This document shows, piece after piece, positions 1-64,000 of a DNA stretch of 64,000 nt; position 1 is the first letter of the stretch; each line of letters opens with the position of its first letter. Both the position numbers and the translations under genes were made by a program. The DNA lies in the NCBI GenBank assembly GCA_964493305.1, contig CAZBLW010000001.1, forward strand, positions 473,513-537,512, in the 5' to 3' direction. The stretch is from an uncultured Gammaproteobacteria bacterium (GTDB taxonomy: Bacteria > Patescibacteriota > Patescibacteriia > S139-126). The notes beneath the pieces were generated by a model. The model did no database searches, was not told the origin of the DNA, and saw nothing but the letters and a program-made list of their open reading frames with translations.

Positions 1-468
1 CCGACTCAATTATTTGATACAGTATCGGACCATGATCTATTTTATTATCAAGTTTCATAATACTAAGACCAGTGGAAATATCACCATTTAGAATTGCGGT
101 TTGTACTGGTGAAGGACCGCGATATTTAGGTAATAACGAAGGATGTAAATTGATTAAACCGTATCTAGGAAGGGCTAGCAACTTTGGAGGCAATATTTTT
201 CCGTAAGCAACTACCACAAATAAATCAGCAGCTAGATTTTGGAGAGTCATTATAAAATTTTCCTCAAATACAGTTGGGGATAATAAGTTAAGTTTTAGTT
301 TTTTAGCACAAACAGCTATTGGAGTGTCAGTAATTATTTTATTCCTACCTTTGGCTTTAGCTGGTTGTGTAACTACTCCAACTACCTCAAAATCAGAGTT
401 ATATAAGGCCAACAAGGAATAAACAGCGAAATCAGGAGAACCAAAAAAAACAATTTTATTTGACATTA
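1..468 (-). CDS. fmt: Methionyl-tRNA formyltransferase, C-terminal part cut by window edge
   Basis: Translating the minus strand from the ATG at 466-468 gives MSNKIVFFGSPDFAVYS..., a typical Fmt N-terminus. It overlaps the def stop by about 13 nt, the classic def-fmt arrangement. It is absent from the ORF track because it runs off the window. Confidence 0.8.
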
Positions 469-974
469 TTTTCGTATAATTCCAATTTTTCTTTACCTTG
501 AGTAATTGTTGAGGTTTTATCAATAAATAAGATGCCGCGTAAATGGTCAACTTCGTGTTGAATGATTCTGGCTTCTAAGCCTGAACTTATTTTAAAATTA
601 AATTTATTATTTTCATCACGATAAATCAACCATACTTTTTCCGGTCTTGTTACCGGTCCAAACACATCAGGTATTGATAAACAACCTTCTTCAAATATAT
701 TTTTGTTGTAAGATTTAAAGATAATGGTAGGATTGATTAAAATTTTAGGCCCTTGACCGTCGTCAACTACTATTAAATTTATATTTTGCCCTATTTGCGG
801 GGCAGCTAATCCAATGCCATTGGCTGCTTGCATGGTTAGTTTCATATCAATTATCAACTGTTGGATTGATTCTGACAAAATATTTTTAATATTTACACTA
901 TTTTTTCTTAATATTTTGTTAGGATAAATTATGATTGGTAATTTTTTGGCAATTAATGACATATTAAATTTCAT
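456..974 (-). CDS. def: Peptide deformylase
   Basis: All three Def motifs are present: GIGLAAPQIG, EGCLSIP and QHEVDHLRG (HExxH metal site). The size is about 170 aa. Confidence 0.9.
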   Translation of the reverse strand: MKFNMSLIAKKLPIIIYPNKILRKNSVNIKNILSESIQQLIIDMKLTMQAANGIGLAAPQIGQNINLIVVDDGQGPKILINPTIIFKSYNKNIFEEGCLSIPDVFGPVTRPEKVWLIYRDENNKFNFKISSGLEARIIQHEVDHLRGILFIDKTSTITQGKEKLELYENNVK

Positions 975-2745
975 AGGGATTAAGCTCTATCATAATAGAT
1001 TCAGGCAGATTTGACAATATCTCTCTAATTTTTTGATTGTCCTTATGGTAATATCTGAAAATTATTTGGTTGTAATTTTCTTGTATAAAATCAATCACCA
1101 ATTTATTTAGGTATTTGTTGATAATTGATTTTTTTAGGTTATCAGCTTTATCTTTATTGGTGGCTTTGAACAATAATTTTACTGTATTAGTATAAGGTGG
1201 ATAAAGTAATTTTTTTCTCCAAAGCATCTCCTGGTGCCAAAATTTTAGATAAGTAAATTGCTTTAACATTCGCCAAAAATTATGCTCGATATTTTTGGTT
1301 TGTATTAGTTTAGTACAATTTACTGTACGAAAAGCATTATTAAAATATTGCCAAGCTAGTTCTTGACTGCGAAAATTTCTGCCAATCAATTCTTGATCAG
1401 CATCAATAAAAGCTATTAAACCAACTTGGGAGTCAAGTCTTGATAAATAATATTTAGTAGTTACAATTATTTTTGCTTGATCTACTTGATTTGCATGATC
1501 GCTATCTAAAAAAACTATATCATCGTAAGTAGTAATTTTTTTTAGATCCTGGATTATGGTTTGGTTTGTTAAACCATATGGTTGCAAATGAATTCCTTGG
1601 CATCGAGGACAAGTTGAGGGAAAGGTATAATTGAGGTTACAACGTCCACAAACTAAACCAGTTAAAGAATCGCCACTTAGATAACTTTGACACTTTTCGC
1701 ATACAGGCATCCAACCACAATCAGTACAAAAAATATTTTGTTTTGTCCCTTTACGATTGACAAATAAAACACACTTTTTACCTGAAACAATTGTTTTTTT
1801 AATCTCTTGCTCCAAAGGCCAAGAAATATAAGTAAAATTTTTGGCAATTTTTTCAATATTTAAATCAACCAGAGTATAATCAATTATTTTTTGTTGATCA
1901 TATATTTTAAACTTATTTTTTTTAAAATAAGTAAATGTTTCTAACCAAGGTGATAATGAATAAATATTTAAATTAGTTTTATAAATAGAACTGATTATTT
2001 CATAAATTTGTTCTAAATTATATCTGGGATTTTGATCGGCTGAGGTAAAACCATAATTTTCGGCTTTTAAAACAAAAATATCTGTTAGCTTGTAAAAGGG
2101 GAGAAGTAAAGCCGGTTTAGTACCAATAATCAATTTGGCTTCACCTTTACATATTTGTAAATAGTTTTGTCGTAACACCTTATTGCTTAATTGTTTATGA
2201 TAAATTACCGTATGTTGAATAATTTTTTCTGGTAATTTAGTAGTTAATTTTTCAATATCAATTATTTCCGGACACAAAATTAATTGTTGACTGGATAAAG
2301 AAATTTTTTTTATGATATCATCAATCATAGTTTCATAATTCTGAGAAATGGTCAGCTCGTTTTTATTTTTTTTAGTTGATATTTTAGGCTGCTTAGCTAA
2401 AACAATATTTCCAAAGTCAATTTTAGTAGAAAAGTTTGGTAAAACATTTTTCCACCAGATACTGGGAGAAACAAAAAATTTCTCTGAAAGTTTGTTGATT
2501 AAATTTATTTGCTGAATAGTGGTCAAGGGTAGACCATGATTAAAAGAATATAAAATTTTTTTATAGTTTAAAATTTTGTTTCGAGGAGTGGGTTTGATTT
2601 TTATTACTATACCCAAACATTTTTTGTTTCGCCAAGGGATAGTTACCAGAGAGTACTTTTTTAGGTTTAAATCAGTAGGTATTTCATAGTCGAAATAACT
2701 AAGCTTTCTGGGTAATTTTATTAATGGAATTATACTAGCTATCAT
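964..2745 (-). CDS. priA: Primosomal protein N' (PriA)-like, apparently lacking Walker A and DEEH ATPase motifs
   Basis: The N-terminal 3'-DNA-binding-like region, the PriA Cys4/Cys4 zinc cluster (CTDCGW...CEKC...CGRC...CPRC) and the LIIGTKPALLLPF block all align to PriA. The expected GxGKT and DEEH positions read SQQLILCPEI... and LKAEN. Synteny priA-def-fmt matches Bacillus. Confidence 0.6.
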   Translation of the reverse strand: MIASIIPLIKLPRKLSYFDYEIPTDLNLKKYSLVTIPWRNKKCLGIVIKIKPTPRNKILNYKKILYSFNHGLPLTTIQQINLINKLSEKFFVSPSIWWKNVLPNFSTKIDFGNIVLAKQPKISTKKNKNELTISQNYETMIDDIIKKISLSSQQLILCPEIIDIEKLTTKLPEKIIQHTVIYHKQLSNKVLRQNYLQICKGEAKLIIGTKPALLLPFYKLTDIFVLKAENYGFTSADQNPRYNLEQIYEIISSIYKTNLNIYSLSPWLETFTYFKKNKFKIYDQQKIIDYTLVDLNIEKIAKNFTYISWPLEQEIKKTIVSGKKCVLFVNRKGTKQNIFCTDCGWMPVCEKCQSYLSGDSLTGLVCGRCNLNYTFPSTCPRCQGIHLQPYGLTNQTIIQDLKKITTYDDIVFLDSDHANQVDQAKIIVTTKYYLSRLDSQVGLIAFIDADQELIGRNFRSQELAWQYFNNAFRTVNCTKLIQTKNIEHNFWRMLKQFTYLKFWHQEMLWRKKLLYPPYTNTVKLLFKATNKDKADNLKKSIINKYLNKLVIDFIQENYNQIIFRYYHKDNQKIREILSNLPESIMIELNPYEI

Positions 2746-3275
2746 TCTGAAAAAACTTCAATACTTAAACGGTAAATTTTGTAATGATCGTTTTGCCAAT
2801 CAATCTTTCCGTTACGACAGGCGATTTTAACCATACTGTCAGGTGATATTTTTCTCGGCAAAACCAAACCAAATTGTTTTTGATTTTTTACTACCAAAAT
2901 ACCATCTGTGGCGGTATTTATCGAGGTTATATTATAGATAGCTTCGGTTTTAAGAATAATAAAAATTTGCAGTTTTAGTCCATTGATTTCGTCCTTGCTA
3001 ATGGGTTTATATACGTCATTTCCTTTAACAGCTTTTATAGTTTGGGTAATTATTTCTGTACCTAAATTATCTTTAGTCGGTTTTATACTGCCTGCTTGAC
3101 TGCGTATATTTTTGGCATAATCTAAAAATGTTACAAATACGCCAAAGTTAGTTGGACCTAGCCAACTAGGTAAATCCGGAGTTGTTTTAATAGTTAAACC
3201 TTTATTTAAATAAGTTTTAGCAGACTCTTTAGCTAAAGTAATGATGATTGACCTATTCATAACTTCATCAAACAA
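2742..3275 (-). CDS. AMMECR1-domain-like protein (AmmeMemoRadiSam system protein A-like)
   Basis: GVFVTF...IRSQAGSI resembles the AMMECR1 GxFVTL...LRGCIG core, but the Cys is not conserved. It overlaps the following Memo-like gene. Confidence 0.4.
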   Translation of the reverse strand: MFDEVMNRSIIITLAKESAKTYLNKGLTIKTTPDLPSWLGPTNFGVFVTFLDYAKNIRSQAGSIKPTKDNLGTEIITQTIKAVKGNDVYKPISKDEINGLKLQIFIILKTEAIYNITSINTATDGILVVKNQKQFGLVLPRKISPDSMVKIACRNGKIDWQNDHYKIYRLSIEVFSE

Positions 3276-4039
3276 GTTAATAAACCCACGCCATATTTAT
3301 TTTCATAAGAATTTATCTCACAATCAAAGTTTACTTGACTCATTATGCCAGCTAAGATAGTAAGCGGGCTATGAATGCATTGTTCTGCTAAATCAATTTT
3401 GTTTTTTGGAATTGAGTCGAGGGCAATAAAATCTTTTTGTTTTAAAAGATTTATTAATAAATGATCATATTCTTTATTGGTTGAGGAGTCTTTTTTTAAG
3501 TCGTTGGCGTGAGATAAATCACCGGCTACTATAACAAAATATCTTTTGGTATCTTTGTGAATCAGCTCAACGATTGCTTGCCCGAATTTGAACGTCAAAT
3601 CAAAATTTGGGTCAGCTAAACTATGAATTGGTATATATAATTTTTGACTAAATTTTTCTTGCAGCAAATTTAGGACTACACCAAAAGTATAATCAAGATC
3701 TGGCTCACCAATAATACTAATAGGCAATCTAGTTTCTAAAGACTCTTTCAGTCGATAGGCAGTTGCCATATCAGATTGAAAATTAAAATTTGTATTTAAA
3801 TCACCAAATTTAAAAAAATTTACGTTGTAGCTTGGACACAAATTGATGATAAAAGAATTCGGTATGATTTTATTATGACCATTTAAAATTATAAAAGTAT
3901 CTATATTGAAATTATTGATAGTATCAATAATTTTTTTTATGCCTTTATTGGTACTACTAAAATCAGCGTGATTGTATAAACCAACCGTGGGTACTAGCAG
4001 GGGATTGTGCGGCAAAATAGCAGCGCCGACTAATGACAT
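3257..4039 (-). CDS. Memo/LigB-like protein (AmmeMemoRadiSam system protein B-like)
   Basis: It has the AAILPHNP and VIVAGDLSHA motifs typical of the Memo / class-III extradiol dioxygenase fold. Its AMMECR1 partner lies immediately downstream. Confidence 0.4.
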   Translation of the reverse strand: MSLVGAAILPHNPLLVPTVGLYNHADFSSTNKGIKKIIDTINNFNIDTFIILNGHNKIIPNSFIINLCPSYNVNFFKFGDLNTNFNFQSDMATAYRLKESLETRLPISIIGEPDLDYTFGVVLNLLQEKFSQKLYIPIHSLADPNFDLTFKFGQAIVELIHKDTKRYFVIVAGDLSHANDLKKDSSTNKEYDHLLINLLKQKDFIALDSIPKNKIDLAEQCIHSPLTILAGIMSQVNFDCEINSYENKYGVGLLTCLMKL

Positions 4040-4041
4040 AT

Positions 4042-5445
4042 TTATTTTATTGAATCAATTGGGTCACCACTAGGGTGCATCTCAATGACTTGATCGTTTA
4101 TGGTTTTTATATTTTCCCATTTATAACCAAGGGATTCAAAAGCTTCTCCGGAAATTATGGGATGCTTTATACCATCAGCTATTACATATACTGCGCTTTT
4201 GGTAGGATCTAAACTTTTGACTAGTTCGCCATTATTTAAATATAACGGGGGCATAGAAATATAATTTTTTAACTGTTCTCCGTCAATAGTAGTAATTAAA
4301 GGTTTGACTCCAAAATTTACTAGGATTATATCAGGATGAACAATTGGGTATTTTTTACCATCTTTGACATAATAAATCGTGCCGGTTTCTCTACTTTTAA
4401 GCAACGCACCCATTGGATAAGCACTAGCTAGTGAGATGGGGCTACCTTCTGGTATTTCGTCAATTAATGCTTGAGTTAAGTCTTCAATTTCTTCAGGATT
4501 GATTCCTAAATTTTTCATCACTGTAGCTGAGGTAAAACCGTGTTTTATATCATCAATAATCATATAAACCGTACCTTTGGGGGATCGATAAAGTGCATAT
4601 TGAGGATATTTAATTGGTTCGCCTTGAGGGTATTGGTCTAAGACCGAAGGTTCTACCAATATAATCTTATTTAATGAATATCTACTCATCAGAGCAGCTT
4701 TGGATTTAAAAGGTCTTTTTAAGCCGGATTGTATTAAATAGACTACTGGGTCGTTTTTTGCCTGCAATAGAGTTCCGTCAGGATAGGTATAAGAAAACCA
4801 TTCGTGCCAAAGTTTCCAAAAATTATAATTACCGTTATAAACATGGGGAGTATAATTATATAAAGCCGCTGTTGCTTTATTCATCGGAGTTACCACGGTA
4901 GTGACTTGGCCAACATTATAACGATTATCGACGAATGTATAGGTTTGTCCAACTTGGTAACGATAACTTTGCGGGTTATCTATATAATCTCTAAATTGCA
5001 GAGAAGCCGAATTAACTTGTTTAGCAAAGCCCCGCCAACGTTCACTGCAGCTACCACTATCTGGACAACCGTAGCCAGTGGCAAAATCTAAATCTCTTTG
5101 CGAAGGAGTTTGATTGGTAATTAAACTTTGTTCTTTTTGTAATAAAACCAGGATAAACTTTGGGTTAACACCGTTTTGTAATGCTCGTTCATAAATAAAA
5201 TCAGCAGCCATCATTTGTCTAAAAGGTTCATTGATAACATCAACATCTACCAAATAATTAGCTAAATAACCTCCCTTGGCTTTGATAAAATTTTGCACTT
5301 CGGTCAAAGACATGGCCGAACTGTTGGTTATTTCTTCATCGGAAATAATATAATGGGGATTAAATTCCAAAGCTGATACTGGCGTCACCAATAATGAAAA
5401 TAAAATTATATTTAAAAATATTAATAATTTGATATTAATTTTCAT
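4042..5445 (-). CDS. Secreted protein with four C-terminal ~45-aa repeats, function unknown
   Basis: The N-terminus carries a signal peptide, MKINIKLLIFLNIILFSLLVTPVSALE. The C-terminal half has repeats with pattern xVYxIxDGxKHPI...G...I..I.....L...P.G. Confidence 0.5.
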   Translation of the reverse strand: MKINIKLLIFLNIILFSLLVTPVSALEFNPHYIISDEEITNSSAMSLTEVQNFIKAKGGYLANYLVDVDVINEPFRQMMAADFIYERALQNGVNPKFILVLLQKEQSLITNQTPSQRDLDFATGYGCPDSGSCSERWRGFAKQVNSASLQFRDYIDNPQSYRYQVGQTYTFVDNRYNVGQVTTVVTPMNKATAALYNYTPHVYNGNYNFWKLWHEWFSYTYPDGTLLQAKNDPVVYLIQSGLKRPFKSKAALMSRYSLNKIILVEPSVLDQYPQGEPIKYPQYALYRSPKGTVYMIIDDIKHGFTSATVMKNLGINPEEIEDLTQALIDEIPEGSPISLASAYPMGALLKSRETGTIYYVKDGKKYPIVHPDIILVNFGVKPLITTIDGEQLKNYISMPPLYLNNGELVKSLDPTKSAVYVIADGIKHPIISGEAFESLGYKWENIKTINDQVIEMHPSGDPIDSIK

Positions 5446-5517
5446 ATTTTTAGTAATAATGGTGTTTTTATGATACCATAATTGCTACTTTTTTTAAAGT
5501 ATAATTTAGTAAATTAC

Positions 5518-5546
5518 TTGAAAAAACCCCTAAAAAAAGCCATAAT
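5518..5546 (+). promoter_or_regulatory. Putative sigma70-like promoter of thpR (TTGAAA-N17-CATAAT)
   Basis: TTGAAA at 5518-5523 and CATAAT at 5541-5546 are separated by 17 nt. The ATG sits about 7 nt downstream, so the transcript would be near-leaderless. A second TATAAT lies at 5501-5506. Confidence 0.3.
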
Positions 5547-5552
5547 TTATCT

Positions 5553-6092
5553 ATGAGAGTTTTTATTGGTCTGAGTTTATCTAATCAATCTAAAATAATA
5601 ATAAATAACCAAGTATTACATTTTAAATCTATTCAAAATACTGGGATTAATTGGGTAAAAGCGAATAATTTACATTTAACTTTAAAATTTATTGGTGCCA
5701 TAGATAAAAATAAACTAGATATGGTGATTGATTATTTAAACCAATATTCGCACAAAAAACATCAGCTAGTAGCCCAATTTAAAAAAGTAATTTTTATACC
5801 CGCATCTAAACCTAAAATAATTGTTCTCCAGGTGAGTAGTGAATGTTTGCTAAAAATTATGACTGAACTAGATGCTGGATTGAAGGGTATTTGTCAACCT
5901 AGCAAATTTTTTACACCACATATTACTTTAGGACGTATAAAAACCAATCTCAATCCAGATTTAAAAAATTTGTTACAAAGTTTTAATTTAAATTCAGAAG
6001 AAAAATTTACCACCATAACTTTATTCGAATCAATCTTAAGTCAAAATGGCGCTGACTATAGAATTATAAAAAATTTCAATCTAAATGACTAA
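5553..6092 (+). CDS. thpR: RNA 2',3'-cyclic phosphodiesterase (2'-5' RNA ligase family, LigT/ThpR)
   Basis: Two H-x-T-x motifs are present, HLTLKFIG and HITLGRI. Length is about 180 aa. Confidence 0.75.
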   Translation: MRVFIGLSLSNQSKIIINNQVLHFKSIQNTGINWVKANNLHLTLKFIGAIDKNKLDMVIDYLNQYSHKKHQLVAQFKKVIFIPASKPKIIVLQVSSECLLKIMTELDAGLKGICQPSKFFTPHITLGRIKTNLNPDLKNLLQSFNLNSEEKFTTITLFESILSQNGADYRIIKNFNLND

Positions 6093-6843
6093 ACAAATAT
6101 TAGGTATAAAGATAGATAATGTTGACAAATCTAAATTAATAGATTTGTTTGATTTATTTTCAAATTCAAATAAATTCAATCAGCTGACTACTGTCAATCC
6201 CGAATTTTTAGTGGATGCCCAAAATAATAGTGAATTTAGCAAAGTTTTGAACCAATCTGATTTAAATGTCATAGATGGTTTTGGTTTACAAATGGCTTAT
6301 CTGCTAAAATATAAAATTTTTCCTGCCAGAATACCGGGAGTAGATTTGGTTGATTTATTGTTAACTTTTTGTCAAAGTAATGGTCTATCAGTTTTTTTAC
6401 TAGGTGCGTTTGCTGAAACTATCCAAAAACTTAAATTTGAAATTAGTAAAAAATATCCTAATTTAAATTTTCAGGCCCTGAGTGGCGGAAAGATTGAAAA
6501 GAAAAACCAAACTTGGGAACAGGATGTTAATATTTTAAAAGAGATAAATATATTTAAACCAACTATTTTATTGGTGGCTTTAGGCCATCCTAAACAGGAA
6601 ATATGGTTGGCTGATCATAAAAACTATTTACCTTCGGTCAAAATTGCAATCGGGGTGGGTGGAACTTTTGATTATTTATCAAAACAAGTAAAAAGAGCGC
6701 CTTTATTATACCGACGTTTTGGTTTAGAATGGTTATATCGTCTTTACCAACAACCCTGGCGTTGGCGTCGGATTTATAAAGCGGTTGTTACTTTTAGCTA
6801 TTTATTTTTATTAAATTATGTCAAAACCAACGGTAAGAACTAG
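6085..6843 (+). CDS. WecB/TagA/CpsF-family glycosyltransferase
   Basis: Family blocks LGIKIDNV, TVNPEF, VIDGFGLQ, ALGHPKQEIW and GVGGTFDY...GLEWLYRL are all present. Confidence 0.8.
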   Translation: MTKQILGIKIDNVDKSKLIDLFDLFSNSNKFNQLTTVNPEFLVDAQNNSEFSKVLNQSDLNVIDGFGLQMAYLLKYKIFPARIPGVDLVDLLLTFCQSNGLSVFLLGAFAETIQKLKFEISKKYPNLNFQALSGGKIEKKNQTWEQDVNILKEINIFKPTILLVALGHPKQEIWLADHKNYLPSVKIAIGVGGTFDYLSKQVKRAPLLYRRFGLEWLYRLYQQPWRWRRIYKAVVTFSYLFLLNYVKTNGKN

Positions 6844-8275
6844 ATTCGCTCCCAGTCCCACCGGCTATTTACATATAGGCGGTTTGCGGACTGCCTTGTA
6901 TAATTTTATTTTTGCTCGGCAAAATAAAGGCCAATTTATCTTGCGAATTGAAGATACAGACAAAGAACGTTTTGTCCCTGATGCTGTTGATTTAATACTG
7001 AAAACTTTATCTAAATTTGAGATAGATTATGATGAAGGTCCAGATAAAGCAGGGGAGTATGGGCCTTATACTCAATCAGAAAGATTATTAATTTATCAAA
7101 CTCATATTGCTGAATTAATAAAAACCAAGAAAGCTTACTATTGTTTTTGTACCAGTGAGAGATTAGAAGCTATGCGTTTAAAACAAAAACAAAATTCTGA
7201 ACCAACTAAATATGATGGTCATTGTCGTAATTTATCTGAACAAGAAATCTCTCAAAATTTAAAAAATAAAGTCCCCTTTGTAATCAGACTAAAAGTTGAA
7301 CCCGGTGAAACTAGTTTTACTGATTTAATCAGAGGGAAAATTACTTTTGATCACCAATCAATTGATGATCAAATTTTAATTAAAAGCGATGGATATCCTA
7401 CTTATCATTTTGCCAACGTAGTAGATGATCATCTTATGCATATCACCCACGTAATTAGGGGAGAGGAGTGGGTATCATCTACGCCAAAACATATTTTATT
7501 ATATCAAGCATTCAATTGGCCATTACCATTTTTTGCTCACCTACCTTTGTTACTAAATAGTGATAAGAGTAAACTCTCAAAAAGACAAGGGGATGTCTCG
7601 GCTGATGATTATTTAAAAAAAGGTTATTTACCTGATGCCATACTAAATTTTATTGCTTTACTTGGTTGGAATCCTGGGAGTGATAAAGAATTTTTTACCT
7701 TGACTGACTTAATTAGTGAATTTGATTTAGAAAAAGTACAAAAATCCGGTGCGGTTTTTAATTTAACTAAGCTTAAATGGTTCAATGCTCATTATATTGC
7801 CCAAACCCCAACAGCTAGTTTATTGCCTGATTTTGAAAATATAATAAACCAAGAAAAATTTTACACTAAAAATATTTTTTCTTTAGAGAAAATTATTGAA
7901 CTTTTTAAAACCAGAGTCAACTCACTTTTAGAATTAAGTCAAAAATCTAGCTTTCTGTATAGTTTACCAAATTATGAAGTAAATTTGTTGAGCTTTAAAA
8001 AAACCGATTTAAAAAAAGTTTTTGAAATTTTAAATTTTTTCTTTGAAGTCATAGATAAATATGATAATGAATGGCAAGCTGATAAATTAAAAACTCATAT
8101 TGATCTAAACAGAGAAGTAAAAGGATATAGTCGTTCCGAGTCATTTTGGCCTTTACGTGTGGCCATAACTGGTTTAGAATCATCGCCCGATGTTTTTGCC
8201 ACCATGGAGATTTTGGGGAAAAAAGAAAGTCAATTAAGAATAAAACAAGCTATTGAAAAAATTGAAAAAATGTGA
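6818..8275 (+). CDS. gltX: Glutamyl-tRNA synthetase
   Basis: RFAPSPTGYLHIGGLRTAL (HIGH motif) and KLSKRQG (KMSKS motif) identify a class I GluRS. Confidence 0.9.
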   Translation: MSKPTVRTRFAPSPTGYLHIGGLRTALYNFIFARQNKGQFILRIEDTDKERFVPDAVDLILKTLSKFEIDYDEGPDKAGEYGPYTQSERLLIYQTHIAELIKTKKAYYCFCTSERLEAMRLKQKQNSEPTKYDGHCRNLSEQEISQNLKNKVPFVIRLKVEPGETSFTDLIRGKITFDHQSIDDQILIKSDGYPTYHFANVVDDHLMHITHVIRGEEWVSSTPKHILLYQAFNWPLPFFAHLPLLLNSDKSKLSKRQGDVSADDYLKKGYLPDAILNFIALLGWNPGSDKEFFTLTDLISEFDLEKVQKSGAVFNLTKLKWFNAHYIAQTPTASLLPDFENIINQEKFYTKNIFSLEKIIELFKTRVNSLLELSQKSSFLYSLPNYEVNLLSFKKTDLKKVFEILNFFFEVIDKYDNEWQADKLKTHIDLNREVKGYSRSESFWPLRVAITGLESSPDVFATMEILGKKESQLRIKQAIEKIEKM

Positions 8276-8303
8276 TATAATATAGTATATATCACCCCAT
8301 GCT

Positions 8304-9539
8304 ATGAAAAAAAACCCAAACATAAAAATTATTACTCTGATTTTATTGATTGCGTCGTTAATGGCGCCGTTATTTTTTGCTTGGGCGCAACTAATAAACC
8401 CCGATCAAGTTGCCGTAGAAATCAATCAATTACAACAAGATATTAATTCAAAAAAAGATGAAATCAGTGATATTGAAGCGCAAATTTCTCGTTACCAAAC
8501 TGCTATTAGAAATAAGCAAAATGAAAAAGTTTCGCTTTCTAACCAAATGGAAATAATTGATGACCAAATTGCTAAAACCGAATTAGAAGTTTTACGTATT
8601 CAAGAACAAATCAATCAAATTAATTTAGAAATCAAGTTAAATCAAGAAAAAATTGATCTAAATAATAACAAAATTGCCAAAGTAAGAACTCAAATAGCTG
8701 AATTTATTCGCACCATGAACCGTCAAGATGATAAAACCTACTTGGAAGTAATGGTTTTATACGATTCCTTATCTCAATTTTTCAATGAAATTACCTACTT
8801 AGAGAGTCTGGAAGGGGACTTAAAGCTCAGTTTAGACCAAATCAAAAGCTTAAAAGCAGATTTAGAAGCCAATCAGCTAGATTTAACCAATAAACAAGCC
8901 CGTTTAAATGAAATTAAAATAGAATTAGCAGAAAAAAAAGAAGATTTACAAATGACCCAGAATACCAAAAGCTATTTACTTGATCAAACCAGAAGAGATG
9001 AAGCCAGATATCAGCAGTTATTGAACGAAGAAAAATCTCTTTACGAAAAAATGAATAACGAAATAGCTTATTTGGAACGGACAATTAGAGAAAAAATGGC
9101 CAACTCCGGTCAACTAGGGGATATATCAAAATCAGGAATGATTTGGCCGGTTGGTTCACAATATATTACCTCATATTTTCACGACCCTGATTATCCTTAT
9201 CGTAATGTCTTTGAACATCCCGCTATTGATATTAGGGCTAAACAAGGCGAGGTAATTAAAGCAGCAGCTTCAGGCTACGTAGCTAGAGCTAAAGATGCAG
9301 GTATGGGCTATAGTTATATAATGATTGTACATGATAGCGGTATCTCAACCGTTTATGGTCATGTTTCCAGTATTTTAGTGGAAGAAGATACTTATGTTGT
9401 TCAAGGTCAAACAATAGGATTAGTTGGCGGTACACCTGGAACTCCTGGTGCCGGCAGACTAACAACCGGGCCACATCTTCATTTTGAAGTTAGATTAAAT
9501 GGTATTCCTGTAAACCCTCTTAATTATTTAAGTTACTAA
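8304..9539 (+). CDS. EnvC-like M23 peptidase (N-terminal anchor, long coiled coil, C-terminal LytM domain)
   Basis: The N-terminus has a TM/signal segment and about 250 aa is heptad-rich. The C-terminus has the M23 motifs HDSGISTVYGH and GPHLHFEV. Confidence 0.8.
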   Translation: MKKNPNIKIITLILLIASLMAPLFFAWAQLINPDQVAVEINQLQQDINSKKDEISDIEAQISRYQTAIRNKQNEKVSLSNQMEIIDDQIAKTELEVLRIQEQINQINLEIKLNQEKIDLNNNKIAKVRTQIAEFIRTMNRQDDKTYLEVMVLYDSLSQFFNEITYLESLEGDLKLSLDQIKSLKADLEANQLDLTNKQARLNEIKIELAEKKEDLQMTQNTKSYLLDQTRRDEARYQQLLNEEKSLYEKMNNEIAYLERTIREKMANSGQLGDISKSGMIWPVGSQYITSYFHDPDYPYRNVFEHPAIDIRAKQGEVIKAAASGYVARAKDAGMGYSYIMIVHDSGISTVYGHVSSILVEEDTYVVQGQTIGLVGGTPGTPGAGRLTTGPHLHFEVRLNGIPVNPLNYLSY

Positions 9540-9764
9540 ATGGAAAATAGTCGGGAATCAGCGCAACTACGAAATCAAAAACGAGTTTGTCAGGTTTGTG
9601 GTAAAGAATATACAATCAATACCACTAGGCAAGTCGAAAATTTTGCAAACTATCCCAATATCTGTTTATGGTGTTTACAATCCGCAGAAACAAAAGAACA
9701 AATTAAAGCTTACGCAGAAAAACTCAAGTCAAAAGATGACCCGATAAAAGAAGGAGATAAGTAA
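9540..9764 (+). CDS. Small zinc-ribbon protein (CxxC...CxxC), hypothetical
   Basis: CQVCGK...CLWCLQ. Translational coupling with the upstream gene (TAAATG). Confidence 0.35.
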   Translation: MENSRESAQLRNQKRVCQVCGKEYTINTTRQVENFANYPNICLWCLQSAETKEQIKAYAEKLKSKDDPIKEGDK

Positions 9765-9848
9765 AATAAATAATTTTTTTATAAGTAATGTGTCGCACAA
9801 TAAACCTTATACGACACTTAATCCTAGATATTATAAAAAGCTAAATAT

Positions 9849-10694
9849 TTACTTATAGTATACCCAGCCTGGATTTGATAAATCTATGTATTCTGTAACA
9901 ACTAGATTATCTTTTTCTAAACGGAGGTACAGATTATGTAATGTTTCAATTTGTTTATCGAGATCAACCTGACCATTCAGTTTAATCTTATAATTGTTTG
10001 CGGTATTGATTATAACTTTATCTTGATAGTTTTCTAATATCTCAAAACTACCAATTTGTGTTTGGGAGCTAGTTTTAGACCAGTTTTCGTTTAGATATAT
10101 TAATTTACTTAAATAATCAAGGTCAGCAATTTTGGCGCCAATAGTTAGATTATATGGCCAAAATTCTAAAATTGGAAAAGTTGAAGTTGGTATTGATTCT
10201 AAAATATTAATAAGATTACCTGACTTGTCCAAAGTAAAAAACTGACCTTGGTTTTTTAAATAAAAACTAGCTACCCTTTCAACTAAATTAATTTCTATGG
10301 TTTTATCTGTGTAGTTTTTATTTATTTTTATATTTTCTAACAAAATTTGGTTTTGAATACTTTTTTTAAAACTATTGGTATCAAAAAAAATTATCTTATC
10401 TTGCGTAAATATTAAAAATTTTCTGTTTAGTTGCTGTTGTTGAGCTATTTCCAAAACTAAATTTTGAGTTATACTGCCACCTCCGGAAATAAAAAACTTT
10501 TTTATTTGCCAATAGGTTGTAAATTGAAAAAAATAATAAACACCAAATAAAATCAGGGCTATTAATATTGTGTTCACCCAAATGGCAGCTTTTTTGTGAT
10601 CTTTTAAAAAAAAGGGGTTATAAAAATTTTTTTTATAATAATCCCTTTTTTTATTAAATTTATTTTTTTTAAAATAAATTTTTGATTTATCCAT
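9849..10694 (-). CDS. ftsQ: Cell division protein FtsQ/DivIB-like (POTRA domain)
   Basis: The architecture is a basic cytoplasmic N-terminus, one TM segment, the block IKKFFISGGGSITQ and a C-terminal EYIDLSNPGWVYYK resembling the FtsQ beta-domain end. Confidence 0.5.
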   Translation of the reverse strand: MDKSKIYFKKNKFNKKRDYYKKNFYNPFFLKDHKKAAIWVNTILIALILFGVYYFFQFTTYWQIKKFFISGGGSITQNLVLEIAQQQQLNRKFLIFTQDKIIFFDTNSFKKSIQNQILLENIKINKNYTDKTIEINLVERVASFYLKNQGQFFTLDKSGNLINILESIPTSTFPILEFWPYNLTIGAKIADLDYLSKLIYLNENWSKTSSQTQIGSFEILENYQDKVIINTANNYKIKLNGQVDLDKQIETLHNLYLRLEKDNLVVTEYIDLSNPGWVYYK

Positions 10695-10742
10695 ACCCTA
10701 TTATGTAAACCAAAGTAATAAATTAGTGTCGCAAAATATTTA

Positions 10743-12032
10743 TCAAACAATTGTAGAAAATTTGGTATATTTTTGTAATACTTGAGGTATTTTTATTGAA
10801 CCGTCAGCTTGTTGATTATTTTCCAAAATAGCAATTAAAGTACGGCCAATTGCAAATGTGGTAGCATCATTCATGTGAACAAACTCTATTTTACCATCAG
10901 ATCTTTTGACCCTGGTATTTAAGCGTCGAGCTTGATAATCTGACATATAGTCAGCTGTGTGTGTTTCGCGATAAGTTTTTTGACTTGGCAACCAGGTATT
11001 GAGATCAATTTGTCTAGCATCAGGTGTGCCCATATCACCAGTACAAACCAAAACTAACTCATAGGGTAACTCCAATTGTTGCATCAAATATTCTTGAATA
11101 GCAATTATAAAATCTTGTTCAACTACGGCTTTTTCTGCGGTGGTAAAAGTTTCTAACTCAATTTTATCAAATTGGTGAACTCGTAAAATTCCTTTGGTAT
11201 CCTTACCATATGATCCAGCTTCGCGTCGAAAAGCTGGAGAAAGCGCTATAAACCTTTTTGGTAAATCAGATTCATTGAAGGTATGGTCCATAAACATTGG
11301 GCCGGTTGTATGTTCAGCTGAACCGATTAAATATAAATTATCTTTAGGTAAATAATATTTGTCTTCATCCCCTATTTTTAACCTACCCATTTTTTCGTAA
11401 ACTTCAGGTTTAATCATATAAGGTGGTATTATTGGTATAAACGGTTCTGGGGTTGTGGCTAAATTATTTTTTTCAATAATATTAGCCAAAATTTTTTCAT
11501 CAGTTAATACCTCAAAAGCGAAGTTTATCAGAGCAAATTGCAACCAAACTGCTTGATTTTTTAAATAATTAAATCTAGCACCCGCTACCTTAGCGGAAGT
11601 TTCAATATCAATAATATCATGCATTTTACCTAACAAAACATGATCTTTGGGTTGAAAACCAAAATCTTTCTTTTGACCCACTTGTTTAATTACTTGGTTG
11701 CCACTTTCATCTTTTCCGATTGGCACTTCCGGCAGAGTTAAATTTGGTATTTGATACAATAATGTCAAAATTTCCTCATCTATCAATCTAATTTTTGATT
11801 CATACTCACTAATCTTTTTACCTAAATCTTTTAATTTTTGGGCAATTGCCGGAGAAGGTTTAGATTTGGAAAATTTATTTTTTTCTGTTCGCCAAGTTTC
11901 TAATTCCTTTTGCAAATCCATCTTTTTTTCATAAACTGAAATCAATCTAGCTAAATCAACTTTAATATTACGATTGAAATTGTTTTTTTCAACTAATTCA
12001 ATATTATCTTTAATAAATTTTATGTCTAACAT
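10743..12032 (-). CDS. serS: Seryl-tRNA synthetase
   Basis: MLDIKFIKDN begins the N-terminal coiled-coil arm, followed by class II core motifs. Length is 429 aa. Confidence 0.9.
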   Translation of the reverse strand: MLDIKFIKDNIELVEKNNFNRNIKVDLARLISVYEKKMDLQKELETWRTEKNKFSKSKPSPAIAQKLKDLGKKISEYESKIRLIDEEILTLLYQIPNLTLPEVPIGKDESGNQVIKQVGQKKDFGFQPKDHVLLGKMHDIIDIETSAKVAGARFNYLKNQAVWLQFALINFAFEVLTDEKILANIIEKNNLATTPEPFIPIIPPYMIKPEVYEKMGRLKIGDEDKYYLPKDNLYLIGSAEHTTGPMFMDHTFNESDLPKRFIALSPAFRREAGSYGKDTKGILRVHQFDKIELETFTTAEKAVVEQDFIIAIQEYLMQQLELPYELVLVCTGDMGTPDARQIDLNTWLPSQKTYRETHTADYMSDYQARRLNTRVKRSDGKIEFVHMNDATTFAIGRTLIAILENNQQADGSIKIPQVLQKYTKFSTIV

Positions 12033-12035
12033 AAA

Positions 12036-12638
12036 TTATAATGAATTTATATCTTTAATAAGTTGTTTGACTGCATTTAAACGATGATTATATAATTTTT
12101 TTTCTTTTTTGTTAAATTCACTTAAATACTTTCCGGCTTTACCAACAAAAAAAACTGATCTGATAGGATAACCTGGTTGTACTTTAACTGATGGTTCTTT
12201 GGTGATTTCACCTTCGATTTGTCCAGTTGCCTGTAGGTATCTGGTTGTATCAGGATTATAGATGGTGACTACGGTTTTTAAAACAGCTTGTCTGTCACTG
12301 GTATTATAATTTTTCATTTTTTCTAATATTTTTTTTATTAATTCTTCATCAGTTAATACACGATCAGAACCCCAACGTCTAGTTTTAACACCAGGAAAAT
12401 TATCTAATTTGGGTATTTCTAAGCCACCATCATCTGCTAAAGTTAAAAATCCTGACAAATTAGCATAAAATTTTGCTTTATATAACGAATTGGCGGCAAA
12501 ACTATCACCCGGTTCATCAGCGGTCTGAGTTATATTTAAGTCAGCTAAGGTTACTATTGTAAAAGGATGCTGACTTAATATTTCGGTATAATCACTAATT
12601 TTAGCTAAATTATGAGAAGCAATTAATATCTTTTTCAT
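12036..12638 (-). CDS. rdgB: Non-canonical purine NTP pyrophosphatase (RdgB/HAM1 family)
   Basis: ILIASHNLAKISDY and a C-terminal QPGYPIRSVFF...YNHRLNA resemble the Ham1 fold signature. Confidence 0.7.
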   Translation of the reverse strand: MKKILIASHNLAKISDYTEILSQHPFTIVTLADLNITQTADEPGDSFAANSLYKAKFYANLSGFLTLADDGGLEIPKLDNFPGVKTRRWGSDRVLTDEELIKKILEKMKNYNTSDRQAVLKTVVTIYNPDTTRYLQATGQIEGEITKEPSVKVQPGYPIRSVFFVGKAGKYLSEFNKKEKKLYNHRLNAVKQLIKDINSL

Positions 12639-12639
12639 A

Positions 12640-14760
12640 CTATAAACCTAATTTAACATGATTTTTCTGCATAGCTTGGAGGGCTATGGTGATAATTTCA
12701 TCCAAGGGTAATTGTAAATAATCTTCAGCTTTTTGAATAATTGATCTATTAACACCAGCCGCAAAAGATTTTTGTTTAAACTTTTTTTTGACAGTATCCA
12801 AAGTTACTGATGATAAAAGTTTATCTGGTTGTACTAAAGCACAAGCAGATATAAGACCAGCCAATTCTTCGACTGAATATAAAGTTTTAGCAAGTAAAGT
12901 TGTTAATGATAATTCATGCAAATAATTGTGTGCTTTAATTGCATAAATAATTTCTGGATGCAAACCGTGTTTATTTAAAATTTTTTCTGTTTCTAAGCCA
13001 TGCAAATGTGCTTGATCTTTGGTTTGTAGATAATCAAGATCATGCAATAAACCGGCAATACCCCAAACATCTTGATTGGCGGCAAATTTATCGGCAAATG
13101 CCCTCATAATATACTCTACGGCCAAAGAATGCTTATATAAAGGATTGTCAGCTGGTATGTAACTGTCCAAAATCTTTAGTGCTTGCTGATAAGATATTCC
13201 TGGATCAGCAATAATATCAGCATCAGTAATCAAAGTGGTTGTCTGTGATTTACTGAGGGTTTTACTTTTCATTAAAGGAAATAATACATTATCTTTTAAA
13301 TTTTCCTCTTGGCTAAATAGAGTACAAATTCTATCAATACCCATCCCCCACCCGGAAATCGGTGGCAGGCCGTATTCCATCGCTTTTATATAATCTTCAT
13401 CCATCATCATCGCTTCTTCATCGCCTTGAGCTTTCAACTGACTCTGTTCCATTAATCTACTTCTTTGTTCAAATGGATCTACTAACTCCGAATAAGCATT
13501 TACTATCTCCCAACCATTAACAATTAATTGAAAACGATCGGCAATATTTTTATTGTCATCATTGGCCCGAGCCAAAGGTGACAAACTAATCGGATGATTA
13601 ATTAAAAAAGTAGGTTGTATAATTTTATCTCGAGCAACTTTTTTATATAAGGCATCAATTAAGTTTCCCATGCCTAAATTTTCTGTATTATCTAAACTAA
13701 TTTTTTCTTGCGTTATTTGTTTTAACAATTCAGTTTTATCTTTGATTTTCTCAATATCGATTTTGGTATATTTTAAAATTAAATCACGCATGGTAACAAC
13801 CGCAAAAGGTGGTTTAAAATTTAAAGTTTGCCCAAACAATTTTATTTGGTAAGTGCCAAATATGTCTAAAATAAGATCGGCGAACAAATTTTCAGTAAAA
13901 TTCTTATTATCTTCCCAATTCCAATAAGCCACATAGTATTCTAACATAGTAAATTCCTGAAGATGGGAAGGATCAATTCCTTCATTGCGGAAACACTTGG
14001 CAAATTCGAAAACTTTCTCATAACCACCGACAATGAGTCTTTTTAAGTAGGTCTCCGGAGCAATTCGTAAATAAAAATCAGCTGCTAAAGCTTGGTGATG
14101 AGTGATAAAAGGTTTAGCCAGTGCCCCAGAAGCTGTGGGAGTCAATATAGGTGTTTCGACTTCTATAAAATTATGTTGTTGGAGATAATTACGCAAAAAA
14201 TTAATAATTTTTGTTCTTTGCAAAAATTTTGCTTTTGTTTCAGGATTAACCAATAAATCTAAATATCTTTGACGATATAAAGATTCTTTATCTTTTAAAC
14301 CGTGAAATTTTTCCGGTAAAGAGCGAAATGCTTTGCCTAAAAATATATATTCATGAACCATTAAGGTAATTTCTCCTTTATGAGTTCTAAATATTTTTCC
14401 AGTTATACCAATATAATCACCTAGGTCAAAATACTTGACTAAATTATAAAGTTCAGAATTTAAGCTATCAGCTGTAAAAGCAATTTGTATTTTGCCAGAG
14501 AAATCCTGTAAATTTGCAAAGGTAATTTTACCATGTTCACGAAGTGTCATAATTCTTCCAGCCGTTGTAAAAGTAGTGCTGTCTGTGGACAATTTTTCCG
14601 CCTGAGGAATTTCATGACTATTAGCATAGTCAATTATTTCATTTATCTGGTGCTGTTTTTCAAATCTTTCCGGGTATGGATTAAAACCAGCCTTGGTCAA
14701 GCTTTTTAACTTTTCTTGTCTAATGGCGAAATCTTCAGATAAATTACTATCTTTAGTCAT
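12640..14760 (-). CDS. lysS: Lysyl-tRNA synthetase (class II) fused to a C-terminal HD-domain phosphohydrolase (YqeK/HDIG-like)
   Basis: The first ~500 aa are a complete LysRS, with an anticodon-binding OB fold and class II motifs, ending GMGIDRICTLF. The last ~200 aa contain HSLAVEY...GIAGLLHDLDY, an H...HD...D HD-domain signature. Confidence 0.85.
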   Translation of the reverse strand: MTKDSNLSEDFAIRQEKLKSLTKAGFNPYPERFEKQHQINEIIDYANSHEIPQAEKLSTDSTTFTTAGRIMTLREHGKITFANLQDFSGKIQIAFTADSLNSELYNLVKYFDLGDYIGITGKIFRTHKGEITLMVHEYIFLGKAFRSLPEKFHGLKDKESLYRQRYLDLLVNPETKAKFLQRTKIINFLRNYLQQHNFIEVETPILTPTASGALAKPFITHHQALAADFYLRIAPETYLKRLIVGGYEKVFEFAKCFRNEGIDPSHLQEFTMLEYYVAYWNWEDNKNFTENLFADLILDIFGTYQIKLFGQTLNFKPPFAVVTMRDLILKYTKIDIEKIKDKTELLKQITQEKISLDNTENLGMGNLIDALYKKVARDKIIQPTFLINHPISLSPLARANDDNKNIADRFQLIVNGWEIVNAYSELVDPFEQRSRLMEQSQLKAQGDEEAMMMDEDYIKAMEYGLPPISGWGMGIDRICTLFSQEENLKDNVLFPLMKSKTLSKSQTTTLITDADIIADPGISYQQALKILDSYIPADNPLYKHSLAVEYIMRAFADKFAANQDVWGIAGLLHDLDYLQTKDQAHLHGLETEKILNKHGLHPEIIYAIKAHNYLHELSLTTLLAKTLYSVEELAGLISACALVQPDKLLSSVTLDTVKKKFKQKSFAAGVNRSIIQKAEDYLQLPLDEIITIALQAMQKNHVKLGL

Positions 14761-14831
14761 AAAAATAAAATTGATTTATACATCAATTATAAAAGTTTTA
14801 GAGTATTATGCAAGTTGTTTTGCAATCAGTT

Positions 14832-15293
14832 CTACTTGATATCTAAAATTTTATATTTAATTTTTCCCTTAGGAATTTCAACTTCTAGAATATCACCTTT
14901 TTTTCTCCCTAAAAAAGATTGTCCCAACGGGGATTCGTTAGAAATTTTTCCTTCCTGGGGGTTTACTTCATTAGAACTGACAATTTTAAACTCGATTTGT
15001 TTATCGTTTTGACTAACTACAATGGTATTGCCCATTTCAACTTCAGTTTTATTTATACTTGAAGTATCAGCTACTGTCGCAACTCTTAATAATTCTTCTA
15101 GTTCGTTTATTTTTTTGGCAATCAATCCCTGTTCATCTTTGGCTTCCTGGTATTCTGCATTCTCAGATAAATCTCCGAGCTCTTTAGCCTCAGCTATTCT
15201 TTTAGCTAACTCGGGAATTTTTACTTTTTTTAAATGTTCTAACTCTTCCTTAATTTTTTGATGACCTTGTTCAGTTAGTAATTTATCTGACAT
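14832..15293 (-). CDS. greA: Transcription elongation factor GreA
   Basis: The N-terminal coiled coil with ELGDLSENAEYQEAKDEQ and a C-terminal FKBP-like domain are present. Confidence 0.9.
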   Translation of the reverse strand: MSDKLLTEQGHQKIKEELEHLKKVKIPELAKRIAEAKELGDLSENAEYQEAKDEQGLIAKKINELEELLRVATVADTSSINKTEVEMGNTIVVSQNDKQIEFKIVSSNEVNPQEGKISNESPLGQSFLGRKKGDILEVEIPKGKIKYKILDIK

Positions 15294-15299
15294 AATTTT

Positions 15300-16235
15300 T
15301 TATTTATTTCTCTTTTGTGAAAATTTAAACCAATCGACTAAAATTGGTGAGGCAATAAAGATCGAAGAATAAGTACCAATACCGATACCTACCAGTAAAG
15401 CTAAGACAAACTGTTTGATACTATCACCACCAAAAAAATACACGGCAAATAATACCAAAAGAGTTGTAAAGGAGGTATTTACCGAACGAGCAAAAGTTTG
15501 ATTCATTGAATCTTCAACTGCCTGAGTAAAGTCTTCATGGCGAGTAAAAATATTTTCCCGAATACGATCAAAAACTACGATCGTATCATTGACCGAATAA
15601 CCTAAAGTAGTAAGTAAAGCGGTGATAAATAAAATATTAACTTCGTAACCTAAAAACTTACCTAAAATAGAAAATACACCCAATAAAATTATAATATCAT
15701 GAAACAATGCTACTAGTGCCGCTAGACCATATTTCCAAGAAACAACCGGATAAGACACTTTTCTAAAAGCATAGGCAATAAATAAAATAATAAAAAGCAA
15801 GGTGAGAACTATAGTGTAAGTTGCTTTATTGCGTAGATCCACACCTATACTCGGCCCGATTGATTCAAATCTCAATTGCTCCACATTGCCTTGATACTTG
15901 TCTTGATAAAAATTGGAGATGCTGGTTAATAAAGAATCGTGTTCATCTTCAGTTAAATCTTTGAGTCGCAATATAAAAGTATTATCTTCGGATGGTTGAG
16001 TGTTGAAATTACCTAAATTTAATTCTTTGACCTGGTTATTTAATTCATCTATGGTTGGTGTAGCAGCTGAAAATTTTATTTCTAATAAAGACCCGCCAGT
16101 AAAATCAATACCAGGTTTAAATCCCCATAAAATTATGGAAACCAAGGAAACAACTGTCATTATTCCAGAAAGAATATACCAATATTTTCTTTTTCTAATA
16201 AAAGGAAAATTCATAAATTTACTTAAAAAAACCAA
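15300..16235 (-). CDS. secF: Protein translocase subunit SecF
   Basis: Six-TM SecF topology with the periplasmic GIDFTGGSLLEI block. It is translationally coupled to secD. Confidence 0.85.
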   Translation of the reverse strand: MVFLSKFMNFPFIRKRKYWYILSGIMTVVSLVSIILWGFKPGIDFTGGSLLEIKFSAATPTIDELNNQVKELNLGNFNTQPSEDNTFILRLKDLTEDEHDSLLTSISNFYQDKYQGNVEQLRFESIGPSIGVDLRNKATYTIVLTLLFIILFIAYAFRKVSYPVVSWKYGLAALVALFHDIIILLGVFSILGKFLGYEVNILFITALLTTLGYSVNDTIVVFDRIRENIFTRHEDFTQAVEDSMNQTFARSVNTSFTTLLVLFAVYFFGGDSIKQFVLALLVGIGIGTYSSIFIASPILVDWFKFSQKRNK

Positions 16236-17952
16236 ATAACCACTTATATTTTTCTAATTTTTTTATCATAAACAATTCTAGTAATGTTTTAGTGATAAAT
16301 ATAGCACTAAACATACTGACGACAACACCAATACTTAGAGTTAAGGCAAAACCTTTTATAACTGAAGTGCCAAACCAAAATAGTATTGCTGTGGTAATCA
16401 ACGTAGATAAATTGGAATCTCTAATAGCCGGCCAAGCCCTTTTGAAACCATCGTTTAGGGCTAAATCTAGTGGTTCACCTCGTTTTAACTCTTCTTTAAC
16501 TCTTTCAAAAATTAAAACGTTAGCATCAACTGCCATACCTAGAGAAAGTATAAAACCAGCAATTCCGGCTAAAGTTAAAGTGACTGGGATAAATTGAAAT
16601 AAACCAAAAACGATTACTCCATACATAGCCAAAGAAATAGTGGCAAATAAACCAAGTAATCGATAATACAACATCATGAAGACGGATACAGCAATAATAC
16701 CAATCAAACCGGCAAACATACTTTGTTGGATACTTTTAGCACCTAAGGCTGGGCCAATAGTTTGTTGAGTTACTAGACTGATTGGTACTGGTAAGGCGCC
16801 AGCATTTAATCTTTGCGCCAAAAGTTTTGCTTCAGAAATCGTGAAATCGCCACTGATTACCGCCTCACCATCAGTAATTTCGGTTTGGACAGTTGGAATT
16901 GAAATTGGTTGTCCATCTAAAAATATAGCTACGGGTTTATTTAAGTTTTTCTTGGTAATTTCGGCAAATAAATTTTTACCCTCTTCATCAAAACGCAGAC
17001 TAACTTCTGGTGCATTGGTATTTTGATTGAAAACTAATTGAGCGCGTACTAAATTTTTTCCAGATAATTGAGTATTGACCCATTGGTCATCATTGGCAAA
17101 TAAGTCTTGGGGACTAATTTTGGCTATTAGAATATGTCGTGATTCCACTTCTCTGGTATCACCAAATCCTTTTTCTGACAATTTTTGGATAATATGAAAA
17201 CCAAATGATGTTTCCACTGGCTCTGGGGCAATTTCACCGTCAGCTAATTGATCAAAAATCACATTTTCAAATTCCGGTATCAGTACTCCCCTTTTAACAA
17301 AACCTAAATTACCACCTTGATCTTTGCTACCCGGATCTTGTGAATATTCTTTAGCTAAGGTAGCAAAATCTTCACCATTGTTTAACTTTGTTAAAACTTC
17401 ATTGGCTTTTTCTTTGGCTTGAGTATTATAATCGTCTAGAATTTTTTGTTGCTCAGGAGTTAGATTTACTTCGCCAGTAAAATTGGGATTTTGTTCTTTG
17501 AATTCTAGCAGGGGCGTTTCACCAATTTGTTTAATTGCTTCATTGATATCAAAAACACCTGCCAATTCAACAATGACCCGATAATTGTCCCCTTCTTTGT
17601 TGGTTTGAATAAGTGGTTCGGCAATACCGAAAGTATTAACTCTTCTTTCAATAACATCTCTAACTCCTTCAACAGCTGATGCTTTATCAGCATCAGGTAT
17701 TTGGGAGGTATCAGCTTGAAAAACTAAATGGGCACCTCCTTGCAAATCAAGTCCAAGTTTTGGTACAAACGAATCAAACCACGCTTTACCAGGCACCCAA
17801 GTTGGCATCACCGGATAAACTATACCACCAAAAAATAAAAAAATAATAACTATAAAAACTGTTTTCAGCCATAGTTTTTGCCTAGCTCCTAATTTAGTCG
17901 GTTGATTGATTGATTTAGACATAGTTATAAAAATTGATGGATTAACCATCAA
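16219..17952 (-). CDS. secD: Protein translocase subunit SecD with an inserted parvulin-like PPIase domain in the periplasmic head
   Basis: SecD blocks LGLDLQGGAHLVF, PLLEFK, AIFLDGQPISIPTVQ and LNAGALPVPISLV plus the TM bundle are present. About 140 aa containing DFATLAKEYSQDPGSKDQGGNLGFV...SFGFHIIQKL are inserted between them. Confidence 0.85.
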   Translation of the reverse strand: MMVNPSIFITMSKSINQPTKLGARQKLWLKTVFIVIIFLFFGGIVYPVMPTWVPGKAWFDSFVPKLGLDLQGGAHLVFQADTSQIPDADKASAVEGVRDVIERRVNTFGIAEPLIQTNKEGDNYRVIVELAGVFDINEAIKQIGETPLLEFKEQNPNFTGEVNLTPEQQKILDDYNTQAKEKANEVLTKLNNGEDFATLAKEYSQDPGSKDQGGNLGFVKRGVLIPEFENVIFDQLADGEIAPEPVETSFGFHIIQKLSEKGFGDTREVESRHILIAKISPQDLFANDDQWVNTQLSGKNLVRAQLVFNQNTNAPEVSLRFDEEGKNLFAEITKKNLNKPVAIFLDGQPISIPTVQTEITDGEAVISGDFTISEAKLLAQRLNAGALPVPISLVTQQTIGPALGAKSIQQSMFAGLIGIIAVSVFMMLYYRLLGLFATISLAMYGVIVFGLFQFIPVTLTLAGIAGFILSLGMAVDANVLIFERVKEELKRGEPLDLALNDGFKRAWPAIRDSNLSTLITTAILFWFGTSVIKGFALTLSIGVVVSMFSAIFITKTLLELFMIKKLEKYKWLFGFFK

Positions 17953-18010
17953 ATATTTAACGAATATATTATATCTATCCTATAAAAAAATGCAAGCCTG
18001 ATTTTAGATA

Positions 18011-18754
18011 TTACTGCACCTCAACAGATGTGCCAATATTAGCCCAATTATATAACCATTGGGCTGGACCAATACCGAGCCTTACACAGCCATGAGATAC
18101 TGGTGTACCTAAATGGTTTTGACCTTCCTTAAAACCACCCGGCCATTCTGGTAATTCATGAATGCCGTATTGTGAACCTATGAAACTCATCCAATAAGGC
18201 ATCCATAAACCGTATGTTTTTGACCAAGCACGGGGTACTTTATTATTAATAGTATATAGCCCGCGTGGTGTCTCATAACCCTTTTTACCAGTTGAAACCG
18301 GAAAAGTAGCCAAAGGAATATTATCCAAAGTAGCAGTTAATAACTGTTGCCTGGTATCGATTATAATTTTTTGCGTCAATTTTACTGGCTGTTGATTATT
18401 AGGATCATAACTGTTTAAAATTTCGTCAAAATCATTATGGCCATCATAGTCAGTGTCGGGATTATTTAAATTGGTTTTAAATTGTAATTCTAACCAATCA
18501 GATAGTCCGTCATTGTCCAAATCTGTTTGTGAGAGAGTTTTGTCTTGGGCATGAGGTGAATAGTGTTTAGTTATTTCTTCACCATCTAAATAACCATCGT
18601 TATCAGTGTCAGCTTGAAACGGATCAGTATAATATATATTTTGTTCTTCCCAATCGGTTAAGCCATCTGTATCTGTATCCAACTCGTTAGCCTGAACCAA
18701 CATTGGTAAATTTAAAAAACAACCTAAAAATAATAGCAAAAATATTTTTTTCAT
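18011..18754 (-). CDS. Secreted L,D-transpeptidase (YkuD domain) with N-terminal thrombospondin-type-3-like Ca-binding repeats
   Basis: A signal peptide is followed by four DxDxDGxxDxxE repeats and a C-terminal catalytic domain with SHGCVRL. Confidence 0.8.
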   Translation of the reverse strand: MKKIFLLLFLGCFLNLPMLVQANELDTDTDGLTDWEEQNIYYTDPFQADTDNDGYLDGEEITKHYSPHAQDKTLSQTDLDNDGLSDWLELQFKTNLNNPDTDYDGHNDFDEILNSYDPNNQQPVKLTQKIIIDTRQQLLTATLDNIPLATFPVSTGKKGYETPRGLYTINNKVPRAWSKTYGLWMPYWMSFIGSQYGIHELPEWPGGFKEGQNHLGTPVSHGCVRLGIGPAQWLYNWANIGTSVEVQ

Positions 18755-18963
18755 TTTTCAACTATATACTTAAATCTTAAAATTTTTTTGTTATCCACGT
18801 TTATTTTTTGTAAAAACATTTCTATAGGCCTTACCCAAATTTGTCCATCAGCTAAACTTTTATAAACTACTAACTCCTCTTTGGTTTCACTGTGTTTGGC
18901 TACACCAATAACTCGATAATAACCGCCTTGGTAATGTTGGTATTTACCTATCTTTATTTGCAT
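18751..18963 (-). CDS. DUF1653-family small protein
   Basis: GKYQHYQGGYYRV...ETKEELVVYKSL...WVRPIEMF matches DUF1653. The start was moved to the internal ATG at 18961-18963 to avoid overlapping secA; the track ORF extends to 19071. Confidence 0.5.
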   Translation of the reverse strand: MQIKIGKYQHYQGGYYRVIGVAKHSETKEELVVYKSLADGQIWVRPIEMFLQKINVDNKKILRFKYIVEK

Positions 18964-18988
18964 TATTTTAAAATAAGAAATAATACAA

Positions 18989-21742
18989 TCAAGCTCCGTG
19001 ACAGCGTTTATATTTTTTACCAGAGCCACAAGGACAGAGATCGTTACGTCCAACCTTTTTGCCAGCAACATGAGAATAATCTTGACTAGCTACTTGACTG
19101 GATGAACTATTGGGTAAAGTGGATTTAGCTTGTCCTTTGTCCATGGTTTTTGCAGGGGCTGACATTATTAACCCTTTACGTTGCAACGGTGAACGTAAAG
19201 AAAGTTCTTGAGCTTGAATAACTTTAAATATAGAATAAACAACTTGATTTTGTATTGATTGAATTAACTCGTTAAACAAACGATAAGCTTCTTTTTTATA
19301 TTCAACCAAAGGATCGCGCTGACCATAACCCCTTAGTCCAATCCCCTGTCTGATACGATCTAGAGTATCTATATGAGCAATCCAATGAATATCAATTGCT
19401 CGTAAATAAACGGCTTTTTCAATTTGTCTCATTACTTGAGCATTTTCTCCTAACGGACCACGTAAAATTTGTTTTTCTAATAAGTCATAATGAACCTTTA
19501 TATCCGAATATATTTTTTCAATAATCTCCGTTCGATATTGTGCTTGAGCAGCACCATCAAATTTTTCGCGGGAAAGACCTTCTAACTGATTTAAAAAATT
19601 TTGTTCTACAGGATAAATTGTCTTTATCGTTTCAAAAATTTCTTTAATATTCCAATCACCAACCTTTTCAGCAGCGGTATGAAAAGAAACAACTTGCTCA
19701 ACCTCGTCTTGAATTATCTGCCAAATTAAATTTTTTAATTCTGATTTTTCATTATTGATATTATTTTTAATATCTCGCTCAGCAGCTTCTAAAACATCCG
19801 TGCGTTTACGATAAATTGTTTCTCGATGTTTATTGATAACGTCATCATACTCCACTAAATGTTTGCGTATATCAAAGTTATGACCTTCTATCTTTTTTTG
19901 AGCTGTTTCGATTGATTTACTAATAATTCTATTCTCAATCGGCATATCTTCAGGAACTTTTAAGGTGGTCATAATCGCTTTCATTCTATCTGATCCAAAA
20001 ATTCTCATTAAATCATCTTCCATGGAAATATAAAATTGCGTACTACCAGGATCACCTTGACGTCCACTCCGACCTCGCAACTGGTTGTCAATTCTTCTAG
20101 ATTCATGACGCTCAGTACCAATAACGTGTAGACCACCGGCTTTTTTTACTTGACTATGCAACTCAGAATCAAAAGGTTGACCACCTAAAATTATATCCAC
20201 GCCACGACCTGCCATATTGGTAGCGACGGTCACGGCACCAGGCCTACCGGCTTGAGCTATTATTTCAGCTTCCCTGGCATGATTTTTAGCGTTTAATATT
20301 TCGTGCTTAATACCAGCACGTTCCAATAAAGAATGTAATAATTCATTTTTTTCTACCGAAACAGTACCAATCAAAATAGGCTGTCCCTGACTAACTCTTT
20401 TCTTAACTTCTTTAATTAAAGCATTGTATTTACCTTGTTCAGTCTTATAAATAGAATCTTCTAAATCTTTTCTAACTACCGTTCGATTGGTAGGAATAAC
20501 AGTTACCTCTAAAGCATAAATTTTATAAAATTCTTCTGCTTCAGTATAAGCTGTACCAGTCATGCCAGATAATTTCTCGTACATACGAAAATAGTTCTGA
20601 AAAGTAATCGAGGCCAAAGTCTGTGATTCTTGTTGTACTTTGACACCCTCTTTGGCTTCAATGGCTTGATGTAAACCTTCTGAATAACGTCTGCCTTGCA
20701 TTAAACGTCCAGTAAATTCATCAACAATAATCACTTCACCCTCTTTGACAATATAATCTCGGTCTTTCAAAAATAAGGTCTTGGCCTTTAGAGCGTTTTC
20801 AATATGATAAACTAAATCTAATTGTTGATCGGTATAAATATTTTCTACTTGTAAAATTTTTTCCACCCGAGAAATGCCAGCTTCAGTCAAAGTAACAGCT
20901 CGCATTTTTTCATCAACATTATAATCTTGATTTTCTACTAACTGTCGTGCTATTTGAGCAAATTGTTGATACTGATCTTCTGATTCTTCTGCTGGTGCAG
21001 AGATTATCAACGGAGTTCTCGCCTCATCAATCAAAATCGAATCAATTTCGTCAATAATTGTGTAATATAATGGCCGTTGGACTATTTGATTGGTTTCAAT
21101 CGCCATATTGTCTCGTAAATAATCAAAGCCAAATTCATTATTTGTTCCATAGGTAATATCTGCCTGATAAGCTTCGGCTCGGGTACAAGGTTTTAAATTT
21201 TCCATATCAACCACTACTGCTGATTCATCTGTAACTTGATGAGTAGGATCATAAATATATGATACGCCTTGTTGTTGAATACAAGATACGGACAAACCTA
21301 AAAAATTATAAATTTTACCCATCCAAACAGCATCGCGTCTAGCCAAATAATCATTGACTGTAACCAAATGAACACCTTTTCCGGCTAAAGCATTTAAATA
21401 AAGTGACAAGGTAGCAACTAAAGTTTTGCCTTCACCAGTTTTCATTTCAGCAATTTGTCCTTGATGTAAAACAATACCACCAAGCAATTGCACATCAAAA
21501 TGTCTCATGCCAGTTGTTCGGCGAGAAGTTTCTCTAACTACAGCAAAAACTTCCGGTAAAATATCATCCAACGTACTGCCCTGTTTTATCAAGTCTTTAA
21601 AATAACCGGTTTTTTCTTGTAATTCCAAATCTGATAACTTTTTGATCGAATCTTCTAAGTTATTTATTTTATCTACTAGCGGCTGGATTGACTTTAAGTA
21701 TTTTTCATTGGGATCACCAAATATTTTATTGATTATTTTCAT
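18989..21742 (-). CDS. secA: Preprotein translocase ATPase SecA
   Basis: DEAD-like motor motifs are present and the C-terminal zinc finger reads CPCGSGKKYKRCHG. Length is 917 aa. Confidence 0.95.
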   Translation of the reverse strand: MKIINKIFGDPNEKYLKSIQPLVDKINNLEDSIKKLSDLELQEKTGYFKDLIKQGSTLDDILPEVFAVVRETSRRTTGMRHFDVQLLGGIVLHQGQIAEMKTGEGKTLVATLSLYLNALAGKGVHLVTVNDYLARRDAVWMGKIYNFLGLSVSCIQQQGVSYIYDPTHQVTDESAVVVDMENLKPCTRAEAYQADITYGTNNEFGFDYLRDNMAIETNQIVQRPLYYTIIDEIDSILIDEARTPLIISAPAEESEDQYQQFAQIARQLVENQDYNVDEKMRAVTLTEAGISRVEKILQVENIYTDQQLDLVYHIENALKAKTLFLKDRDYIVKEGEVIIVDEFTGRLMQGRRYSEGLHQAIEAKEGVKVQQESQTLASITFQNYFRMYEKLSGMTGTAYTEAEEFYKIYALEVTVIPTNRTVVRKDLEDSIYKTEQGKYNALIKEVKKRVSQGQPILIGTVSVEKNELLHSLLERAGIKHEILNAKNHAREAEIIAQAGRPGAVTVATNMAGRGVDIILGGQPFDSELHSQVKKAGGLHVIGTERHESRRIDNQLRGRSGRQGDPGSTQFYISMEDDLMRIFGSDRMKAIMTTLKVPEDMPIENRIISKSIETAQKKIEGHNFDIRKHLVEYDDVINKHRETIYRKRTDVLEAAERDIKNNINNEKSELKNLIWQIIQDEVEQVVSFHTAAEKVGDWNIKEIFETIKTIYPVEQNFLNQLEGLSREKFDGAAQAQYRTEIIEKIYSDIKVHYDLLEKQILRGPLGENAQVMRQIEKAVYLRAIDIHWIAHIDTLDRIRQGIGLRGYGQRDPLVEYKKEAYRLFNELIQSIQNQVVYSIFKVIQAQELSLRSPLQRKGLIMSAPAKTMDKGQAKSTLPNSSSSQVASQDYSHVAGKKVGRNDLCPCGSGKKYKRCHGA

Positions 21743-21784
21743 AAATTGAACATTATCTTAACACGATTTTAAACTTAAACCAAA

Positions 21785-22096
21785 TTAACGGCGGTGTTGA
21801 TCAATGCTTTTTTTTCTAGTTTTGGCTAACAATAACTTCAGGTGATCCTTAACTTTATTTACCGCTTTTTCAAATGATACGGCAGTTTTTTCTACCCTTA
21901 TCATCTTGCCGTTCAATAATACATTAGCCTCACAACGTATAACCTCACCTTTTAAATGTTTGGCATCTTGTTCAATTTCAATTCTTATTTCTGATATTTT
22001 TTTATTATATTTTTCTGTAGTGGTAAATTTTTCTACCACATATTCTTTCATTTCATCACTGAGATCAATATTGGTTGATTTAATTAAAATATTCAT
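21785..22096 (-). CDS. hpf: Ribosome hibernation promoting factor (HPF/RaiA, short form)
   Basis: MNILIKSTNIDLSDEMKEYVVEKF is a YfiA/HPF fold. It lies immediately upstream of secA as in Bacillus (yvyD-secA). Confidence 0.8.
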   Translation of the reverse strand: MNILIKSTNIDLSDEMKEYVVEKFTTTEKYNKKISEIRIEIEQDAKHLKGEVIRCEANVLLNGKMIRVEKTAVSFEKAVNKVKDHLKLLLAKTRKKSIDQHRR

Positions 22097-22105
22097 AAAT
22101 TTTGT

Positions 22106-22690
22106 TTAATTATCTGAAATAATTTGATAGTTATCTCTAAGTTGAATACCGAGTTTATCCCTTACTTGCTGTTTTAAATAAGAAGTCATAACAACCACAT
22201 CATCAATACTAACTTCACCTGTATTTATCGCCAAATTGGGGTTATCAGGTGCTTGTTTAAGACCACCAAATTTTTTATTTACCAGACCTAGTGCGGAAAA
22301 AATTATATTAGGATCTAATTTTTTTTCAGTATTTACTGAACTAATAATATCTTTAGTAATTAATATTTTTTTTATTGTCTCATCAATATCTATAGACATA
22401 AATAATTTAATAGATTTTGTTTGATCTTGAGCGGCGGTTGCTAAACAAATTACTAATTTATCAGTGATATTCCCGGCAATCAAGATGTCGTCGTTTAACT
22501 TTAGAACTACATGTGGTAATTGGTTAGCAATAGCCGTTTGCCGAGCTTGCTCAAACTTGTCTTCATCGTTATAAAGTAATAAAAATTTAGCTAAACCACC
22601 AAGGCCAATCTTGGTAAAATTGGCCAAAGCAATGTCTGTCTTCAATTGCTGACCAAAAAGTGCCTTTAACTTGTTTAAATCAATACTCAT
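22106..22690 (-). CDS. MurB-like remnant (UDP-N-acetylenolpyruvoylglucosamine reductase-like, internally shortened)
   Basis: It occupies the murB slot after murC. The N-terminus (LANFTKIGLGG...PHVVLKLND) and C-terminus (DDVVVMTSYLKQQVRDKLGIQL) align to MurB ends. It is only 194 aa and lacks the GxGSNLL FAD motif. Confidence 0.35.
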   Translation of the reverse strand: MSIDLNKLKALFGQQLKTDIALANFTKIGLGGLAKFLLLYNDEDKFEQARQTAIANQLPHVVLKLNDDILIAGNITDKLVICLATAAQDQTKSIKLFMSIDIDETIKKILITKDIISSVNTEKKLDPNIIFSALGLVNKKFGGLKQAPDNPNLAINTGEVSIDDVVVMTSYLKQQVRDKLGIQLRDNYQIISDN

Positions 22691-22692
22691 AA

Positions 22693-24075
22693 CTATTTTA
22701 AATTTAACAAATTCTCACCCACTCGCCAAACATCACCGGCGCCCATAGTAATAATCAAACAATCATCTAATAATTTATCAGCTAAATATTCAACTGCTCC
22801 GGATATATCATGAACATATAAGGCATTATGACTAATTTGATTGATAGCTTCAGTGAGTTCATAAGAACTAATCCCCCCCTGTTGTTCTCTGGCACTGCCA
22901 TAGATATCCAATAACAAAACCTTATCTACATTGGTAAAACTTTTGATAAAATCATCTTTTAACTTTAGGGTACGAGTAAATGTATGAGGATGAAAAACTA
23001 CAAAAATTTTTTTCTGAGGAAAATATTTTTTCACCATGGTCAAAGTAGCTTGAATTTCTTTGGGATGATGAGCAAAGTCGTCATAAATTAAACAATTTTT
23101 AATTTCACCTTTTTTTTCAAATCTCCTCTCCGTACCTAAAAATTTTTCTAAACCCATGATTAGCTGTTCTTTAGCTGCACCCATCTTTTCCGCTGTAGCC
23201 AAAGCTGCTAGCGCATTTAAAATATTGAAATCACCTTTTAAATTAATTGAGACTTGGTGCCAAAATTTTTCTTGTTTATAAATACTAAAACTAGTTAAAT
23301 TATTTTTTAATTGAATATTTTTTGCTTGCCAATCAGCCGCTGGATTAAAGCCAAAAGTAACTAATTCACCCGGAAAACCTGTTATCAATTGGGCAACATT
23401 TTTATTGTCATTACCAGCTACCAAAAATCCGTCGGCAGGAATTTTATTTATATAATCAGCAAATACCCGTTGATATTCGTCGGGAGTGGGAAAAAAATCA
23501 GGGTGATCCCAATCTATATTATTTAAGACAATAATTTTTGGATAATAAAATTTTAATTTATTTTGATATTCATCTGTTTCTACTACCAACCAATCTGATT
23601 TGCCAACTAAAGTAGAACCATTAAATTGAGGTACATTTGACCCAATAATAGCCGAAGGATCAAAACCTGCCGTTTGTAATAAAAATGCCAACCAAGCCGT
23701 AGTAGTGGTTTTACCATGAGTACCTGCTATCCCAATTGTTTTTTTGGTATTTATTAGTTCTGCTAAAGCCTCTGGATAACTCAGTAAAGGTATTTTTTTT
23801 TGCTTGGCCAACAAACAAAGCGGATGTTCATCAGGCTTATAGGCGGTTGAATAAATTAACAAATCTATATTGTCAGGCAGTTTAGTTAAATTATCGTCTA
23901 CAAAATATTTTATTTTGTAAGTATTTAAAATTTTGTCGGTATAAAACTTTTCACTGGTATCCCAACCTAAAACATTTTTTTTCAAACCTTGTAACATCAA
24001 CGCCAAAGATGTCATTCCCCCACCCTTAATACCAACCAAAAATATATTTTTACTACTGGCTATTTTTTCTAGCAT
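22693..24075 (-). CDS. murC: UDP-N-acetylmuramate--L-alanine ligase
   Basis: FLVGIKGGGMTSLA and GIAGTHGKTTTTAWL are Mur ligase motifs. It sits in the dcw context. Confidence 0.85.
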   Translation of the reverse strand: MLEKIASSKNIFLVGIKGGGMTSLALMLQGLKKNVLGWDTSEKFYTDKILNTYKIKYFVDDNLTKLPDNIDLLIYSTAYKPDEHPLCLLAKQKKIPLLSYPEALAELINTKKTIGIAGTHGKTTTTAWLAFLLQTAGFDPSAIIGSNVPQFNGSTLVGKSDWLVVETDEYQNKLKFYYPKIIVLNNIDWDHPDFFPTPDEYQRVFADYINKIPADGFLVAGNDNKNVAQLITGFPGELVTFGFNPAADWQAKNIQLKNNLTSFSIYKQEKFWHQVSINLKGDFNILNALAALATAEKMGAAKEQLIMGLEKFLGTERRFEKKGEIKNCLIYDDFAHHPKEIQATLTMVKKYFPQKKIFVVFHPHTFTRTLKLKDDFIKSFTNVDKVLLLDIYGSAREQQGGISSYELTEAINQISHNALYVHDISGAVEYLADKLLDDCLIITMGAGDVWRVGENLLNLK

Positions 24076-25141
24076 ATATGTTTTTTATACAATCAGCGAT
24101 ATTTTTAGCAGCTTGGGGTTGATAAAATCTTCTTATATTATGACTAAGGAATCTTAATGAATCTTGATCAGAAATTAACTCTTTTAAATCATCAATTAAA
24201 CTTTGACTTGAAATTTTATCCTGATCTAAGCAAATGGCAGCTTGTTGCTGACAAAAAAAGGTTGCATTAAATACTTGATGTGAGTTGGGTATGGGAACAA
24301 TTATAGTGGGTTTAGCTAGGGCTGCTAACTCGGAAAGAAAACCCATACCAGCCCGGGTTATTACCAAATCAGCCACAGCTAAAATATCCGGCATTTCATT
24401 TAAAATAAAATCAAACTGATGATACCTGGTCGAAAAATCTTTAAGGGCTAACGGGGCGATTTTTTTGTTTTTTCCGGTAATATGAATGACTTGAGAAAAT
24501 TGCAATAATTCTGGTAAAGCCCCGCTAATCAATTGGTTTAATTTCATAGCACCAGTACCACCTCCTACAACTAATATTGTCGATAAATTTTCTTCTAAAC
24601 TCAGTAATTGAATGGCTTTAGAACGGTTACCATATAAAATATTTTCTCTGATGGGATTGCCGGTATAAATTACTTTTTTTATTGAAAAATCTTGTTTTTG
24701 TTCAGAAAATGAAACTGAGATATTAGTAGCTAAAAAAGATAAAATCTTATTGGCTAAACCTACTTTAATATCTTGTTGATGTATAATTTGCGGACAACGA
24801 AATAAAAAAGCAACTAGTCCTGCCGGCACGGCAACAAAACTACCGGCACTCACCATAACAGCAGGTCTAAATTTTATAAAATAATAAATAGATTGGATAA
24901 AACCAAATAAAATTAGGAAAATATCAAAAAAATTCTGCCAAGCAAAATAACGTCTAAGTTTTCCAGAAAAAATTGGTATGAATTTTATATCAGCCGCCAA
25001 AACTAAATTTTTTTCTGGACCTCGATATGTACCCAACCAAATAAATTCAACCTCTGCTACTTGGGTTCTTAAAAATTGTGCTACGGAAATTAATGGTGTT
25101 ACCGAGCCGCCAGTACCACCTCCGACTAATAAAATTTTCAT
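24053..25141 (-). CDS. murG: UDP-GlcNAc--undecaprenyl-PP-MurNAc-pentapeptide GlcNAc transferase
   Basis: LLVGGGTGGSVTPL is the G-loop of a GT28 fold. Confidence 0.85.
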   Translation of the reverse strand: MKILLVGGGTGGSVTPLISVAQFLRTQVAEVEFIWLGTYRGPEKNLVLAADIKFIPIFSGKLRRYFAWQNFFDIFLILFGFIQSIYYFIKFRPAVMVSAGSFVAVPAGLVAFLFRCPQIIHQQDIKVGLANKILSFLATNISVSFSEQKQDFSIKKVIYTGNPIRENILYGNRSKAIQLLSLEENLSTILVVGGGTGAMKLNQLISGALPELLQFSQVIHITGKNKKIAPLALKDFSTRYHQFDFILNEMPDILAVADLVITRAGMGFLSELAALAKPTIIVPIPNSHQVFNATFFCQQQAAICLDQDKISSQSLIDDLKELISDQDSLRFLSHNIRRFYQPQAAKNIADCIKNIYARKNSQ

Positions 25142-26304
25142 ATTTTTGTTTTGGAATATTTAGAAATATTAAAAACTATACCCATACCAGCTAGTAACAT
25201 TGCCAAGGAAGATGAACCGTAAGATATAAAGGGCAAAGTCGTACCAGTTAAGGGTACTAACCCCAACATTGCCATAATATTTAAAAAAGTTTGCCACAAC
25301 AATAAACTTAAAAAACCTAAAACAAAAAATTTAGAAAAATTATCTGGTGCACGCAGGGCAATGAGTAAAATACGATAAAAAAAATAAAAATATAAAGACA
25401 AAAATAATACTGTAAAAATAAACCCCAACTCCTCGGCAATAATGGCAAATATTGAATCACCTGCCACTTCTGGGAGATAATTGAACTTTTGTCGTGAATG
25501 GCCTAAACCACGACCTAAAATACCGCCTGAACCGATGGCTAAAATTGCTTGATTAATATGATAACCAATTCCTTGGGGATCAAGTTCAGGATTTAAAAAA
25601 ACCATCAATCTAGCAGCGCGATAAGAAGAATTCTTAATTAAAAAATAAAATATAGTAGAGCCAATAGTGACTAAAGTCATCAATAAACCGATCTGACCAC
25701 CAGCTAAATAGTACATAGTCATACTAACAGCAACAATCAATAAAGTGGTACCCATATCAGGTTGTAACAAAATTAATACACATATCAAAGCCAGTAATAC
25801 CAAAAATGGTAAAAAGGTTATTTTAAAATTCTTAATTTCTGATAAACGTGACTCAAACCAAGTAGCTAAATAAATTATTATTGCGATTTTGACATATTCA
25901 GAGGGTTGGAAAGTAAAACCTGGTAAATTTAACCAACGCCGACCTCCTAAAAATTCGATACCGATTCCCGGTATAAAAACCAATACCAACATCACAATAC
26001 CAACTACTAAAAATATCATAGCGTTGCGTTTGATAACTGGGTAAGGAATATGACTAGTAATAAAAAATAGAATAAAACCAAAAATTATTCCTTTTAAAAA
26101 CTGTTGTTTAAAAAGATAATAAGCGTCATGGTATTGATCAAAGGAAACTACACTCGATGCCGAAGCTAAAAAAACTAAACCAAAAATTAAAATAACTAGC
26201 AGTAATACTAACACGGTATAATCTGGTTCATAACCATCGTGTTTGTAAAAAAGCCAATCAAATATTTTTTTTGATTTTTGCTTTAAAGCGGGTCGGAAAG
26301 TCAT
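25138..26304 (-). CDS. ftsW: SEDS-family peptidoglycan glycosyltransferase FtsW
   Basis: A 10-TM SEDS protein located between murD and murG. Confidence 0.8.
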   Translation of the reverse strand: MTFRPALKQKSKKIFDWLFYKHDGYEPDYTVLVLLLVILIFGLVFLASASSVVSFDQYHDAYYLFKQQFLKGIIFGFILFFITSHIPYPVIKRNAMIFLVVGIVMLVLVFIPGIGIEFLGGRRWLNLPGFTFQPSEYVKIAIIIYLATWFESRLSEIKNFKITFLPFLVLLALICVLILLQPDMGTTLLIVAVSMTMYYLAGGQIGLLMTLVTIGSTIFYFLIKNSSYRAARLMVFLNPELDPQGIGYHINQAILAIGSGGILGRGLGHSRQKFNYLPEVAGDSIFAIIAEELGFIFTVLFLSLYFYFFYRILLIALRAPDNFSKFFVLGFLSLLLWQTFLNIMAMLGLVPLTGTTLPFISYGSSSLAMLLAGMGIVFNISKYSKTKI

Positions 26305-27704
26305 TTTAGTTTTTTAACTATTTTATTAAACTGTTCTCCACGATCAAATTCATTTTTGAAATTAGCAAAACTGGCAAAACCTGGCGAGAGTAAAATTGTA
26401 TCTCCGGTTTTTGCTAATTTTACAGCCGTTGCGACAAGATCAGACATGTTTTGAAAATTGGTAAAGAGTTTTGATTTTTTATAGTGGTTTTTTTCTAAAG
26501 CCAATAGTAACTCGTCGGAACCTTCACCAGCAAATAATAAACAGTATTTTACTTTGGATTTAATCTCCTTAGCTAGTAGCTCTACCGGTAATTTTTTTGA
26601 ACTACCACCGGCCAATAAAATGATATTTTTTTTAATCGTTTGTAAAGCTGCTATGGTAGCAACTGGTGCCGTGGCTGTAGTATCATTGATAAAAGTAATT
26701 CCTCTTATTTTTCTAACTGTTTCCAATCGACTACTAAAACCATGATACCGACTAACCACCTGGCTTATAATTTTGTTGGGAACTTGTAGAATTTTTGCTG
26801 CTAGTATAGCAGCTAAAGTATTTGCTAAATTATGTTCGCCGGCTAATTTAATTTTATTTTTAGCTATAATAAATTCATCACTGCCATTGTTTCTAAAATA
26901 AATACCTCCTTGTTTTATATAAACACCGCGATTAACTCTAAATTTTAGACTGTACCAATACTTTTTGCTGATTATTTTTTTTGCTAATTGCCTACTAACT
27001 GGATCATTTTGATTTAGAATAGCAATATCATTTTTTGTTTGATACTTAAAAATAAAAAATTTGGCAGCGATATATTCGTTGAAATTTTTATAACGATTTA
27101 AATGTTCCGGAGTTATGTTGGTCAATAAAGATATTTGCGGAGATTTTTTTATTATTTTCAATCCTTCTAACTGCCAGGAAGATAATTCTAAAATTACTTT
27201 GGTCCGCGGTTTGATTTGATCAATAAAACCAAACATGGTTTTAATTTTAATATTACCGCCTACCAAAGTATCAGGATAAAACTTACTACAAATCTCCCCC
27301 AGTAAATGAGTGGTTGTTGATTTTCCTTTGCTACCAGTAATTGCTAAAATTGGTTGATTGACTAATAAAAAAAATAAAGTAGCCTCATTGTAGATAAGAA
27401 TACCTTTGGCTTTAGCTGCTTGCAAAAAAAAATGATTATTGGGAACACCTGGATTTTGGATTATTAAATCAATTTTAGATAATAAACCAAGCTTAGGTTC
27501 TTGCCCTAAAATAATATTTTTTGAAGGAATAATTAACTGTTTTATGCTGGGTTTTAGTACTGCGGCTGTTTTTTTATCAGTTACTGTTACTTTGGCTCCT
27601 TGCCGTTGTAGCCAATTTGCCAGAGTTAAACCTCCGCCATGCACTCCTAAACCAAAAACTAAAACCCGTTTATTTTTTAACCAAGCGGCTGAATTTACCG
27701 TCAT
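26301..27704 (-). CDS. murD: UDP-N-acetylmuramoylalanine--D-glutamate ligase
   Basis: VLVFGLGVHGGGLTLANWL and ITGSKGKSTTTHL identify a Mur ligase in the dcw context. Confidence 0.8.
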   Translation of the reverse strand: MTVNSAAWLKNKRVLVFGLGVHGGGLTLANWLQRQGAKVTVTDKKTAAVLKPSIKQLIIPSKNIILGQEPKLGLLSKIDLIIQNPGVPNNHFFLQAAKAKGILIYNEATLFFLLVNQPILAITGSKGKSTTTHLLGEICSKFYPDTLVGGNIKIKTMFGFIDQIKPRTKVILELSSWQLEGLKIIKKSPQISLLTNITPEHLNRYKNFNEYIAAKFFIFKYQTKNDIAILNQNDPVSRQLAKKIISKKYWYSLKFRVNRGVYIKQGGIYFRNNGSDEFIIAKNKIKLAGEHNLANTLAAILAAKILQVPNKIISQVVSRYHGFSSRLETVRKIRGITFINDTTATAPVATIAALQTIKKNIILLAGGSSKKLPVELLAKEIKSKVKYCLLFAGEGSDELLLALEKNHYKKSKLFTNFQNMSDLVATAVKLAKTGDTILLSPGFASFANFKNEFDRGEQFNKIVKKLK

Positions 27705-27975
27705 ATTTTATGTATATAAAATCATACCATTGTAATCCAAAAAATATACCCGCCAATAAAGATGCGAGCCAAACTAAAACTGAAAACATAGTATGAATTG
27801 CTAACCAAATTTCGTAAGTAAAACCTAGGGAAAATTTATTAAAATCTTGTGATAAAAAATAAAGCACGGGAAATTCTGCTAAGGCATGAAAAATTATTCC
27901 CAATAAAAACCAAAAAATTATAGCCGCTAACAAATAAATTGTTTTAAACCAAAGTTGTTGATAATATTTTTTCAT
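27670..27975 (-). CDS. Small two/three-TM membrane protein, hypothetical
   Basis: A hydrophobic ORF between mraY and murD. It overlaps the murD start by 35 nt. Confidence 0.4.
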   Translation of the reverse strand: MKKYYQQLWFKTIYLLAAIIFWFLLGIIFHALAEFPVLYFLSQDFNKFSLGFTYEIWLAIHTMFSVLVWLASLLAGIFFGLQWYDFIYIKYDGKFSRLVKK

Positions 27976-27985
27976 AAATTAAAAT

Positions 27986-29032
27986 TTAGTATAGATAATC
28001 AACTAAAAAAACAATTAGACCAATAACCGCCATCACTGCTGATATAATCCAAAAACGCATTACTATTTTAGGTTCAGGCCAGCCGATAGCTTCAAAATGA
28101 TGATGTACTGGTGCTGACAAAAAAACTTTTTTACCAAATATTTTTTTAGCGATAATTTGTACAATTACGGATAAAGTTTCTAAAACAAATAAAAAACCTA
28201 TAATTGGTAAAAGTAAGACACTATTGGTCAGCATGGCCACAATCCCCAATGTAACACCTAAAGACATGGCGCCAGTATCTCCCATAAAAAATCTGGCAGG
28301 ATTTATATTAAACCAAAGAAAAGCCAACAAAGCTCCAACAATCGCTCCACAAAAGGCTGCTAAATTATACTTACCTTGAACAAAGGCAATAGCACCAAAA
28401 GCGGAAAAAGCCGCCAATAAACCACCACCGGCTAAACCATCAAGACCATCTGTTTCATTAACTGAAAAAGCGGTAGCTACAATAATAAAAATAAAAATAG
28501 GTATATACCAAATACCAATACTAAAATTTCCCAAAAAAGGAACATGGATAATATCCCAATCTAACTTGTAATAAAACCAATAAGCACCAGCAATGGCAAT
28601 TAAACTATAAGCCAATAATCGATGTTTTATTCTTAAGCCTCCACCATCTGAACCTAAGCCTTTAATATTTAAAAAATCGTCAAATAAACCTATGATCGCA
28701 CTAAAAATAAGAGCCCCCAATGGTAACCAGGTTTCAGATCTGGTCAAAAAATTTAGATCACCCAATGATTGCCATTCAGTTAAATGCCAAAAAGCATTGA
28801 TTAACAAAGCAAGGGTCAAAACCGTCAACCATACCAAAATACCACCCATTGTTGGTGTGCCTGATTTTATTTGGTGAAGTTTGGACATGATCGGAGCTGT
28901 TACTTCCGTACGAATACGTTTACCTAATTTATATTTATATAAAAAATGCGTTAATAAAGGTGTAAAAGCAATCGCCATTATAAAAGCTAAAACGGTTATA
29001 AAAAAAATTTTAATAATAGCGATCTCAATCAT
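27986..29032 (-). CDS. mraY: Phospho-N-acetylmuramoyl-pentapeptide transferase
   Basis: DDFLNIKG, MGDTGAMSLG and PVHHHFE are MraY signature blocks. Confidence 0.9.
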   Translation of the reverse strand: MIEIAIIKIFFITVLAFIMAIAFTPLLTHFLYKYKLGKRIRTEVTAPIMSKLHQIKSGTPTMGGILVWLTVLTLALLINAFWHLTEWQSLGDLNFLTRSETWLPLGALIFSAIIGLFDDFLNIKGLGSDGGGLRIKHRLLAYSLIAIAGAYWFYYKLDWDIIHVPFLGNFSIGIWYIPIFIFIIVATAFSVNETDGLDGLAGGGLLAAFSAFGAIAFVQGKYNLAAFCGAIVGALLAFLWFNINPARFFMGDTGAMSLGVTLGIVAMLTNSVLLLPIIGFLFVLETLSVIVQIIAKKIFGKKVFLSAPVHHHFEAIGWPEPKIVMRFWIISAVMAVIGLIVFLVDYLY

Positions 29033-29040
29033 AAAAAACC

Positions 29041-29445
29041 TTAATTAAAATAAAAAATAATAACTAAAAATAATCCGAAAGTTAAAAAAATATTTAAAAC
29101 TGATGAGTACACTGCCAACCAATAAAATAGTTTTTTATTATGTTTATACCAAAACAGTCCCAAACCAAAATTCACAAACGACCAAATCAAACCCAGTAAT
29201 GGATACAAATACAAATAATAATTAGGTCCGTACCAATCTATACCATAATATATATTGTAATGTAGCGGAACAATTGCTTGATCTACTTTAATCCTGAAAT
29301 ATAACCAAAGAAAAATTAAAACTAAAAACAGTAAATTAACAATAAAAAAAATCGCTTTTTTCCAAGCCAAATTACGATTAGTAAATATATTAATCATAAC
29401 TATATCATCCAATAAAATATGACTTAAGTCAATACAAAACCACAT
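29041..29445 (-). CDS. Polytopic membrane protein, hypothetical (first gene of the dcw transcription unit here)
   Basis: Four predicted TM segments. It is coupled to mraY. Confidence 0.4.
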   Translation of the reverse strand: MWFCIDLSHILLDDIVMINIFTNRNLAWKKAIFFIVNLLFLVLIFLWLYFRIKVDQAIVPLHYNIYYGIDWYGPNYYLYLYPLLGLIWSFVNFGLGLFWYKHNKKLFYWLAVYSSVLNIFLTFGLFLVIIFYFN

Positions 29446-29465
29446 TTTGGTAATTTTTGAAAATA

Positions 29466-29474
29466 TGTTATAAT
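29466..29474 (+). promoter_or_regulatory. Putative extended -10 promoter (TGtTATAAT) upstream of pilB
   Basis: TGTTATAAT lies at 29466-29474, 17 nt before the pilB ATG, in the only intergenic gap (divergent from the dcw operon). Confidence 0.3.
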
Positions 29475-29491
29475 TTATTCAAAATAAAACC

Positions 29492-31225
29492 ATGCTTAAC
29501 TCAACTGTTATTAAAAAAGTTCTTTTGAGTCAAAAATTGATTGACCAAAAAACTTTTGAAAAATTGCAACAACAATCAGAAAAAGAGGGCACAAACCTAC
29601 AAGAACTCGTACTCGATCAAAAAATTATTTCCGAAGAAGCGCTTTATGAAGCTGCCGCCCAGCAGCTTAATCTTTTTTTTATAAACTTAAAAGGTAAGGT
29701 AATTAGAAAAGATATTTTATTTTTAATTCCCGAACCAATTGCCCAGACCCACAATGTTATTGCTTTTGATTTAGAAGATGAGCTATTAAAAATTGCCACT
29801 ATTGATCCCAGTGATTTACAAACCTTGGAATTCATCAAGAAAAAAACTGGATTAAAACTAGAAGTTTATCTTACCGTCCCCAATTCTATAAAAGAAGCAC
29901 TAAATCAGTATCATAAGGGTCTAAAAGCTGAATTTAATGATATAACCAGTATTTCGGAAAACGGTGAAGCTACTTCCACTAGTCAAGATTTGAAAGAACT
30001 AGCAGCTGATCTGCCAGTGGTAAGAATTGTTGATACTCTTTTAGAGTACGCTATCTTCGAAGGAGCCTCTGATATTCATATCGAACCAATGGAAAAAGAG
30101 TTATTGGTCAGATATCGCATTGACGGTATTTTAAGAGATGTAATGACTCTTCCCAAAAACGCTCAAGCCGGAGTCACCGCCAGAATAAAAATTTTAGCCA
30201 ACCTAAAACTTGACGAACATCGTCAGCCCCAAGATGGTCGTTTTAAAATTTCTACAGATCAATATAAAGTAGCATTTAGAGTTTCAATTATCCCGGTTTT
30301 TGACGGAGAAAAAATTGTTATGCGTTTACTGAATGAATCGAGTCAAATTCTCACACTTGAACAATTGGGCTTTCACAAAAGATCTTATGAAATTGTTAAA
30401 ACCAATGTTGCCAAACCTCACGGTATGATTCTAGTAACTGGCCCGACTGGTAGTGGTAAAACTACTACTTTGTATACAATTTTAAATATTCTAAATACAC
30501 CAAAAGTCAATATCGCTACCGTCGAAGACCCGGTTGAATATCGTATGCCCAGAATTAATCAATCTCAAATCAACACCAAAGTCGGTTTTACTTTTGCTTC
30601 AGGATTACGATCGCTGTTACGGCAAGATCCGGATATAATCATGGTTGGTGAAATAAGAGATATTGAAACTGCTGAAATTGCTATTCATGCTGCCATGACC
30701 GGCCATCTAGTTTTGTCTACTTTACATACCAACGACGCCGTTTCTACCCTACCCCGACTCCAAGATATGGGTATTGCCAGTTTTTTAATTGCTACTACTA
30801 CCAACTTGATTGTCGCTCAACGTTTAGTCAGAAAAATTTGTACCAATTGTATTTATTCTTACAATCTAAATAAAGAAAACATCAAGGAACTAGAACAGCG
30901 CTATAATATCGATTCGCTACTAAAAACATTAGTGGAAGAAAAGGTTATTGATTCGGTTGATATTCCTCTTACCGAACTATTGTTCTATCGTGGCAAGGGC
31001 TGTAAGCAGTGCAATAACAATGGTTATAAAGGCCGTATTGGAATTTATGAAACCTTAGAAATTACTCCTGAAGTTCAAAAACTAATTATGCAAAAAGCAA
31101 CTGCCAGAGAATTATTTGAAGCTGCCAAAAAACAAAACATGTTAACCTTATTTGAGGATGGCATTATCAAAGCCAAAAATGGTATTACTACCATTGAAGA
31201 AATTATTAGAGTAACCAAAGAATAA
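29492..31225 (+). CDS. pilB: Type IV pilus assembly ATPase (GspE/PilB family)
   Basis: Walker A GPTGSGKTTTLY, the Asp and His boxes and a tetracysteine motif are present, with an N-terminal GSPII_E N domain. Confidence 0.9.
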   Translation: MLNSTVIKKVLLSQKLIDQKTFEKLQQQSEKEGTNLQELVLDQKIISEEALYEAAAQQLNLFFINLKGKVIRKDILFLIPEPIAQTHNVIAFDLEDELLKIATIDPSDLQTLEFIKKKTGLKLEVYLTVPNSIKEALNQYHKGLKAEFNDITSISENGEATSTSQDLKELAADLPVVRIVDTLLEYAIFEGASDIHIEPMEKELLVRYRIDGILRDVMTLPKNAQAGVTARIKILANLKLDEHRQPQDGRFKISTDQYKVAFRVSIIPVFDGEKIVMRLLNESSQILTLEQLGFHKRSYEIVKTNVAKPHGMILVTGPTGSGKTTTLYTILNILNTPKVNIATVEDPVEYRMPRINQSQINTKVGFTFASGLRSLLRQDPDIIMVGEIRDIETAEIAIHAAMTGHLVLSTLHTNDAVSTLPRLQDMGIASFLIATTTNLIVAQRLVRKICTNCIYSYNLNKENIKELEQRYNIDSLLKTLVEEKVIDSVDIPLTELLFYRGKGCKQCNNNGYKGRIGIYETLEITPEVQKLIMQKATARELFEAAKKQNMLTLFEDGIIKAKNGITTIEEIIRVTKE

Positions 31226-31226
31226 T

Positions 31227-32459
31227 ATGCCAGAATTTGCATACACAGCCCGTACCAAAGAGGGCGAAACAAAAAAAGGCATTATTGAAAAAGCTTCTAG
31301 AGAAGAATTAGAGACATATTTATCTAGTCGCGATTTAATATTGACTCAAGCCAAGGAAATAAGTAATTCTACCAGTTTTAAAGATTGGATCAACAAAATC
31401 AACAATTACTTGATTGATATCTCCGGAGTCCCCAACTCAGAAAAAATATTTTTTACGCAAAATTTATCGGTCATGATAAAAGCCGGTATCTCTTTATCAC
31501 AAGCGCTGCATACTCTAGCCACCCAAACTACCAATAAAAAATTACAAAAAATACTACTTGATGTCCAAACCAATGTAGAAAAAGGACGATCACTGGCTGA
31601 TAGCTTACAACCTTATGTAAAAATTTTTGGTGAACTGTATATTAATATGCTGAAAACCGGTGAAACTGCCGGTCAACTTGAACAAGTGTTAAAACAACTA
31701 ACTTTACAAATGAAAAAAGACCACCACTTGGTATCCAAGGTTAGAGGTGCCATGGTTTATCCAGCCATTGTGGTTACAGCTATGATCGTAATTATGATTA
31801 TAATGTTTATTTTTGTTATTCCACAGATTACCGGAATTTTCAAAGAAGTAGAGGCTGAATTACCACTCCCCACTAAAATATTAATTGCCGTATCCGACTT
31901 TATTGTCAACAATGGGCTGTTGGTTGCTTTTTTAGCAATCACCGCCGTCACAACATTTATAAAATTTATTCGTAGTAAAAAAGGTCGGGTTATCTGGCAT
32001 AAATTTACCCTGAAACTACCAATCATCAGTCCCATTTTAAAAAAAGTTAACTTAGCAAGATTTTCTCGCACCACAAGTTCGTTACTTAAAACTGACATAC
32101 CAATTACAGAAAATTTTTCCATAACCGGAAAAGTCCTGGGCAACAGCTCTTATAAAATTTTATTGAGTCAAGCTTCCGAAGAATTAAAAAAAGGTGTAAG
32201 TATTCACACCACTTTGGAAAAACGACCTGATCTTTTTCCTCCAATTGTTATTCAAATGATAGCTGTTGGCGAAGAAACTGGATCTCTTGATAATATCTTG
32301 GAACAATTAGCCGTTTTCTATGAGGAAGAGGTTGATCAAACTATGAATAATTTGACTGCTACTTTAGAACCAATTTTGATGTTATTACTTGGTCTAGGTG
32401 TAGGCAGTATTGCTGTGGCTGTTATCATGCCTATGTATTCTCTAACACAACAATTTTAA
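31227..32459 (+). CDS. pilC: Type IV pilus platform protein (GspF/PilC family)
   Basis: Two GspF repeats with three TM segments. It is coupled to pilB. Confidence 0.85.
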   Translation: MPEFAYTARTKEGETKKGIIEKASREELETYLSSRDLILTQAKEISNSTSFKDWINKINNYLIDISGVPNSEKIFFTQNLSVMIKAGISLSQALHTLATQTTNKKLQKILLDVQTNVEKGRSLADSLQPYVKIFGELYINMLKTGETAGQLEQVLKQLTLQMKKDHHLVSKVRGAMVYPAIVVTAMIVIMIIMFIFVIPQITGIFKEVEAELPLPTKILIAVSDFIVNNGLLVAFLAITAVTTFIKFIRSKKGRVIWHKFTLKLPIISPILKKVNLARFSRTTSSLLKTDIPITENFSITGKVLGNSSYKILLSQASEELKKGVSIHTTLEKRPDLFPPIVIQMIAVGEETGSLDNILEQLAVFYEEEVDQTMNNLTATLEPILMLLLGLGVGSIAVAVIMPMYSLTQQF

Positions 32460-35284
32460 TGACTATAAAAAATAATAAAGCTTTCACTTTATTAGAAATA
32501 ATTATCAGTTTAGGCTTGATGATTATGGCGGTTTTGGCAATTTCTAGACTATATGCCGCTTATCTGCAACTTACTGCTAATGAAAAATTTAAAATAACTG
32601 CTTCGGCTTTAGCTAATCAAAAAATTGAAACAATCAGAAACCTACCTTATCACAAAATTGGTACACTGGGAGGGATCCCAGCGGGTTCAATCTTGCCATC
32701 AGAAACAGTTACTAGAAATGGTTACGACTATACGGTTCAGACCGAAATTTTATATATTGATGATCCCTTTGATGGCACTTACAGTCCTGGTCAAGTTAGC
32801 AACCCTTATAACATCAATAACCCTGAGGTAATTTTTTACTGGAATGCAAACAAAACCACCAATAACCAACCACCCCAAAAAGGATCAGGTGTGATTACTA
32901 CCCCCACTTCTTTAACTACAGCCAATGGGGTTATTGACAAAGGAGCTTTTTATAACCCTGGCAATCAAGCTGACTATACAAGATTTGATGTCACTAACAA
33001 TATTGATTTGGCCAGAGGTAGAATAGGTTTTTGGTATCAAGCAACCAACAAAAATATTAGTAGTGATCGATATTTATTCTATTTAGGTGGCTGTACTGGT
33101 GAATTTTCAGTTAAAAGAAAAAATTCCAATAAACTAGAGTTACGTTATGGTCAAACTGTTGGTATGACACCAGCTGAGTATTTATCAACCAACCCTATTC
33201 AATGGGAGTTGGGCCGTTGGTATTTTATTGAAATTGTCTGGAACTCTGCTGAGAATGAAATACTATTATTACTAGATAACGAAGAAATTGGTTTTAGAAC
33301 CGGTGATACTTTTAATCCCCCAACTAATTGTTCTTCTGCTTTTATTGGTAACTCTAGTATTTATGGTACACAAAACGCTGATGGTATTATTGATGAAATT
33401 TATATTCTTAACAATCCCTTTCCAACCAATGTACCACAGGATTTTTTAAATACTGATTATAAAAGAGTTAAAGTAACTGTCTCTTGGCAAACTCCATTTG
33501 GCTTACAAAGTATTTCTATGTTAACGGATGTTGCTCCGGTTGGTATTGAATCAACTGATGGGGGCGGAACTTTAATTATCAATGTTTTTAACAGTGAAGG
33601 TCAACCAGTGCCACAAGCCTCGGTTAATATCACAAACCAAGAAATTATACCCATTGTTGATTTACAATTAACTACAGACGATAACGGACGTCTTTTGATT
33701 CCCGGAGCACCTGCTAGTGATAAATACAATATATCAGTCACCAAAACAAACTTTAGCACTGATGCTACTTATGAACCAACTATAGATTTCCCTACTCCGT
33801 TTAGACCTCAAGTAAGTGTAATTGCTTCGCGTAGTACAGAAGTTAGCTTTGCTATAGATTTATTTAGTACTTTAACTATTAAATCTGTCTCACGTGATCT
33901 GCCAGGTAACTGGGAAATGAGTAACGGTCCCACCTCAACACCTTATTATGAAGGTAAAATAATTGCCGGTAGCAATGTTTTTTTCAATGTGTGGCAAGAT
34001 TTTCGTGATGATTTAAACAACCCAAAAACTTTCGGTCAATCCTATACTTTTACAGGTGACAAAATATGGAGTAATGATATAGCTATTGCCCAAGCTCCAC
34101 AACAAAGTAAAGCTGATCTAACAATAGATGAAAACGACAATTTTTATACTGTTTGGCAAAGTAATTATTTAGGTCAGTATGACATTTTTATCAACAAACA
34201 TAATAGTTCTGGTATTGATTTATGGAGTGGTCAAAAAAAAGCTACCCAAAACAACCTCTCGCAAAAAATTGACCCTCAACTTACTTACGCAAGTGGCACG
34301 ATTTTTGTTGTTTGGCAAGATAACCGAGACGATACAGGTGATATTTATCTAAATATATTGGATCAAAACGGTAATTACCAAATAGTATCTGATAGTAAAA
34401 TAAACACCGATCTTGGCAATGCGGTTCAATCTCAGCCAAAAATTGTAGCCGATACAACCAATAACGCTTTGGTTGCTTGGCTAGACAATCGTAATGGTTT
34501 AAAAGATATTTATCTTACTAAAATTGATCAAACTGGAAATAAATTGTGGTCTAACGAATTAAAAGTTAATTCAGAAATACCCAGTATAGATCATGACAAT
34601 TTTTCTTTAACCACTGACCAAAATAATAATATTTATATTACTTGGTCTGATGATCGGACTGGACAAGCAAATATTTATTGGCAAAAAATCGATACCGATG
34701 GAAATAAATTATTTTTTATTGATCAAGAACTAATAACTCAAGCAAACTTAGCCCAACAAACAAATCCAAAAATTGTTTGTGACCTAAATAATGATCTATT
34801 TATTGTTTGGCAAGATAATCGCGGTGGCCAACAAGATATCTTTACCCATAAATTGGATTCTGACGGCAACACTATTTGGCCGCAAGAACAACAAATCAAT
34901 TTAAATAGTGAGGGCGACCAATATTTAGTAGATATTACTATTTATGAAGGTACAAAATTGGCATTATCATGGACTGATTGGCACACAGATTATCCCTCAG
35001 TCTGGAATGCAACTTTAGCTGACCAACTAACAGAAAATATAATTCCAAACTATGATTTTATATTATCTGGAACAAAATTAATTTATCAAGAACCTGACCA
35101 ATTAAAATATCTAGCTAACTTAAAAACAAATTCACAAGGCGAATTAACAATCACAAACTTAGAATGGGATTCTTATCAAATTACCAATAATGATACATTT
35201 TATAATCTATTGATGTCAGAACCCATTTTACCATTTTTAATTCCGGCTGGTACTAGTACGATGATAAAATTAATTGTCAATTGA
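32459..35284 (+). CDS. Giant type IV pilin-like protein (class III signal peptide) with lectin-like jelly-roll, beta-sandwich and propeller-like repeat modules; candidate adhesin
   Basis: The N-terminus MTIKNNKAFTLLEIIISLGLMIMAV has Glu at +5 and a hydrophobic helix. Downstream are W/Y/F-rich jelly-roll-like blocks, a CarbopepD_reg-like segment and at least five ~45-aa repeats (..vWqDnR.G..DIY..KiD..GNklW). Confidence 0.7.
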   Translation: MTIKNNKAFTLLEIIISLGLMIMAVLAISRLYAAYLQLTANEKFKITASALANQKIETIRNLPYHKIGTLGGIPAGSILPSETVTRNGYDYTVQTEILYIDDPFDGTYSPGQVSNPYNINNPEVIFYWNANKTTNNQPPQKGSGVITTPTSLTTANGVIDKGAFYNPGNQADYTRFDVTNNIDLARGRIGFWYQATNKNISSDRYLFYLGGCTGEFSVKRKNSNKLELRYGQTVGMTPAEYLSTNPIQWELGRWYFIEIVWNSAENEILLLLDNEEIGFRTGDTFNPPTNCSSAFIGNSSIYGTQNADGIIDEIYILNNPFPTNVPQDFLNTDYKRVKVTVSWQTPFGLQSISMLTDVAPVGIESTDGGGTLIINVFNSEGQPVPQASVNITNQEIIPIVDLQLTTDDNGRLLIPGAPASDKYNISVTKTNFSTDATYEPTIDFPTPFRPQVSVIASRSTEVSFAIDLFSTLTIKSVSRDLPGNWEMSNGPTSTPYYEGKIIAGSNVFFNVWQDFRDDLNNPKTFGQSYTFTGDKIWSNDIAIAQAPQQSKADLTIDENDNFYTVWQSNYLGQYDIFINKHNSSGIDLWSGQKKATQNNLSQKIDPQLTYASGTIFVVWQDNRDDTGDIYLNILDQNGNYQIVSDSKINTDLGNAVQSQPKIVADTTNNALVAWLDNRNGLKDIYLTKIDQTGNKLWSNELKVNSEIPSIDHDNFSLTTDQNNNIYITWSDDRTGQANIYWQKIDTDGNKLFFIDQELITQANLAQQTNPKIVCDLNNDLFIVWQDNRGGQQDIFTHKLDSDGNTIWPQEQQINLNSEGDQYLVDITIYEGTKLALSWTDWHTDYPSVWNATLADQLTENIIPNYDFILSGTKLIYQEPDQLKYLANLKTNSQGELTITNLEWDSYQITNNDTFYNLLMSEPILPFLIPAGTSTMIKLIVN

Positions 35285-35907
35285 TGAAAAAAATAATTAT
35301 TTACAACCAAACTGGTTTTTCTTTACTTGAATTATCTATTACCTTAGGTATTTTTATAATTATTGTTTTAGCTTGGAATAATTTTACTTTACAAAATTTA
35401 CGAAGTACTGCTTTTGGTCAAGAACAACTGGAAGCTATCAGACAAGCACAAAAAGGTATTGATGTTATGGCTAAAGAATTAAGAGAACTAACTACGGCTG
35501 AAAACGGCGCTTATCCTTTGGAATTGGCCGGTGATTTTGAAATTATATTTTATTCGGATATAGATCAAGATGTTTATGCCGAAAGAGTACGTTATTTTTT
35601 GGAAGATGATATTTTAAAAAAAGGCGTAACTGAACCAACCGGAGAGCCTTTAACTTATAATCCTACAAACGAAATAGTTTCTACTATATCAGAACATGTG
35701 CGAAATGATACTTTACCGATTTTTACATATTTTAATGGTGACTATCCTTATGACACCATCAATAATCCTTTACCCGCACCTGCTCGTTTGATTGAAACAA
35801 AACTTATTAATGTTTTTTTACGAATTAACATTGATCCTCAACGAGCACCAGATGATTTTGATTTACATACTGATGTTCAATTACGCAACTTAAAAACAAA
35901 TCTTTAG
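35281..35907 (+). CDS. Minor pilin/pseudopilin (prepilin-type N-terminal cleavage/methylation domain)
   Basis: MMKKIIIYNQTG|FSLLELSITLGIFIIIV is a canonical G-FxLxE motif. Confidence 0.7.
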   Translation: MMKKIIIYNQTGFSLLELSITLGIFIIIVLAWNNFTLQNLRSTAFGQEQLEAIRQAQKGIDVMAKELRELTTAENGAYPLELAGDFEIIFYSDIDQDVYAERVRYFLEDDILKKGVTEPTGEPLTYNPTNEIVSTISEHVRNDTLPIFTYFNGDYPYDTINNPLPAPARLIETKLINVFLRINIDPQRAPDDFDLHTDVQLRNLKTNL

Positions 35908-35908
35908 C

Positions 35909-37303
35909 ATGAAAAAAAAATTTTTAAAAAATATAACAAAAAATTTACAAGGCAACGTGCTTGTTTTGATTGTAGTTTTTACAGGTATTTTTTTAGTAAT
36001 TATCACTGGTCTAATGGGTGTAGTTTTTTATCAAAAAAAATTAAATGATCAATACGTTGCTCAAATACAAGCTCTTCACATCGCTGAGGCTGGTATTAAT
36101 TATTATCGTTGGCACTTAGCCCATGCCCCAGATGATTTTTCTAATAATACGGGTCAACCTGGTCCTTATATTCATGATTATATTGATCCAACAAGTGGTA
36201 GTATAGGTAAATTTAGTTTGAGTATTGATTCACCTGACATTGGCTCAACCATAGTCACTATCCGTTCCACAGGCTGGACTAATGATTATCCAAATTTAAA
36301 AAGAACAATTGATGTTAAATATGGCAAACAGTCTTTGGCTCGTTACTCTTATCTAACTAATTCAGATATTTGGTTAGGCCAAAATGAAGCTGTGTCAGGT
36401 GAAATGCATGCTAATGGTGGTGTAAGAATGGATGGAACCAATGACTCATTAGTTACCTCAGCTAAAGAAACTTATATTTGTACGACTTCTCATGGTTGTT
36501 CTAATGAAGAAAAACCAGGTATTTGGGGTAATGGCCCAAACAATGATCTCTGGGATTTCCCAGTACCAGAAATTGATTTCAATACTTTGACATTGGATTT
36601 GGCAAACATGAAAACAGCCGCCCAAAACAATGGGCATTATTATCAACCAAGAAACTACGGCTATTTAGTTTCTTTTCGCAATAACGGTACTTATGATATT
36701 TACAGCGTTACCAGACTTTATCCGGCTATACAACAAATTAATGATAACTTTACAGCTTACGAATACAAAGCCGAACAAATCGAACGAACTGTCTTTATCG
36801 GTAATTATAATTTACCAACTAATGGTTTAATATTTATTGAAGATGATGTTTGGGTACAAGGAACCTTAAATGGTAAAGTCACCTTAGTTTCGGCTAGTTT
36901 TCCTGATACCCCACAAACCAATACTAGTATTTTTATAAACGATAACCTTAGATATTTAGCTCGTGATGGCAACCACAAATTAGGAATAATTGCCCAAAAA
37001 AACGTGCAGGTTCCTAGACACGCTCCCACTAATCTATACATTGACGCTGTTTTACTTGCACAAAAAGGACGAGTTTATCGTGGCTTATATGGTAGTCGTT
37101 TGATAAAAAATTATATAGAGGTTTATGGAGGAATTATTACCAACAAAATTTGGACTTGGAGTTGGGTATCAGGTACTAATATAATAGACGGATATACTAA
37201 TACCAATAGTATTTTTGACAGTAAACTAATTTTTTCGCCACCACCATATTTCCCTACTAGTGGCGATTACTCATTTATCACTTGGGAAGAATTATCAAAT
37301 TAG
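35909..37303 (+). CDS. PilX-like minor pilin (PilX_N-type N-terminus lacking Glu+5) with large C-terminal domain
   Basis: An N-terminal hydrophobic helix is followed by QALHIAEAGINYYRW, as in PilX_N. Length is 464 aa. Confidence 0.5.
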   Translation: MKKKFLKNITKNLQGNVLVLIVVFTGIFLVIITGLMGVVFYQKKLNDQYVAQIQALHIAEAGINYYRWHLAHAPDDFSNNTGQPGPYIHDYIDPTSGSIGKFSLSIDSPDIGSTIVTIRSTGWTNDYPNLKRTIDVKYGKQSLARYSYLTNSDIWLGQNEAVSGEMHANGGVRMDGTNDSLVTSAKETYICTTSHGCSNEEKPGIWGNGPNNDLWDFPVPEIDFNTLTLDLANMKTAAQNNGHYYQPRNYGYLVSFRNNGTYDIYSVTRLYPAIQQINDNFTAYEYKAEQIERTVFIGNYNLPTNGLIFIEDDVWVQGTLNGKVTLVSASFPDTPQTNTSIFINDNLRYLARDGNHKLGIIAQKNVQVPRHAPTNLYIDAVLLAQKGRVYRGLYGSRLIKNYIEVYGGIITNKIWTWSWVSGTNIIDGYTNTNSIFDSKLIFSPPPYFPTSGDYSFITWEELSN

Positions 37304-37316
37304 GTATAATGTAAGT

Positions 37317-38363
37317 ATGATTTTAACTAGTAAAAAAATTTCTTATTTTGGACTGGATATAAGTGATTTTTCTTTTAAGTTGGCTGGGGTTATAAGTAGT
37401 AAAAATACTTTTGAATTAATCAATTATAATACTGCCAATATACCGCCTGGTTATTTTGATAATGGCAAAATAATTAAGCATCAAGAGTGTGCTAATTTAA
37501 TTAGAGAACTCATAGGTTCTGCTCAAGGACCTAAAATTAAAACAAAATTTGCTCATGTCTGTTTACCTGAAAAACATACCTTTATTAAAATACTTCATTT
37601 ACCACCCATGTCAGAAGCTGAAATTCCTTCAGCTATTGATTGGGCCGCAGAACATCACTTACCTTTCTCATTAGATGAAATTTATTTTGATTATCATGTT
37701 TTCAAAGTAAAAAATCCTGATCATTCTATACCAGTTATAATTGGCGCTGCCCCCAAAGAAATTGTTGATGATTATACCAAAATGATAAAACTGGCCGATC
37801 TTGCTCCTTTGTCACTAGAAATTGAAGCACTGGCAATCGCTAGATCAATATACCCCTGGGAAAATAGCATGGATAAAACTGAGGTGATAATTGATTTAGG
37901 TGCCAGTCGTAGTAGTTTAATTATCTGTGCCAACAATGCCGTCGAGTTTAGTTTAAGTTTACCAATAAGCGGTAACAAAATAACGGAAATTATAAGTCAA
38001 ACTTTGCAGCTATCACCTAAACAAGCCGAGACTGCCAAAATTATTTGTGGATTTGATCCCCATAAATGCCAAGGTGGTATTAAATTGATAATGGATCAAG
38101 AATTAGACAAATTGGCCAAAGAAATTAAGGATGGTCTTAAGTATTATCAAACCAACATCACTAAATCAAATAATATTGAAAAAATTATTTTAGTTGGCGG
38201 GGGTGCTAATATGATTGAATTGAGCAGTGTCCTCACAGAAAAAGTAGGCATCCCAACTGCAGTCGCTGATTTATCTGAACACATCAAAATAAATCACCAT
38301 CTAAATATAAAAAACCAAACTTTACTATCTTTAGCTACCGCGATTGGCTTAGCAATAAAATAA
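37317..38363 (+). CDS. pilM: Type IV pilus assembly protein PilM (actin-like ATPase fold)
   Basis: YFGLDISDFSFKLAGV is an N-terminal actin-like fold block. It lies directly before pilN-like and pilO-like genes. The start was moved to the ATG at 37317. Confidence 0.7.
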   Translation: MILTSKKISYFGLDISDFSFKLAGVISSKNTFELINYNTANIPPGYFDNGKIIKHQECANLIRELIGSAQGPKIKTKFAHVCLPEKHTFIKILHLPPMSEAEIPSAIDWAAEHHLPFSLDEIYFDYHVFKVKNPDHSIPVIIGAAPKEIVDDYTKMIKLADLAPLSLEIEALAIARSIYPWENSMDKTEVIIDLGASRSSLIICANNAVEFSLSLPISGNKITEIISQTLQLSPKQAETAKIICGFDPHKCQGGIKLIMDQELDKLAKEIKDGLKYYQTNITKSNNIEKIILVGGGANMIELSSVLTEKVGIPTAVADLSEHIKINHHLNIKNQTLLSLATAIGLAIK

Positions 38364-38365
38364 AT

Positions 38366-38905
38366 ATGATTGAATTAAATTTACTTTCAAATACAGAAAA
38401 AACCAACTCCAATCTTCTTTGGAAATATATTATAATTAAAACTGTCATCTCAATTATCTTGACCTTGTCTTTTGTAATAAGCGGTGTTTTATTTGGTGCT
38501 AAACTTTTATTATTGCAAAAATTTACCGAGGTACAAGAACAAGCCGCCGCTATCAATATTACTCATCAAAAAATTAACGAGCGAGTAAATATGTATAATA
38601 AAGAGATAAAAACATTGGACGGAATTCAAAATGAATTCACTGATTGGCCTTTATTCCTATACAATTTGAATAACCAAATTACTGGTGGGGTTAATTTTAG
38701 CAAAATTGAAATCAACATGTCTGAAAAAAAAGTAAGTTTTACTGGTATTAGTAACACCAGAGAAGATCTCTTGAACTTTAAACAAAGTATGGAAGATTGT
38801 GGTATCGTTACTGACATTACCCTACCATTAAATACCTTATTGAAAAAACAAAATATTGATTTTTCCATATCAGGAACAATAAAAGAACTATCGTGTTATG
38901 ATTAA
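38366..38905 (+). CDS. pilN: PilN-like bitopic pilus alignment protein
   Basis: The N-terminal IELNLL motif, one TM segment and a periplasmic coiled coil are present. Confidence 0.6.
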   Translation: MIELNLLSNTEKTNSNLLWKYIIIKTVISIILTLSFVISGVLFGAKLLLLQKFTEVQEQAAAINITHQKINERVNMYNKEIKTLDGIQNEFTDWPLFLYNLNNQITGGVNFSKIEINMSEKKVSFTGISNTREDLLNFKQSMEDCGIVTDITLPLNTLLKKQNIDFSISGTIKELSCYD

Positions 38906-39434
38906 TTTAAAACCTAAAAATAAACAAGAAAATTCTACCACTCTCAATGTAACCATTGCTTTGTTGGTAATTTTACTAGTTAGCACAGTGATTTTTACTG
39001 GTAAAACAATTTTAAATATACTGGAGCTAAATCAACAAATCTTATCCAAACGAACTGAGTTAGAAACCAAATATCAACAAGGTATGTCTCTAAAAAAGAC
39101 CAATTTGGAATTGGAACAGTCAAAGGAAAGATTGGAGAAAATAAACAATATAATTATCAGTACTGATAATACTTTAGATTTTATTAGTGACATAGAAAAA
39201 ACCGCCGCTGCCCACAACATTGAACACCAAATTAAACTACCTGATTTTGAAAAACCCAAAGTTCCATCGCCAATTACAATGCAGTTAACACTTCATGGTA
39301 GTTATTTAAATACTCTTCGCTTTATTGAAAATCTACAACACAAACCCTATTATATCAACATTCACTCGTTGTCTTTCTCTCAACAAACCAATGAAGTGAC
39401 AACAAATATTGAAGCTAATATGTACTGGCAATAA
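38898..39434 (+). CDS. pilO: PilO-like bitopic pilus alignment protein
   Basis: One TM segment, a coiled coil and a position after pilN. Confidence 0.45.
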   Translation: MINLKPKNKQENSTTLNVTIALLVILLVSTVIFTGKTILNILELNQQILSKRTELETKYQQGMSLKKTNLELEQSKERLEKINNIIISTDNTLDFISDIEKTAAAHNIEHQIKLPDFEKPKVPSPITMQLTLHGSYLNTLRFIENLQHKPYYINIHSLSFSQQTNEVTTNIEANMYWQ

Positions 39435-39786
39435 TATGAATATCAAAAAAACTTTACAAAATACCAATAAATTTTTACTTAAACATTTAAAATTACTAAC
39501 AATATTTTTTTCTTTTTTAATTGTATTAGGAATTGGTATCTTTCTTTATTTTAATTTTTACCAAACTATTATTTCCGCCAAACAAATAATAGTATTACAA
39601 TCTGATATTGCCCCGGCTACAATCAATATTAAACTGCTTGACCAAGTCGAGGCTAAATACCAAGAAAAAATAAAACCCACCAACTATAAGTGGGAAAGAT
39701 TTACTAATATTTTTGCCACTAATCAAACAAATAGCTCTCCTAACAACTTTACACCGTCCAACATCAACCCTCAAATTTCCTTTTAA
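39409..39786 (+). CDS. Small bitopic membrane protein at end of pilus operon (PilP-like position), hypothetical
   Basis: One TM segment and a short periplasmic tail. It overlaps pilO by 26 nt. Confidence 0.35.
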   Translation: MKLICTGNNMNIKKTLQNTNKFLLKHLKLLTIFFSFLIVLGIGIFLYFNFYQTIISAKQIIVLQSDIAPATINIKLLDQVEAKYQEKIKPTNYKWERFTNIFATNQTNSSPNNFTPSNINPQISF

Positions 39787-40049
39787 TCAAGCATAATTAC
39801 TTCGGAAATTTCCGCAAACTGGCTCTGTAACTGTTTTTCCACTCCCATTTTAAGAGTAATTGCAGATAAGGGGCAACCAACACAAGCACCCATCAATCTA
39901 ACTTTGACCTGACCAGTATTCTGTTGAAAAGAAACGAACTCAATATCGCCACCATCAAGCTGAATAAAAGGCTTGATTTTGGTATTTATGAATTTATCTA
40001 TTTTAGTAGCTGTTAATTTATTGTTTTTTTGAATTTTTTTGGCTGGCAT
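39783..40049 (-). CDS. NifU-like Fe-S cluster scaffold domain protein (Nfu)
   Basis: LDGGDIEFVSF...MGACVGCPLS carries the CxxC motif of the Nfu C-terminal domain. Confidence 0.75.
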   Translation of the reverse strand: MPAKKIQKNNKLTATKIDKFINTKIKPFIQLDGGDIEFVSFQQNTGQVKVRLMGACVGCPLSAITLKMGVEKQLQSQFAEISEVIMLD

Positions 40050-40077
40050 GATATTACTTTATCAGTTACTAATTTTA

Positions 40078-40105
40078 TTGACAATACCAAATTTTATGTT
40101 ATGAT
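40078..40105 (+). promoter_or_regulatory. Sigma70-like promoter of rpmA (TTGACA-N16-TATGAT)
   Basis: TTGACA at 40078-40083 and TATGAT at 40100-40105 are separated by 16 nt, about 40 nt upstream of the rpmA ATG. Confidence 0.4.
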
Positions 40106-40144
40106 ACTTATACTATCTACTAGAATTATTAATTTTAACTATTT

Positions 40145-40423
40145 ATGGCTCATAAAAAAGCCGGCGGATCAACTAGTTTAGGCCGGGACAGTGTTAGTAA
40201 GCGCTTAGGCGTTAAAATGTTTGCTGGACAAATTGCCAAACCAGGTAATGTGTTAGTAAGACAACGTGGTACTAAAATTAGGGCTGGACAAAACGTTATG
40301 CGCAGTGGCGATGATACTTTAATTGCTACCAAAGCGGGTATTGTGTCTTTTCAAACCAAAAAAATTACTCGTTTCAATGGCCAGAAAAAACTTAGTAAAT
40401 ACGTTCACGTCAAAGAAAAATAA
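40145..40423 (+). CDS. rpmA: 50S ribosomal protein L27
   Basis: [24 protein letters not shown] is a near-universal L27 N-terminus. Confidence 0.95.
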
Positions 40424-40432
40424 ATCATTCTG

Positions 40433-40465
40433 AAAACACCCTTTCTTTAAGAAAGGGTGTTTTTT
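40433..40465. terminator. Bidirectional rho-independent terminator between rpmA and pyrG
   Basis: A perfect 10-bp stem, ACACCCTTTC (40436-40445) / GAAAGGGTGT (40451-40460), has a 5-nt loop. It is followed by TTTTT on the plus strand and preceded by AAAA (a U-tract on the minus strand). Confidence 0.8.
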
Positions 40466-42110
40466 AATGGCTGGTGTCTCTGTTTAGAGCTGCTTTAATA
40501 AAGCTAAAAAATAATGGGTGTGGTCGCAAGGGTCGCGATTTAAATTCAGGATGAAATTGCACCCCGACAAAAAACGGATGATTTATAAGTTCAACTATTT
40601 CCACCAAATTTCTCTGTTTGTTAATGCCAGAAACTTGCATACCGGCTTTAACAAATTTTAACCAATATTTATTATTGAACTCATAACGATGGCGATGACG
40701 TTCTACTACAGTTTTGGTGTGATAAGCAGTTGCCGCAATTGTTTTTGGTACTAATTGACAACTAAAATCACCCAAACGCATTGAACCGCCATAACGTGAG
40801 TTCTTTATATTTTGTTTTTGTTCACTCATTAAGTCAATAACTGGATGAGCTGTCTGTTGATTTATTTCGGTAGTGTTGGCATCATTTAATTTCAATACAT
40901 GACGGGCAAATTCTATACAGGCTAACTGCATACCATAGCATAAACCAAAATAAGGTATTTTATTTTTTCTAACATATTCAATTGCTTTGATAATACCTTC
41001 AACCCCCCTACTACCAAAACCACCCGGTACTACAACCCCAGCAAAATTATTTAGTATTTTAATATCTTCTTTGCCCTTCTCCAAATTTTCACTATCAACC
41101 CAGACAAAATCGATTTTAACTTTGTTGTGCCAGGCAGCATATTTTAAAGATTCAATAACTGAGATATATGAATCGGACAAAGTAAAAGATCCAGTTGAAA
41201 AATATTTACCAACCAATCCAATAGTAATTTTTTTTCTAGCTTGTTTTGGTGTTTTTATCAATTTTTTTTGCCAATCTTTTAAATCACGATTATTGGCTTT
41301 CATATTAAACTTAAACAAAATACGCTTGTCTAAATTTTGTTGACGATAAACTAAGGGAACTTGGTAAATACTATCAACATCAGGTGAAGAAATAACGTCT
41401 TCAATTGCTACATTGCAAAAAACAGAGATTTTTTCTTTACGTTTGTGGTCAAGCACCCTTTCGCTTCTGGCCAAGATAAAATCTGGCTGAATACCCGCTG
41501 AATTTAAAGTCTTCACCGCTGTTTGTGTGGGTTTTGTTTTCATTTCGCCGATTTTAGAAGGAATTGGTAAATATGACACCATAATAAACATCACCTGGTT
41601 GGGCATCTTTAATTTCATCATTCGAGCTGCTTCCAAAAAAATAAAGTTTTGATACTCACCAACCGTACCTCCAATCTCAATCATGACAAAATCAGCTTTT
41701 GATTTATTGGCCAATTTTTTTATTCTTCTAATTACTTCATCAGGAATATGGGGAACCGGCTCAACACATTTACCACCGTATTCTAAATTTCTTTCTTTAT
41801 TTATCACTGTTTGCCAAACCGAACCTTGGGTCATATAATTATCGGCATCTAATTCAATATCTAAAAATCTTTCATAATTTCCGACATCCTGATCGGTTTC
41901 TAAACCATCTTTAGTAACAAAAACTTCGCCGTGTTCAGTTGGATTCATGGTACCAGCGTCCACATTGATATACGGATCGATTTTGATAGCAGTTACTGAA
42001 AAACCACGACTTTGTAAAAGTTTAGCAATTGAAGAGGTGGCAATACCCTTACCCAAACCAGATAAAACGCCACCCATAACAAAGATAAATTTAGTTTTTT
42101 GTTTTTTCAT
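40464..42110 (-). CDS. pyrG: CTP synthase
   Basis: The N-terminal synthetase domain begins FIFVMGGVLSGLGKG. The C-terminal glutamine amidotransferase domain has GLCYGMQL and HPEF. Confidence 0.95.
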   Translation of the reverse strand: MKKQKTKFIFVMGGVLSGLGKGIATSSIAKLLQSRGFSVTAIKIDPYINVDAGTMNPTEHGEVFVTKDGLETDQDVGNYERFLDIELDADNYMTQGSVWQTVINKERNLEYGGKCVEPVPHIPDEVIRRIKKLANKSKADFVMIEIGGTVGEYQNFIFLEAARMMKLKMPNQVMFIMVSYLPIPSKIGEMKTKPTQTAVKTLNSAGIQPDFILARSERVLDHKRKEKISVFCNVAIEDVISSPDVDSIYQVPLVYRQQNLDKRILFKFNMKANNRDLKDWQKKLIKTPKQARKKITIGLVGKYFSTGSFTLSDSYISVIESLKYAAWHNKVKIDFVWVDSENLEKGKEDIKILNNFAGVVVPGGFGSRGVEGIIKAIEYVRKNKIPYFGLCYGMQLACIEFARHVLKLNDANTTEINQQTAHPVIDLMSEQKQNIKNSRYGGSMRLGDFSCQLVPKTIAATAYHTKTVVERHRHRYEFNNKYWLKFVKAGMQVSGINKQRNLVEIVELINHPFFVGVQFHPEFKSRPLRPHPLFFSFIKAALNRDTSH

Positions 42111-42112
42111 AT

Positions 42113-42556
42113 CTAAGGTTGTTTCAAAATGTTTATTTTTATAGCCAATGAACTCTGATCAGAAAATAAAATTTTAACCCAATGTTCTCCAATATTCTTT
42201 AAATGACAGTCGGCAACTTTAATATCATCCCAAAAAAAATTCAATTTTTTTAATTCATTTAATACATCAACTGATTTAACTTGGGCAAATAAAACACCGC
42301 TTTCATTGGCCGGTCTGGTAATATTAATCTGCTGTCTGTCAAGATTTTTGATAAATTCTTCTTTTTTTTGTAAATATTGTTGTTGTTTTTTTTGTTTCTG
42401 TTTAACTTGTAATTTGAAATCAGTAATACTTTTTTCATCTGCTACTTTGGCAATTTTTTGTGGAATTAAATAATTTCTAGCATAGCCTTCACTTACCTCT
42501 TTCAATTCACCTGTCCGTCCCAATGACTTATGGTTTTTTAGTAAAATTACTCTCAT
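42113..42556 (-). CDS. rplI: 50S ribosomal protein L9
   Basis: MRVILLKN...LGRTGELKEVSEGYARNYLIP is an L9 N-domain. Confidence 0.85.
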   Translation of the reverse strand: MRVILLKNHKSLGRTGELKEVSEGYARNYLIPQKIAKVADEKSITDFKLQVKQKQKKQQQYLQKKEEFIKNLDRQQINITRPANESGVLFAQVKSVDVLNELKKLNFFWDDIKVADCHLKNIGEHWVKILFSDQSSLAIKINILKQP

Positions 42557-42560
42557 GTAA

Positions 42561-43787
42561 TTATTGGTTGATTAATTCCATAACTTTATCTAACTGCGGA
42601 TCTCTATTTTCATCATAGTCCTCTCCGGTCATTGGCACAACCACATCAGGTGTAATACCTACTTGATCTATGGCATTACTATTTGGTGTTAACCATTTAG
42701 CTACAGTTAATTTAACGGCTGAGCCGTCAACAAAATCAATTAAATCTTGAACGCTGCCCTTACCAAATGACTGTTCACCAATAATCTCTGCTAGGTCATA
42801 ATCTTGTAAAGCACCAGCAACAATTTCCGACGCCGAAGCCGAACCCTCATTGATTAAAACAAAAGTTTTTTTACCTTTTAAAACTGGGGTGCCGACAGCT
42901 GGAAAAGGAGTTATTGAATCGTCATACATTTTTTCTAAGACTACTGGTTGTCCATCAACCCAATAACTGGCAATTTTTACCGCTACATCCAAAAAGCCTC
43001 CGGGATTTCCTCTTAAATCTAAAATAATATTATCAGGATTGGTGCTTAAAGCTTGAGTAACAACTTGTCGAAATCTATCATAAGTATCTTCATTGAAATA
43101 GGAAATTTTTATATAAGCAGTCTTATTGCCTTTATCTTCCCAGCTAACACTTACTATTTTAATAGTATCGCGAACAATTTCAACATCCTTAATTTCATTG
43201 TCATCTGCAGTAGCAATAGTCAATTTTACTGAACTGCCCTTTTCACCTCTGATTAAACTTACGGCTTTATCCAGTGCAATTCCTTGGGTGTCATAACCGT
43301 CAATAGCCAAAATTTTATCACCAGTCTGCAAACCTGCTCGGGCGGCTGGTGTTTCCGGTAACGGAGCGATAATGGTTAATTGTTCTTTGCGAATACCAAT
43401 CTCAGCTCCAATTCCTTCGAATTTACCACTTAATTCCTGGGTAAATTCCTCATTCACTTGGGGACTCAAAAAAACTGAATAAGGGTCATTTAGAGAGGCT
43501 ACCATACCGGCTAAAGATCCATAAAACAAATCAATTTCTTTAACATTTTCTGCATCATAATATCTTTTTTGTATAGTCTCCCAAACATCCCAAAATAGTG
43601 AAAAACTGACATCTTGAAGGTATTGTTTAGGAGCAATATCTTTATTTAAAACTTTACCCGTACCTACTTTAACCAAATTGTTGATCAATATACCGTTTTG
43701 AGCACCAAAAAAAAGACCAGTAAAAAATACTCCTAAAATAAAAAAACCTGCTAAAACAGCTAATAATATTTTTTTCCACCAACTCAT
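42561..43787 (-). CDS. ctpA: Carboxy-terminal processing protease (S41 family) with PDZ domain
   Basis: The PDZ domain has GLQTGDKILAIDG and the S41 domain has GNPGG and SASASE blocks. An N-terminal TM segment is present. Confidence 0.85.
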   Translation of the reverse strand: MSWWKKILLAVLAGFFILGVFFTGLFFGAQNGILINNLVKVGTGKVLNKDIAPKQYLQDVSFSLFWDVWETIQKRYYDAENVKEIDLFYGSLAGMVASLNDPYSVFLSPQVNEEFTQELSGKFEGIGAEIGIRKEQLTIIAPLPETPAARAGLQTGDKILAIDGYDTQGIALDKAVSLIRGEKGSSVKLTIATADDNEIKDVEIVRDTIKIVSVSWEDKGNKTAYIKISYFNEDTYDRFRQVVTQALSTNPDNIILDLRGNPGGFLDVAVKIASYWVDGQPVVLEKMYDDSITPFPAVGTPVLKGKKTFVLINEGSASASEIVAGALQDYDLAEIIGEQSFGKGSVQDLIDFVDGSAVKLTVAKWLTPNSNAIDQVGITPDVVVPMTGEDYDENRDPQLDKVMELINQ

Positions 43788-43815
43788 ATATTTGTAATTA
43801 TATCATATTTAATTA

Positions 43816-45084
43816 TTATTCTAATTGTTTATTTATTTGTGCACCAATACCTGTCAGCTTATCAATCAAATTTTCATAACCTCTTTCAATTTGATAAATA
43901 TTTTCAATCTCGGTAGTGCCTTCAGCAATCAAACCGGCAATAACCATGGCAATTCCCGCCCTTAAATCTGGGGATTCCAATTTTTTTCCTCTTAATTTAG
44001 TTGGTCCGGTAACCAATACTCTCTGCGGATCACACATAATAATATTGGCTCCCATTCGATTTAAAAAATCAGTATAAAAGAGCCGTCCTTCAAAAATAGT
44101 TTCGTGAATCAATGACTGGCCGTTAACTTGAGTCATAAGCACAGTAAAAGGAGCTTGAATGTCAGTGGGAAAACCAGGGTACTCGTGAGTTTTTAAATTT
44201 ATGGCTTGTAAGTTTTCCGTAGGGATTACTTCTAAAGTATTTTGTCCAATTTTTATATTAGCTCCCATCTGCTGTAAAATAGCTATTGGAACTCTTAAAT
44301 GTTCAGGCTCACAATTGCTAATTTTTAAACTACTTTGTTGGGCACAAGCTAAGGCCAAAAATGATGCTGTTTCAATTCTGTCAGGGATAACTTTTATTTC
44401 ACCATTACTTAAATAATCAACCCCATCAATTTCTAATACACTAGAACCAATTCCTTTTATTTTTGCTCCCTGTTGATTGAGATACTCGGCCAAAGCAACC
44501 ACTTCTGGCTCTTGAGCAACATTAATCAAACGGGTTGTGCCCTTAGCTTTAACCGCTGCCAACAATAAAGTCTCGGTACCGGTAACAGTTATCTGGGGAA
44601 AAATAATATCGGCCCCAATTAATCCATGTGAACTGAAGGTATAAAACTTATCGTCCATCGCTACTTTAACACCCATTTTTTTAAAACCCTCAATAAACAT
44701 ATCAATGGGTCTTTTGCCAATAGTACAACCACCGGGATGAGGAAATTTTATTAAATTATATTTCGCCAGCAACGGTCCCAATAAAAGTATGGAGGCACGA
44801 AATTTGCTGACCAAATCCATATTTAAATTTTGCGGATCAAATTCTTTTGGATTTAATTGGTAGTTATTGCTCTCTAATTTATTAACCTTAACTCCCAAAT
44901 CAACCAGGACTTCCAATAAACGATTAATATCTTCAATTTCAGGAACATTCTTGATTGTCATAACTTGATCAGATAGCAAAGAAGCAACCATTACCTTGGT
45001 CGCCATATTTTTTGCTCCAGAAACTGTTATTGTGCCATGCAAATTACTACCGCCCTGAATTATATATTTTGGCATATTTGTCAT
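43816..45084 (-). CDS. murA: UDP-N-acetylglucosamine 1-carboxyvinyltransferase
   Basis: IQGGSNLHGTITVSGAKN and the active-site HPGGCTIGKRPID match the EPT fold. Confidence 0.9.
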   Translation of the reverse strand: MTNMPKYIIQGGSNLHGTITVSGAKNMATKVMVASLLSDQVMTIKNVPEIEDINRLLEVLVDLGVKVNKLESNNYQLNPKEFDPQNLNMDLVSKFRASILLLGPLLAKYNLIKFPHPGGCTIGKRPIDMFIEGFKKMGVKVAMDDKFYTFSSHGLIGADIIFPQITVTGTETLLLAAVKAKGTTRLINVAQEPEVVALAEYLNQQGAKIKGIGSSVLEIDGVDYLSNGEIKVIPDRIETASFLALACAQQSSLKISNCEPEHLRVPIAILQQMGANIKIGQNTLEVIPTENLQAINLKTHEYPGFPTDIQAPFTVLMTQVNGQSLIHETIFEGRLFYTDFLNRMGANIIMCDPQRVLVTGPTKLRGKKLESPDLRAGIAMVIAGLIAEGTTEIENIYQIERGYENLIDKLTGIGAQINKQLE

Positions 45085-45156
45085 AAACTTATATTTATTG
45101 TAAATTATCTTTAACTTTTATTCAAGCTAAGAAAAAGATGCTATAATAAATCCAAT

Positions 45157-46560
45157 ATGACATTAAGGACAAGACGTTTTATTTATTTATTATTTGTGAC
45201 TTTCTTCCTGATTACCGCCCCTCTGGTAGTTTTATATACTACTGGTTATCGTTGGAATTATTATAAAAATAAGGTAGATAAAATAGGAAATTTAGTTATT
45301 AGAACATTTCCTAAAAAGGTCAATATTAGTCTGAATGATAACCTGGTAGAAAAAACAACGCCCTGGCGCTTTAATAACCTTTTACCCAATAAATATCAGA
45401 TTAAGATAACCAAAGACGGTTTCTCTTCTTGGGAAAAAAATTTAAACGTCAACTCGGGCGAAACTACGTTTGCGGAACATATTTATTTATTTAAAACCGA
45501 ACCTAAGCTAATAAATCTTGTAAATCAGGTTGATTTTTGGACTTACAACGAACAACAAAATATTTTAATTTACCAAAAAAACAATCAACTCAAACTTTTA
45601 AATTTAAACAATAATTTAGAACAAATTATCACTGACAATAATCTCCCTATTCTTGATTATAACTGGTCAAATAATTATCAAAATTTATTATTAACTACTT
45701 TAGATAGTTATTTATATTGGCGACTGTCTGACCCGAGTAAAGTAAATATTATCCCTACCAATATAAAAAATTCAATATCTGAATGGCAAAATATCGACTG
45801 CAAACAAATAAATGATAATGCTGTTTTATTACTATGCGCTGAACAACACAAAATATTTAATTTGGATCCTTTTACCTTAACCACCTCTGAGATTATCTCG
45901 AGCCCCATAAATCAAATTATTGATTTTTATTTTGCTAATAATTTATTTTTCTATTTAGAAAAAAATCAAGTAGACAATAATATTTATTTACGTATTAAGC
46001 AACAAAATTTAACCACTGAAGTTTTCCCCGATTATTTATTACCCTTCTCAGAAAAATATAAATTTATTGACATTAAAAACCAACAAGCCACTATTTTGGA
46101 CCAAAAAAATAAAAAATTATATTTATTGAACCTGACAAAAGACGAAGCCGGTTTTAACAACTCCTCAAAAATCTACAATGATATTGAGCAGGCCTTTTTT
46201 GCCAGTGATGGTACTTTGGTTTTTTATAATCCTTGGGAAGTCTGGATAGAACGTAATAATTATGCCACTTTAATCACTCGCCAATCAGAACCAATCACTT
46301 CAGTTAAATGGTATAATTCCAACAATCACTTATTACTAGTAGAAAAAAACCACCTGGCAATGATTGAATTAGATGAACGTGATCGTCGTAACATTGCACC
46401 GCTGATAAATATGACTAACATAAAAAAAGCCAGTTTTGATAAAACTGGAAATAATTTATTTTTTAGTGCCGAAAATACAACCAACCAAAAAGACGATATT
46501 TTTATGACTGAAATTCTTCCCAAAGAGACTGATTTCTCTTTGCCCAATCTGATGCCATAA
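45157..46560 (+). CDS. Membrane-anchored PEGA-domain protein with C-terminal beta-rich domain, hypothetical
   Basis: An N-terminal TM segment is followed by a PEGA-like block, VIRTFPKKVNISLNDNLVEKTTPWRFNNLLPNKYQIKITKDGF. Confidence 0.5.
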   Translation: MTLRTRRFIYLLFVTFFLITAPLVVLYTTGYRWNYYKNKVDKIGNLVIRTFPKKVNISLNDNLVEKTTPWRFNNLLPNKYQIKITKDGFSSWEKNLNVNSGETTFAEHIYLFKTEPKLINLVNQVDFWTYNEQQNILIYQKNNQLKLLNLNNNLEQIITDNNLPILDYNWSNNYQNLLLTTLDSYLYWRLSDPSKVNIIPTNIKNSISEWQNIDCKQINDNAVLLLCAEQHKIFNLDPFTLTTSEIISSPINQIIDFYFANNLFFYLEKNQVDNNIYLRIKQQNLTTEVFPDYLLPFSEKYKFIDIKNQQATILDQKNKKLYLLNLTKDEAGFNNSSKIYNDIEQAFFASDGTLVFYNPWEVWIERNNYATLITRQSEPITSVKWYNSNNHLLLVEKNHLAMIELDERDRRNIAPLINMTNIKKASFDKTGNNLFFSAENTTNQKDDIFMTEILPKETDFSLPNLMP

Positions 46561-47233
46561 GCAATGAATCAAAAGTACCAGTATCAAACCAATCACCAGC
46601 AATTATTTTTACATCTAATTGCTGTTTTTGTAAATAAACATTATTGATATCAGTAATTTCCAATTCTCCACGATTAGAAGGTTGTAAATTTTTAGCTATA
46701 TTTATAACTTGATTATCATAAAGATATAAACCTGTAACACAATAATTACTCTTGGGGTGTTGTGGTTTTTCTTCGATTGATAGCGCTTTACCTGTTTGAT
46801 CAAAATCCACTACCCCATAACGCTCAGGATCTGGCACTGCTTTGGCAAACACCCGTCCTCCACCACGGAATGATTTAATATCGTTTGTCAGATTATCTCC
46901 AAAAATATTGTCACCAAGTATCATGGCAACATCGCCATTATCTATAAAGTCCTCACCTATTATAAATGCGTCAGCCAAACCTCTAGGGCTTTCTTGTATT
47001 TCATAAGTAAACTTAGCATTGAATTGTTTACCAGAACCCAATAAATGCATAAAATGTCCGGCATAATCCGGAGCGATGATTAACAAAATTTCTTTAATAC
47101 CAGCTTTCAGCAACGTAAACAAAGGATAGAAAATCATCGGTTTATTATAAACCGGTAACAGCTGCTTACTAGTCACTAAAGTCAAAGGCCGTAGTCTGGT
47201 TGCTTTGCCTCCCGCTAAAATAATACCTTTCAT
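46502..47233 (-). CDS. rmlA: Glucose-1-phosphate thymidylyltransferase (short form)
   Basis: GIILAGGKATRLRPLTLVTSKQLLPVYNKPMIFYPL is a near-consensus RmlA N-terminus. Confidence 0.85.
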   Translation of the reverse strand: MKGIILAGGKATRLRPLTLVTSKQLLPVYNKPMIFYPLFTLLKAGIKEILLIIAPDYAGHFMHLLGSGKQFNAKFTYEIQESPRGLADAFIIGEDFIDNGDVAMILGDNIFGDNLTNDIKSFRGGGRVFAKAVPDPERYGVVDFDQTGKALSIEEKPQHPKSNYCVTGLYLYDNQVINIAKNLQPSNRGELEITDINNVYLQKQQLDVKIIAGDWFDTGTFDSLLMASDWAKRNQSLWEEFQS

Positions 47234-47240
47234 GTTTAAA

Positions 47241-47690
47241 TTACTTACCGATATTGGGAAATTTTAAACTGGACGGAGCTGACATTTGAGTTCGAATGAC
47301 AACTTCTTTATAATTCTCTTTGTAATCCTCCACCCGTTCGTAATTTTTATCGGGAAAATTATCAGGTAATTGATCAACTGGAAAATAATCAGCAGCTACA
47401 TAGTTACCACTGGGTTTGGGATTTTGTCTCTTATTCATCAATTTTACCAAAAATAAAACCACCAACTCATTTTGTATCGGTTTAGAATATAAACCAATTA
47501 CTCTTTCGATACTAATAGTCAAACCCAATTTTTGATGAATCATTTTAACTATTGATTCATCAATAGTCTCGCCCAAAGCCAACTCACCACCGGGTAATCT
47601 CCACATATCACGATCTGATCTTTTTACCAATAAAACTTCCCCACCTTTGGGAATTATTGCATTAACCGATAATTTAAAATCATGAGACAT
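47241..47690 (-). CDS. NUDIX hydrolase
   Basis: GGELALGETIDESIVKMIHQKLGL is a Nudix box. Confidence 0.7.
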   Translation of the reverse strand: MSHDFKLSVNAIIPKGGEVLLVKRSDRDMWRLPGGELALGETIDESIVKMIHQKLGLTISIERVIGLYSKPIQNELVVLFLVKLMNKRQNPKPSGNYVAADYFPVDQLPDNFPDKNYERVEDYKENYKEVVIRTQMSAPSSLKFPNIGK

Positions 47691-47718
47691 ATAAAAATAT
47701 TAAGGATTAAATAAAAAT

Positions 47719-48570
47719 TTAATTTGTTTTATTATTTAAATAATCTTCTACAGCCAATTGCCAACTTCTTAATTTTGGTAACTTGTTATTGTGCAAAATA
47801 GCATATTGGGGACGCTTAGCCAATGTTTTAAAATCTGTACTTTGGCTTGGTTTAATTTTAGCATCGATACCCTTTATCTGCAAAGCAAATTTTGCCAATT
47901 CATACCAATTGGTTATTCCTTCGTTGACGATATGATAAATACCGGGATTATAATTTTCCCATAACATGGTTTTTATCCCTTGGGCTAAATCATTAGTGTA
48001 AGTAGGGTGTCCCCATTGGTCATTCACAACTGAGAATTCTTCACCTTGTTGCGCTTTAGCTAATATAGTATCAATAAAATTTTTTCCTCTAGGCTTGCCT
48101 TTTTGGGGAGCCTGACCGTATAACCAAGAGGTTCTAACAATAAACCATTCACATTGGGAGTTTATTAAAATTTTTTCTGCTTGAGCTTTAGATTGACCGT
48201 AGATATTGATTGGATCGGGTTGGTCAGTTTCATTATAACCTTCTTTATTCTCACCGCTAAAAACATATTCGGTGCTAATTTGTACCAATTTTGCTTTGAG
48301 AGCGGCAGCTGTTTGGCTTAAATATTCAATAGCGGTAGCATTGATACTAAAAACCTGTTCCGGATCAGTCTCTGCTCCATCAACATTAGTATAAGCTGCT
48401 GTATTAATAATTATTTCTGGGTGTAACGAAGTTATTTTTTCTTGAACCTGGTGTTCAGAGGTAATATCAAGTTCTTCTTTATCCCACAACGACGGTTTAT
48501 ATTCTAAAAAAACTTTAGCCAAATCATACCCCAACATTCCCCCAGCCCCAATTATTAATATTTTTTTCAT
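47719..48570 (-). CDS. rmlD: dTDP-4-dehydrorhamnose reductase
   Basis: MKKILIIGAGGMLG is a Rossmann motif. The SDR fold, ~280 aa length and rml context fit RmlD. Confidence 0.75.
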   Translation of the reverse strand: MKKILIIGAGGMLGYDLAKVFLEYKPSLWDKEELDITSEHQVQEKITSLHPEIIINTAAYTNVDGAETDPEQVFSINATAIEYLSQTAAALKAKLVQISTEYVFSGENKEGYNETDQPDPINIYGQSKAQAEKILINSQCEWFIVRTSWLYGQAPQKGKPRGKNFIDTILAKAQQGEEFSVVNDQWGHPTYTNDLAQGIKTMLWENYNPGIYHIVNEGITNWYELAKFALQIKGIDAKIKPSQSTDFKTLAKRPQYAILHNNKLPKLRSWQLAVEDYLNNKTN

Positions 48571-48579
48571 GGCAAAATT

Positions 48580-49152
48580 TTATTTAATAATTTGAACATT
48601 ACTAGGTAGTTTTTCAATAATAATCTTCAAATCTAATGCAGAATAGTTATTGCCCGAAATGTCCAATACTTTAAGATTTTTTAAATCACCTAATTCGTAA
48701 GGTAAACCTGTTAATTGGTTGTTAGCTAAATTAAGTATTTCTAAATTTTTTAACTGACCAATCTCAGCTGGTACTCCAGTCATTTGATTATTACTGGCAT
48801 TCAGTACAACTAAATTCTGTAAATGTCTAATTTCAGCTTGAATAGCACCGGATAACAAATTATTGGAAACATTTAACTCTTGTAAATTAGTTTTATCAAA
48901 AACATTATTTGGTATTTTAGTTAATCCTTGTCCGCTTAAGTCTAATTTATTTTTAGTTGCTATTTCAATATTTTTATTATTTTGATTTTCTAAAGTTAAA
49001 TCGTTATTACTTTGTTTTTCATCAGTTGTAGTATTGGTTAAACTATTGTCTGATTTAGATTTATCTATCTCATTAGTAGTAGGAGTAGAAAGCAAAGAAC
49101 AACCACTTAAAAATAAAGTGATTAAACTGAAAAGTAAAAAATATTTTTTCAT
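48580..49152 (-). CDS. Leucine-rich-repeat lipoprotein
   Basis: The lipobox LFLSGC follows a signal peptide. There are at least five 22-23-aa LRRs (LxxLxxLxLxxNxLxGxPxEIGx). Confidence 0.7.
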   Translation of the reverse strand: MKKYFLLFSLITLFLSGCSLLSTPTTNEIDKSKSDNSLTNTTTDEKQSNNDLTLENQNNKNIEIATKNKLDLSGQGLTKIPNNVFDKTNLQELNVSNNLLSGAIQAEIRHLQNLVVLNASNNQMTGVPAEIGQLKNLEILNLANNQLTGLPYELGDLKNLKVLDISGNNYSALDLKIIIEKLPSNVQIIK

Positions 49153-49168
49153 AATTATTTAGTATTAG

Positions 49169-50155
49169 TTATTTAGTAGTAGCCTGATTTAAAATTTTTT
49201 GCCACCAAGATTGATTTTCAATATACCAATCAATAGTTTTTTTCAAATAAGTATCAAAATCATACTGCGGGGCGTAACCTAACTCTTGTTGCGCTTTAGT
49301 CCAATCCACTGCATAACGACGATCATGGCCCGGACGATCATTGACAAATTTTATATACGACTCGTCTTTATTTAAAATACTTAAAACTTTTTTAGTGATG
49401 GTAATATTGTTGACATCTTCAGTCATGCCACCTATACAGTAAGTTTTTCCTAAGGATGAAGATTTGATGACCAAATCAATTGCTCGACAGTGATCTTCCA
49501 CATAAAGCCAATCTCTAACGTATAAACCATCACCATAAACAGGTACTGGCTGGTCTTGCAATAAATTTATTATCATTACCGGTAAAAATTTCTCAGGAAA
49601 CTGATAAGGACCGAAATTGTTGGAACAGTTGGTAATAGTATAGGGCAATCCAAAGGTATCTCCATAAGCCCTAACTAAATGGTCGGCTGCTGCTTTAGAG
49701 GCACTGTATGGTGAATGAGGGTTATAAGGCGTTATTTCGCTAAATTTAGCCGTATTACCTAATTCTAGGGCACCAAATACCTCATCAGTGGAAACCTGGT
49801 GAAAATGGGCTATTTTATGCTTTAAACAGGCATCTAAAAGTACTTGCGTGCCCAAAACATTTGTTTCAATAAACACAGCTGGTCCAGTGATTGATCTATC
49901 CACATGACTTTCTGCTGCAAAATGGACTACCAAATCAACCCCAGGCAAAACTTGGTCCAATACAGCTGCGTCACCAATATCACCTTTTACAAAACTATAA
50001 TTTTGCTGATTGGCAACAGTTTTTAAATTATCTAAATTGCCAGCATAAGTTAGTTTATCTAAATTGATAATTTGATCATCCGGATACTTGGCTAACCAAT
50101 AAAGTATAAAGTTACTACCAATAAAACCTGCTCCTCCGGTCACTAATATTTTCAT
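49169..50155 (-). CDS. rmlB: dTDP-glucose 4,6-dehydratase
   Basis: MKILVTGGAGFIGSNF and a YxxxK SDR catalytic core. Length is 328 aa. Confidence 0.9.
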   Translation of the reverse strand: MKILVTGGAGFIGSNFILYWLAKYPDDQIINLDKLTYAGNLDNLKTVANQQNYSFVKGDIGDAAVLDQVLPGVDLVVHFAAESHVDRSITGPAVFIETNVLGTQVLLDACLKHKIAHFHQVSTDEVFGALELGNTAKFSEITPYNPHSPYSASKAAADHLVRAYGDTFGLPYTITNCSNNFGPYQFPEKFLPVMIINLLQDQPVPVYGDGLYVRDWLYVEDHCRAIDLVIKSSSLGKTYCIGGMTEDVNNITITKKVLSILNKDESYIKFVNDRPGHDRRYAVDWTKAQQELGYAPQYDFDTYLKKTIDWYIENQSWWQKILNQATTK

Positions 50156-50197
50156 AATAATTTACTTAATACTTATTTCTACCTTCGATATTCACTT

Positions 50198-51454
50198 CTA
50201 AGTTCCCATTTCCCAGCTGGCTAAATATTCTTTTTGTTCAGCTGTTAAATTATCTATCTTACTACCCATGGTTTTCAACTTTAACCGGGCGATTTCTAAA
50301 TCTAATCTATTGGGTAAATTATAAACGTTTGGATTTAATTTATTTTTATTTTCTTTAATATATTTTGCTGCCAAAAATTGTCCGGCAAAACTCATATCCA
50401 TAACTTGAGCCGGATGACCTTCAGCAGCTGACAAATTCACTAATCGTCCTTCTGACAATAAATATAAAGTCCTGTTAGGTAATTCATAAGCGGTTACTTC
50501 AGGTCTAACTAAATTGATAGATTTAGACATTTTTTTTAAGGCTTGTACATTTATCTCTACATCAAAATGTCCGGTATTAGCCATTACTGCTCCTGGTTTC
50601 ATTTTTATAAAATGCTTTTTATCAAGCACATTAATATCACCAGTAGCAGTAATAAAAATATCACCAACTTTTACTGCTTGAATCATGGGCATAACTCTAA
50701 AACCATCCATTTTTGCTTCCAAGGCTCTAACTGGATCAACTTCGGTAACAATAACATCGGCTCCATGTCCTTTAGCCCGCATAGCTACTCCCCGGCCACA
50801 CCAACCATAACCAGCAATAACCAAAGTTTTACCCGCTAACAAAATATTTGTGGCACGTATTAATCCATCTACAGTTGACTGACCTGTGCCATAACGATTA
50901 TCAAATAAATGTTTAGTTTGAGCATCATTTACCGCAATAATTGGATAAGCTAATTTTTTTTGCTTAGCTAAAGCTTTTAGTCTAATTACTCCGGTGGTAG
51001 TTTCTTCGGTACCACCCCAAATATTTTTTAATAAACTGGTTTTTTCACTATGCAACATTTTTACCAAATCAGCCCCGTCATCCATGGTAAAATTGGTAGA
51101 TTTAGCAATCACTGCACGCAATTGTTTAAAATAATCACCGCGATTTGCACCTCGAACAGCAAAGACGCTAATACCATAATCTTTGACTAAACTAGCAGCT
51201 ATTTCATCTTGCGTTGATAAAGGGTTAGATGCTGACAAGCTAACCTTAGCACCAGTTTTTTTCAATAAAATCATTAGGTTGGCCGTTTCACTGGTAACAT
51301 GCATACAAGCGGCTATATTTAAACCACGCATTGGTTGGGAGGTTTTAAATTTTTTTTCTAAATGCCACAAAACGGGCATGCCTTTTTTTGCCCACTCAAT
51401 CTTTTTACGACCGTTAGCTGCTAAATTTATATTTTTAACTTTATTTGGTATCAT
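50198..51454 (-). CDS. ahcY: Adenosylhomocysteinase
   Basis: SAHH N-terminal and NAD domains are present, including AGYGWCGRG. Confidence 0.9.
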
Positions 51455-51867
51455 AATTCAATAGTAAATTTTCTTATTAAATCACCATATTCTTTCATTT
51501 CCTGGTCATCATACGCTTGACCCTCCCACATTCGTAAATTGTCATCATGATGTCTAGGAATAATATGAAAATGTAGGTGTTGCACAACTTGACCTGAAGC
51601 TTCGCCATTATTTAAACCAATATTAAAACCATCAGCGTCCAATGCTATCATCATTTTAGGCGCAATTTTTTTTATGGTGTTTATACATTTTTCCAATTCT
51701 TCAATTGGCGTCTCCAGTAAATCTTTAAAATGCTTTTTAGTCACTACTAAAATATGCCCCTTGGTAACCGGTGAGATATCTAGAAAAGCTAAGGTATGAT
51801 CATCCTCATATACTTTTTCACTTGGTATTTCACCAACAACAATTTTACAAAAAACACAGTCATGCAT
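51451..51867 (-). CDS. HIT-family hydrolase (histidine triad)
   Basis: The triad motif HLHFHIIPR is present, with an N-terminal CVFC. Confidence 0.85.
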
Positions 51868-51910
51868 AAAAATAAAATTAAAAATTTAGAATATAAATAA
51901 AAAATTACTA

Positions 51911-52402
51911 TTAATCATCAACAATTGGTTCACTTTTCCAATCAAATCCAATTTTATCATCATTAAATGCTATTCTCTTTTCATCTGGGTTAGTAGCATT
52001 GTAACTTTCTGTTGTGTGATAAAAAAGCAAAACCGGCTCAACAGATAAAACTTTATAACCATGAGCTACTCCTATAGGAATAACAATTAACTTATAATCT
52101 CCTTCGCCAGCGTAAATAACTTGTGTTTTACCAAAAGTCGGCGAATCTTTTCTTAAATCAAACAAAACCACCATAGCTTTACCAGTAGCAACAAACCACA
52201 AATCATCTTGTAGTTCGTGATAATGAAAGGCTTTAATTGTCCCCTGATAAGCAACCGTAAAAGTAGTTTGTCCAAACTTTTTTAGTAAATTATCGTCCGC
52301 GCGCAAAACTTCCAACAAAAAACCAGGTTCACTTAGCGCTTCCTCGGTATCGGGAATATCAGCATGAACTTTTAATTTTTTTATAATAACTCCTGCTATC
52401 AT
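51911..52402 (-). CDS. rmlC: dTDP-4-dehydrorhamnose 3,5-epimerase-like cupin
   Basis: FHYHELQDDLWFVATGKAMVVLFDLRKDSPTFGK...IPIGVAHGY has the RmlC-like pattern. It would complete the rmlABCD set. Confidence 0.6.
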   Translation of the reverse strand: MIAGVIIKKLKVHADIPDTEEALSEPGFLLEVLRADDNLLKKFGQTTFTVAYQGTIKAFHYHELQDDLWFVATGKAMVVLFDLRKDSPTFGKTQVIYAGEGDYKLIVIPIGVAHGYKVLSVEPVLLFYHTTESYNATNPDEKRIAFNDDKIGFDWKSEPIVDD

Positions 52403-52454
52403 ATATGTTATGGTAATGAATATAATTATTTATAGCAAATCAATTCAATAGTTG

Positions 52455-52814
52455 TCACTTTAAATGTTTATAAAATATGCGTAAAACAAAAAACCCAAAA
52501 AACAACCCCACCCAAGCGAACCAAAAATTATAACTTAACAATTTAAAGGTTAGCAATAAACTTATAAAAATAATTAAATAGCTAAAAAATTTTAGATATT
52601 TAAGATTAGGTGGTTTGGGTTGATAACTATCTTGACTAAACATTTGCCAGACAAATAAACCTAAAATAATGGGTACCAACCAGTGAGGAGTAAAATGGAC
52701 CTTAACTAAATAAGGTTTTAAATCTTCCAAAATTAATAAAAAAATAAAAATGGCAATTGACCAAATTAATAAAATTTTAATAAACCTTTGTCCTACCTGT
52801 TTAAACATAATCAA
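52455..52814 (-). CDS. Small polytopic membrane protein, hypothetical
   Basis: Three or four hydrophobic segments. Confidence 0.35.
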   Translation of the reverse strand: MIMFKQVGQRFIKILLIWSIAIFIFLLILEDLKPYLVKVHFTPHWLVPIILGLFVWQMFSQDSYQPKPPNLKYLKFFSYLIIFISLLLTFKLLSYNFWFAWVGLFFGFFVLRIFYKHLK

Positions 52815-53659
52815 AATCTATTTTTTAACCGATTCAGAAAACGAAACAATTTATCCGTAAAATTTTGCTGGGTAATCGGTTCTTTCTCTAAATCAAATTT
52901 TACTGACCGGACATTGACTGTTTGTTTGTTCTGGGCTAGATCTGGTGACGAAATAACAAACTTATAAATATGCCCCGCTAACCAGAGTTCATTTGGTAGA
53001 AAACTAGCTGTAGCTTGCCGCCAGCCGTTACCTAGATCTTGGGCTGGTTGATAAGTCGTCAATAGAAAATCAAAATCTTGACTAGTAAAATTTTGCTCCC
53101 ATTCTTTTGTATTTATATCTGCCAACCTAAATGAATTAAAATTATAAGTAACGTACTCTGCCGTCGGATACTGTTCTAAAATATCCGACCAATTATTTAA
53201 TTCGACGGGTAATGATTTTCTGCCGGCACAAATCGAAACGTCAGTTGAGGGAGAATAAGCAAATTTTTTACAATCTAATTGTAAACTCTCAAAATAAAAA
53301 TTATAAACTGGTTTTAGAGTTATTTGCCAACCTTCGTCACTACCCAATCCCCCCAACTCTAAGATCGTCTGATTATCACTTAATTGGAATTCCACTGAGA
53401 AATCAATTTTCTGATATAACCTAGGTATATACAAATCAAAATAAACCGGATCAATTGCTATTTGCCAATAATTATTATTTACTCCCAGTCGATCTTCCGG
53501 ATATGGTCCTCGAACGAGTTTATTGTTTTTATTATAAGTGTGTACTATTGACCTTTGACCGCTGGGATTAATATCGTACCATACCAAATAAAGCAATATA
53601 AAAAAAACCAAAACAACCATGGCCAAATTGATCAATTTAGATATTTTATCAATTTTCAT
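52811..53659 (-). CDS. Bitopic membrane protein with large extracytoplasmic domain, hypothetical
   Basis: An N-terminal TM segment. No recognisable motifs. Confidence 0.4.
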   Translation of the reverse strand: MKIDKISKLINLAMVVLVFFILLYLVWYDINPSGQRSIVHTYNKNNKLVRGPYPEDRLGVNNNYWQIAIDPVYFDLYIPRLYQKIDFSVEFQLSDNQTILELGGLGSDEGWQITLKPVYNFYFESLQLDCKKFAYSPSTDVSICAGRKSLPVELNNWSDILEQYPTAEYVTYNFNSFRLADINTKEWEQNFTSQDFDFLLTTYQPAQDLGNGWRQATASFLPNELWLAGHIYKFVISSPDLAQNKQTVNVRSVKFDLEKEPITQQNFTDKLFRFLNRLKNRF

Positions 53660-53730
53660 AAATCAATTATAGCAAAAATACAAGGATTTTTACATTTCAT
53701 TTAAAAAGCAAAGCTTGATACAATATTAGC

Positions 53731-55014
53731 ATGGCTTCACTCAAAAATATCTTGAAAAAAAATACCGCTTACCTAGGGCTTTCCGAAGGGGTGTCGATGT
53801 TAATTTTATTCGTAATTAGTGTTTTGGTGGCGAGAAAATTAGGACAGACAGTTTACGGTCAATTTGCCTTTATCTTGGCTTTTGCTCAAATTTGGCAAGT
53901 GGTAGCTGACTTCGGCCTGTCTATGTTGGCTATCCGTGATATTAGTACCAATAAAAATAATGTTAAAACAATTTTAAGCAATTATATTTCTTTAAAAATT
54001 GTTTTAGGAATACTAACCTACCTACTGATAATTATCTCGGCTCTAATTCTCAACAAACCTTTGTTTATAAAAGAATTAATTATAATTGCCGGTGCTTATC
54101 TAATTATTTATACCTTGGCTGAACTGCTCCGAGCTGTGTTTAGAGCTTATGAAAAATTTAAATACGAAGCTCTGATAAAAATCAGTCAACACGTTATTCT
54201 TTTACTGCTGATTATTTATGCTATCTTTATCCAATCATTATTTGCCGTTGTTTGGGCTTATTTTGTAGCTGCTATTTATGCTTTAGTAGTAAGCGCCTGG
54301 TTGATAAAATCAAAATTTACCAGCTTCAATTGGCACTGGGATAAACCACAAATTAAAATTATTATAAAACAAGCCTGGCCACTGGCTTTAGCCAATATGT
54401 TTGTTATTATTTATTTTCGGATAGATACTGTGATGTTATCAATGATCAAAGATGATTTAGCTACGGCTTGGTATAACGCGGCTTATCTGTTAATTTTCTC
54501 TTTAACTTTTGTGGCTTATATACTGATTATGTCAGTCTACCCTAAACTTTCTCAACTTGCTCTAGAATCAATCAACGCCTGTCGCTTACTGTACCGCAAA
54601 ACCTTACTGCTTATGTCTTTGGCGGGATTAATAATTTTAGGTATAGCCGTTGTCATAGCTAAATGGTTGATTATTTATATTTATGGCCAAAGTTTTGCAC
54701 CGGCAGTGCATGTTTTTTATATTTTATCACTAGCGGTATTTTTTTCTTTTTTAGCTCATGTTTGGCTATATACTTTAAATGCCTTAGGTAAACAAATAAG
54801 TTATACTTTAGCCACTGGATTTGGTATGCTAATGAATATCGGATTAAACTTTTATTGGATACCAAAATTTTCTTATATCGGGGCAGCTTGGGCTACGGTT
54901 TTAACTGAGATTACTACGGGTTTAATTATTTATGGTTTAGTAGAATATTATTTGAATAAAAAATTTGTTCAAATTAAAAAAACACCATCTCCTCATCTAA
55001 ACAATCCTATTTAA
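53731..55014 (+). CDS. Polysaccharide biosynthesis flippase (MOP/Wzx-like)
   Basis: About 12 TM segments in two halves. It sits in a glycosyltransferase neighbourhood. Confidence 0.6.
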   Translation: MASLKNILKKNTAYLGLSEGVSMLILFVISVLVARKLGQTVYGQFAFILAFAQIWQVVADFGLSMLAIRDISTNKNNVKTILSNYISLKIVLGILTYLLIIISALILNKPLFIKELIIIAGAYLIIYTLAELLRAVFRAYEKFKYEALIKISQHVILLLLIIYAIFIQSLFAVVWAYFVAAIYALVVSAWLIKSKFTSFNWHWDKPQIKIIIKQAWPLALANMFVIIYFRIDTVMLSMIKDDLATAWYNAAYLLIFSLTFVAYILIMSVYPKLSQLALESINACRLLYRKTLLLMSLAGLIILGIAVVIAKWLIIYIYGQSFAPAVHVFYILSLAVFFSFLAHVWLYTLNALGKQISYTLATGFGMLMNIGLNFYWIPKFSYIGAAWATVLTEITTGLIIYGLVEYYLNKKFVQIKKTPSPHLNNPI

Positions 55015-55017
55015 TTT

Positions 55018-56028
55018 ATGCCGACTATTGCTATTTCTATACTTCACCATAAAAATACAACTCTAACTGGCAACTGTTTAGAATCTTTAAAAAAACAGAC
55101 ATTTAAAAATTTCCATATTTATTTACTAATCCAAGGTGCAACCCGCGAAGATGAAATCACTTTACAGAATCTTTATGGTAATGAAAAAAATATTACTATC
55201 AGAGTAGAGACGGAAAATAAAGGTTTTGCTGAGGGTAATAACCTCAATATTAGACAAGCTTTACAAAACAATCAGACCGAATATATTCTCACCTTAAATA
55301 ATGATACTGTAGTTGATAAAAAATTTTTACAAGAATTAATAAATACCGCAACCACTAGCAACTCGGATATGGTGCAAGCTAAAATGCTAAAAATGGATGA
55401 CCCTCAACAAATTGATTGTCTAGGTATTGAGTTAATGATGTCTGGCTTAACTTTTAACATTAAATCACCAAATAAAATTCTGTTTTGTCCTTCTGCTGGA
55501 GCGGCCTTATACAGTCGTAAATTACTAGAAAGTTGTCGTGAAGAAAAACAAGTCTCTATAGGTTTTGAATCAAGAATTGTATATGACTATTTCGATTCTA
55601 GTTTTTTTGCTTATGCCGAAGATTTTGATCTCGGTTTTAGAGCCAGATTATTAGGGTTTCAAGCAACCTTATCTCCGCAAGCTATCTGTTGGCATAAAGG
55701 CTCAGCAACCACCGGTACTATGTCAGATTTTGCTGTTTATCATACTTACCGCAACTTAATATTTGCCCTGTATAAAAATTTACCAACCAAACTATGGTGG
55801 GAATACGGAATTTTTATTTTAATTGGTCAAATTATTATTAAACTAAACTCATTGCGCCGCCAACAGTTAAAAACCTACGTTGCCGCTTTTTACTATGCCC
55901 TAAAAAACTTAAATAAATTCCAATTAAAAAGAAGTAACATCCAGTCCCGCCTAACCTCTGAGATTAAACCTTATATAACAAAAAAATTAATTGCCGATGA
56001 TTATTGGCCCATCAAAAATAAGGCTTAA
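55018..56028 (+). CDS. Family-2 glycosyltransferase
   Basis: An N-terminal GT-A fold with DxD-type context. It is coupled to the flippase. Confidence 0.7.
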   Translation: MPTIAISILHHKNTTLTGNCLESLKKQTFKNFHIYLLIQGATREDEITLQNLYGNEKNITIRVETENKGFAEGNNLNIRQALQNNQTEYILTLNNDTVVDKKFLQELINTATTSNSDMVQAKMLKMDDPQQIDCLGIELMMSGLTFNIKSPNKILFCPSAGAALYSRKLLESCREEKQVSIGFESRIVYDYFDSSFFAYAEDFDLGFRARLLGFQATLSPQAICWHKGSATTGTMSDFAVYHTYRNLIFALYKNLPTKLWWEYGIFILIGQIIIKLNSLRRQQLKTYVAAFYYALKNLNKFQLKRSNIQSRLTSEIKPYITKKLIADDYWPIKNKA

Positions 56029-56040
56029 TATTTTTTTATA

Positions 56041-58266
56041 TCAATCAGAGCTGTCTTGTGTAAATCGCCAGAGATAAACTTTGCCAATTTGTTCCTGTGG
56101 ATCTCCCAATAGCTCGATATTTGTTTGCCAAACATCATCTGACATCCATTTTTTTTCTACCATATACCAGCACTCCCTAGCACCAGTTACTGCAAATGCT
56201 TTAGCTAACCAATTATCAACTTTTGGTTTTCTTATCAAACCTTCAAAAATCTTTACTCGTTCTGGTTGGGCGTATTCCAAATAAACTGGGAAGCCACCAG
56301 CAATTATCTCTCGCCCGGAAACATATTCTAAGCCAAGTAAGGGCCAGGTATTGGCCACTACACAATAAGGTGAATTTTTATCTATATTATCCCAGACAAA
56401 ATTGGCAGCTTTTATTTCATCATGCGTTACCACTTCCAAAACCGGACCAGAAGTATAGGTTGAAGCGGCTACCAAGGATATAAATATTATCAAACCATAA
56501 ATTTTTACAAATTTATCGACTTTAGGTAAAAAATCATTTATTAAATAAAAAACGCCCAAAGCTATTAGCACTAACCAAAAAAATGAAATAGTTACATCGA
56601 GTCTTCTGGCTAAAATATGGTTACCCTCCATAAAGTACCAAGAAAAGACATAGCTAACTATCATAACCACCAACGACAGTAAAAAAAATATAGCTATTTT
56701 TTTGTCTGCCAATTTTCTTATTTTTTCAATACCGGCTAAAGCCAATAACCAAATCAAACCGGTAAACATAAGTGGCAACAATCTTAAATTGAAAAGTGAA
56801 GCTTGGCTTTGAGTTTGTCTAGTTTGATTATATAACCAATTACCTTGATCAATATGTGTAGGTCTGGGTATAAAAGCCACTACACCGGTTAAGGTGCCAA
56901 AAGCATCAGCTAACTGGTTAAAAACTACACTGGGGTTTAAAATATTTTCTTTTACTGCACCGTAACCCATAACTATTTCTAAAACTGGCACTACTAAACA
57001 AGACAGTATCAACCAAGTTATTAAAACATATCGCCTGACTTTAGGTTTACGTATTTCTCCCCACAGTAAAAAACCAACGCCCATAACCAAAATGATAATA
57101 AAATACAAAACATAGCTAAAATACATGAGTAAACTAAGTAAAATAGCTATATTTCTAACTCTTTGGTCTTGGTTTCTAATATAATAAAGCCATAAATATA
57201 ATACGGCCAGAAAATAAATAAAACCTAAAGATACCGGTATAGTTATAGCACCAAATACTTGTAAGGTATAAAAAATTGTTGGTAAAAAAGCTACCAATAA
57301 TCTAAACTGTTTAGACTGATAAATAAAACCAGCAATCTGATACAATAACAAGGGTATAAAAAAGGACCACAAGATATAAATTAACCAATAATCAATCCAA
57401 AAAATATTTACATTTAAAAAATAACTAAGTAAAAGTGTTAAGCCCCACTGATTTCCATATGATGTTTTATTGCCAGCCAACAATACTTCTGGTACTTGCC
57501 AGGGACCAATTGACATCATTTTCAATGGTTCACCAATTAAACTTGGACTATATACTTGTTCGCTAGCTAAATATTTTTCCGAAGCTAAATGCCGCCATTT
57601 ATCCCCTCCGAAACCAGTCTGATAGACAATCGGCAAATAGGCATGCAAAAAATAAGAATGTAAAACAATTAGTACAATAATAAATCCTGTTTTAAGTTTG
57701 GAAAATATCAAAACTCCAATGCTAAATGTGATCAATAAAAAAATATAGATAAATATCTTTGGTATTACTTGCCAAGGAGTAATAATATAATCACCAGTAC
57801 GCGCTGAGAGTAACAAGACAATACCTAAAATAAATAATAATGGTAAAGCATAAGTTAAATAAAAAGGCGGCCGGATAGAAAAATCAGACTCAGCAGAGAT
57901 TACCTGTTGTTGGGAAAAAGTAAGACTTTTACCCAACCAAAAAAAGACTAGAGCTAAAAATACTACCGACAATAATGCAAATAAATTAGAATACTTATAA
58001 AAATTAACAAAAATTGCAATAGTAAAACTCAACCAATAAATAAATACCAAATAACCGAAAACCAACGATTTAAAAGGTGATAAATTAAGTAATCGATTAA
58101 AAAATACACCTGCATAAATGCCGGTCATTATAAAAAATATAACAAAAGCTATGGTATTCAACCATGGAGTTTGTTGCCAAAAAAAATTCAGCCCCAAAAC
58201 AATAATATTCAACCAATAAAAAATATTTAGATTCCGGCGATTGGATGCTTGAAATAATTTATACAT
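56041..58266 (-). CDS. Very large polytopic membrane protein (~14+ TM) with C-terminal soluble domain; possible GT-C-fold glycosyltransferase
   Basis: Length is 741 aa. Dense TM segments run through the first ~600 aa and the tail is hydrophilic. GT2/GT4/DUF2304/polyprenol-P-sugar-synthase-like genes flank it. Confidence 0.5.
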   Translation of the reverse strand: MYKLFQASNRRNLNIFYWLNIIVLGLNFFWQQTPWLNTIAFVIFFIMTGIYAGVFFNRLLNLSPFKSLVFGYLVFIYWLSFTIAIFVNFYKYSNLFALLSVVFLALVFFWLGKSLTFSQQQVISAESDFSIRPPFYLTYALPLLFILGIVLLLSARTGDYIITPWQVIPKIFIYIFLLITFSIGVLIFSKLKTGFIIVLIVLHSYFLHAYLPIVYQTGFGGDKWRHLASEKYLASEQVYSPSLIGEPLKMMSIGPWQVPEVLLAGNKTSYGNQWGLTLLLSYFLNVNIFWIDYWLIYILWSFFIPLLLYQIAGFIYQSKQFRLLVAFLPTIFYTLQVFGAITIPVSLGFIYFLAVLYLWLYYIRNQDQRVRNIAILLSLLMYFSYVLYFIIILVMGVGFLLWGEIRKPKVRRYVLITWLILSCLVVPVLEIVMGYGAVKENILNPSVVFNQLADAFGTLTGVVAFIPRPTHIDQGNWLYNQTRQTQSQASLFNLRLLPLMFTGLIWLLALAGIEKIRKLADKKIAIFFLLSLVVMIVSYVFSWYFMEGNHILARRLDVTISFFWLVLIALGVFYLINDFLPKVDKFVKIYGLIIFISLVAASTYTSGPVLEVVTHDEIKAANFVWDNIDKNSPYCVVANTWPLLGLEYVSGREIIAGGFPVYLEYAQPERVKIFEGLIRKPKVDNWLAKAFAVTGARECWYMVEKKWMSDDVWQTNIELLGDPQEQIGKVYLWRFTQDSSD

Positions 58267-59356
58267 AATAAATATCTCGCAAATTTTTTATTATATTTAC
58301 CCAGTTATAATAATTTTCTACCTTAGTCCGAGCTTGTAAACCCCATCGCTGTTGCAGTTCTTCATGAGTTAATAAAAAATCCAGTTGTTTAGCTAAATCA
58401 GATACACTATTGGGCTTGACCAACAAACCAGTTTGTTCATGACTGACTACTGACCTGACGCCTGGCAAATTGGACGCGATTGTCGGTACACCACAAGCCA
58501 TGGCCTCCAACAAAACTATACCAAATGCCTCAGTCTTATCTATACTAGGCAAACAAAAAACATAAGCTGATTGATATAAACGTAATAATTCATCATTTGT
58601 TTGCTGACCAGTAAACCAAACTTTTTTATCAATATTTAATTCCCCAGCTAAATTTTTGTAGTCAGTCATCAACTCCCCACTGCCAACTATAATCAAACGC
58701 CAATTCTCATTAGTTAAATTACTACAGGCCTTAATCAAGTTACCCACTCCTTTAAAATAATGATTACGATCCAATCCACCCACAAATAATATGTTTTTTT
58801 GAACCATTTTTTTATCTGTCGGTGGTACAAATATCTCATCAGGAGCAAACGGTAAAGCAATAAATTTTTCTTGATTATTTTGATAATAAAAATTTATTTC
58901 ACTACTTTTTAAATAATCAAAGGATGATACTAATATTACATCTGCTTGTTTTAATAACCAAGGTAAGAAAAATTTTTGATACAACCAAAAAAATTTACCC
59001 AACCAACCTTGTCCTACTAAATCGTGATGATAAAAAACAATTAATTTTTTATTTTTATTTAGCTTACGCCAGATAGCAACAACTTCTGCTAAACCAAAAG
59101 CCGGATAGTGCAATTGGACAACAGCAAATTTGTCTAACCGCCACAACAACTGCGGACAAAAACCTGCCTTGCCCCAACGTGGCCAGGCTTTAAGATAATG
59201 GCATTTAAAAGCAAATTCATTTTTAATTCCATAATCTATTGTAAAAACTTCAACCGACTCACCTAACTGAGACAAACCTTTAGCGTACTGCCAAGCAACT
59301 TGGCCAATACCGCCACGATAAGGAGGAAAAATAGCTGTGACTTGTGCAATTTTCAT
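58259..59356 (-). CDS. Family-4 (GT-B) glycosyltransferase
   Basis: EAMACGVPTIASN is the GT1/GT4 E-x7-E region. Confidence 0.8.
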   Translation of the reverse strand: MKIAQVTAIFPPYRGGIGQVAWQYAKGLSQLGESVEVFTIDYGIKNEFAFKCHYLKAWPRWGKAGFCPQLLWRLDKFAVVQLHYPAFGLAEVVAIWRKLNKNKKLIVFYHHDLVGQGWLGKFFWLYQKFFLPWLLKQADVILVSSFDYLKSSEINFYYQNNQEKFIALPFAPDEIFVPPTDKKMVQKNILFVGGLDRNHYFKGVGNLIKACSNLTNENWRLIIVGSGELMTDYKNLAGELNIDKKVWFTGQQTNDELLRLYQSAYVFCLPSIDKTEAFGIVLLEAMACGVPTIASNLPGVRSVVSHEQTGLLVKPNSVSDLAKQLDFLLTHEELQQRWGLQARTKVENYYNWVNIIKNLRDIYYV

Positions 59357-59360
59357 AAAA

Positions 59361-60395
59361 CTACCATCTTACTAAAAATCTAAAAATTACAAAATAAACT
59401 TTAGCTAAAGGGTTGAATAAATAATCAATAAACGGACTGGATAGACCTTCAAAATCTAATTTAGAGGTCATTAATTTAATTAACTGTCGATCAGACAATA
59501 TTCGAAAACGACGATACTTAAAACGATTGAAAAAAATATGTGGTACTAACCGTAAAAATCCCCACCAGGAAAGAAACTTATACTTAGTCCACCCAGTAAA
59601 AAAAGCATATACCAACATGGCTATCTCGGTAAAAATTATAAAAGGTAACAATAAAACTAAACTCAAGAAACGATAATAAGTAAAAATAACAACTAAACGG
59701 TTTCGTTCTGCATAATAAAACTTTTTGGTACCAAATGAAAAAGTATATTTATGAAATGCTTTAGAATTCGGAGCAAGATAAATCTCATAACCCGCCAATC
59801 TAGCTCGCCAACTTAAATCCACATCTTCATGATACATAAACAATTTTTCATCAAACTCGCCTATTTTTTCTATGACCTCCAATTTAATCAACAAGCTACT
59901 ACCTGAGGCAATGACTATTGGCTGGGAATTTAAAAACTGACTGCTTAAACTTTTAAAACCTCCTGACCAAGAAAAACCTGCAAAATGCAGGGGGTTACCA
60001 GCGGTATTAATGCGATATTTTTCCTGAAAAAAAAGTACCTTTGATTGTACAATACCTATCTGCGGCTGGCTGTCAGCCAATTTAACCAGCTCTGCCAACC
60101 AATCAATATCCACTTCCATATCAGGATTTAGTAAAACAAAACGATTGTATCCTTGTTGTTTAGCCCAAGTTATCCCAACATTATTGCCACCAGCATAACC
60201 ATTATTTTTATTTTTAATAACAGTAATTTGTGAAAAATTTTTTTTGACAAAATCAACTGTATCATCGGCCGAATTATTATCAACCAAAATGACTTGAAAA
60301 TGATCTTGATAACTTTGTTGCAAAACTGACTGTAAACAATCGTTTATTTGTTGACGATTGTTGTAAGTGACTATAATAACCGCTACTTGGGACAT
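59361..60395 (-). CDS. Family-2 glycosyltransferase with C-terminal TM anchor
   Basis: VAVIIVTYNN and DNNSADDT motifs are present. The start was moved to the ATG at 60393-60395, which abuts the DUF2304 stop; the track ORF extends to 60482. Confidence 0.75.
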   Translation of the reverse strand: MSQVAVIIVTYNNRQQINDCLQSVLQQSYQDHFQVILVDNNSADDTVDFVKKNFSQITVIKNKNNGYAGGNNVGITWAKQQGYNRFVLLNPDMEVDIDWLAELVKLADSQPQIGIVQSKVLFFQEKYRINTAGNPLHFAGFSWSGGFKSLSSQFLNSQPIVIASGSSLLIKLEVIEKIGEFDEKLFMYHEDVDLSWRARLAGYEIYLAPNSKAFHKYTFSFGTKKFYYAERNRLVVIFTYYRFLSLVLLLPFIIFTEIAMLVYAFFTGWTKYKFLSWWGFLRLVPHIFFNRFKYRRFRILSDRQLIKLMTSKLDFEGLSSPFIDYLFNPLAKVYFVIFRFLVRW

Positions 60396-60396
60396 G

Positions 60397-60750
60397 TTAT
60401 TTTTTTTCTTTATCTTGATCTTGTTTGTTTTGAATAGCCAGGTGTCGGATAATCTTGGTAAGATTTTGTTCCAAGTTATCAATTTTAACTACTAAGCGAA
60501 ATAAAATATAAAAAAGTAATGGGATGGAAATATAAACAACCAAATCAACTCCCCGACCAGAAGCTAAACCTAACTTACCAGCGACTAAATCGGTTGTTTT
60601 TGGCCATAATATCGCCAATCCAGCTAATAGCCAAAACAAACTCCAGACCAACCATTCAACACGACTAATATCATGTTGACGCCAACGTAACCAGATTCGG
60701 TAAATAGCAAATAAAACCAACAACAATAATAAATATTGTATTATATTCAT
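60397..60750 (-). CDS. DUF2304-family small membrane protein (GT2 partner)
   Basis: A 117-aa protein with three TM segments, placed between two GT2 genes. This pairing is typical of DUF2304. Confidence 0.5.
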   Translation of the reverse strand: MNIIQYLLLLLVLFAIYRIWLRWRQHDISRVEWLVWSLFWLLAGLAILWPKTTDLVAGKLGLASGRGVDLVVYISIPLLFYILFRLVVKIDNLEQNLTKIIRHLAIQNKQDQDKEKK

Positions 60751-60751
60751 A

Positions 60752-61417
60752 TTAACGTATTAATTTTCCCAATAATAAATCGCGAATAATTTTAAATCCG
60801 CCACTAATATTTTGTCCATATTCATAATATCTAATTGTCACTGGAATTTCTTGAAATTTAAAATTAAATTTTTTTATTTTTTCAACTATTTCTGTATTAT
60901 GAGCCATCCGATCTTGAGTAATGGTTATCTGTCTAGCAGCTCGCCTGGATAGCGCCCGGAAACCATTGTGAGCATCAGTTAACCAAAGTCTGGTAAACCA
61001 ATAATTAATAATTTTGGCTAGAGGGTGAATCAAATATTTTTTTGTCCAGGGCATATCTTTTTGCCAACTTAAAAATCTTGTTCCTAAAGTAACATCAACC
61101 TGCCCCTGAACAATTGGCTGGATCATAGCTTGAATATCGCTAGCTTGCATCTGACCGTCAGCATCAAAATGGACAACAATATCAGCCGCATCGGCTAAAG
61201 CAAAGCTATTTCCAGTTTGTAAAGCTGCGCCCATTCCCCGGTTGATTATATGTTTCAACACTACGACATTATTAACTTGAGCCTGGGTAGCAGTGTCGTC
61301 TATTGAACCATCGTCAACCACTACAATATGATGATAGTTGTGGTTATGTAAATCAGTAATAACTTTTTTTATATGATCGGCTTCGTTATAGGCAGGAATT
61401 ACAATATAAATTTTCAT
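60752..61417 (-). CDS. Polyprenol-phosphate sugar synthase-like family-2 glycosyltransferase (DPM/GtrB-like)
   Basis: MKIYIVIPAYNEADHI...VVVDDGSIDDT is a short soluble GT2 of the dolichol-P-mannose synthase type. Confidence 0.8.
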   Translation of the reverse strand: MKIYIVIPAYNEADHIKKVITDLHNHNYHHIVVVDDGSIDDTATQAQVNNVVVLKHIINRGMGAALQTGNSFALADAADIVVHFDADGQMQASDIQAMIQPIVQGQVDVTLGTRFLSWQKDMPWTKKYLIHPLAKIINYWFTRLWLTDAHNGFRALSRRAARQITITQDRMAHNTEIVEKIKKFNFKFQEIPVTIRYYEYGQNISGGFKIIRDLLLGKLIR

Positions 61418-62337
61418 AAATTATTTTTAAACCAGTCGTATGTTTCAGTCAAACCTTCAACTAAACTATATTTAGGTTGCCAATCTAAATCTTGGGTGGC
61501 TAGTTGATAAGCTAAAGAATTACGTCTGACTTCACCTGGTAAATAGGGTTTTATTTCTGGCTCGATAGCTGTCTGACAAATTTGCTGTTGTAATTTAAGG
61601 AGCTCAGCTATACTGGTAGCTCTACTAGTACCAATATTATAAACTCCATCATGCTTCGCAGTTGCTGCCAAGATTAAAGCTCGCACCACATCTTTTACAT
61701 AGACAAAATCTCTTGTTTGCTCACCGCCGCCATTGAGCTGTGGTCGCTGCTGATTAATTAATTTATTAAAAAAAATAGCTACTACACCAGCTTCTCCTTT
61801 GGGATCTTGTCTAGGACCATACACATTGGCTAAACGTAAACTTATATAAGATAAATTTTTTAAATTTTTAAAAGCTTCTAAATACAAATCGATTGTATAT
61901 TTGGCCAAACCATAAGGTGATAATGGTTTTGCTCTAGCTTGTTCTGATAGTGGCAAAATATCGTTTTCATCATAAATTGCCCCGCCACTGGAAACAAAAA
62001 TAAATTTTTTTATCTTATGCTCAGTGGATAATTTTATCAAATTAAGCGAACCTAAAATATTTACTTTGGCATCTTGATCGGGATATTGTACAGAATAGCG
62101 TACATCTTTTTGAGCAGCTAAATGAAAAATAATTTCTGGGGCAAATTGTAAAAATATTTCCTCCACCTGGGCAGTCTGACAAATATCAACTTGATAAAAT
62201 TCAACTTCACTAGGTACCAATTCTTTATGTCCAGTAGACAAATCATCAATCACCGCCAACTGATGACCCTCTTTTACTAAAGCATCAACTAAATGAGAAC
62301 CTATAAAACCAGCGCCTCCAGTTACTAAAATCTTCAT
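61414..62337 (-). CDS. NAD-dependent sugar epimerase/dehydratase (GalE-like)
   Basis: MKILVTGGAGFIGSHLVD and a YxxxK motif. Confidence 0.8.
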   Translation of the reverse strand: MKILVTGGAGFIGSHLVDALVKEGHQLAVIDDLSTGHKELVPSEVEFYQVDICQTAQVEEIFLQFAPEIIFHLAAQKDVRYSVQYPDQDAKVNILGSLNLIKLSTEHKIKKFIFVSSGGAIYDENDILPLSEQARAKPLSPYGLAKYTIDLYLEAFKNLKNLSYISLRLANVYGPRQDPKGEAGVVAIFFNKLINQQRPQLNGGGEQTRDFVYVKDVVRALILAATAKHDGVYNIGTSRATSIAELLKLQQQICQTAIEPEIKPYLPGEVRRNSLAYQLATQDLDWQPKYSLVEGLTETYDWFKNNL

Positions 62338-62340
62338 AGT

Positions 62341-63498
62341 TTAAGAAAAATATTTCCTGATCTTATTGACTAGCGATAATTTTTCCCAAGTAAAAGTACT
62401 TTCATTTCTACCAAAATGTCCATAAGCAGCCGTTGCTTTATAGATAGGTCGTAATAACTGCAAATGCTCAATTATCCCAACCGGTGTCAAAGGAAAAATA
62501 GCTCGCACCATTTTTTCTAATCTATCTTCAGAAACTTTACCAGTACCTTCTGTATTTATCATGATGGAAATTGGCGCTGCTTTACCAATCACATAAGATA
62601 GCTGTACCAAACATTTATCGGCTAATTTAGCCGCTACAATATTTTTAGCAATATATCTGGCCATATAAGCGGCGCTACGATCAACTTTTGATGGATCTTT
62701 ACCGGAAAATGCTCCTCCGCCATGTGGTGCATAACCACCATAGGTATCAACAATAATCTTTCTACCAGTCAAACCGGCATCAGCTGGTGGACCACCTTTA
62801 ACAAATTTACCAGTAGCATTTATAAAAAATCTAGTGTGGTTATCTAAATATTTTTTGGCTACAGGCGTAATCACCTTTTTCATTATATCTTGTTCAATTT
62901 TTTTGTTATTAATATGTGGTAAATGTTGAGCAGCTACTACCACTGTATCAACTCTAATTGGCTTATCGTGTTTATATTCAACTGCGACCTCGATTTTGCC
63001 ATCAGGTCCCAAATAAGGTAAAGTGTTGTTTTTTCTTACCAATGCCAACTGTTTAGCCATACGATGAGCTAACATGATTGGTAGTGGCATTAATTCGGGT
63101 GTTTCGCGACAAGCATAACCAAACATTAATCCCTGGTCACCAGCTCCCTGTTCTTTGTATTTACCTTTATTTTTATCTACGCCTTGGGATATATCGGGTG
63201 ACTGCTCATCAATAACTACCATCACGCCACAATCATCACCATGAAAACCAACCGAGTGATTATCATAACCGATTTCTTTGATAGTTTTTCTAGCAATAGC
63301 CGCAATATCAACATAACCTTTAGTTTTTATCTCACCAGCCACCACCACTAGTCCGGTTGTTGCTAAACATTCTATGCCAGCTCTAGTGTTTTTATCCTGT
63401 TTTAATAATTCATCAAGTATGGCATCGGATATCTGGTCACAAACTTTATCTGGGTGACCTTCAGTTACTGATTCAGAAGTAAAAATTGATCTTTCCAT
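62341..63498 (-). CDS. metK: S-adenosylmethionine synthetase
   Basis: [24 protein letters not shown] and [16 protein letters not shown] are MetK signatures. Confidence 0.95.
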
Positions 63499-63512
63499 AA
63501 AAATTTTATTAA

Positions 63513-64000
63513 TTACATACCCAATAAACCTTGTTGGGCTTTCATGTATTCAATTGTTTTTGCTAAACCGGATTTTAAATCAACCAAAGGAAACCAACCC
63601 AAAGTCTCTTTGGCTTTGGTTATATCCGGCAGTCCGTGTTGCAAAATATATTGCGGTGCTTCACGATAAACAATTTTTGATTTTGATTCGGTCAATTCTT
63701 GAATGATTTTTGCTGCTTCTTCCACCATAATTTCCTTGGGGTGACCCATATTTAAAATTAAACTGCCTTCAGCTTCCATGGCTTTCAATAAACCATCAAT
63801 CAAATCTGAAATATACAAAAAAGATGTAGCAATACCTTCCTCGCCGTAAATGACTAAATCTTCTGACAATAAAGCAGAACGAATTATATCTGGGATCATA
63901 CGGGCATCATTAAATCGCATCCGAGGACCGTAAGTTTGGAAAATACGTATAATTTTTATATCCAAGTTGTGATAAATACCATAATTGTGAGTAAGACTTT
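63513..64000 (-). CDS. UDP-glucuronate decarboxylase/UXS-like SDR epimerase (C-terminal part; N-terminus beyond window)
   Basis: [11 protein letters not shown] matches the UXS/RmlB-family block RIFNTYGPRM. The ORF track starts at an internal Met and the true start is outside the window. Confidence 0.7.

Follow-up and report, generated by a model that had tools for sequence, protein, structure and literature searches.

The lysS::HD gene is best explained as encoding a genuine bifunctional protein, with a housekeeping lysyl-tRNA synthetase (LysRS) and a predicted hydrolase carried on one chain. In an ORF check of the window (the whole 64,000-nt stretch of DNA analyzed), the gene runs from an ATG start to a TAG stop at 12640–12642 with zero internal stops; a first-pass annotation had proposed a continuous LysRS-HD ORF here, and it was recovered as a single 706-aa frame on the minus strand. 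The protein is laid out as a class II LysRS (residues 1 to ~499), a linker of ~20 aa, and a 185-aa HD/HDIG domain (residues 522–706). Coordinates are collected in Table 1.

Table 1. Positions in the window of lysS::HD, its neighboring genes, and features of its predicted product.
Feature	Position (nt)	Strand	Basis or remarks
lysS::HD, whole fusion gene	12640..14760	-	Uninterrupted 706-aa ORF, stop codon verified
greA	14832..15293	-	Immediately upstream of lysS::HD, same orientation
Ham1/RdgB-type non-canonical NTP pyrophosphatase	12036..12638	-	Pfam PF01725, E 7e-37
serS (seryl-tRNA synthetase), next in apparent operon	10743..12032	-	ORF
LysRS OB-fold anticodon-binding domain, residues 65-138	14347..14568	-	Pfam PF01336 tRNA_anti-codon, E 2.1e-14
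LysRS class II catalytic core, residues 158-497	13270..14289	-	Pfam PF00152 tRNA-synt_2, E 7.5e-79
Motif 2 FRNEG, residues 257-261	13978-13992	-	Sequence check
Motif 3 ISGWGMGIDRICT, residues 468-480, including GWGMGIDR 470-477	13321-13359	-	Sequence check
Linker KTLSKSQTTTLITDADIIADPG, residues 500-521	13198..13263	-	Predicted disordered; sequence and length not conserved
HD/HDIG phosphohydrolase domain, residues 522-706	12643..13197	-	Family HMM 253 bits, positions 2-185/185
H544, putative metal ligand, YqeK H21 counterpart	13129..13131	-	Family-invariant; aligned by HMMER and hhalign
H573-D574-L575-D576 (HD dyad and second invariant Asp), YqeK H50/D51 counterpart	13033..13044	-	
H587, putative second-metal ligand, proposed YqeK H83 counterpart	13000..13002	-	Spacing differs
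H611, putative metal ligand, YqeK H109 counterpart	12928..12930	-	Invariant; aligned to His of YqeK 'IEIHT'
E631, conserved acidic residue, YqeK D127 counterpart	12868..12870	-	Aligned to Asp of YqeK 'VADYI'
Basic motif K659-KFKQKSFAAGVN-R672, family-specific	12745..12786	-	Conserved in fused and free members

On sequence grounds the LysRS half is a bona fide class II lysyl-tRNA synthetase. Residues 8–499 cover positions 3–494 of the 496 in the NCBIfam model lysS_bact (TIGR00499), with a score of 558.3 bits (cutoff 427.6), and motifs 2 and 3 are both present, in agreement with the original description of a complete class II enzyme in the first ~500 aa. The residues of the two motifs are invariant across 25 full-length fusions. 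The class II LysRS plan comprises an OB domain and a catalytic core, without an editing or accessory domain.

The extension beyond LysRS had been read as an in-frame HD/HDIG domain, an assignment upheld by matches above cutoff to both Pfam HD (PF01966; residues 542–618, E 1.3e-9, 38.8 bits, cutoff 22) and the NCBIfam HDIG model TIGR00277 (E 3e-10, 39.7–43.2 bits, cutoff 27.6). The three strings picked out there as HD motifs, KHSLAVEYIMRAFA, WGIAGLLHDLDY, and HLHG, are all found. An AF2 model of the domain is all-alpha, with a pLDDT of 97.5, and Foldseek matches it to HD proteins with a probability of 1.0. The domain is 57–60% identical to free-standing proteins P0002–P0008, with every invariant family column present, and by these measures it is a member of an uncharacterized HDIG family, usually free-standing and 184–194 aa long. 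Source records give its members names such as “HDIG domain-containing metalloprotein” and “predicted hydrolase (HD superfamily).” In the full-length AF2 model (pTM 0.68) each domain is confident and linker residues 502–515 have pLDDT values <50; as modeled, LysRS and the HD domain are joined by a flexible tether of ~20 residues. The spacing between them ranges from 15 to 92 residues in simple two-domain fusions, and from 175 to 400 in those with an inserted domain.

The HD domain is probably a two-metal HD phosphohydrolase with intact catalytic residues. H544, H573, D574, D576, H587, H611, and R672 are invariant in the 25 full-length fusions. The H573-D574-L575-D576 segment, whose dyad aligns to that of YqeK, shows little or no variation across 84 fused and 127 free domains, and H587 is conserved in 100% of the fused and 99% of the free ones; E631 falls in a column that is ~90% Glu in the family alignment, with Asp in P0097. 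Absence of the metal-binding His and Asp residues had been named beforehand as a finding that would tell against the domain; in the alignment these ligands are intact. HD residues are equally conserved in the fused and free sets, and both halves of the fusion appear to be under selection. The basic motif, in which K659, K664, F666, A667, and R672 are conserved, was not seen in the YqeK stretches aligned or recovered; we infer only that it might help to bind phosphate or RNA.

A survey for the same fusion elsewhere, as had been suggested, recovered 92 independent database proteins in which LysRS and HD occur together, and 33 of these are full-length sequences. By label, their sources are Patescibacteria, Parcubacteria, Peregrinibacteria, Spirochaetota, Planctomycetota, and one Asgard MAG, and the cultured Parafannyhessea umbonata also has a LysRS-HD fusion (RefSeq WP_078687421.1). 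The fusions are scattered over several separate clades of a neighbor-joining tree, and one (P0265) has the reverse domain order. The closest comparison is with contig L001, where an ortholog has the same in-frame junction, with 67% identity across it, a different linker sequence, and downstream genes identical in kind to those of the window. The L001 gene also contains a frameshift, away from the junction. Long open frames ahead of free HD genes at L010, L012, L049, and L054 have no recognizable extra domain and are probably over-extended ORFs rather than fusions. The architecture had been put forward as one not known from any described fusion. This stands as far as papers are concerned, since a full-text literature search found no description of a LysRS-HD protein, and fails for sequence databases, where the fusion is widespread and annotated merely as “lysine--tRNA ligase.”

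Several variants have additional modules. Between LysRS and HD, P0245 has tRNA_bind and B3_4 domains inserted, a combination that makes up the editing half at the N terminus of PheRS beta; P0287 has B3_4, and P0258, P0262, and P0273 have DUF2000. NUDIX and HAD modules, likewise placed between LysRS and HD, are co-fused in P0257 and P0260.

The HD family is repeatedly linked to lysS, through adjacency as well as fusion. Among 80 species loci, lysS is upstream of the free HD gene in five, adjoining it in four and one gene away in L068; further LysRS links are one fused locus and one with a class I LysRS neighbor, where the free HD gene begins 6 nt after the class I gene. Other neighbors of the free gene are RNase R (6/64 loci) and SmpB (2/64) downstream, and an H+-pyrophosphatase upstream (3/62). 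The neighborhoods of the 80 loci were largely heterogeneous, with no recurrent neighbors found beyond these, LysRS, SerRS, and SNF transporters. The pairing of greA with lysS is conserved, greA being found ahead of the fusion in P. umbonata as well; in L002 and L084 it precedes a free-standing HD gene. On the other side, the ATG of the Ham1 gene is 1 nt past the lysS::HD stop, with the same arrangement in L001, and the serS counterparts in L001, L002, and L084 have Seryl_tRNA_N and tRNA-synt_2b domains. Searches of the window for Rfam families and for tRNAs were both empty, so no RNA element is associated with lysS::HD, and no rRNA turned up.

The HD domain had been described as closely resembling YqeK. 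What holds is that YqeK proteins are its nearest solved structures in profile searches and offer counterparts for its ligands; closeness does not, with 14–19% identity, failure of the YqeK equivalog model TIGR00488, and unmatched Arg contacts, and the similarity appears to be distant. In the profile search of the PDB, the first five places all go to symmetrical Ap4A hydrolases of the YqeK type (8jja, E 2.9e-6; 8wmy, 2o08, 2ogi, and 3ccg). The profile search replaced a single-sequence phmmer search against the PDB, in which matches were marginal or spurious (YqeK at E 0.12, caspase-4). With hhalign, the HD family matched YqeK at 94% probability (E 1.3e-7) over the N-terminal 78 columns, the YqeK sequences being fragments of ≤118 aa (seeded from a 2o08 segment) that cover only the N-terminal half. 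For TIGR00488 (cutoff 70.15 bits), the window protein had no match at E ≤ 1, and 8 of 59 family members matched weakly (best E 1.8e-5), with L012 at 20 bits, far below the cutoff. Foldseek matches to solved HD proteins were at E ~1e-2 and TM ~0.5, PgpH ranking at or above YqeK.

The binuclear site of YqeK is formed by H21/H50/D127 and D51/H83/H109, and its substrate is contacted by R18 and R133 (phosphates) and by F135 and F163 (base stacking) (PMC13627108). The corresponding sets in the window protein would be H544/H573/E631 and D574/H587/H611, the sixth position being Glu rather than Asp. H21, H50, D51, H109, and D127 are aligned with their counterparts; H587 is paired with H83 by inference, hhalign having left the two unaligned. 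Because the YqeK sequences were fragments, H83, R133, F135, and F163 were beyond its reach. By position in the sequence, R18 and R133 correspond to L541 and I637 and so appear unmatched in the window protein, and no alignment with the HD family was obtained for the F135/F163 region. Both are all-helical HD proteins of ~190 aa, but the HD family reads HDLD(Y/W) where YqeK reads HDYAK, its putative second-metal His (H587) is 13 residues past the HD dyad rather than 32, and its C-terminal half is distinct, with a conserved motif, KKFKQKSFAAGVNR. The genomic contexts also differ, greA-lysS for the HD family and nadD-yqeK-rsfS for YqeK.

Class II LysRS is established as a major producer of cellular Ap4A (reviews: PMC7705103; PMC10148737). 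The favored reading, put at somewhat less than even odds, is that the HD domain hydrolyzes Ap4A/Np4N made by LysRS. In the LysRS active site, lysyl-AMP would be attacked by ATP or other NTPs to give Ap4A/Np4N and perhaps also Np4-capped RNA; the tethered HD domain would cleave such adenylylated side-products with a metal-activated water, as in its distant relative YqeK, and the alarmone would be held low close to its source. Coupled synthesis and degradation of Ap4A in one chain is a reasonable hypothesis. LysX (MprF-LysRS, PRK02983), among other bifunctional LysRS proteins, also joins a class II LysRS to a second enzyme that uses or handles a LysRS product. Its partner, a lysyl-phosphatidylglycerol synthase, sits at the N terminus, is membrane-bound, and draws on Lys-tRNA, in contrast to the C-terminal soluble phosphohydrolase of lysS::HD. 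Only the LysRS half matches PRK02983 (model positions 615–1101, 469 bits, cutoff 742), and the N-terminal synthase is absent.

In favor of Ap4A were counted the YqeK profile matches and ligand counterparts, a nucleotide-housekeeping theme seen in the NUDIX/HAD co-fusions and the downstream Ham1 gene, and the acidity of the family (median pI 5.8), a property less usual in a module that binds RNA. Counted against it were the failure of TIGR00488 while other curated models match better, the unmatched R18/R133 contacts, and the only moderate similarity to any solved HD structure. The pattern of six ligands is shared generically among HDIG enzymes such as PgpH and, on our reading of its sequence, RNase Y, and it does not specify Ap4A. 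The free HD gene just downstream of a class I LysRS was likewise counted against it, class I LysRS not being known to make Ap4A, as was the presence of the HD family in many Bacillota genomes, which would be expected to carry YqeK already.

A serious rival, rather unlikely in our estimate, is that the HD module acts on tRNA or other RNA as a phosphodiesterase or phosphatase; its tether to LysRS would give it access to tRNA-Lys or nearby RNA before or after charging. It might heal tRNA 3' ends by taking off a 3'-phosphate or a 2',3'-cyclic phosphate, the activity of the HD domain in bacterial CCA-adding enzymes, or it might cleave or decap RNA in the manner of RNase Y. After generic HDIG, the closest curated HMMs point this way: 51 of 59 family members match the HD half of archaeal Trm56-HD fusions (PRK12703, best E 3.5e-10) and 46 the HD region of RNase Y (TIGR03319, best E 1.1e-10), against eight for YqeK, with 32 also matching archaeal HD proteins of TIGR00295. 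Trm56-HD has an HD domain of similar kind on a tRNA enzyme, and the match spans most of it (e.g., P0260 residues 734–884 against model positions 172–319); however, the family scores far below the cutoffs of both PRK12703 and TIGR00295, whose HD domains are likewise uncharacterized, and the Trm56 partner is a tRNA methyltransferase rather than an aminoacyl-tRNA synthetase. RNase Y presumably has the same H/HD/H/H/D ligand pattern, on our own reading of its sequence. The match to it is limited to ~75 residues of the HD core (330–402 of 514; 20–23 bits, cutoff 454), and lysS::HD lacks its transmembrane helix, coiled coil, and KH domain. The similarities to RNase Y and Trm56-HD are confined to the generic HD core, which was counted against this rival.

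The gene associations can be read similarly. The B3_4, tRNA_bind, and DUF2000 insertions point to tRNA-directed functions and were counted against Ap4A; the two LysRS classes, either of which may adjoin the free HD gene, share only lysine and tRNA-Lys; and RNase R and SmpB occur downstream of it. There is also a precedent for an HD fold inside an aminoacyl-tRNA synthetase, the bacterial GlyRS beta subunit (7eiv_D, among the Foldseek matches), whose HD domain has Ser-Lys in place of the catalytic His-Asp and has been proposed as a binding site for the acceptor arm (PMC8464048). Against an RNA substrate are the acidic pI noted above, the plain form of the fusion, which is without KH, S1, or other RNA-binding domains, and the specific pairing with LysRS, which would be unexplained for a general RNA-end enzyme. 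Editing of an aminoacyl ester does not suit HD chemistry.

Less likely again is that the module hydrolyzes another small nucleotide, such as an aminoacyl-adenylate, an AMP- or PPi-type product, ApppGpp, (p)ppGpp, or a cyclic dinucleotide, the link to LysRS then serving to pull the reaction or reflecting a signal different from Ap4A. The top Foldseek matches are to the HD domain of PgpH, a c-di-AMP phosphodiesterase (4s1c, 4s1b), with a dNTPase and the small alarmone hydrolase RelH also listed, and the upstream H+-pyrophosphatase and the NUDIX, HAD, and Ham1 associations would fit. HINT proteins, which hydrolyze the lysyl-AMP made by LysRS, provide a precedent. The structural matches, however, are all weak (TM ~0.5), no PgpH, RelH, or dNTPase sequence signature was found, and the PDB sequence-profile matches favor YqeK.

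A non-catalytic appendage, acting in tRNA binding, regulation, or dimer stabilization like the degenerate HD domain of GlyRS beta with its lost dyad and tRNA contact, is very improbable: in lysS::HD the catalytic residues are all kept, and since the dyad and the other putative ligands are invariant in fused and free domains, retained catalysis can be argued. Finally, the chance that an assembly error, frameshift, or stop-codon loss merged two neighboring genes is negligible, despite the unfused adjacent lysS-HD pairs known at L023 and L051 and the L001 frameshift, because the junctions are conserved, in frame in both the window and L001 despite unlike linkers, with 33 full-length fusions from independent sources that include P. 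umbonata isolate genomes.

The recurrent LysRS-HD link, whether covalent or operonic, offers strong “Rosetta-stone” evidence of what a large uncharacterized family may do. It is conceivable, though on balance doubtful, that the LysRS-linked HD family adds an unrecognized and widespread class of enzymes that hydrolyze Np4N (Ap4A) or remove Np4 caps to the known ApaH, YqeK, and Nudix solutions; many small-genome and anaerobic lineages could then have such a hydrolase tethered to their main Ap4A synthase, as a built-in cycle. Alternatively, and just as novel, these LysRS, a type of enzyme long believed to be without accessory hydrolases in cis, could have a “quality-control arm” for tRNA-Lys at the C terminus, built of modules (B3_4, DUF2000, HD), and the LysRS-B3_4 and LysRS-DUF2000 forms suggest that putative editing modules have been acquired by some LysRS. 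Since the architecture is present in the cultured P. umbonata, it can be tested at the bench. If the substrate is Ap4A/Np4N, the missing Ap4A-degrading enzyme would have been found for lineages without a described one, and synthesis and removal could be coupled within one polypeptide; if it is a tRNA or RNA end, the fusion would represent a new kind of cis-acting tRNA maintenance on an aminoacyl-tRNA synthetase.

The first-pass annotation had proposed that a complete class II lysyl-tRNA synthetase (LysRS) and an HD phosphohydrolase domain share one chain in the window. Both lie in a single reading frame, where they are recognized by Pfam models and by TIGR00499 and TIGR00277 (see table), and LysRS motifs 2 (FRNEG) and 3 (GWGMGIDR) are both present, motif 3 at the place that annotation gave; its description of the sequence is correct. 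The start codon of the Ham1/RdgB gene is 1 nt past the lysS::HD stop (window 12636-12642), and serS comes 3 nt after Ham1; this spacing suggests that greA-lysS::HD-ham1-serS is a tightly coupled operon. The window is densely packed, at ~32% GC, with no tRNA genes and no Rfam families at gathering score throughout its 64 kb. A gene of the LigT-like 2',3'-cyclic phosphodiesterase / 2'-5' RNA ligase family (5553-6092, + strand) adjoins WecG and GluRS.

Features of the window lysS::HD gene, and sister architectures among LysRS proteins retrieved with the same junction-spanning query
Feature	Location or protein	Strand	Details
lysS::HD fusion ORF	12640..14760	-	706 aa, ATG start, TAG end, uninterrupted
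OB-fold anticodon-binding domain	residues 65-138		Pfam PF01336
Class II Asp/Lys/Asn catalytic core	residues 158-497		Pfam PF00152
HD domain	residues 542-618		Pfam, E 1.3e-9, above gathering score
LysRS equivalog TIGR00499	residues 8-499		558 bits vs cutoff 427.6
Generic HDIG model TIGR00277	C-terminus of fusion protein		model match
LysRS + tRNA_bind + B3_4 + HD	P0245		1072 aa; insert is N-terminal editing half of PheRS beta
LysRS + B3_4 + HD	P0287		
LysRS + DUF2000 + HD	P0258, P0262, P0273		
LysRS + NUDIX + HD	P0257		
LysRS + HAD + HD	P0260		
LysRS + B3_4, without HD	P0271		
LysRS + DUF2000, without HD	P0355, P0354		

Three lines of evidence establish that the LysRS-HD fusion is real. The closest related contig, L001 from a JGI metagenome (3300037810), shares the in-frame junction but has a different linker sequence, with 67% identity to the window over the 327-aa junction-spanning query, and its fusion is likewise followed by Ham1 and SerRS. 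The same query matched 44 more proteins spanning both domains in a 90%-clustered database, all N-terminally truncated fragments on short contigs, and an exhaustive HMMER search through 1.84 billion cluster representatives turned up full-length fusions by the dozen, 671-765 aa long. The L001 gene has a 1-nt frameshift within its lysS part (at 1000-1030, away from the junction), either a sequencing error or the mark of a pseudogene, owing to which gene calling splits it in two (337 and 339 aa). Word-indexed protein searches returned fusions and YqeK, the symmetrical Ap4A hydrolase, solely as N-terminally truncated fragments; their counts alone would underestimate a family with many full-length fusions in the exhaustive library.

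In all, the database searches yielded 92 proteins in which the two domains occur together, 33 with a complete LysRS, in several lineages. Among the source labels are Patescibacteria (MFA4930345.1), Candidatus Parcubacteria (PLX22187.1), Candidatus Peregrinibacteria, Peribacteraceae, Spirochaetota, Planctomycetota, and MAGs labelled Gammaproteobacteria (L047) and Promethearchaeota. A cultured actinobacterium, Parafannyhessea umbonata / Atopobiaceae, is represented too, by isolates that carry the fusion (WP_078687421.1, 752 aa); there the gene (L086:7296-10259, GCA_900108495.1) is directly 3' of greA, and its HD domain is unflagged by precomputed Pfam annotation. All fusion proteins are annotated as "lysine--tRNA ligase," and the Pfam HD model misses the domain in several where the family profile gives 105-230 bits, which partly explains why the fusion has been overlooked so far.

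Searched alone by the word-indexed method, the window HD domain gave 483 matches, free-standing proteins of 184-194 aa with at most 60% identity, named "HDIG domain-containing metalloprotein" or "predicted hydrolase (HD superfamily)" at source; none of these names is functional. In an alignment of 59 family members (fusion numbering), H544, H573, D574, D576, and H611 are invariant; nearly so are H587 and position 631, which is acidic (mostly Glu, Asp in at least one member). A family-specific motif, K659-KFKQKSFAAGVN-R672, lies toward the C-terminus. The putative metal-binding His and Asp residues expected of an HD enzyme are present, and conservation is equal between the 84 fused and 127 free domains compared. 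Since these and the LysRS motif residues are also invariant in 25 full-length fusions, both halves look catalytically competent. In AlphaFold2 models the HD domain is all-helical (pLDDT 97.5), and both modules of the full-length protein are confident. The stretch 502-515 is disordered (pLDDT <50), overall pTM is only 0.68, and LysRS-to-HD spacing varies from 15 to 92 residues among simple fusions, so that the modeled HD domain is best described as flexibly tethered to LysRS, with no rigid docking.

Linkage to LysRS extends beyond the fusions and speaks for a functional tie. Among 80 species-representative genome loci with the HD gene most like that of the window, LysRS is the commonest upstream neighbor. 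Just one locus (L047) has the full fusion, and five have class II lysS upstream of a separate HD gene, immediately so in L023, L028, L051, and L082 and with a small four-helix-bundle gene between in L068. In L030 (2412-4561) a class I (archaeal-type) LysRS (TIGR00467, 365 bits vs cutoff 148) ends 6 nt before a free HD gene; it is notable that the link thereby spans the two unrelated LysRS classes, with class I coming from this single locus. Other neighbors of free HD genes are RNase R (immediately downstream in 6/64 loci), SmpB (2/64), and, upstream, H+-pyrophosphatase and SNF-family transporters (3/62 each).

In an unbootstrapped neighbor-joining tree, fused HD domains form 11 separate all-fusion clades, a number that is indicative only, and adjacent and fused forms occur in one clade (L068, L030, and L082 with L047, P0156, and P0214). 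In the P0265 cluster the HD domain is N-terminal of LysRS, so this must be an independent fusion. The window HD domain clusters with that of L001, inside a group of free-standing relatives (P0002-P0008). Of these relatives, loci L002 and L084 share with the window the order greA, HD, serS, an unannotated ~280-aa gene, M23 peptidase, GluRS, and WecG, and greA precedes the Parafannyhessea fusion too. Their free HD gene occupies the slot of the window fusion without lysS in front; hence either the window fusion was gained in its own lineage or these relatives lost the lysS part. In L084 (12059-12582), in contrast to the LigT-like neighbor of WecG in the window, the WecG gene carries a fused NUDIX domain.

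The partners in sister architectures (see table) fall under two themes. One is nucleotide hydrolases (NUDIX, HAD, and HD, plus Ham1, encoded just downstream of the fusion in the window); the other is tRNA-directed modules (tRNA_bind and B3_4), among which DUF2000, with its peptidyl-tRNA-hydrolase-2-like fold, would also count. LysRS is not known to carry a cis-editing module; the C-terminal B3_4 (a PheRS-beta editing fold) or DUF2000 of the proteins without HD may be such modules. The P0257 gene (L083:1362-4169) has 17 in-frame TGA codons, several of them at positions where LysRS has an invariant Gly; code 25 (TGA=Gly) is therefore probably in use in this organism, and translating TGA as Trp, as the database does, is probably wrong. 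P0287 (MFX1535370.1), with a bacterial-type class II LysRS, is labelled as coming from a Promethearchaeota (Asgard) MAG, which could reflect horizontal transfer or a binning error.

The likeness to YqeK seen in the first-pass annotation holds in part. Against all PDB sequences, the family profile has significant matches only to YqeK-type entries (8jja, 2.9e-6; 8wmy, 2o08, 2ogi, and 3ccg), and in an hhalign comparison with YqeK fragments, 78 N-terminal columns align with 94% probability (E 1.3e-7). The binuclear-site ligands of YqeK, H21/H50/D127 and D51/H83/H109 (PMC13627108), have counterparts in H544/H573/E631 and D574/H587/H611, the H587-H83 match coming from order rather than alignment; this pattern is generic to HDIG enzymes. 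However, the window protein does not match the YqeK equivalog model TIGR00488, phosphate-binding R18 and R133 of YqeK line up by position with L541 and I637, and the aromatic pair F135/F163 falls within a region that fails to align. YqeK structures share 14-19% identity with the domain, at a TM of about 0.5, and Foldseek ranked the c-di-AMP phosphodiesterase PgpH at least level with YqeK. Of curated models, the HD half of the archaeal Trm56-HD fusion PRK12703 was matched most often (51/59 family members), then the RNase Y HD region (46/59), TIGR00295 (32/59), and YqeK (8/59). As judged from these comparisons, the window domain has its nearest solved relative in YqeK without belonging to the YqeK family. 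Among the 80 loci the HD family is found in many Bacillota, which would be expected to encode YqeK already, a further argument against simple equivalence.

Overall, the comparisons show a recurrent pairing in one chain of a complete LysRS with a flexibly tethered and, to judge from its residues, catalytically intact HD phosphohydrolase. The best guess at its role, a tentative one, is that the HD module would, as YqeK does, remove adenylylated nucleotides that form as by-products at the LysRS active site, Ap4A/Np4N and possibly Np4 RNA caps. LysRS is a principal source of Ap4A, YqeK is the nearest characterized relative, nucleotide-hydrolase modules co-occur, and the family is acidic (median pI 5.8), all of which point this way. 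The main rival, a phosphodiesterase acting on tRNA or RNA ends, seems somewhat unlikely, with the affinity to Trm56-HD and RNase Y models, the co-fused tRNA modules, the adjoining class I LysRS, RNase R, and SmpB genes, and the precedent of an HD domain in GlyRS beta (PMC8464048) in its favor. Action on other nucleotide substrates is unlikely, a non-catalytic HD module very improbable given the conserved residues, and an artefactual fusion practically negligible given the shared junction and full-length examples.

The architecture is already in public databases, including RefSeq, and so is not new as sequence; no description of it was found in the searchable literature, including a 2024 catalogue of aminoacyl-tRNA synthetases (aaRS). 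It is best regarded as an aaRS to which an accessory enzyme, in this case an HD phosphohydrolase, has been added. No characterized member of the HD family was identified, and for this large family the link to LysRS offers a clear clue to function that can be tested at the bench, in a cultured host, P. umbonata, that carries the fusion.

What the first reader, a model, noticed from the sequence alone, without database searches (positions are those of the whole stretch)
32459..35284. 941-aa type IV pilin-like protein carrying lectin-like and propeller-like modules: candidate pilus-borne host adhesin
Seen in sequence:
- The ORF starts inside the pilC stop (TAATG) and opens MTIKNNKA|FTLLEIIISLGLMIMAVLAI. 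That is a short basic leader, then F-T-L-L-E with Glu at +5 and a ~20-aa hydrophobic helix, the hallmark of a prepilin (class III) signal. The -1 residue is Ala rather than the near-invariant Gly.
- About 100 aa of pilin-like beta region follows.
- Residues ~185-320 (nt ~33011-33416) show a W/Y/F-rich pattern (IGFWYQATN, RYLFYLGG, WYFIEIVWNS, DGIIDEIYILN) like concanavalin-A/LamG jelly rolls.
- Residues ~375-440 resemble a CarbopepD_reg/transthyretin-like beta-sandwich (TLIINVFNSEGQPVPQASVNITNQ...DDNGRLLIPGAPASDKYNISVTKTNFS).
- Residues ~555-800 (nt ~34121-34856) contain at least five tandem ~45-aa repeats with consensus P.I..D.nNn.yvvWqDnR.G..DIY..KiD..GNklW, plausibly beta-propeller blades.

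Established knowledge: minor pilins with fused binding domains sit at pilus tips, and episymbiotic Patescibacteria (Saccharibacteria) need type IV pili to attach to host cells.

Inference: this is a tip-located modular adhesin or host-recognition pilin. It could be a lineage-specific specificity determinant.
Basis: partly seen in the sequence, partly recalled or inferred. Interest (0 to 1): 0.75.

Follow-up and report, generated by a model that had tools for sequence, protein, structure and literature searches.

The report
Five-module type IV minor pilin, recombining
This gene, in the pilus operon of an ultrasmall Patescibacteria genome, encodes a very large pilus subunit carrying a lectin-like domain and a seven-bladed propeller, so it is a good but unproven candidate for the part of the pilus that recognises the host cell, and it has recently been swapped between related species.

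Summary
The high-confidence AlphaFold2 model (pLDDT 89) shows five modules:
- a prepilin leader plus a 50-residue alpha1 helix and a four-strand pilin head;
- a CarboxypepD_reg-like sandwich;

The gene lies between pilB-pilC and a 207-aa pilin, a Glu5-less PilX_N-like 464-aa protein and pilMNO. This order recurs across Patescibacteria. Relatives carry 0, 1 or 2 LamG copies at the same loop, and many lack the propeller.

New here: the window's gene is a mosaic. Nucleotides 32250-33150 are about 97% identical to one genome and 33110-37300 are 98-99.5% identical to another. Flanks are only 70-82% identical. The second tract ends where the minor-pilin cassette ends.

Best reading: a tip-complex modular minor pilin that presents glycan- or host-binding modules. 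Tip location, processing and ligand are inferred, not shown. It is a new member of the known "modular pilin" kind.

The parts
32459..35284 (+). Whole ORF, 941 aa: a modular type IV minor pilin
   Evidence: Full-length homologues of 938-942 aa at 49-95% identity. AF2 mean pLDDT 89.2.
32459..32638 (+). Class III (prepilin) signal: 8-aa leader MTIKNNKA, cleavage predicted after Ala8, then FTLLE with Glu5, and alpha1 helix aa 11-60
   Evidence: Sequence. N_methyl PF07963 E 0.015 in the query, and 21 of 26 family members at E<=0.01, best 3e-8. Helix H11-60. The -1 residue is Gly in 36 of 38 orthologues, Ala in 1 and Ser in 1.
32639..32779 (+). Pilin head, first half (alpha-beta loop, strands b1 aa 81-86 and b2 aa 89-100), ending in the invariant DDPFDG motif
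   Evidence: This is the most conserved part of the protein (57-99% identity across relatives).
32780..33439 (+). LamG/ConA-like jelly roll (aa 108-327 with linkers; folded core about aa 114-323), inserted in the b2-b3 loop of the pilin head. Cys212 and Cys291 are conserved.
33440..33544 (+). Pilin head, second half (strands b3 aa 334-345 and b4 aa 348-358), with motif D.LNTDYKRVKVTVSW
   Evidence: It joins directly to DDPFDG in relatives that lack the insert.
33545..33892 (+). First beta-sandwich, CarboxypepD_reg-like (aa 363-478)
   Evidence: Pfam PF13620 aa 376-450, E 5e-7, found in 25 of 26 relatives. Occupancy 1.0 across the 85-sequence family alignment.
33893..35032 (+). Seven-bladed beta-propeller of SBBP/BNR-like repeats (aa 479-858), with W.D.R...DIY...D..GN..W in each blade
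35033..35284 (+). C-terminal prealbumin/SpaA-like sandwich (aa 859-941) with the family-wide NLEWDSY motif, plus the stop codon
   Evidence: Pfam SpaA aa 879-925, E 1.4e-3, found in 12 of 26 relatives. E902, W903, D904 and Y906 are nearly invariant in the 85-sequence alignment. Occupancy 0.98.
29492..32459 (+). pilB (29492-31225) and pilC (31227-32459): extension ATPase and platform protein, same operon
   Evidence: Pfam T2SSE E 5e-132 and T2SSF E 2e-55. Promoter-like site at 29447-29474.
35284..35907 (+). 207-aa minor pilin (leader MKKIIIYNQTG|FSLLE). Its ATG overlaps the stop of the big pilin (TGATG).
   Evidence: Weak GspJ-like N-terminus. Syntenic in all loci examined.
35909..37303 (+). 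464-aa conserved partner with a non-canonical, Glu5-less hydrophobic N-terminus (PilX_N-like). Candidate cap of the tip complex.
   Evidence: 1639 homologues, the top 120 at 47% identity or more, a few annotated PilX N-terminal or PF14341. Syntenic.
37317..39786 (+). pilM, pilN, pilO and a small 116-125-aa membrane protein (alignment subcomplex)
   Evidence: Pfam PilM_2 E 1e-42, PilN, PilO. Gene calls on identical contigs.
32250..33150 (.). Recombination tract 1: about 97% nt identity to locus L001, against 70-73% in the flanks. It covers the 3' end of pilC and aa 1 to about 230 of the pilin.
33110..37300 (.). Recombination tract 2: 98-99.5% nt identity to locus L081, against 75-80% in the flanks. 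It runs from mid-LamG to the end of the 464-aa gene, with two divergent patches of about 100-150 nt (35440-35550 and 36500-36650).
   Evidence: The window sequence across both junctions is 100% identical in three independent assemblies.

Best explanation
The gene encodes a modular minor type IV pilin of a Patescibacteria (Paceibacteria-like) type IVa-like pilus.

Shown by sequence and structure prediction. It has a class III signal (8-aa basic leader, Ala-1, Glu5) and a 50-residue alpha1 helix. It has a small four-strand pilin head that is interrupted between b2 and b3 by a LamG/ConA-like jelly roll. Downstream lie a CarboxypepD_reg-like sandwich, a seven-bladed SBBP-like propeller and a conserved prealbumin-like sandwich. 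It is translationally coupled to pilC upstream and to a second pilin downstream.

Inferred. The prepilin peptidase cleaves after Ala8. The alpha1 helix docks with the 207-aa pilin and the Glu5-less 464-aa PilX_N-like protein to form the priming complex. That complex ends up at the pilus tip, because about 90 kDa of extra modules cannot fit in the filament shaft. From there the jelly roll and propeller bind surface glycans or other ligands of the host cell, and the sandwiches act as spacers.

Conserved versus variable parts. The pilin head, both sandwiches and the 464-aa partner are conserved, which fits assembly roles. LamG copy number, presence of the propeller and the sequences of both vary and are exchanged by recombination, which fits specificity roles.
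For: - ORF and signal sequence.
- Family-level N_methyl matches in 21 of 26 members, best E 3e-8.
- Pilin module hits ComGE, PilV, GspI and GspJ N-termini, best E 3e-8.
- AF2 pLDDT 89.2 and 88.7 with the topology H11-60, b1-b2, jelly roll, b3-b4, sandwich, seven blades, sandwich.
- Conserved order pilB-pilC-this gene-pilin-464 aa-pilMNO in L001-L036.
- 0, 1 or 2 LamG copies at one loop.
- Distal modules are the least conserved and the pilin head the most conserved.
- Most divergent gene of the operon against L002, L003 and L014 (against L001 pilM/N/O are lower).
- Two recombination tracts. The larger one ends at the end of the minor-pilin cassette. They are not an assembly artefact.
- Literature. 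The peptidase cleaves after Gly or Ala, and tip complexes are capped by a Glu5-less subunit (PMC10191384). Modular pilins PilB and PilC are tip adhesins (PMC8179133, PMC9934059). In TM7x the propeller-bearing PilX2 is needed for efficient host binding, and its authors superposed its propeller on the lectin CV39L (6GXS-B), an entry my searches also return for this propeller (PMC11623550).
Against: - No experiment bears on this protein.
- The query's own N_methyl score (15.3 bits) is below Pfam's cut-off, and Ala at -1 is rare in the family (1 of 38 orthologues).
- No prepilin peptidase or major pilin gene lies in the 64-kb window.
- The strongest propeller matches include enzymes (CylK, GH145, PL42, sialidases), so binding rather than catalysis is not established.
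- I could not inspect the model coordinates, so the packing of b1-b4 on alpha1 and the position of the conserved W/D/R residues are unverified.
- In TM7x the apparent counterpart locus (T4P-1) is essential and linked to twitching motility rather than to initial host binding.
Confidence: 0.6

Rival explanations
1. A pilus-borne enzyme. The LamG module acts as a carbohydrate-binding module and the propeller is a glycoside hydrolase or lyase (or another catalyst). It would cut host cell-wall polysaccharide at the point of contact, in the way that sialidases combine a CBM40 lectin domain with a catalytic propeller.
Against: Sialidases have six blades and this protein has seven. The sialidase alignments have rmsd about 31 A. 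The query has no Pfam or NCBIfam match to any catalytic family. The residues conserved across the family recur in every blade (W.D.R, DIY, G..W), which is the pattern of structural or multivalent-lectin repeats and not of a single active site. Lectins (PLL, CV39L) and non-enzymes (YncE, integrins, WD40) score as well as the enzymes.
Confidence: 0.15
2. A core priming minor pilin of a pilus used for DNA uptake or motility. The extra domains would serve assembly, envelope spanning or stability, and would not recognise the host.
For: The pilin module's best family matches are the competence pilin ComGE, then PilV and GspI. The gene sits in the main machinery operon and its position is conserved across Patescibacteria. 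In TM7x the locus-one pilins (pilA1, pilV1, pilW1) are essential and that pilus drives twitching. The two sandwiches and the 464-aa partner are highly conserved.
Against: A purely structural role does not explain several results. LamG and the propeller are present in only a subset of orthologues. They are the fastest-evolving parts. They are the parts moved by recent recombination. Lectin-type folds are typical ligand-binding modules. A priming role and an adhesin role are not mutually exclusive.
Confidence: 0.15
3. Not a pilus subunit at all. The N-terminal helix would be an uncleaved signal anchor, and the protein a membrane-tethered surface protein that happens to be encoded in the pilus operon.
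For: Ala replaces the usual Gly at -1. The query's N_methyl match is sub-threshold. No peptidase gene is seen in the window.
Against: Gly is at -1 in 36 of 38 orthologues with otherwise the same N-terminus. Ala is an accepted cleavage residue (PMC10191384). Glu5 is present and alpha1 is 50 residues long. The gene is translationally coupled to pilC and to another pilin.
Confidence: 0.07

Closest known systems
Streptococcus sanguinis PilC (and PilB): modular minor type IV pilins of the PilABC tip complex (PMC9934059, PMC8179133)
   Different: In PilC the lectin module is grafted at the C-terminus through a linker. Here it is inserted inside the pilin sheet (b2-b3 loop) and occurs in 0, 1 or 2 copies. 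This protein adds three further modules: two sandwiches and a propeller. No sequence homology was detected outside the N-terminal helix.
Nanosynbacter lyticus TM7x PilX2 and PilX1 (Saccharibacteria; PMC11623550)
   Different: PilX1 and PilX2 lack a PilD-type signal, whereas this protein has one. The PilX2 propeller is made of RCC1 repeats and this one of SBBP/BNR-like repeats. Here the jelly roll and the propeller sit in one polypeptide. By its N-terminus and gene position, the 464-aa neighbour looks more like a PilX-type protein than this gene does.
InterPro-catalogued modular pilins N_methyl+PF13620 and N_methyl+PF13385, many from candidate phyla (PMC8179133)
   Same: The same Pfam building blocks occur on a pilin, and several representative proteins come from Patescibacteria lineages. 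The roughly 595-aa relatives found here are of this type.
   Different: Those entries are catalogue items without structural or genomic analysis. The combination of all five modules, the insertion topology and the recombination tracts are not described there, as far as my searches show.
PilY1 / Neisseria PilC tip adhesins of diderm T4aP
   Same: All are large, modular, propeller-bearing proteins presented with the minor-pilin tip complex and used for adhesion.
   Different: PilY1 is not a pilin and has no class III signal. Its propeller belongs to a different family (IPR008707), for which no match was found here.

Membership tests
Type IV pilin (class III signal peptide protein) | Short, positively charged leader ending in Gly (or Ala), followed by a stretch of about 20 hydrophobic residues with Glu at +5 | tested here: met
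   MTIKNNKA|FTLLEIIISLGLMIMAVLAI. Ala at -1 is accepted by prepilin peptidases according to PMC10191384. Orthologues: Gly 36, Ala 1, Ser 1.
Type IV pilin (class III signal peptide protein) | Match to the N-terminal methylation motif model (Pfam PF07963 / TIGR02532) | tested here: inconclusive
   Query 15.3 bits, E 0.015, below the 21.2-bit cut-off. 21 of 26 aligned relatives match at E<=0.01, best 3e-8.
Type IV pilin (class III signal peptide protein) | Long N-terminal alpha1 helix (about 50 residues) followed by an antiparallel beta-sheet head | tested here: met
   AF2 gives H11-60, then E81-86, E89-100, E334-345 and E348-358 at pLDDT 81-96.
Type IV pilin (class III signal peptide protein) | Encoded with type IV filament machinery | tested here: met
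   pilB, pilC, pilM, pilN and pilO are in the same operon. Synteny is conserved in L001-L036.
Type IV pilin (class III signal peptide protein) | Cleavage and N-methylation by the prepilin peptidase, and incorporation into filaments | not testable with these tools
   This needs biochemistry. No peptidase gene lies within the window.
Modular pilin (sensu Raynaud et al. 2021) | A pilin module plus at least one domain that is not specific to T4P biology | tested here: met
   LamG/ConA-like, CarboxypepD_reg, seven-bladed propeller, SpaA-like sandwich.
Concanavalin A-like lectin/glucanase superfamily (Laminin_G_3, PF13385) | Jelly-roll beta-sandwich fold and a family HMM match | tested here: met
SBBP-type seven-bladed beta-propeller | Seven blades built from SBBP-like repeats | tested here: met
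PilY1 / Neisseria PilC tip adhesin | Non-pilin protein with the PilY1-type C-terminal propeller domain | tested here: not met
   No Pfam match to the PilC/PilY1 family at E<=1. The protein has a pilin N-terminus.
Sialidase (GH33) with CBM40 | Six-bladed propeller with Asp-boxes and a catalytic Arg triad, Tyr and Glu | tested here: not met
   Seven blades. No BNR or sialidase HMM hit in the query. Foldseek alignments have rmsd about 31 A. Catalytic residues were not examined in 3D.
PilV / GspI / ComGE minor (pseudo)pilin equivalogs | Score above the curated NCBIfam cut-off | tested here: not met
   ComGE 21.8 bits (cut-off 49) and PilV 13.8 (cut-off 52.2). Matches are confined to the alpha1 region.

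The most novel reading that the evidence does not exclude
In Paceibacteria-like episymbionts the three-gene minor-pilin cassette (this pilin, the 207-aa pilin and the 464-aa cap) may be a laterally exchangeable host-range module. It would be swapped between species by homologous recombination, much as phages swap receptor-binding proteins. Host specificity would be set by the number of LamG copies inserted in the pilin head and by the propeller.
Probability: 0.3. Interest if true: 0.7.

Novelty: new member of a known kind. Interest (0 to 1): 0.45.

Why it matters
Only Saccharibacteria among the Patescibacteria have experimental data on how the cell finds and binds its host. This protein is a concrete, well-folded candidate for the much larger Paceibacteria/Parcubacteria branch, and it offers separable modules (LamG aa 114-323, propeller aa 479-858) for glycan-array or host-binding tests. 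Three observations point to these modules as the evolving part of the pilus. The lectin module is inserted inside the pilin fold. Its copy number varies. A 4.2-kb near-identical tract covers the minor-pilin cassette up to its 3' end, between genomes that are otherwise about 75-80% identical. Together these make host-range evolution in uncultivated episymbionts testable by comparative genomics.

Tried and rejected
- Direct sequence searches against PDB, with the protein and with a profile of the pilin module, returned only N-terminal helix matches to pilins at E 0.3-0.5. They were uninformative for the head domain.
- Pfam on the query alone does not detect the LamG domain or the propeller. Detection needed homologue-level scans and structure prediction.
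- I considered that the mosaic identity pattern was an assembly chimera. I rejected this because window 27701-42386 is 100% identical in three independent assemblies from three runs, spanning both junctions. In addition, the shared tracts are 97-99.5% identical rather than 100% and contain divergent micro-patches.
- I considered that the tract reflects strong conservation. I rejected this because the same region is the least conserved against L001-L003, at 56-75%.
- I considered recent DNA-level tandem duplication or low complexity for the repeats. I rejected this because TRF finds nothing and the blades are 12-42% identical.
- I tried to draw a functional call from the propeller fold. All seven-bladed propellers score alike, so none is justified.
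- A search of the propeller alone in the word-indexed database gave only 11 distant BNR/SBBP proteins. The exhaustive search showed the repeat family is in fact very large.
- dN/dS was not attempted, because synonymous sites are saturated at 60-75% nt identity.


Full report
**1. The observation**

The ORF at 32459..35284 (+) is present and encodes 941 aa. Its ATG shares a base with the pilC stop, TAATG. Its own TGA overlaps the ATG of the next gene, TGATG, so the three genes are translationally coupled.

The N-terminus is MTIKNNKA|FTLLEIIISLGLMIMAVLAI. This is an 8-aa leader with two Lys, Ala at -1 and Glu at +5. The window has 32.6% G+C and contains only one other class III signal ORF, the neighbouring 207-aa gene. 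TRF finds no DNA tandem repeat in the gene.

**2. Anatomy**

AlphaFold2 on an 85-sequence alignment gave mean pLDDT 89.2. A separate model of aa 1-365 gave 88.7 with the same topology. The order of elements is:
- helix aa 11-60;
- strands aa 81-86 and 89-100;
- a low-confidence linker, aa 105-113;
- a beta-sandwich, aa 124-317;
- a linker, aa 324-329;
- strands aa 334-345 and 348-358;
- a linker, aa 363-366;
- a sandwich, aa 370-478;
- seven sets of blade strands, aa 483-853;
- a sandwich, aa 866-940.

The family alignment explains this layout. The invariant motif DDPFDG (aa 101-106) is joined directly to D.LNTDYKRVKVTVSW (aa 328-343) in relatives of 676-758 aa. The query and its 938-942-aa orthologues have about 220 extra residues there. 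A 1144-1185-aa group has about 440, which is two tandem copies. Among 38 orthologues recovered from genomes, 31 have no insert, 4 have one and 3 have two. The jelly roll is therefore an insertion in the b2-b3 loop of the pilin head, not a C-terminal fusion.

**3. Identity of the modules**

*Pilin module.* The query's N_methyl score is sub-threshold (E 0.015). However, 21 of 26 relatives match at E<=0.01, best 3e-8. Isolated pilin modules of insert-less relatives hit ComGE (12 of 15, best 3e-8), PilV (9), GspJ (5) and GspI (4). All are below the curated cut-offs and confined to alpha1.

Two Cys (212 and 291) are conserved in the family (GC.G and P..C). This suggests a disulfide, which is an inference.

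*First sandwich.* CarboxypepD_reg, aa 376-450, E 5e-7, present in 25 of 26 relatives.

*Last sandwich.* Weak SpaA/prealbumin-like match at aa 879-925. It carries a nearly invariant NLEWDSY motif.

**4. What is universal and what is optional**

In the 85-sequence alignment the pilin head and both sandwiches are present in 98-100% of members. The LamG columns are occupied in 23% and the propeller columns in 45%. The large group of roughly 595-aa relatives, which includes Saccharibacteria-labelled genomes, matches only the pilin and sandwich regions (11-26% of the query), and its precomputed Pfam hits are N_methyl, CarboxypepD_reg and Ig-like domains.

Per-module identity to close orthologues is highest in the pilin head (57-99%) and lowest in LamG and the propeller.

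The propeller repeat itself is widespread. There are 15,564 cluster representatives at E<=1e-3 and 1,882 at E<=1e-30. Many are proteins of 1,000-5,500 aa that match only the repeat region. Nine that I sampled carry domains such as Peptidase_C13, FlgD_ig or a Por secretion tail.

**5. Context**

The order mraY< orf134< pilB> pilC> this gene> ~205-aa pilin> ~465-500-aa protein> pilM> pilN> pilO> recurs, in whole or in the part each contig covers, across loci L001-L036, with one inverted exception (L011). These loci carry Paceibacter, Parcubacteria, Falkowbacteria, Buchananbacteria, Komeilibacteria and Doudnabacteria labels. Several records titled "Gammaproteobacteria" are evidently mislabelled MAGs.

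The 464-aa partner lacks the G-F-x-x-x-E motif and Glu5. It belongs to a well-conserved family of 1639 hits, with the top 120 at 47% identity or more. A few members are annotated as PilX N-terminal domain proteins.

According to the T4F review, core minor pilins form a tip-located priming complex capped by a Glu5-less subunit, and the peptidase cleaves after Gly or Ala (PMC10191384). By analogy (an inference), this pilin, the 207-aa pilin and the 464-aa protein form such a complex.

**6. Recombination (new)**

*Against L081.* L081 is an NCBI MAG contig that carries P0001. Nucleotide identity is 80% upstream (29680-33100) and 74.5% downstream (37350-45250). From about 33110 to 37300 it is 98-99.5%, with 11 mismatches in 33150-35300. 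Two patches of about 100-150 nt within that tract are only about 70% identical.

The tract starts inside the LamG domain, at about aa 220-230. It ends at the stop of the 464-aa gene, just before pilM.

*Against L001.* The flanks are 70-73% identical, but 32250-33150 is about 97% identical. That stretch covers the end of pilC and aa 1 to about 230. The two tracts meet at about 33110-33150.

*Controls.* The same region is the least conserved part of the operon against L001-L003, at 56-75%, so conservation cannot explain the pattern. The window sequence 27701-42386 is reproduced at 100% identity in three independent assemblies from three sequencing runs. P0001 is encoded on two contigs, the NCBI MAG contig and a Logan assembly of run SRR14117730, although I do not know whether the two come from different samples. 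An assembly chimera is therefore unlikely.

The minor-pilin cassette has thus been exchanged recently between genomes that differ by 20-30% elsewhere.

**7. Mechanism**

Most likely (confidence 0.6) this is a processed minor pilin that enters the priming or tip complex through alpha1. It would display a lectin-like jelly roll next to the pilin head, and a propeller on a sandwich stalk, to bind host-surface ligands.

Three lines support this reading:
- the characterised modular pilins PilB and PilC of S. sanguinis;
- TM7x PilX2, whose propeller is required for efficient host binding, and which its authors aligned with CV39L, a lectin that also scores well for this propeller;
- the variability and exchange of precisely these modules.

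The rivals are a pilus-borne glycan-cleaving enzyme (0.15), a mainly structural or priming subunit of a motility or DNA-uptake pilus (0.15) and an uncleaved membrane anchor (0.07).

**8. Novelty**

Modular pilins are an established kind. A published survey counts 264 architectures, including N_methyl+PF13620 and N_methyl+PF13385, with examples from candidate phyla. Lectin-like and propeller-bearing minor pilins have been studied in Saccharibacteria.

This protein is a new member of that kind. Three features have not, as far as my searches show, been described before:
- the lectin module is inserted within the pilin sheet and varies in copy number;
- the chain has five modules;
- there are recombination tracts, one of which ends at the 3' end of the cassette.

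Noticed in passing
window 16219-17952 (-): A 577-aa SecD homologue has a PPIC-type rotamase domain (aa 174-256, E 6e-24) between the SecD_1st and SecDF_P1_head domains. This looks like a PrsA/PpiC-like foldase inserted in the extracytoplasmic P1 domain of SecD.
   Followed up: no
window 12640-14760 (-): A class II aminoacyl-tRNA synthetase (D/K/N type) is fused to a C-terminal HD domain at aa 541-617.
   Followed up: no
window 35440-35550 and 36500-36650: Two patches of about 100-150 nt are only about 70% identical to L081, inside a tract that is otherwise 98-99.5% identical. They fall in the 207-aa pilin (about aa 53-90) and in the 464-aa protein (about aa 197-247). This suggests further small gene-conversion events.
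   Followed up: partly
window 35909-37303 (+): The 464-aa protein has a Glu5-less hydrophobic N-terminus. It belongs to a large, well-conserved Patescibacteria family (1639 hits) with almost no Pfam annotation beyond an occasional PilX_N match. No fold was determined here.
   Followed up: partly
window 56041-58266 (-): A 741-aa ORF has no Pfam match at E<=1e-5.
   Followed up: no
P0023 and P0025 (homologues; alignment A1 columns about 850-1990): Two relatives carry large extra insertions inside the propeller region. P0023 has a Cys-rich segment of about 330 aa, and P0025 has a segment of about 650 aa. The propeller loops therefore also accept grafted modules.
   Followed up: no
proteins P0220-P0364: The same propeller repeat occurs in thousands of other proteins. 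Some have up to about 5,500 aa, and some have Peptidase_C13, FlgD_ig or Por secretion tail domains. The repeat family appears poorly covered by Pfam.
   Followed up: partly
loci L001, L002, L012, L016 and others: Many MAG records titled 'uncultured Gammaproteobacteria' or 'Pseudomonadales' carry this Patescibacteria-type operon, with synteny identical to named Paceibacter and Parcubacteria genomes. They are probably taxonomically mislabelled.
   Followed up: no
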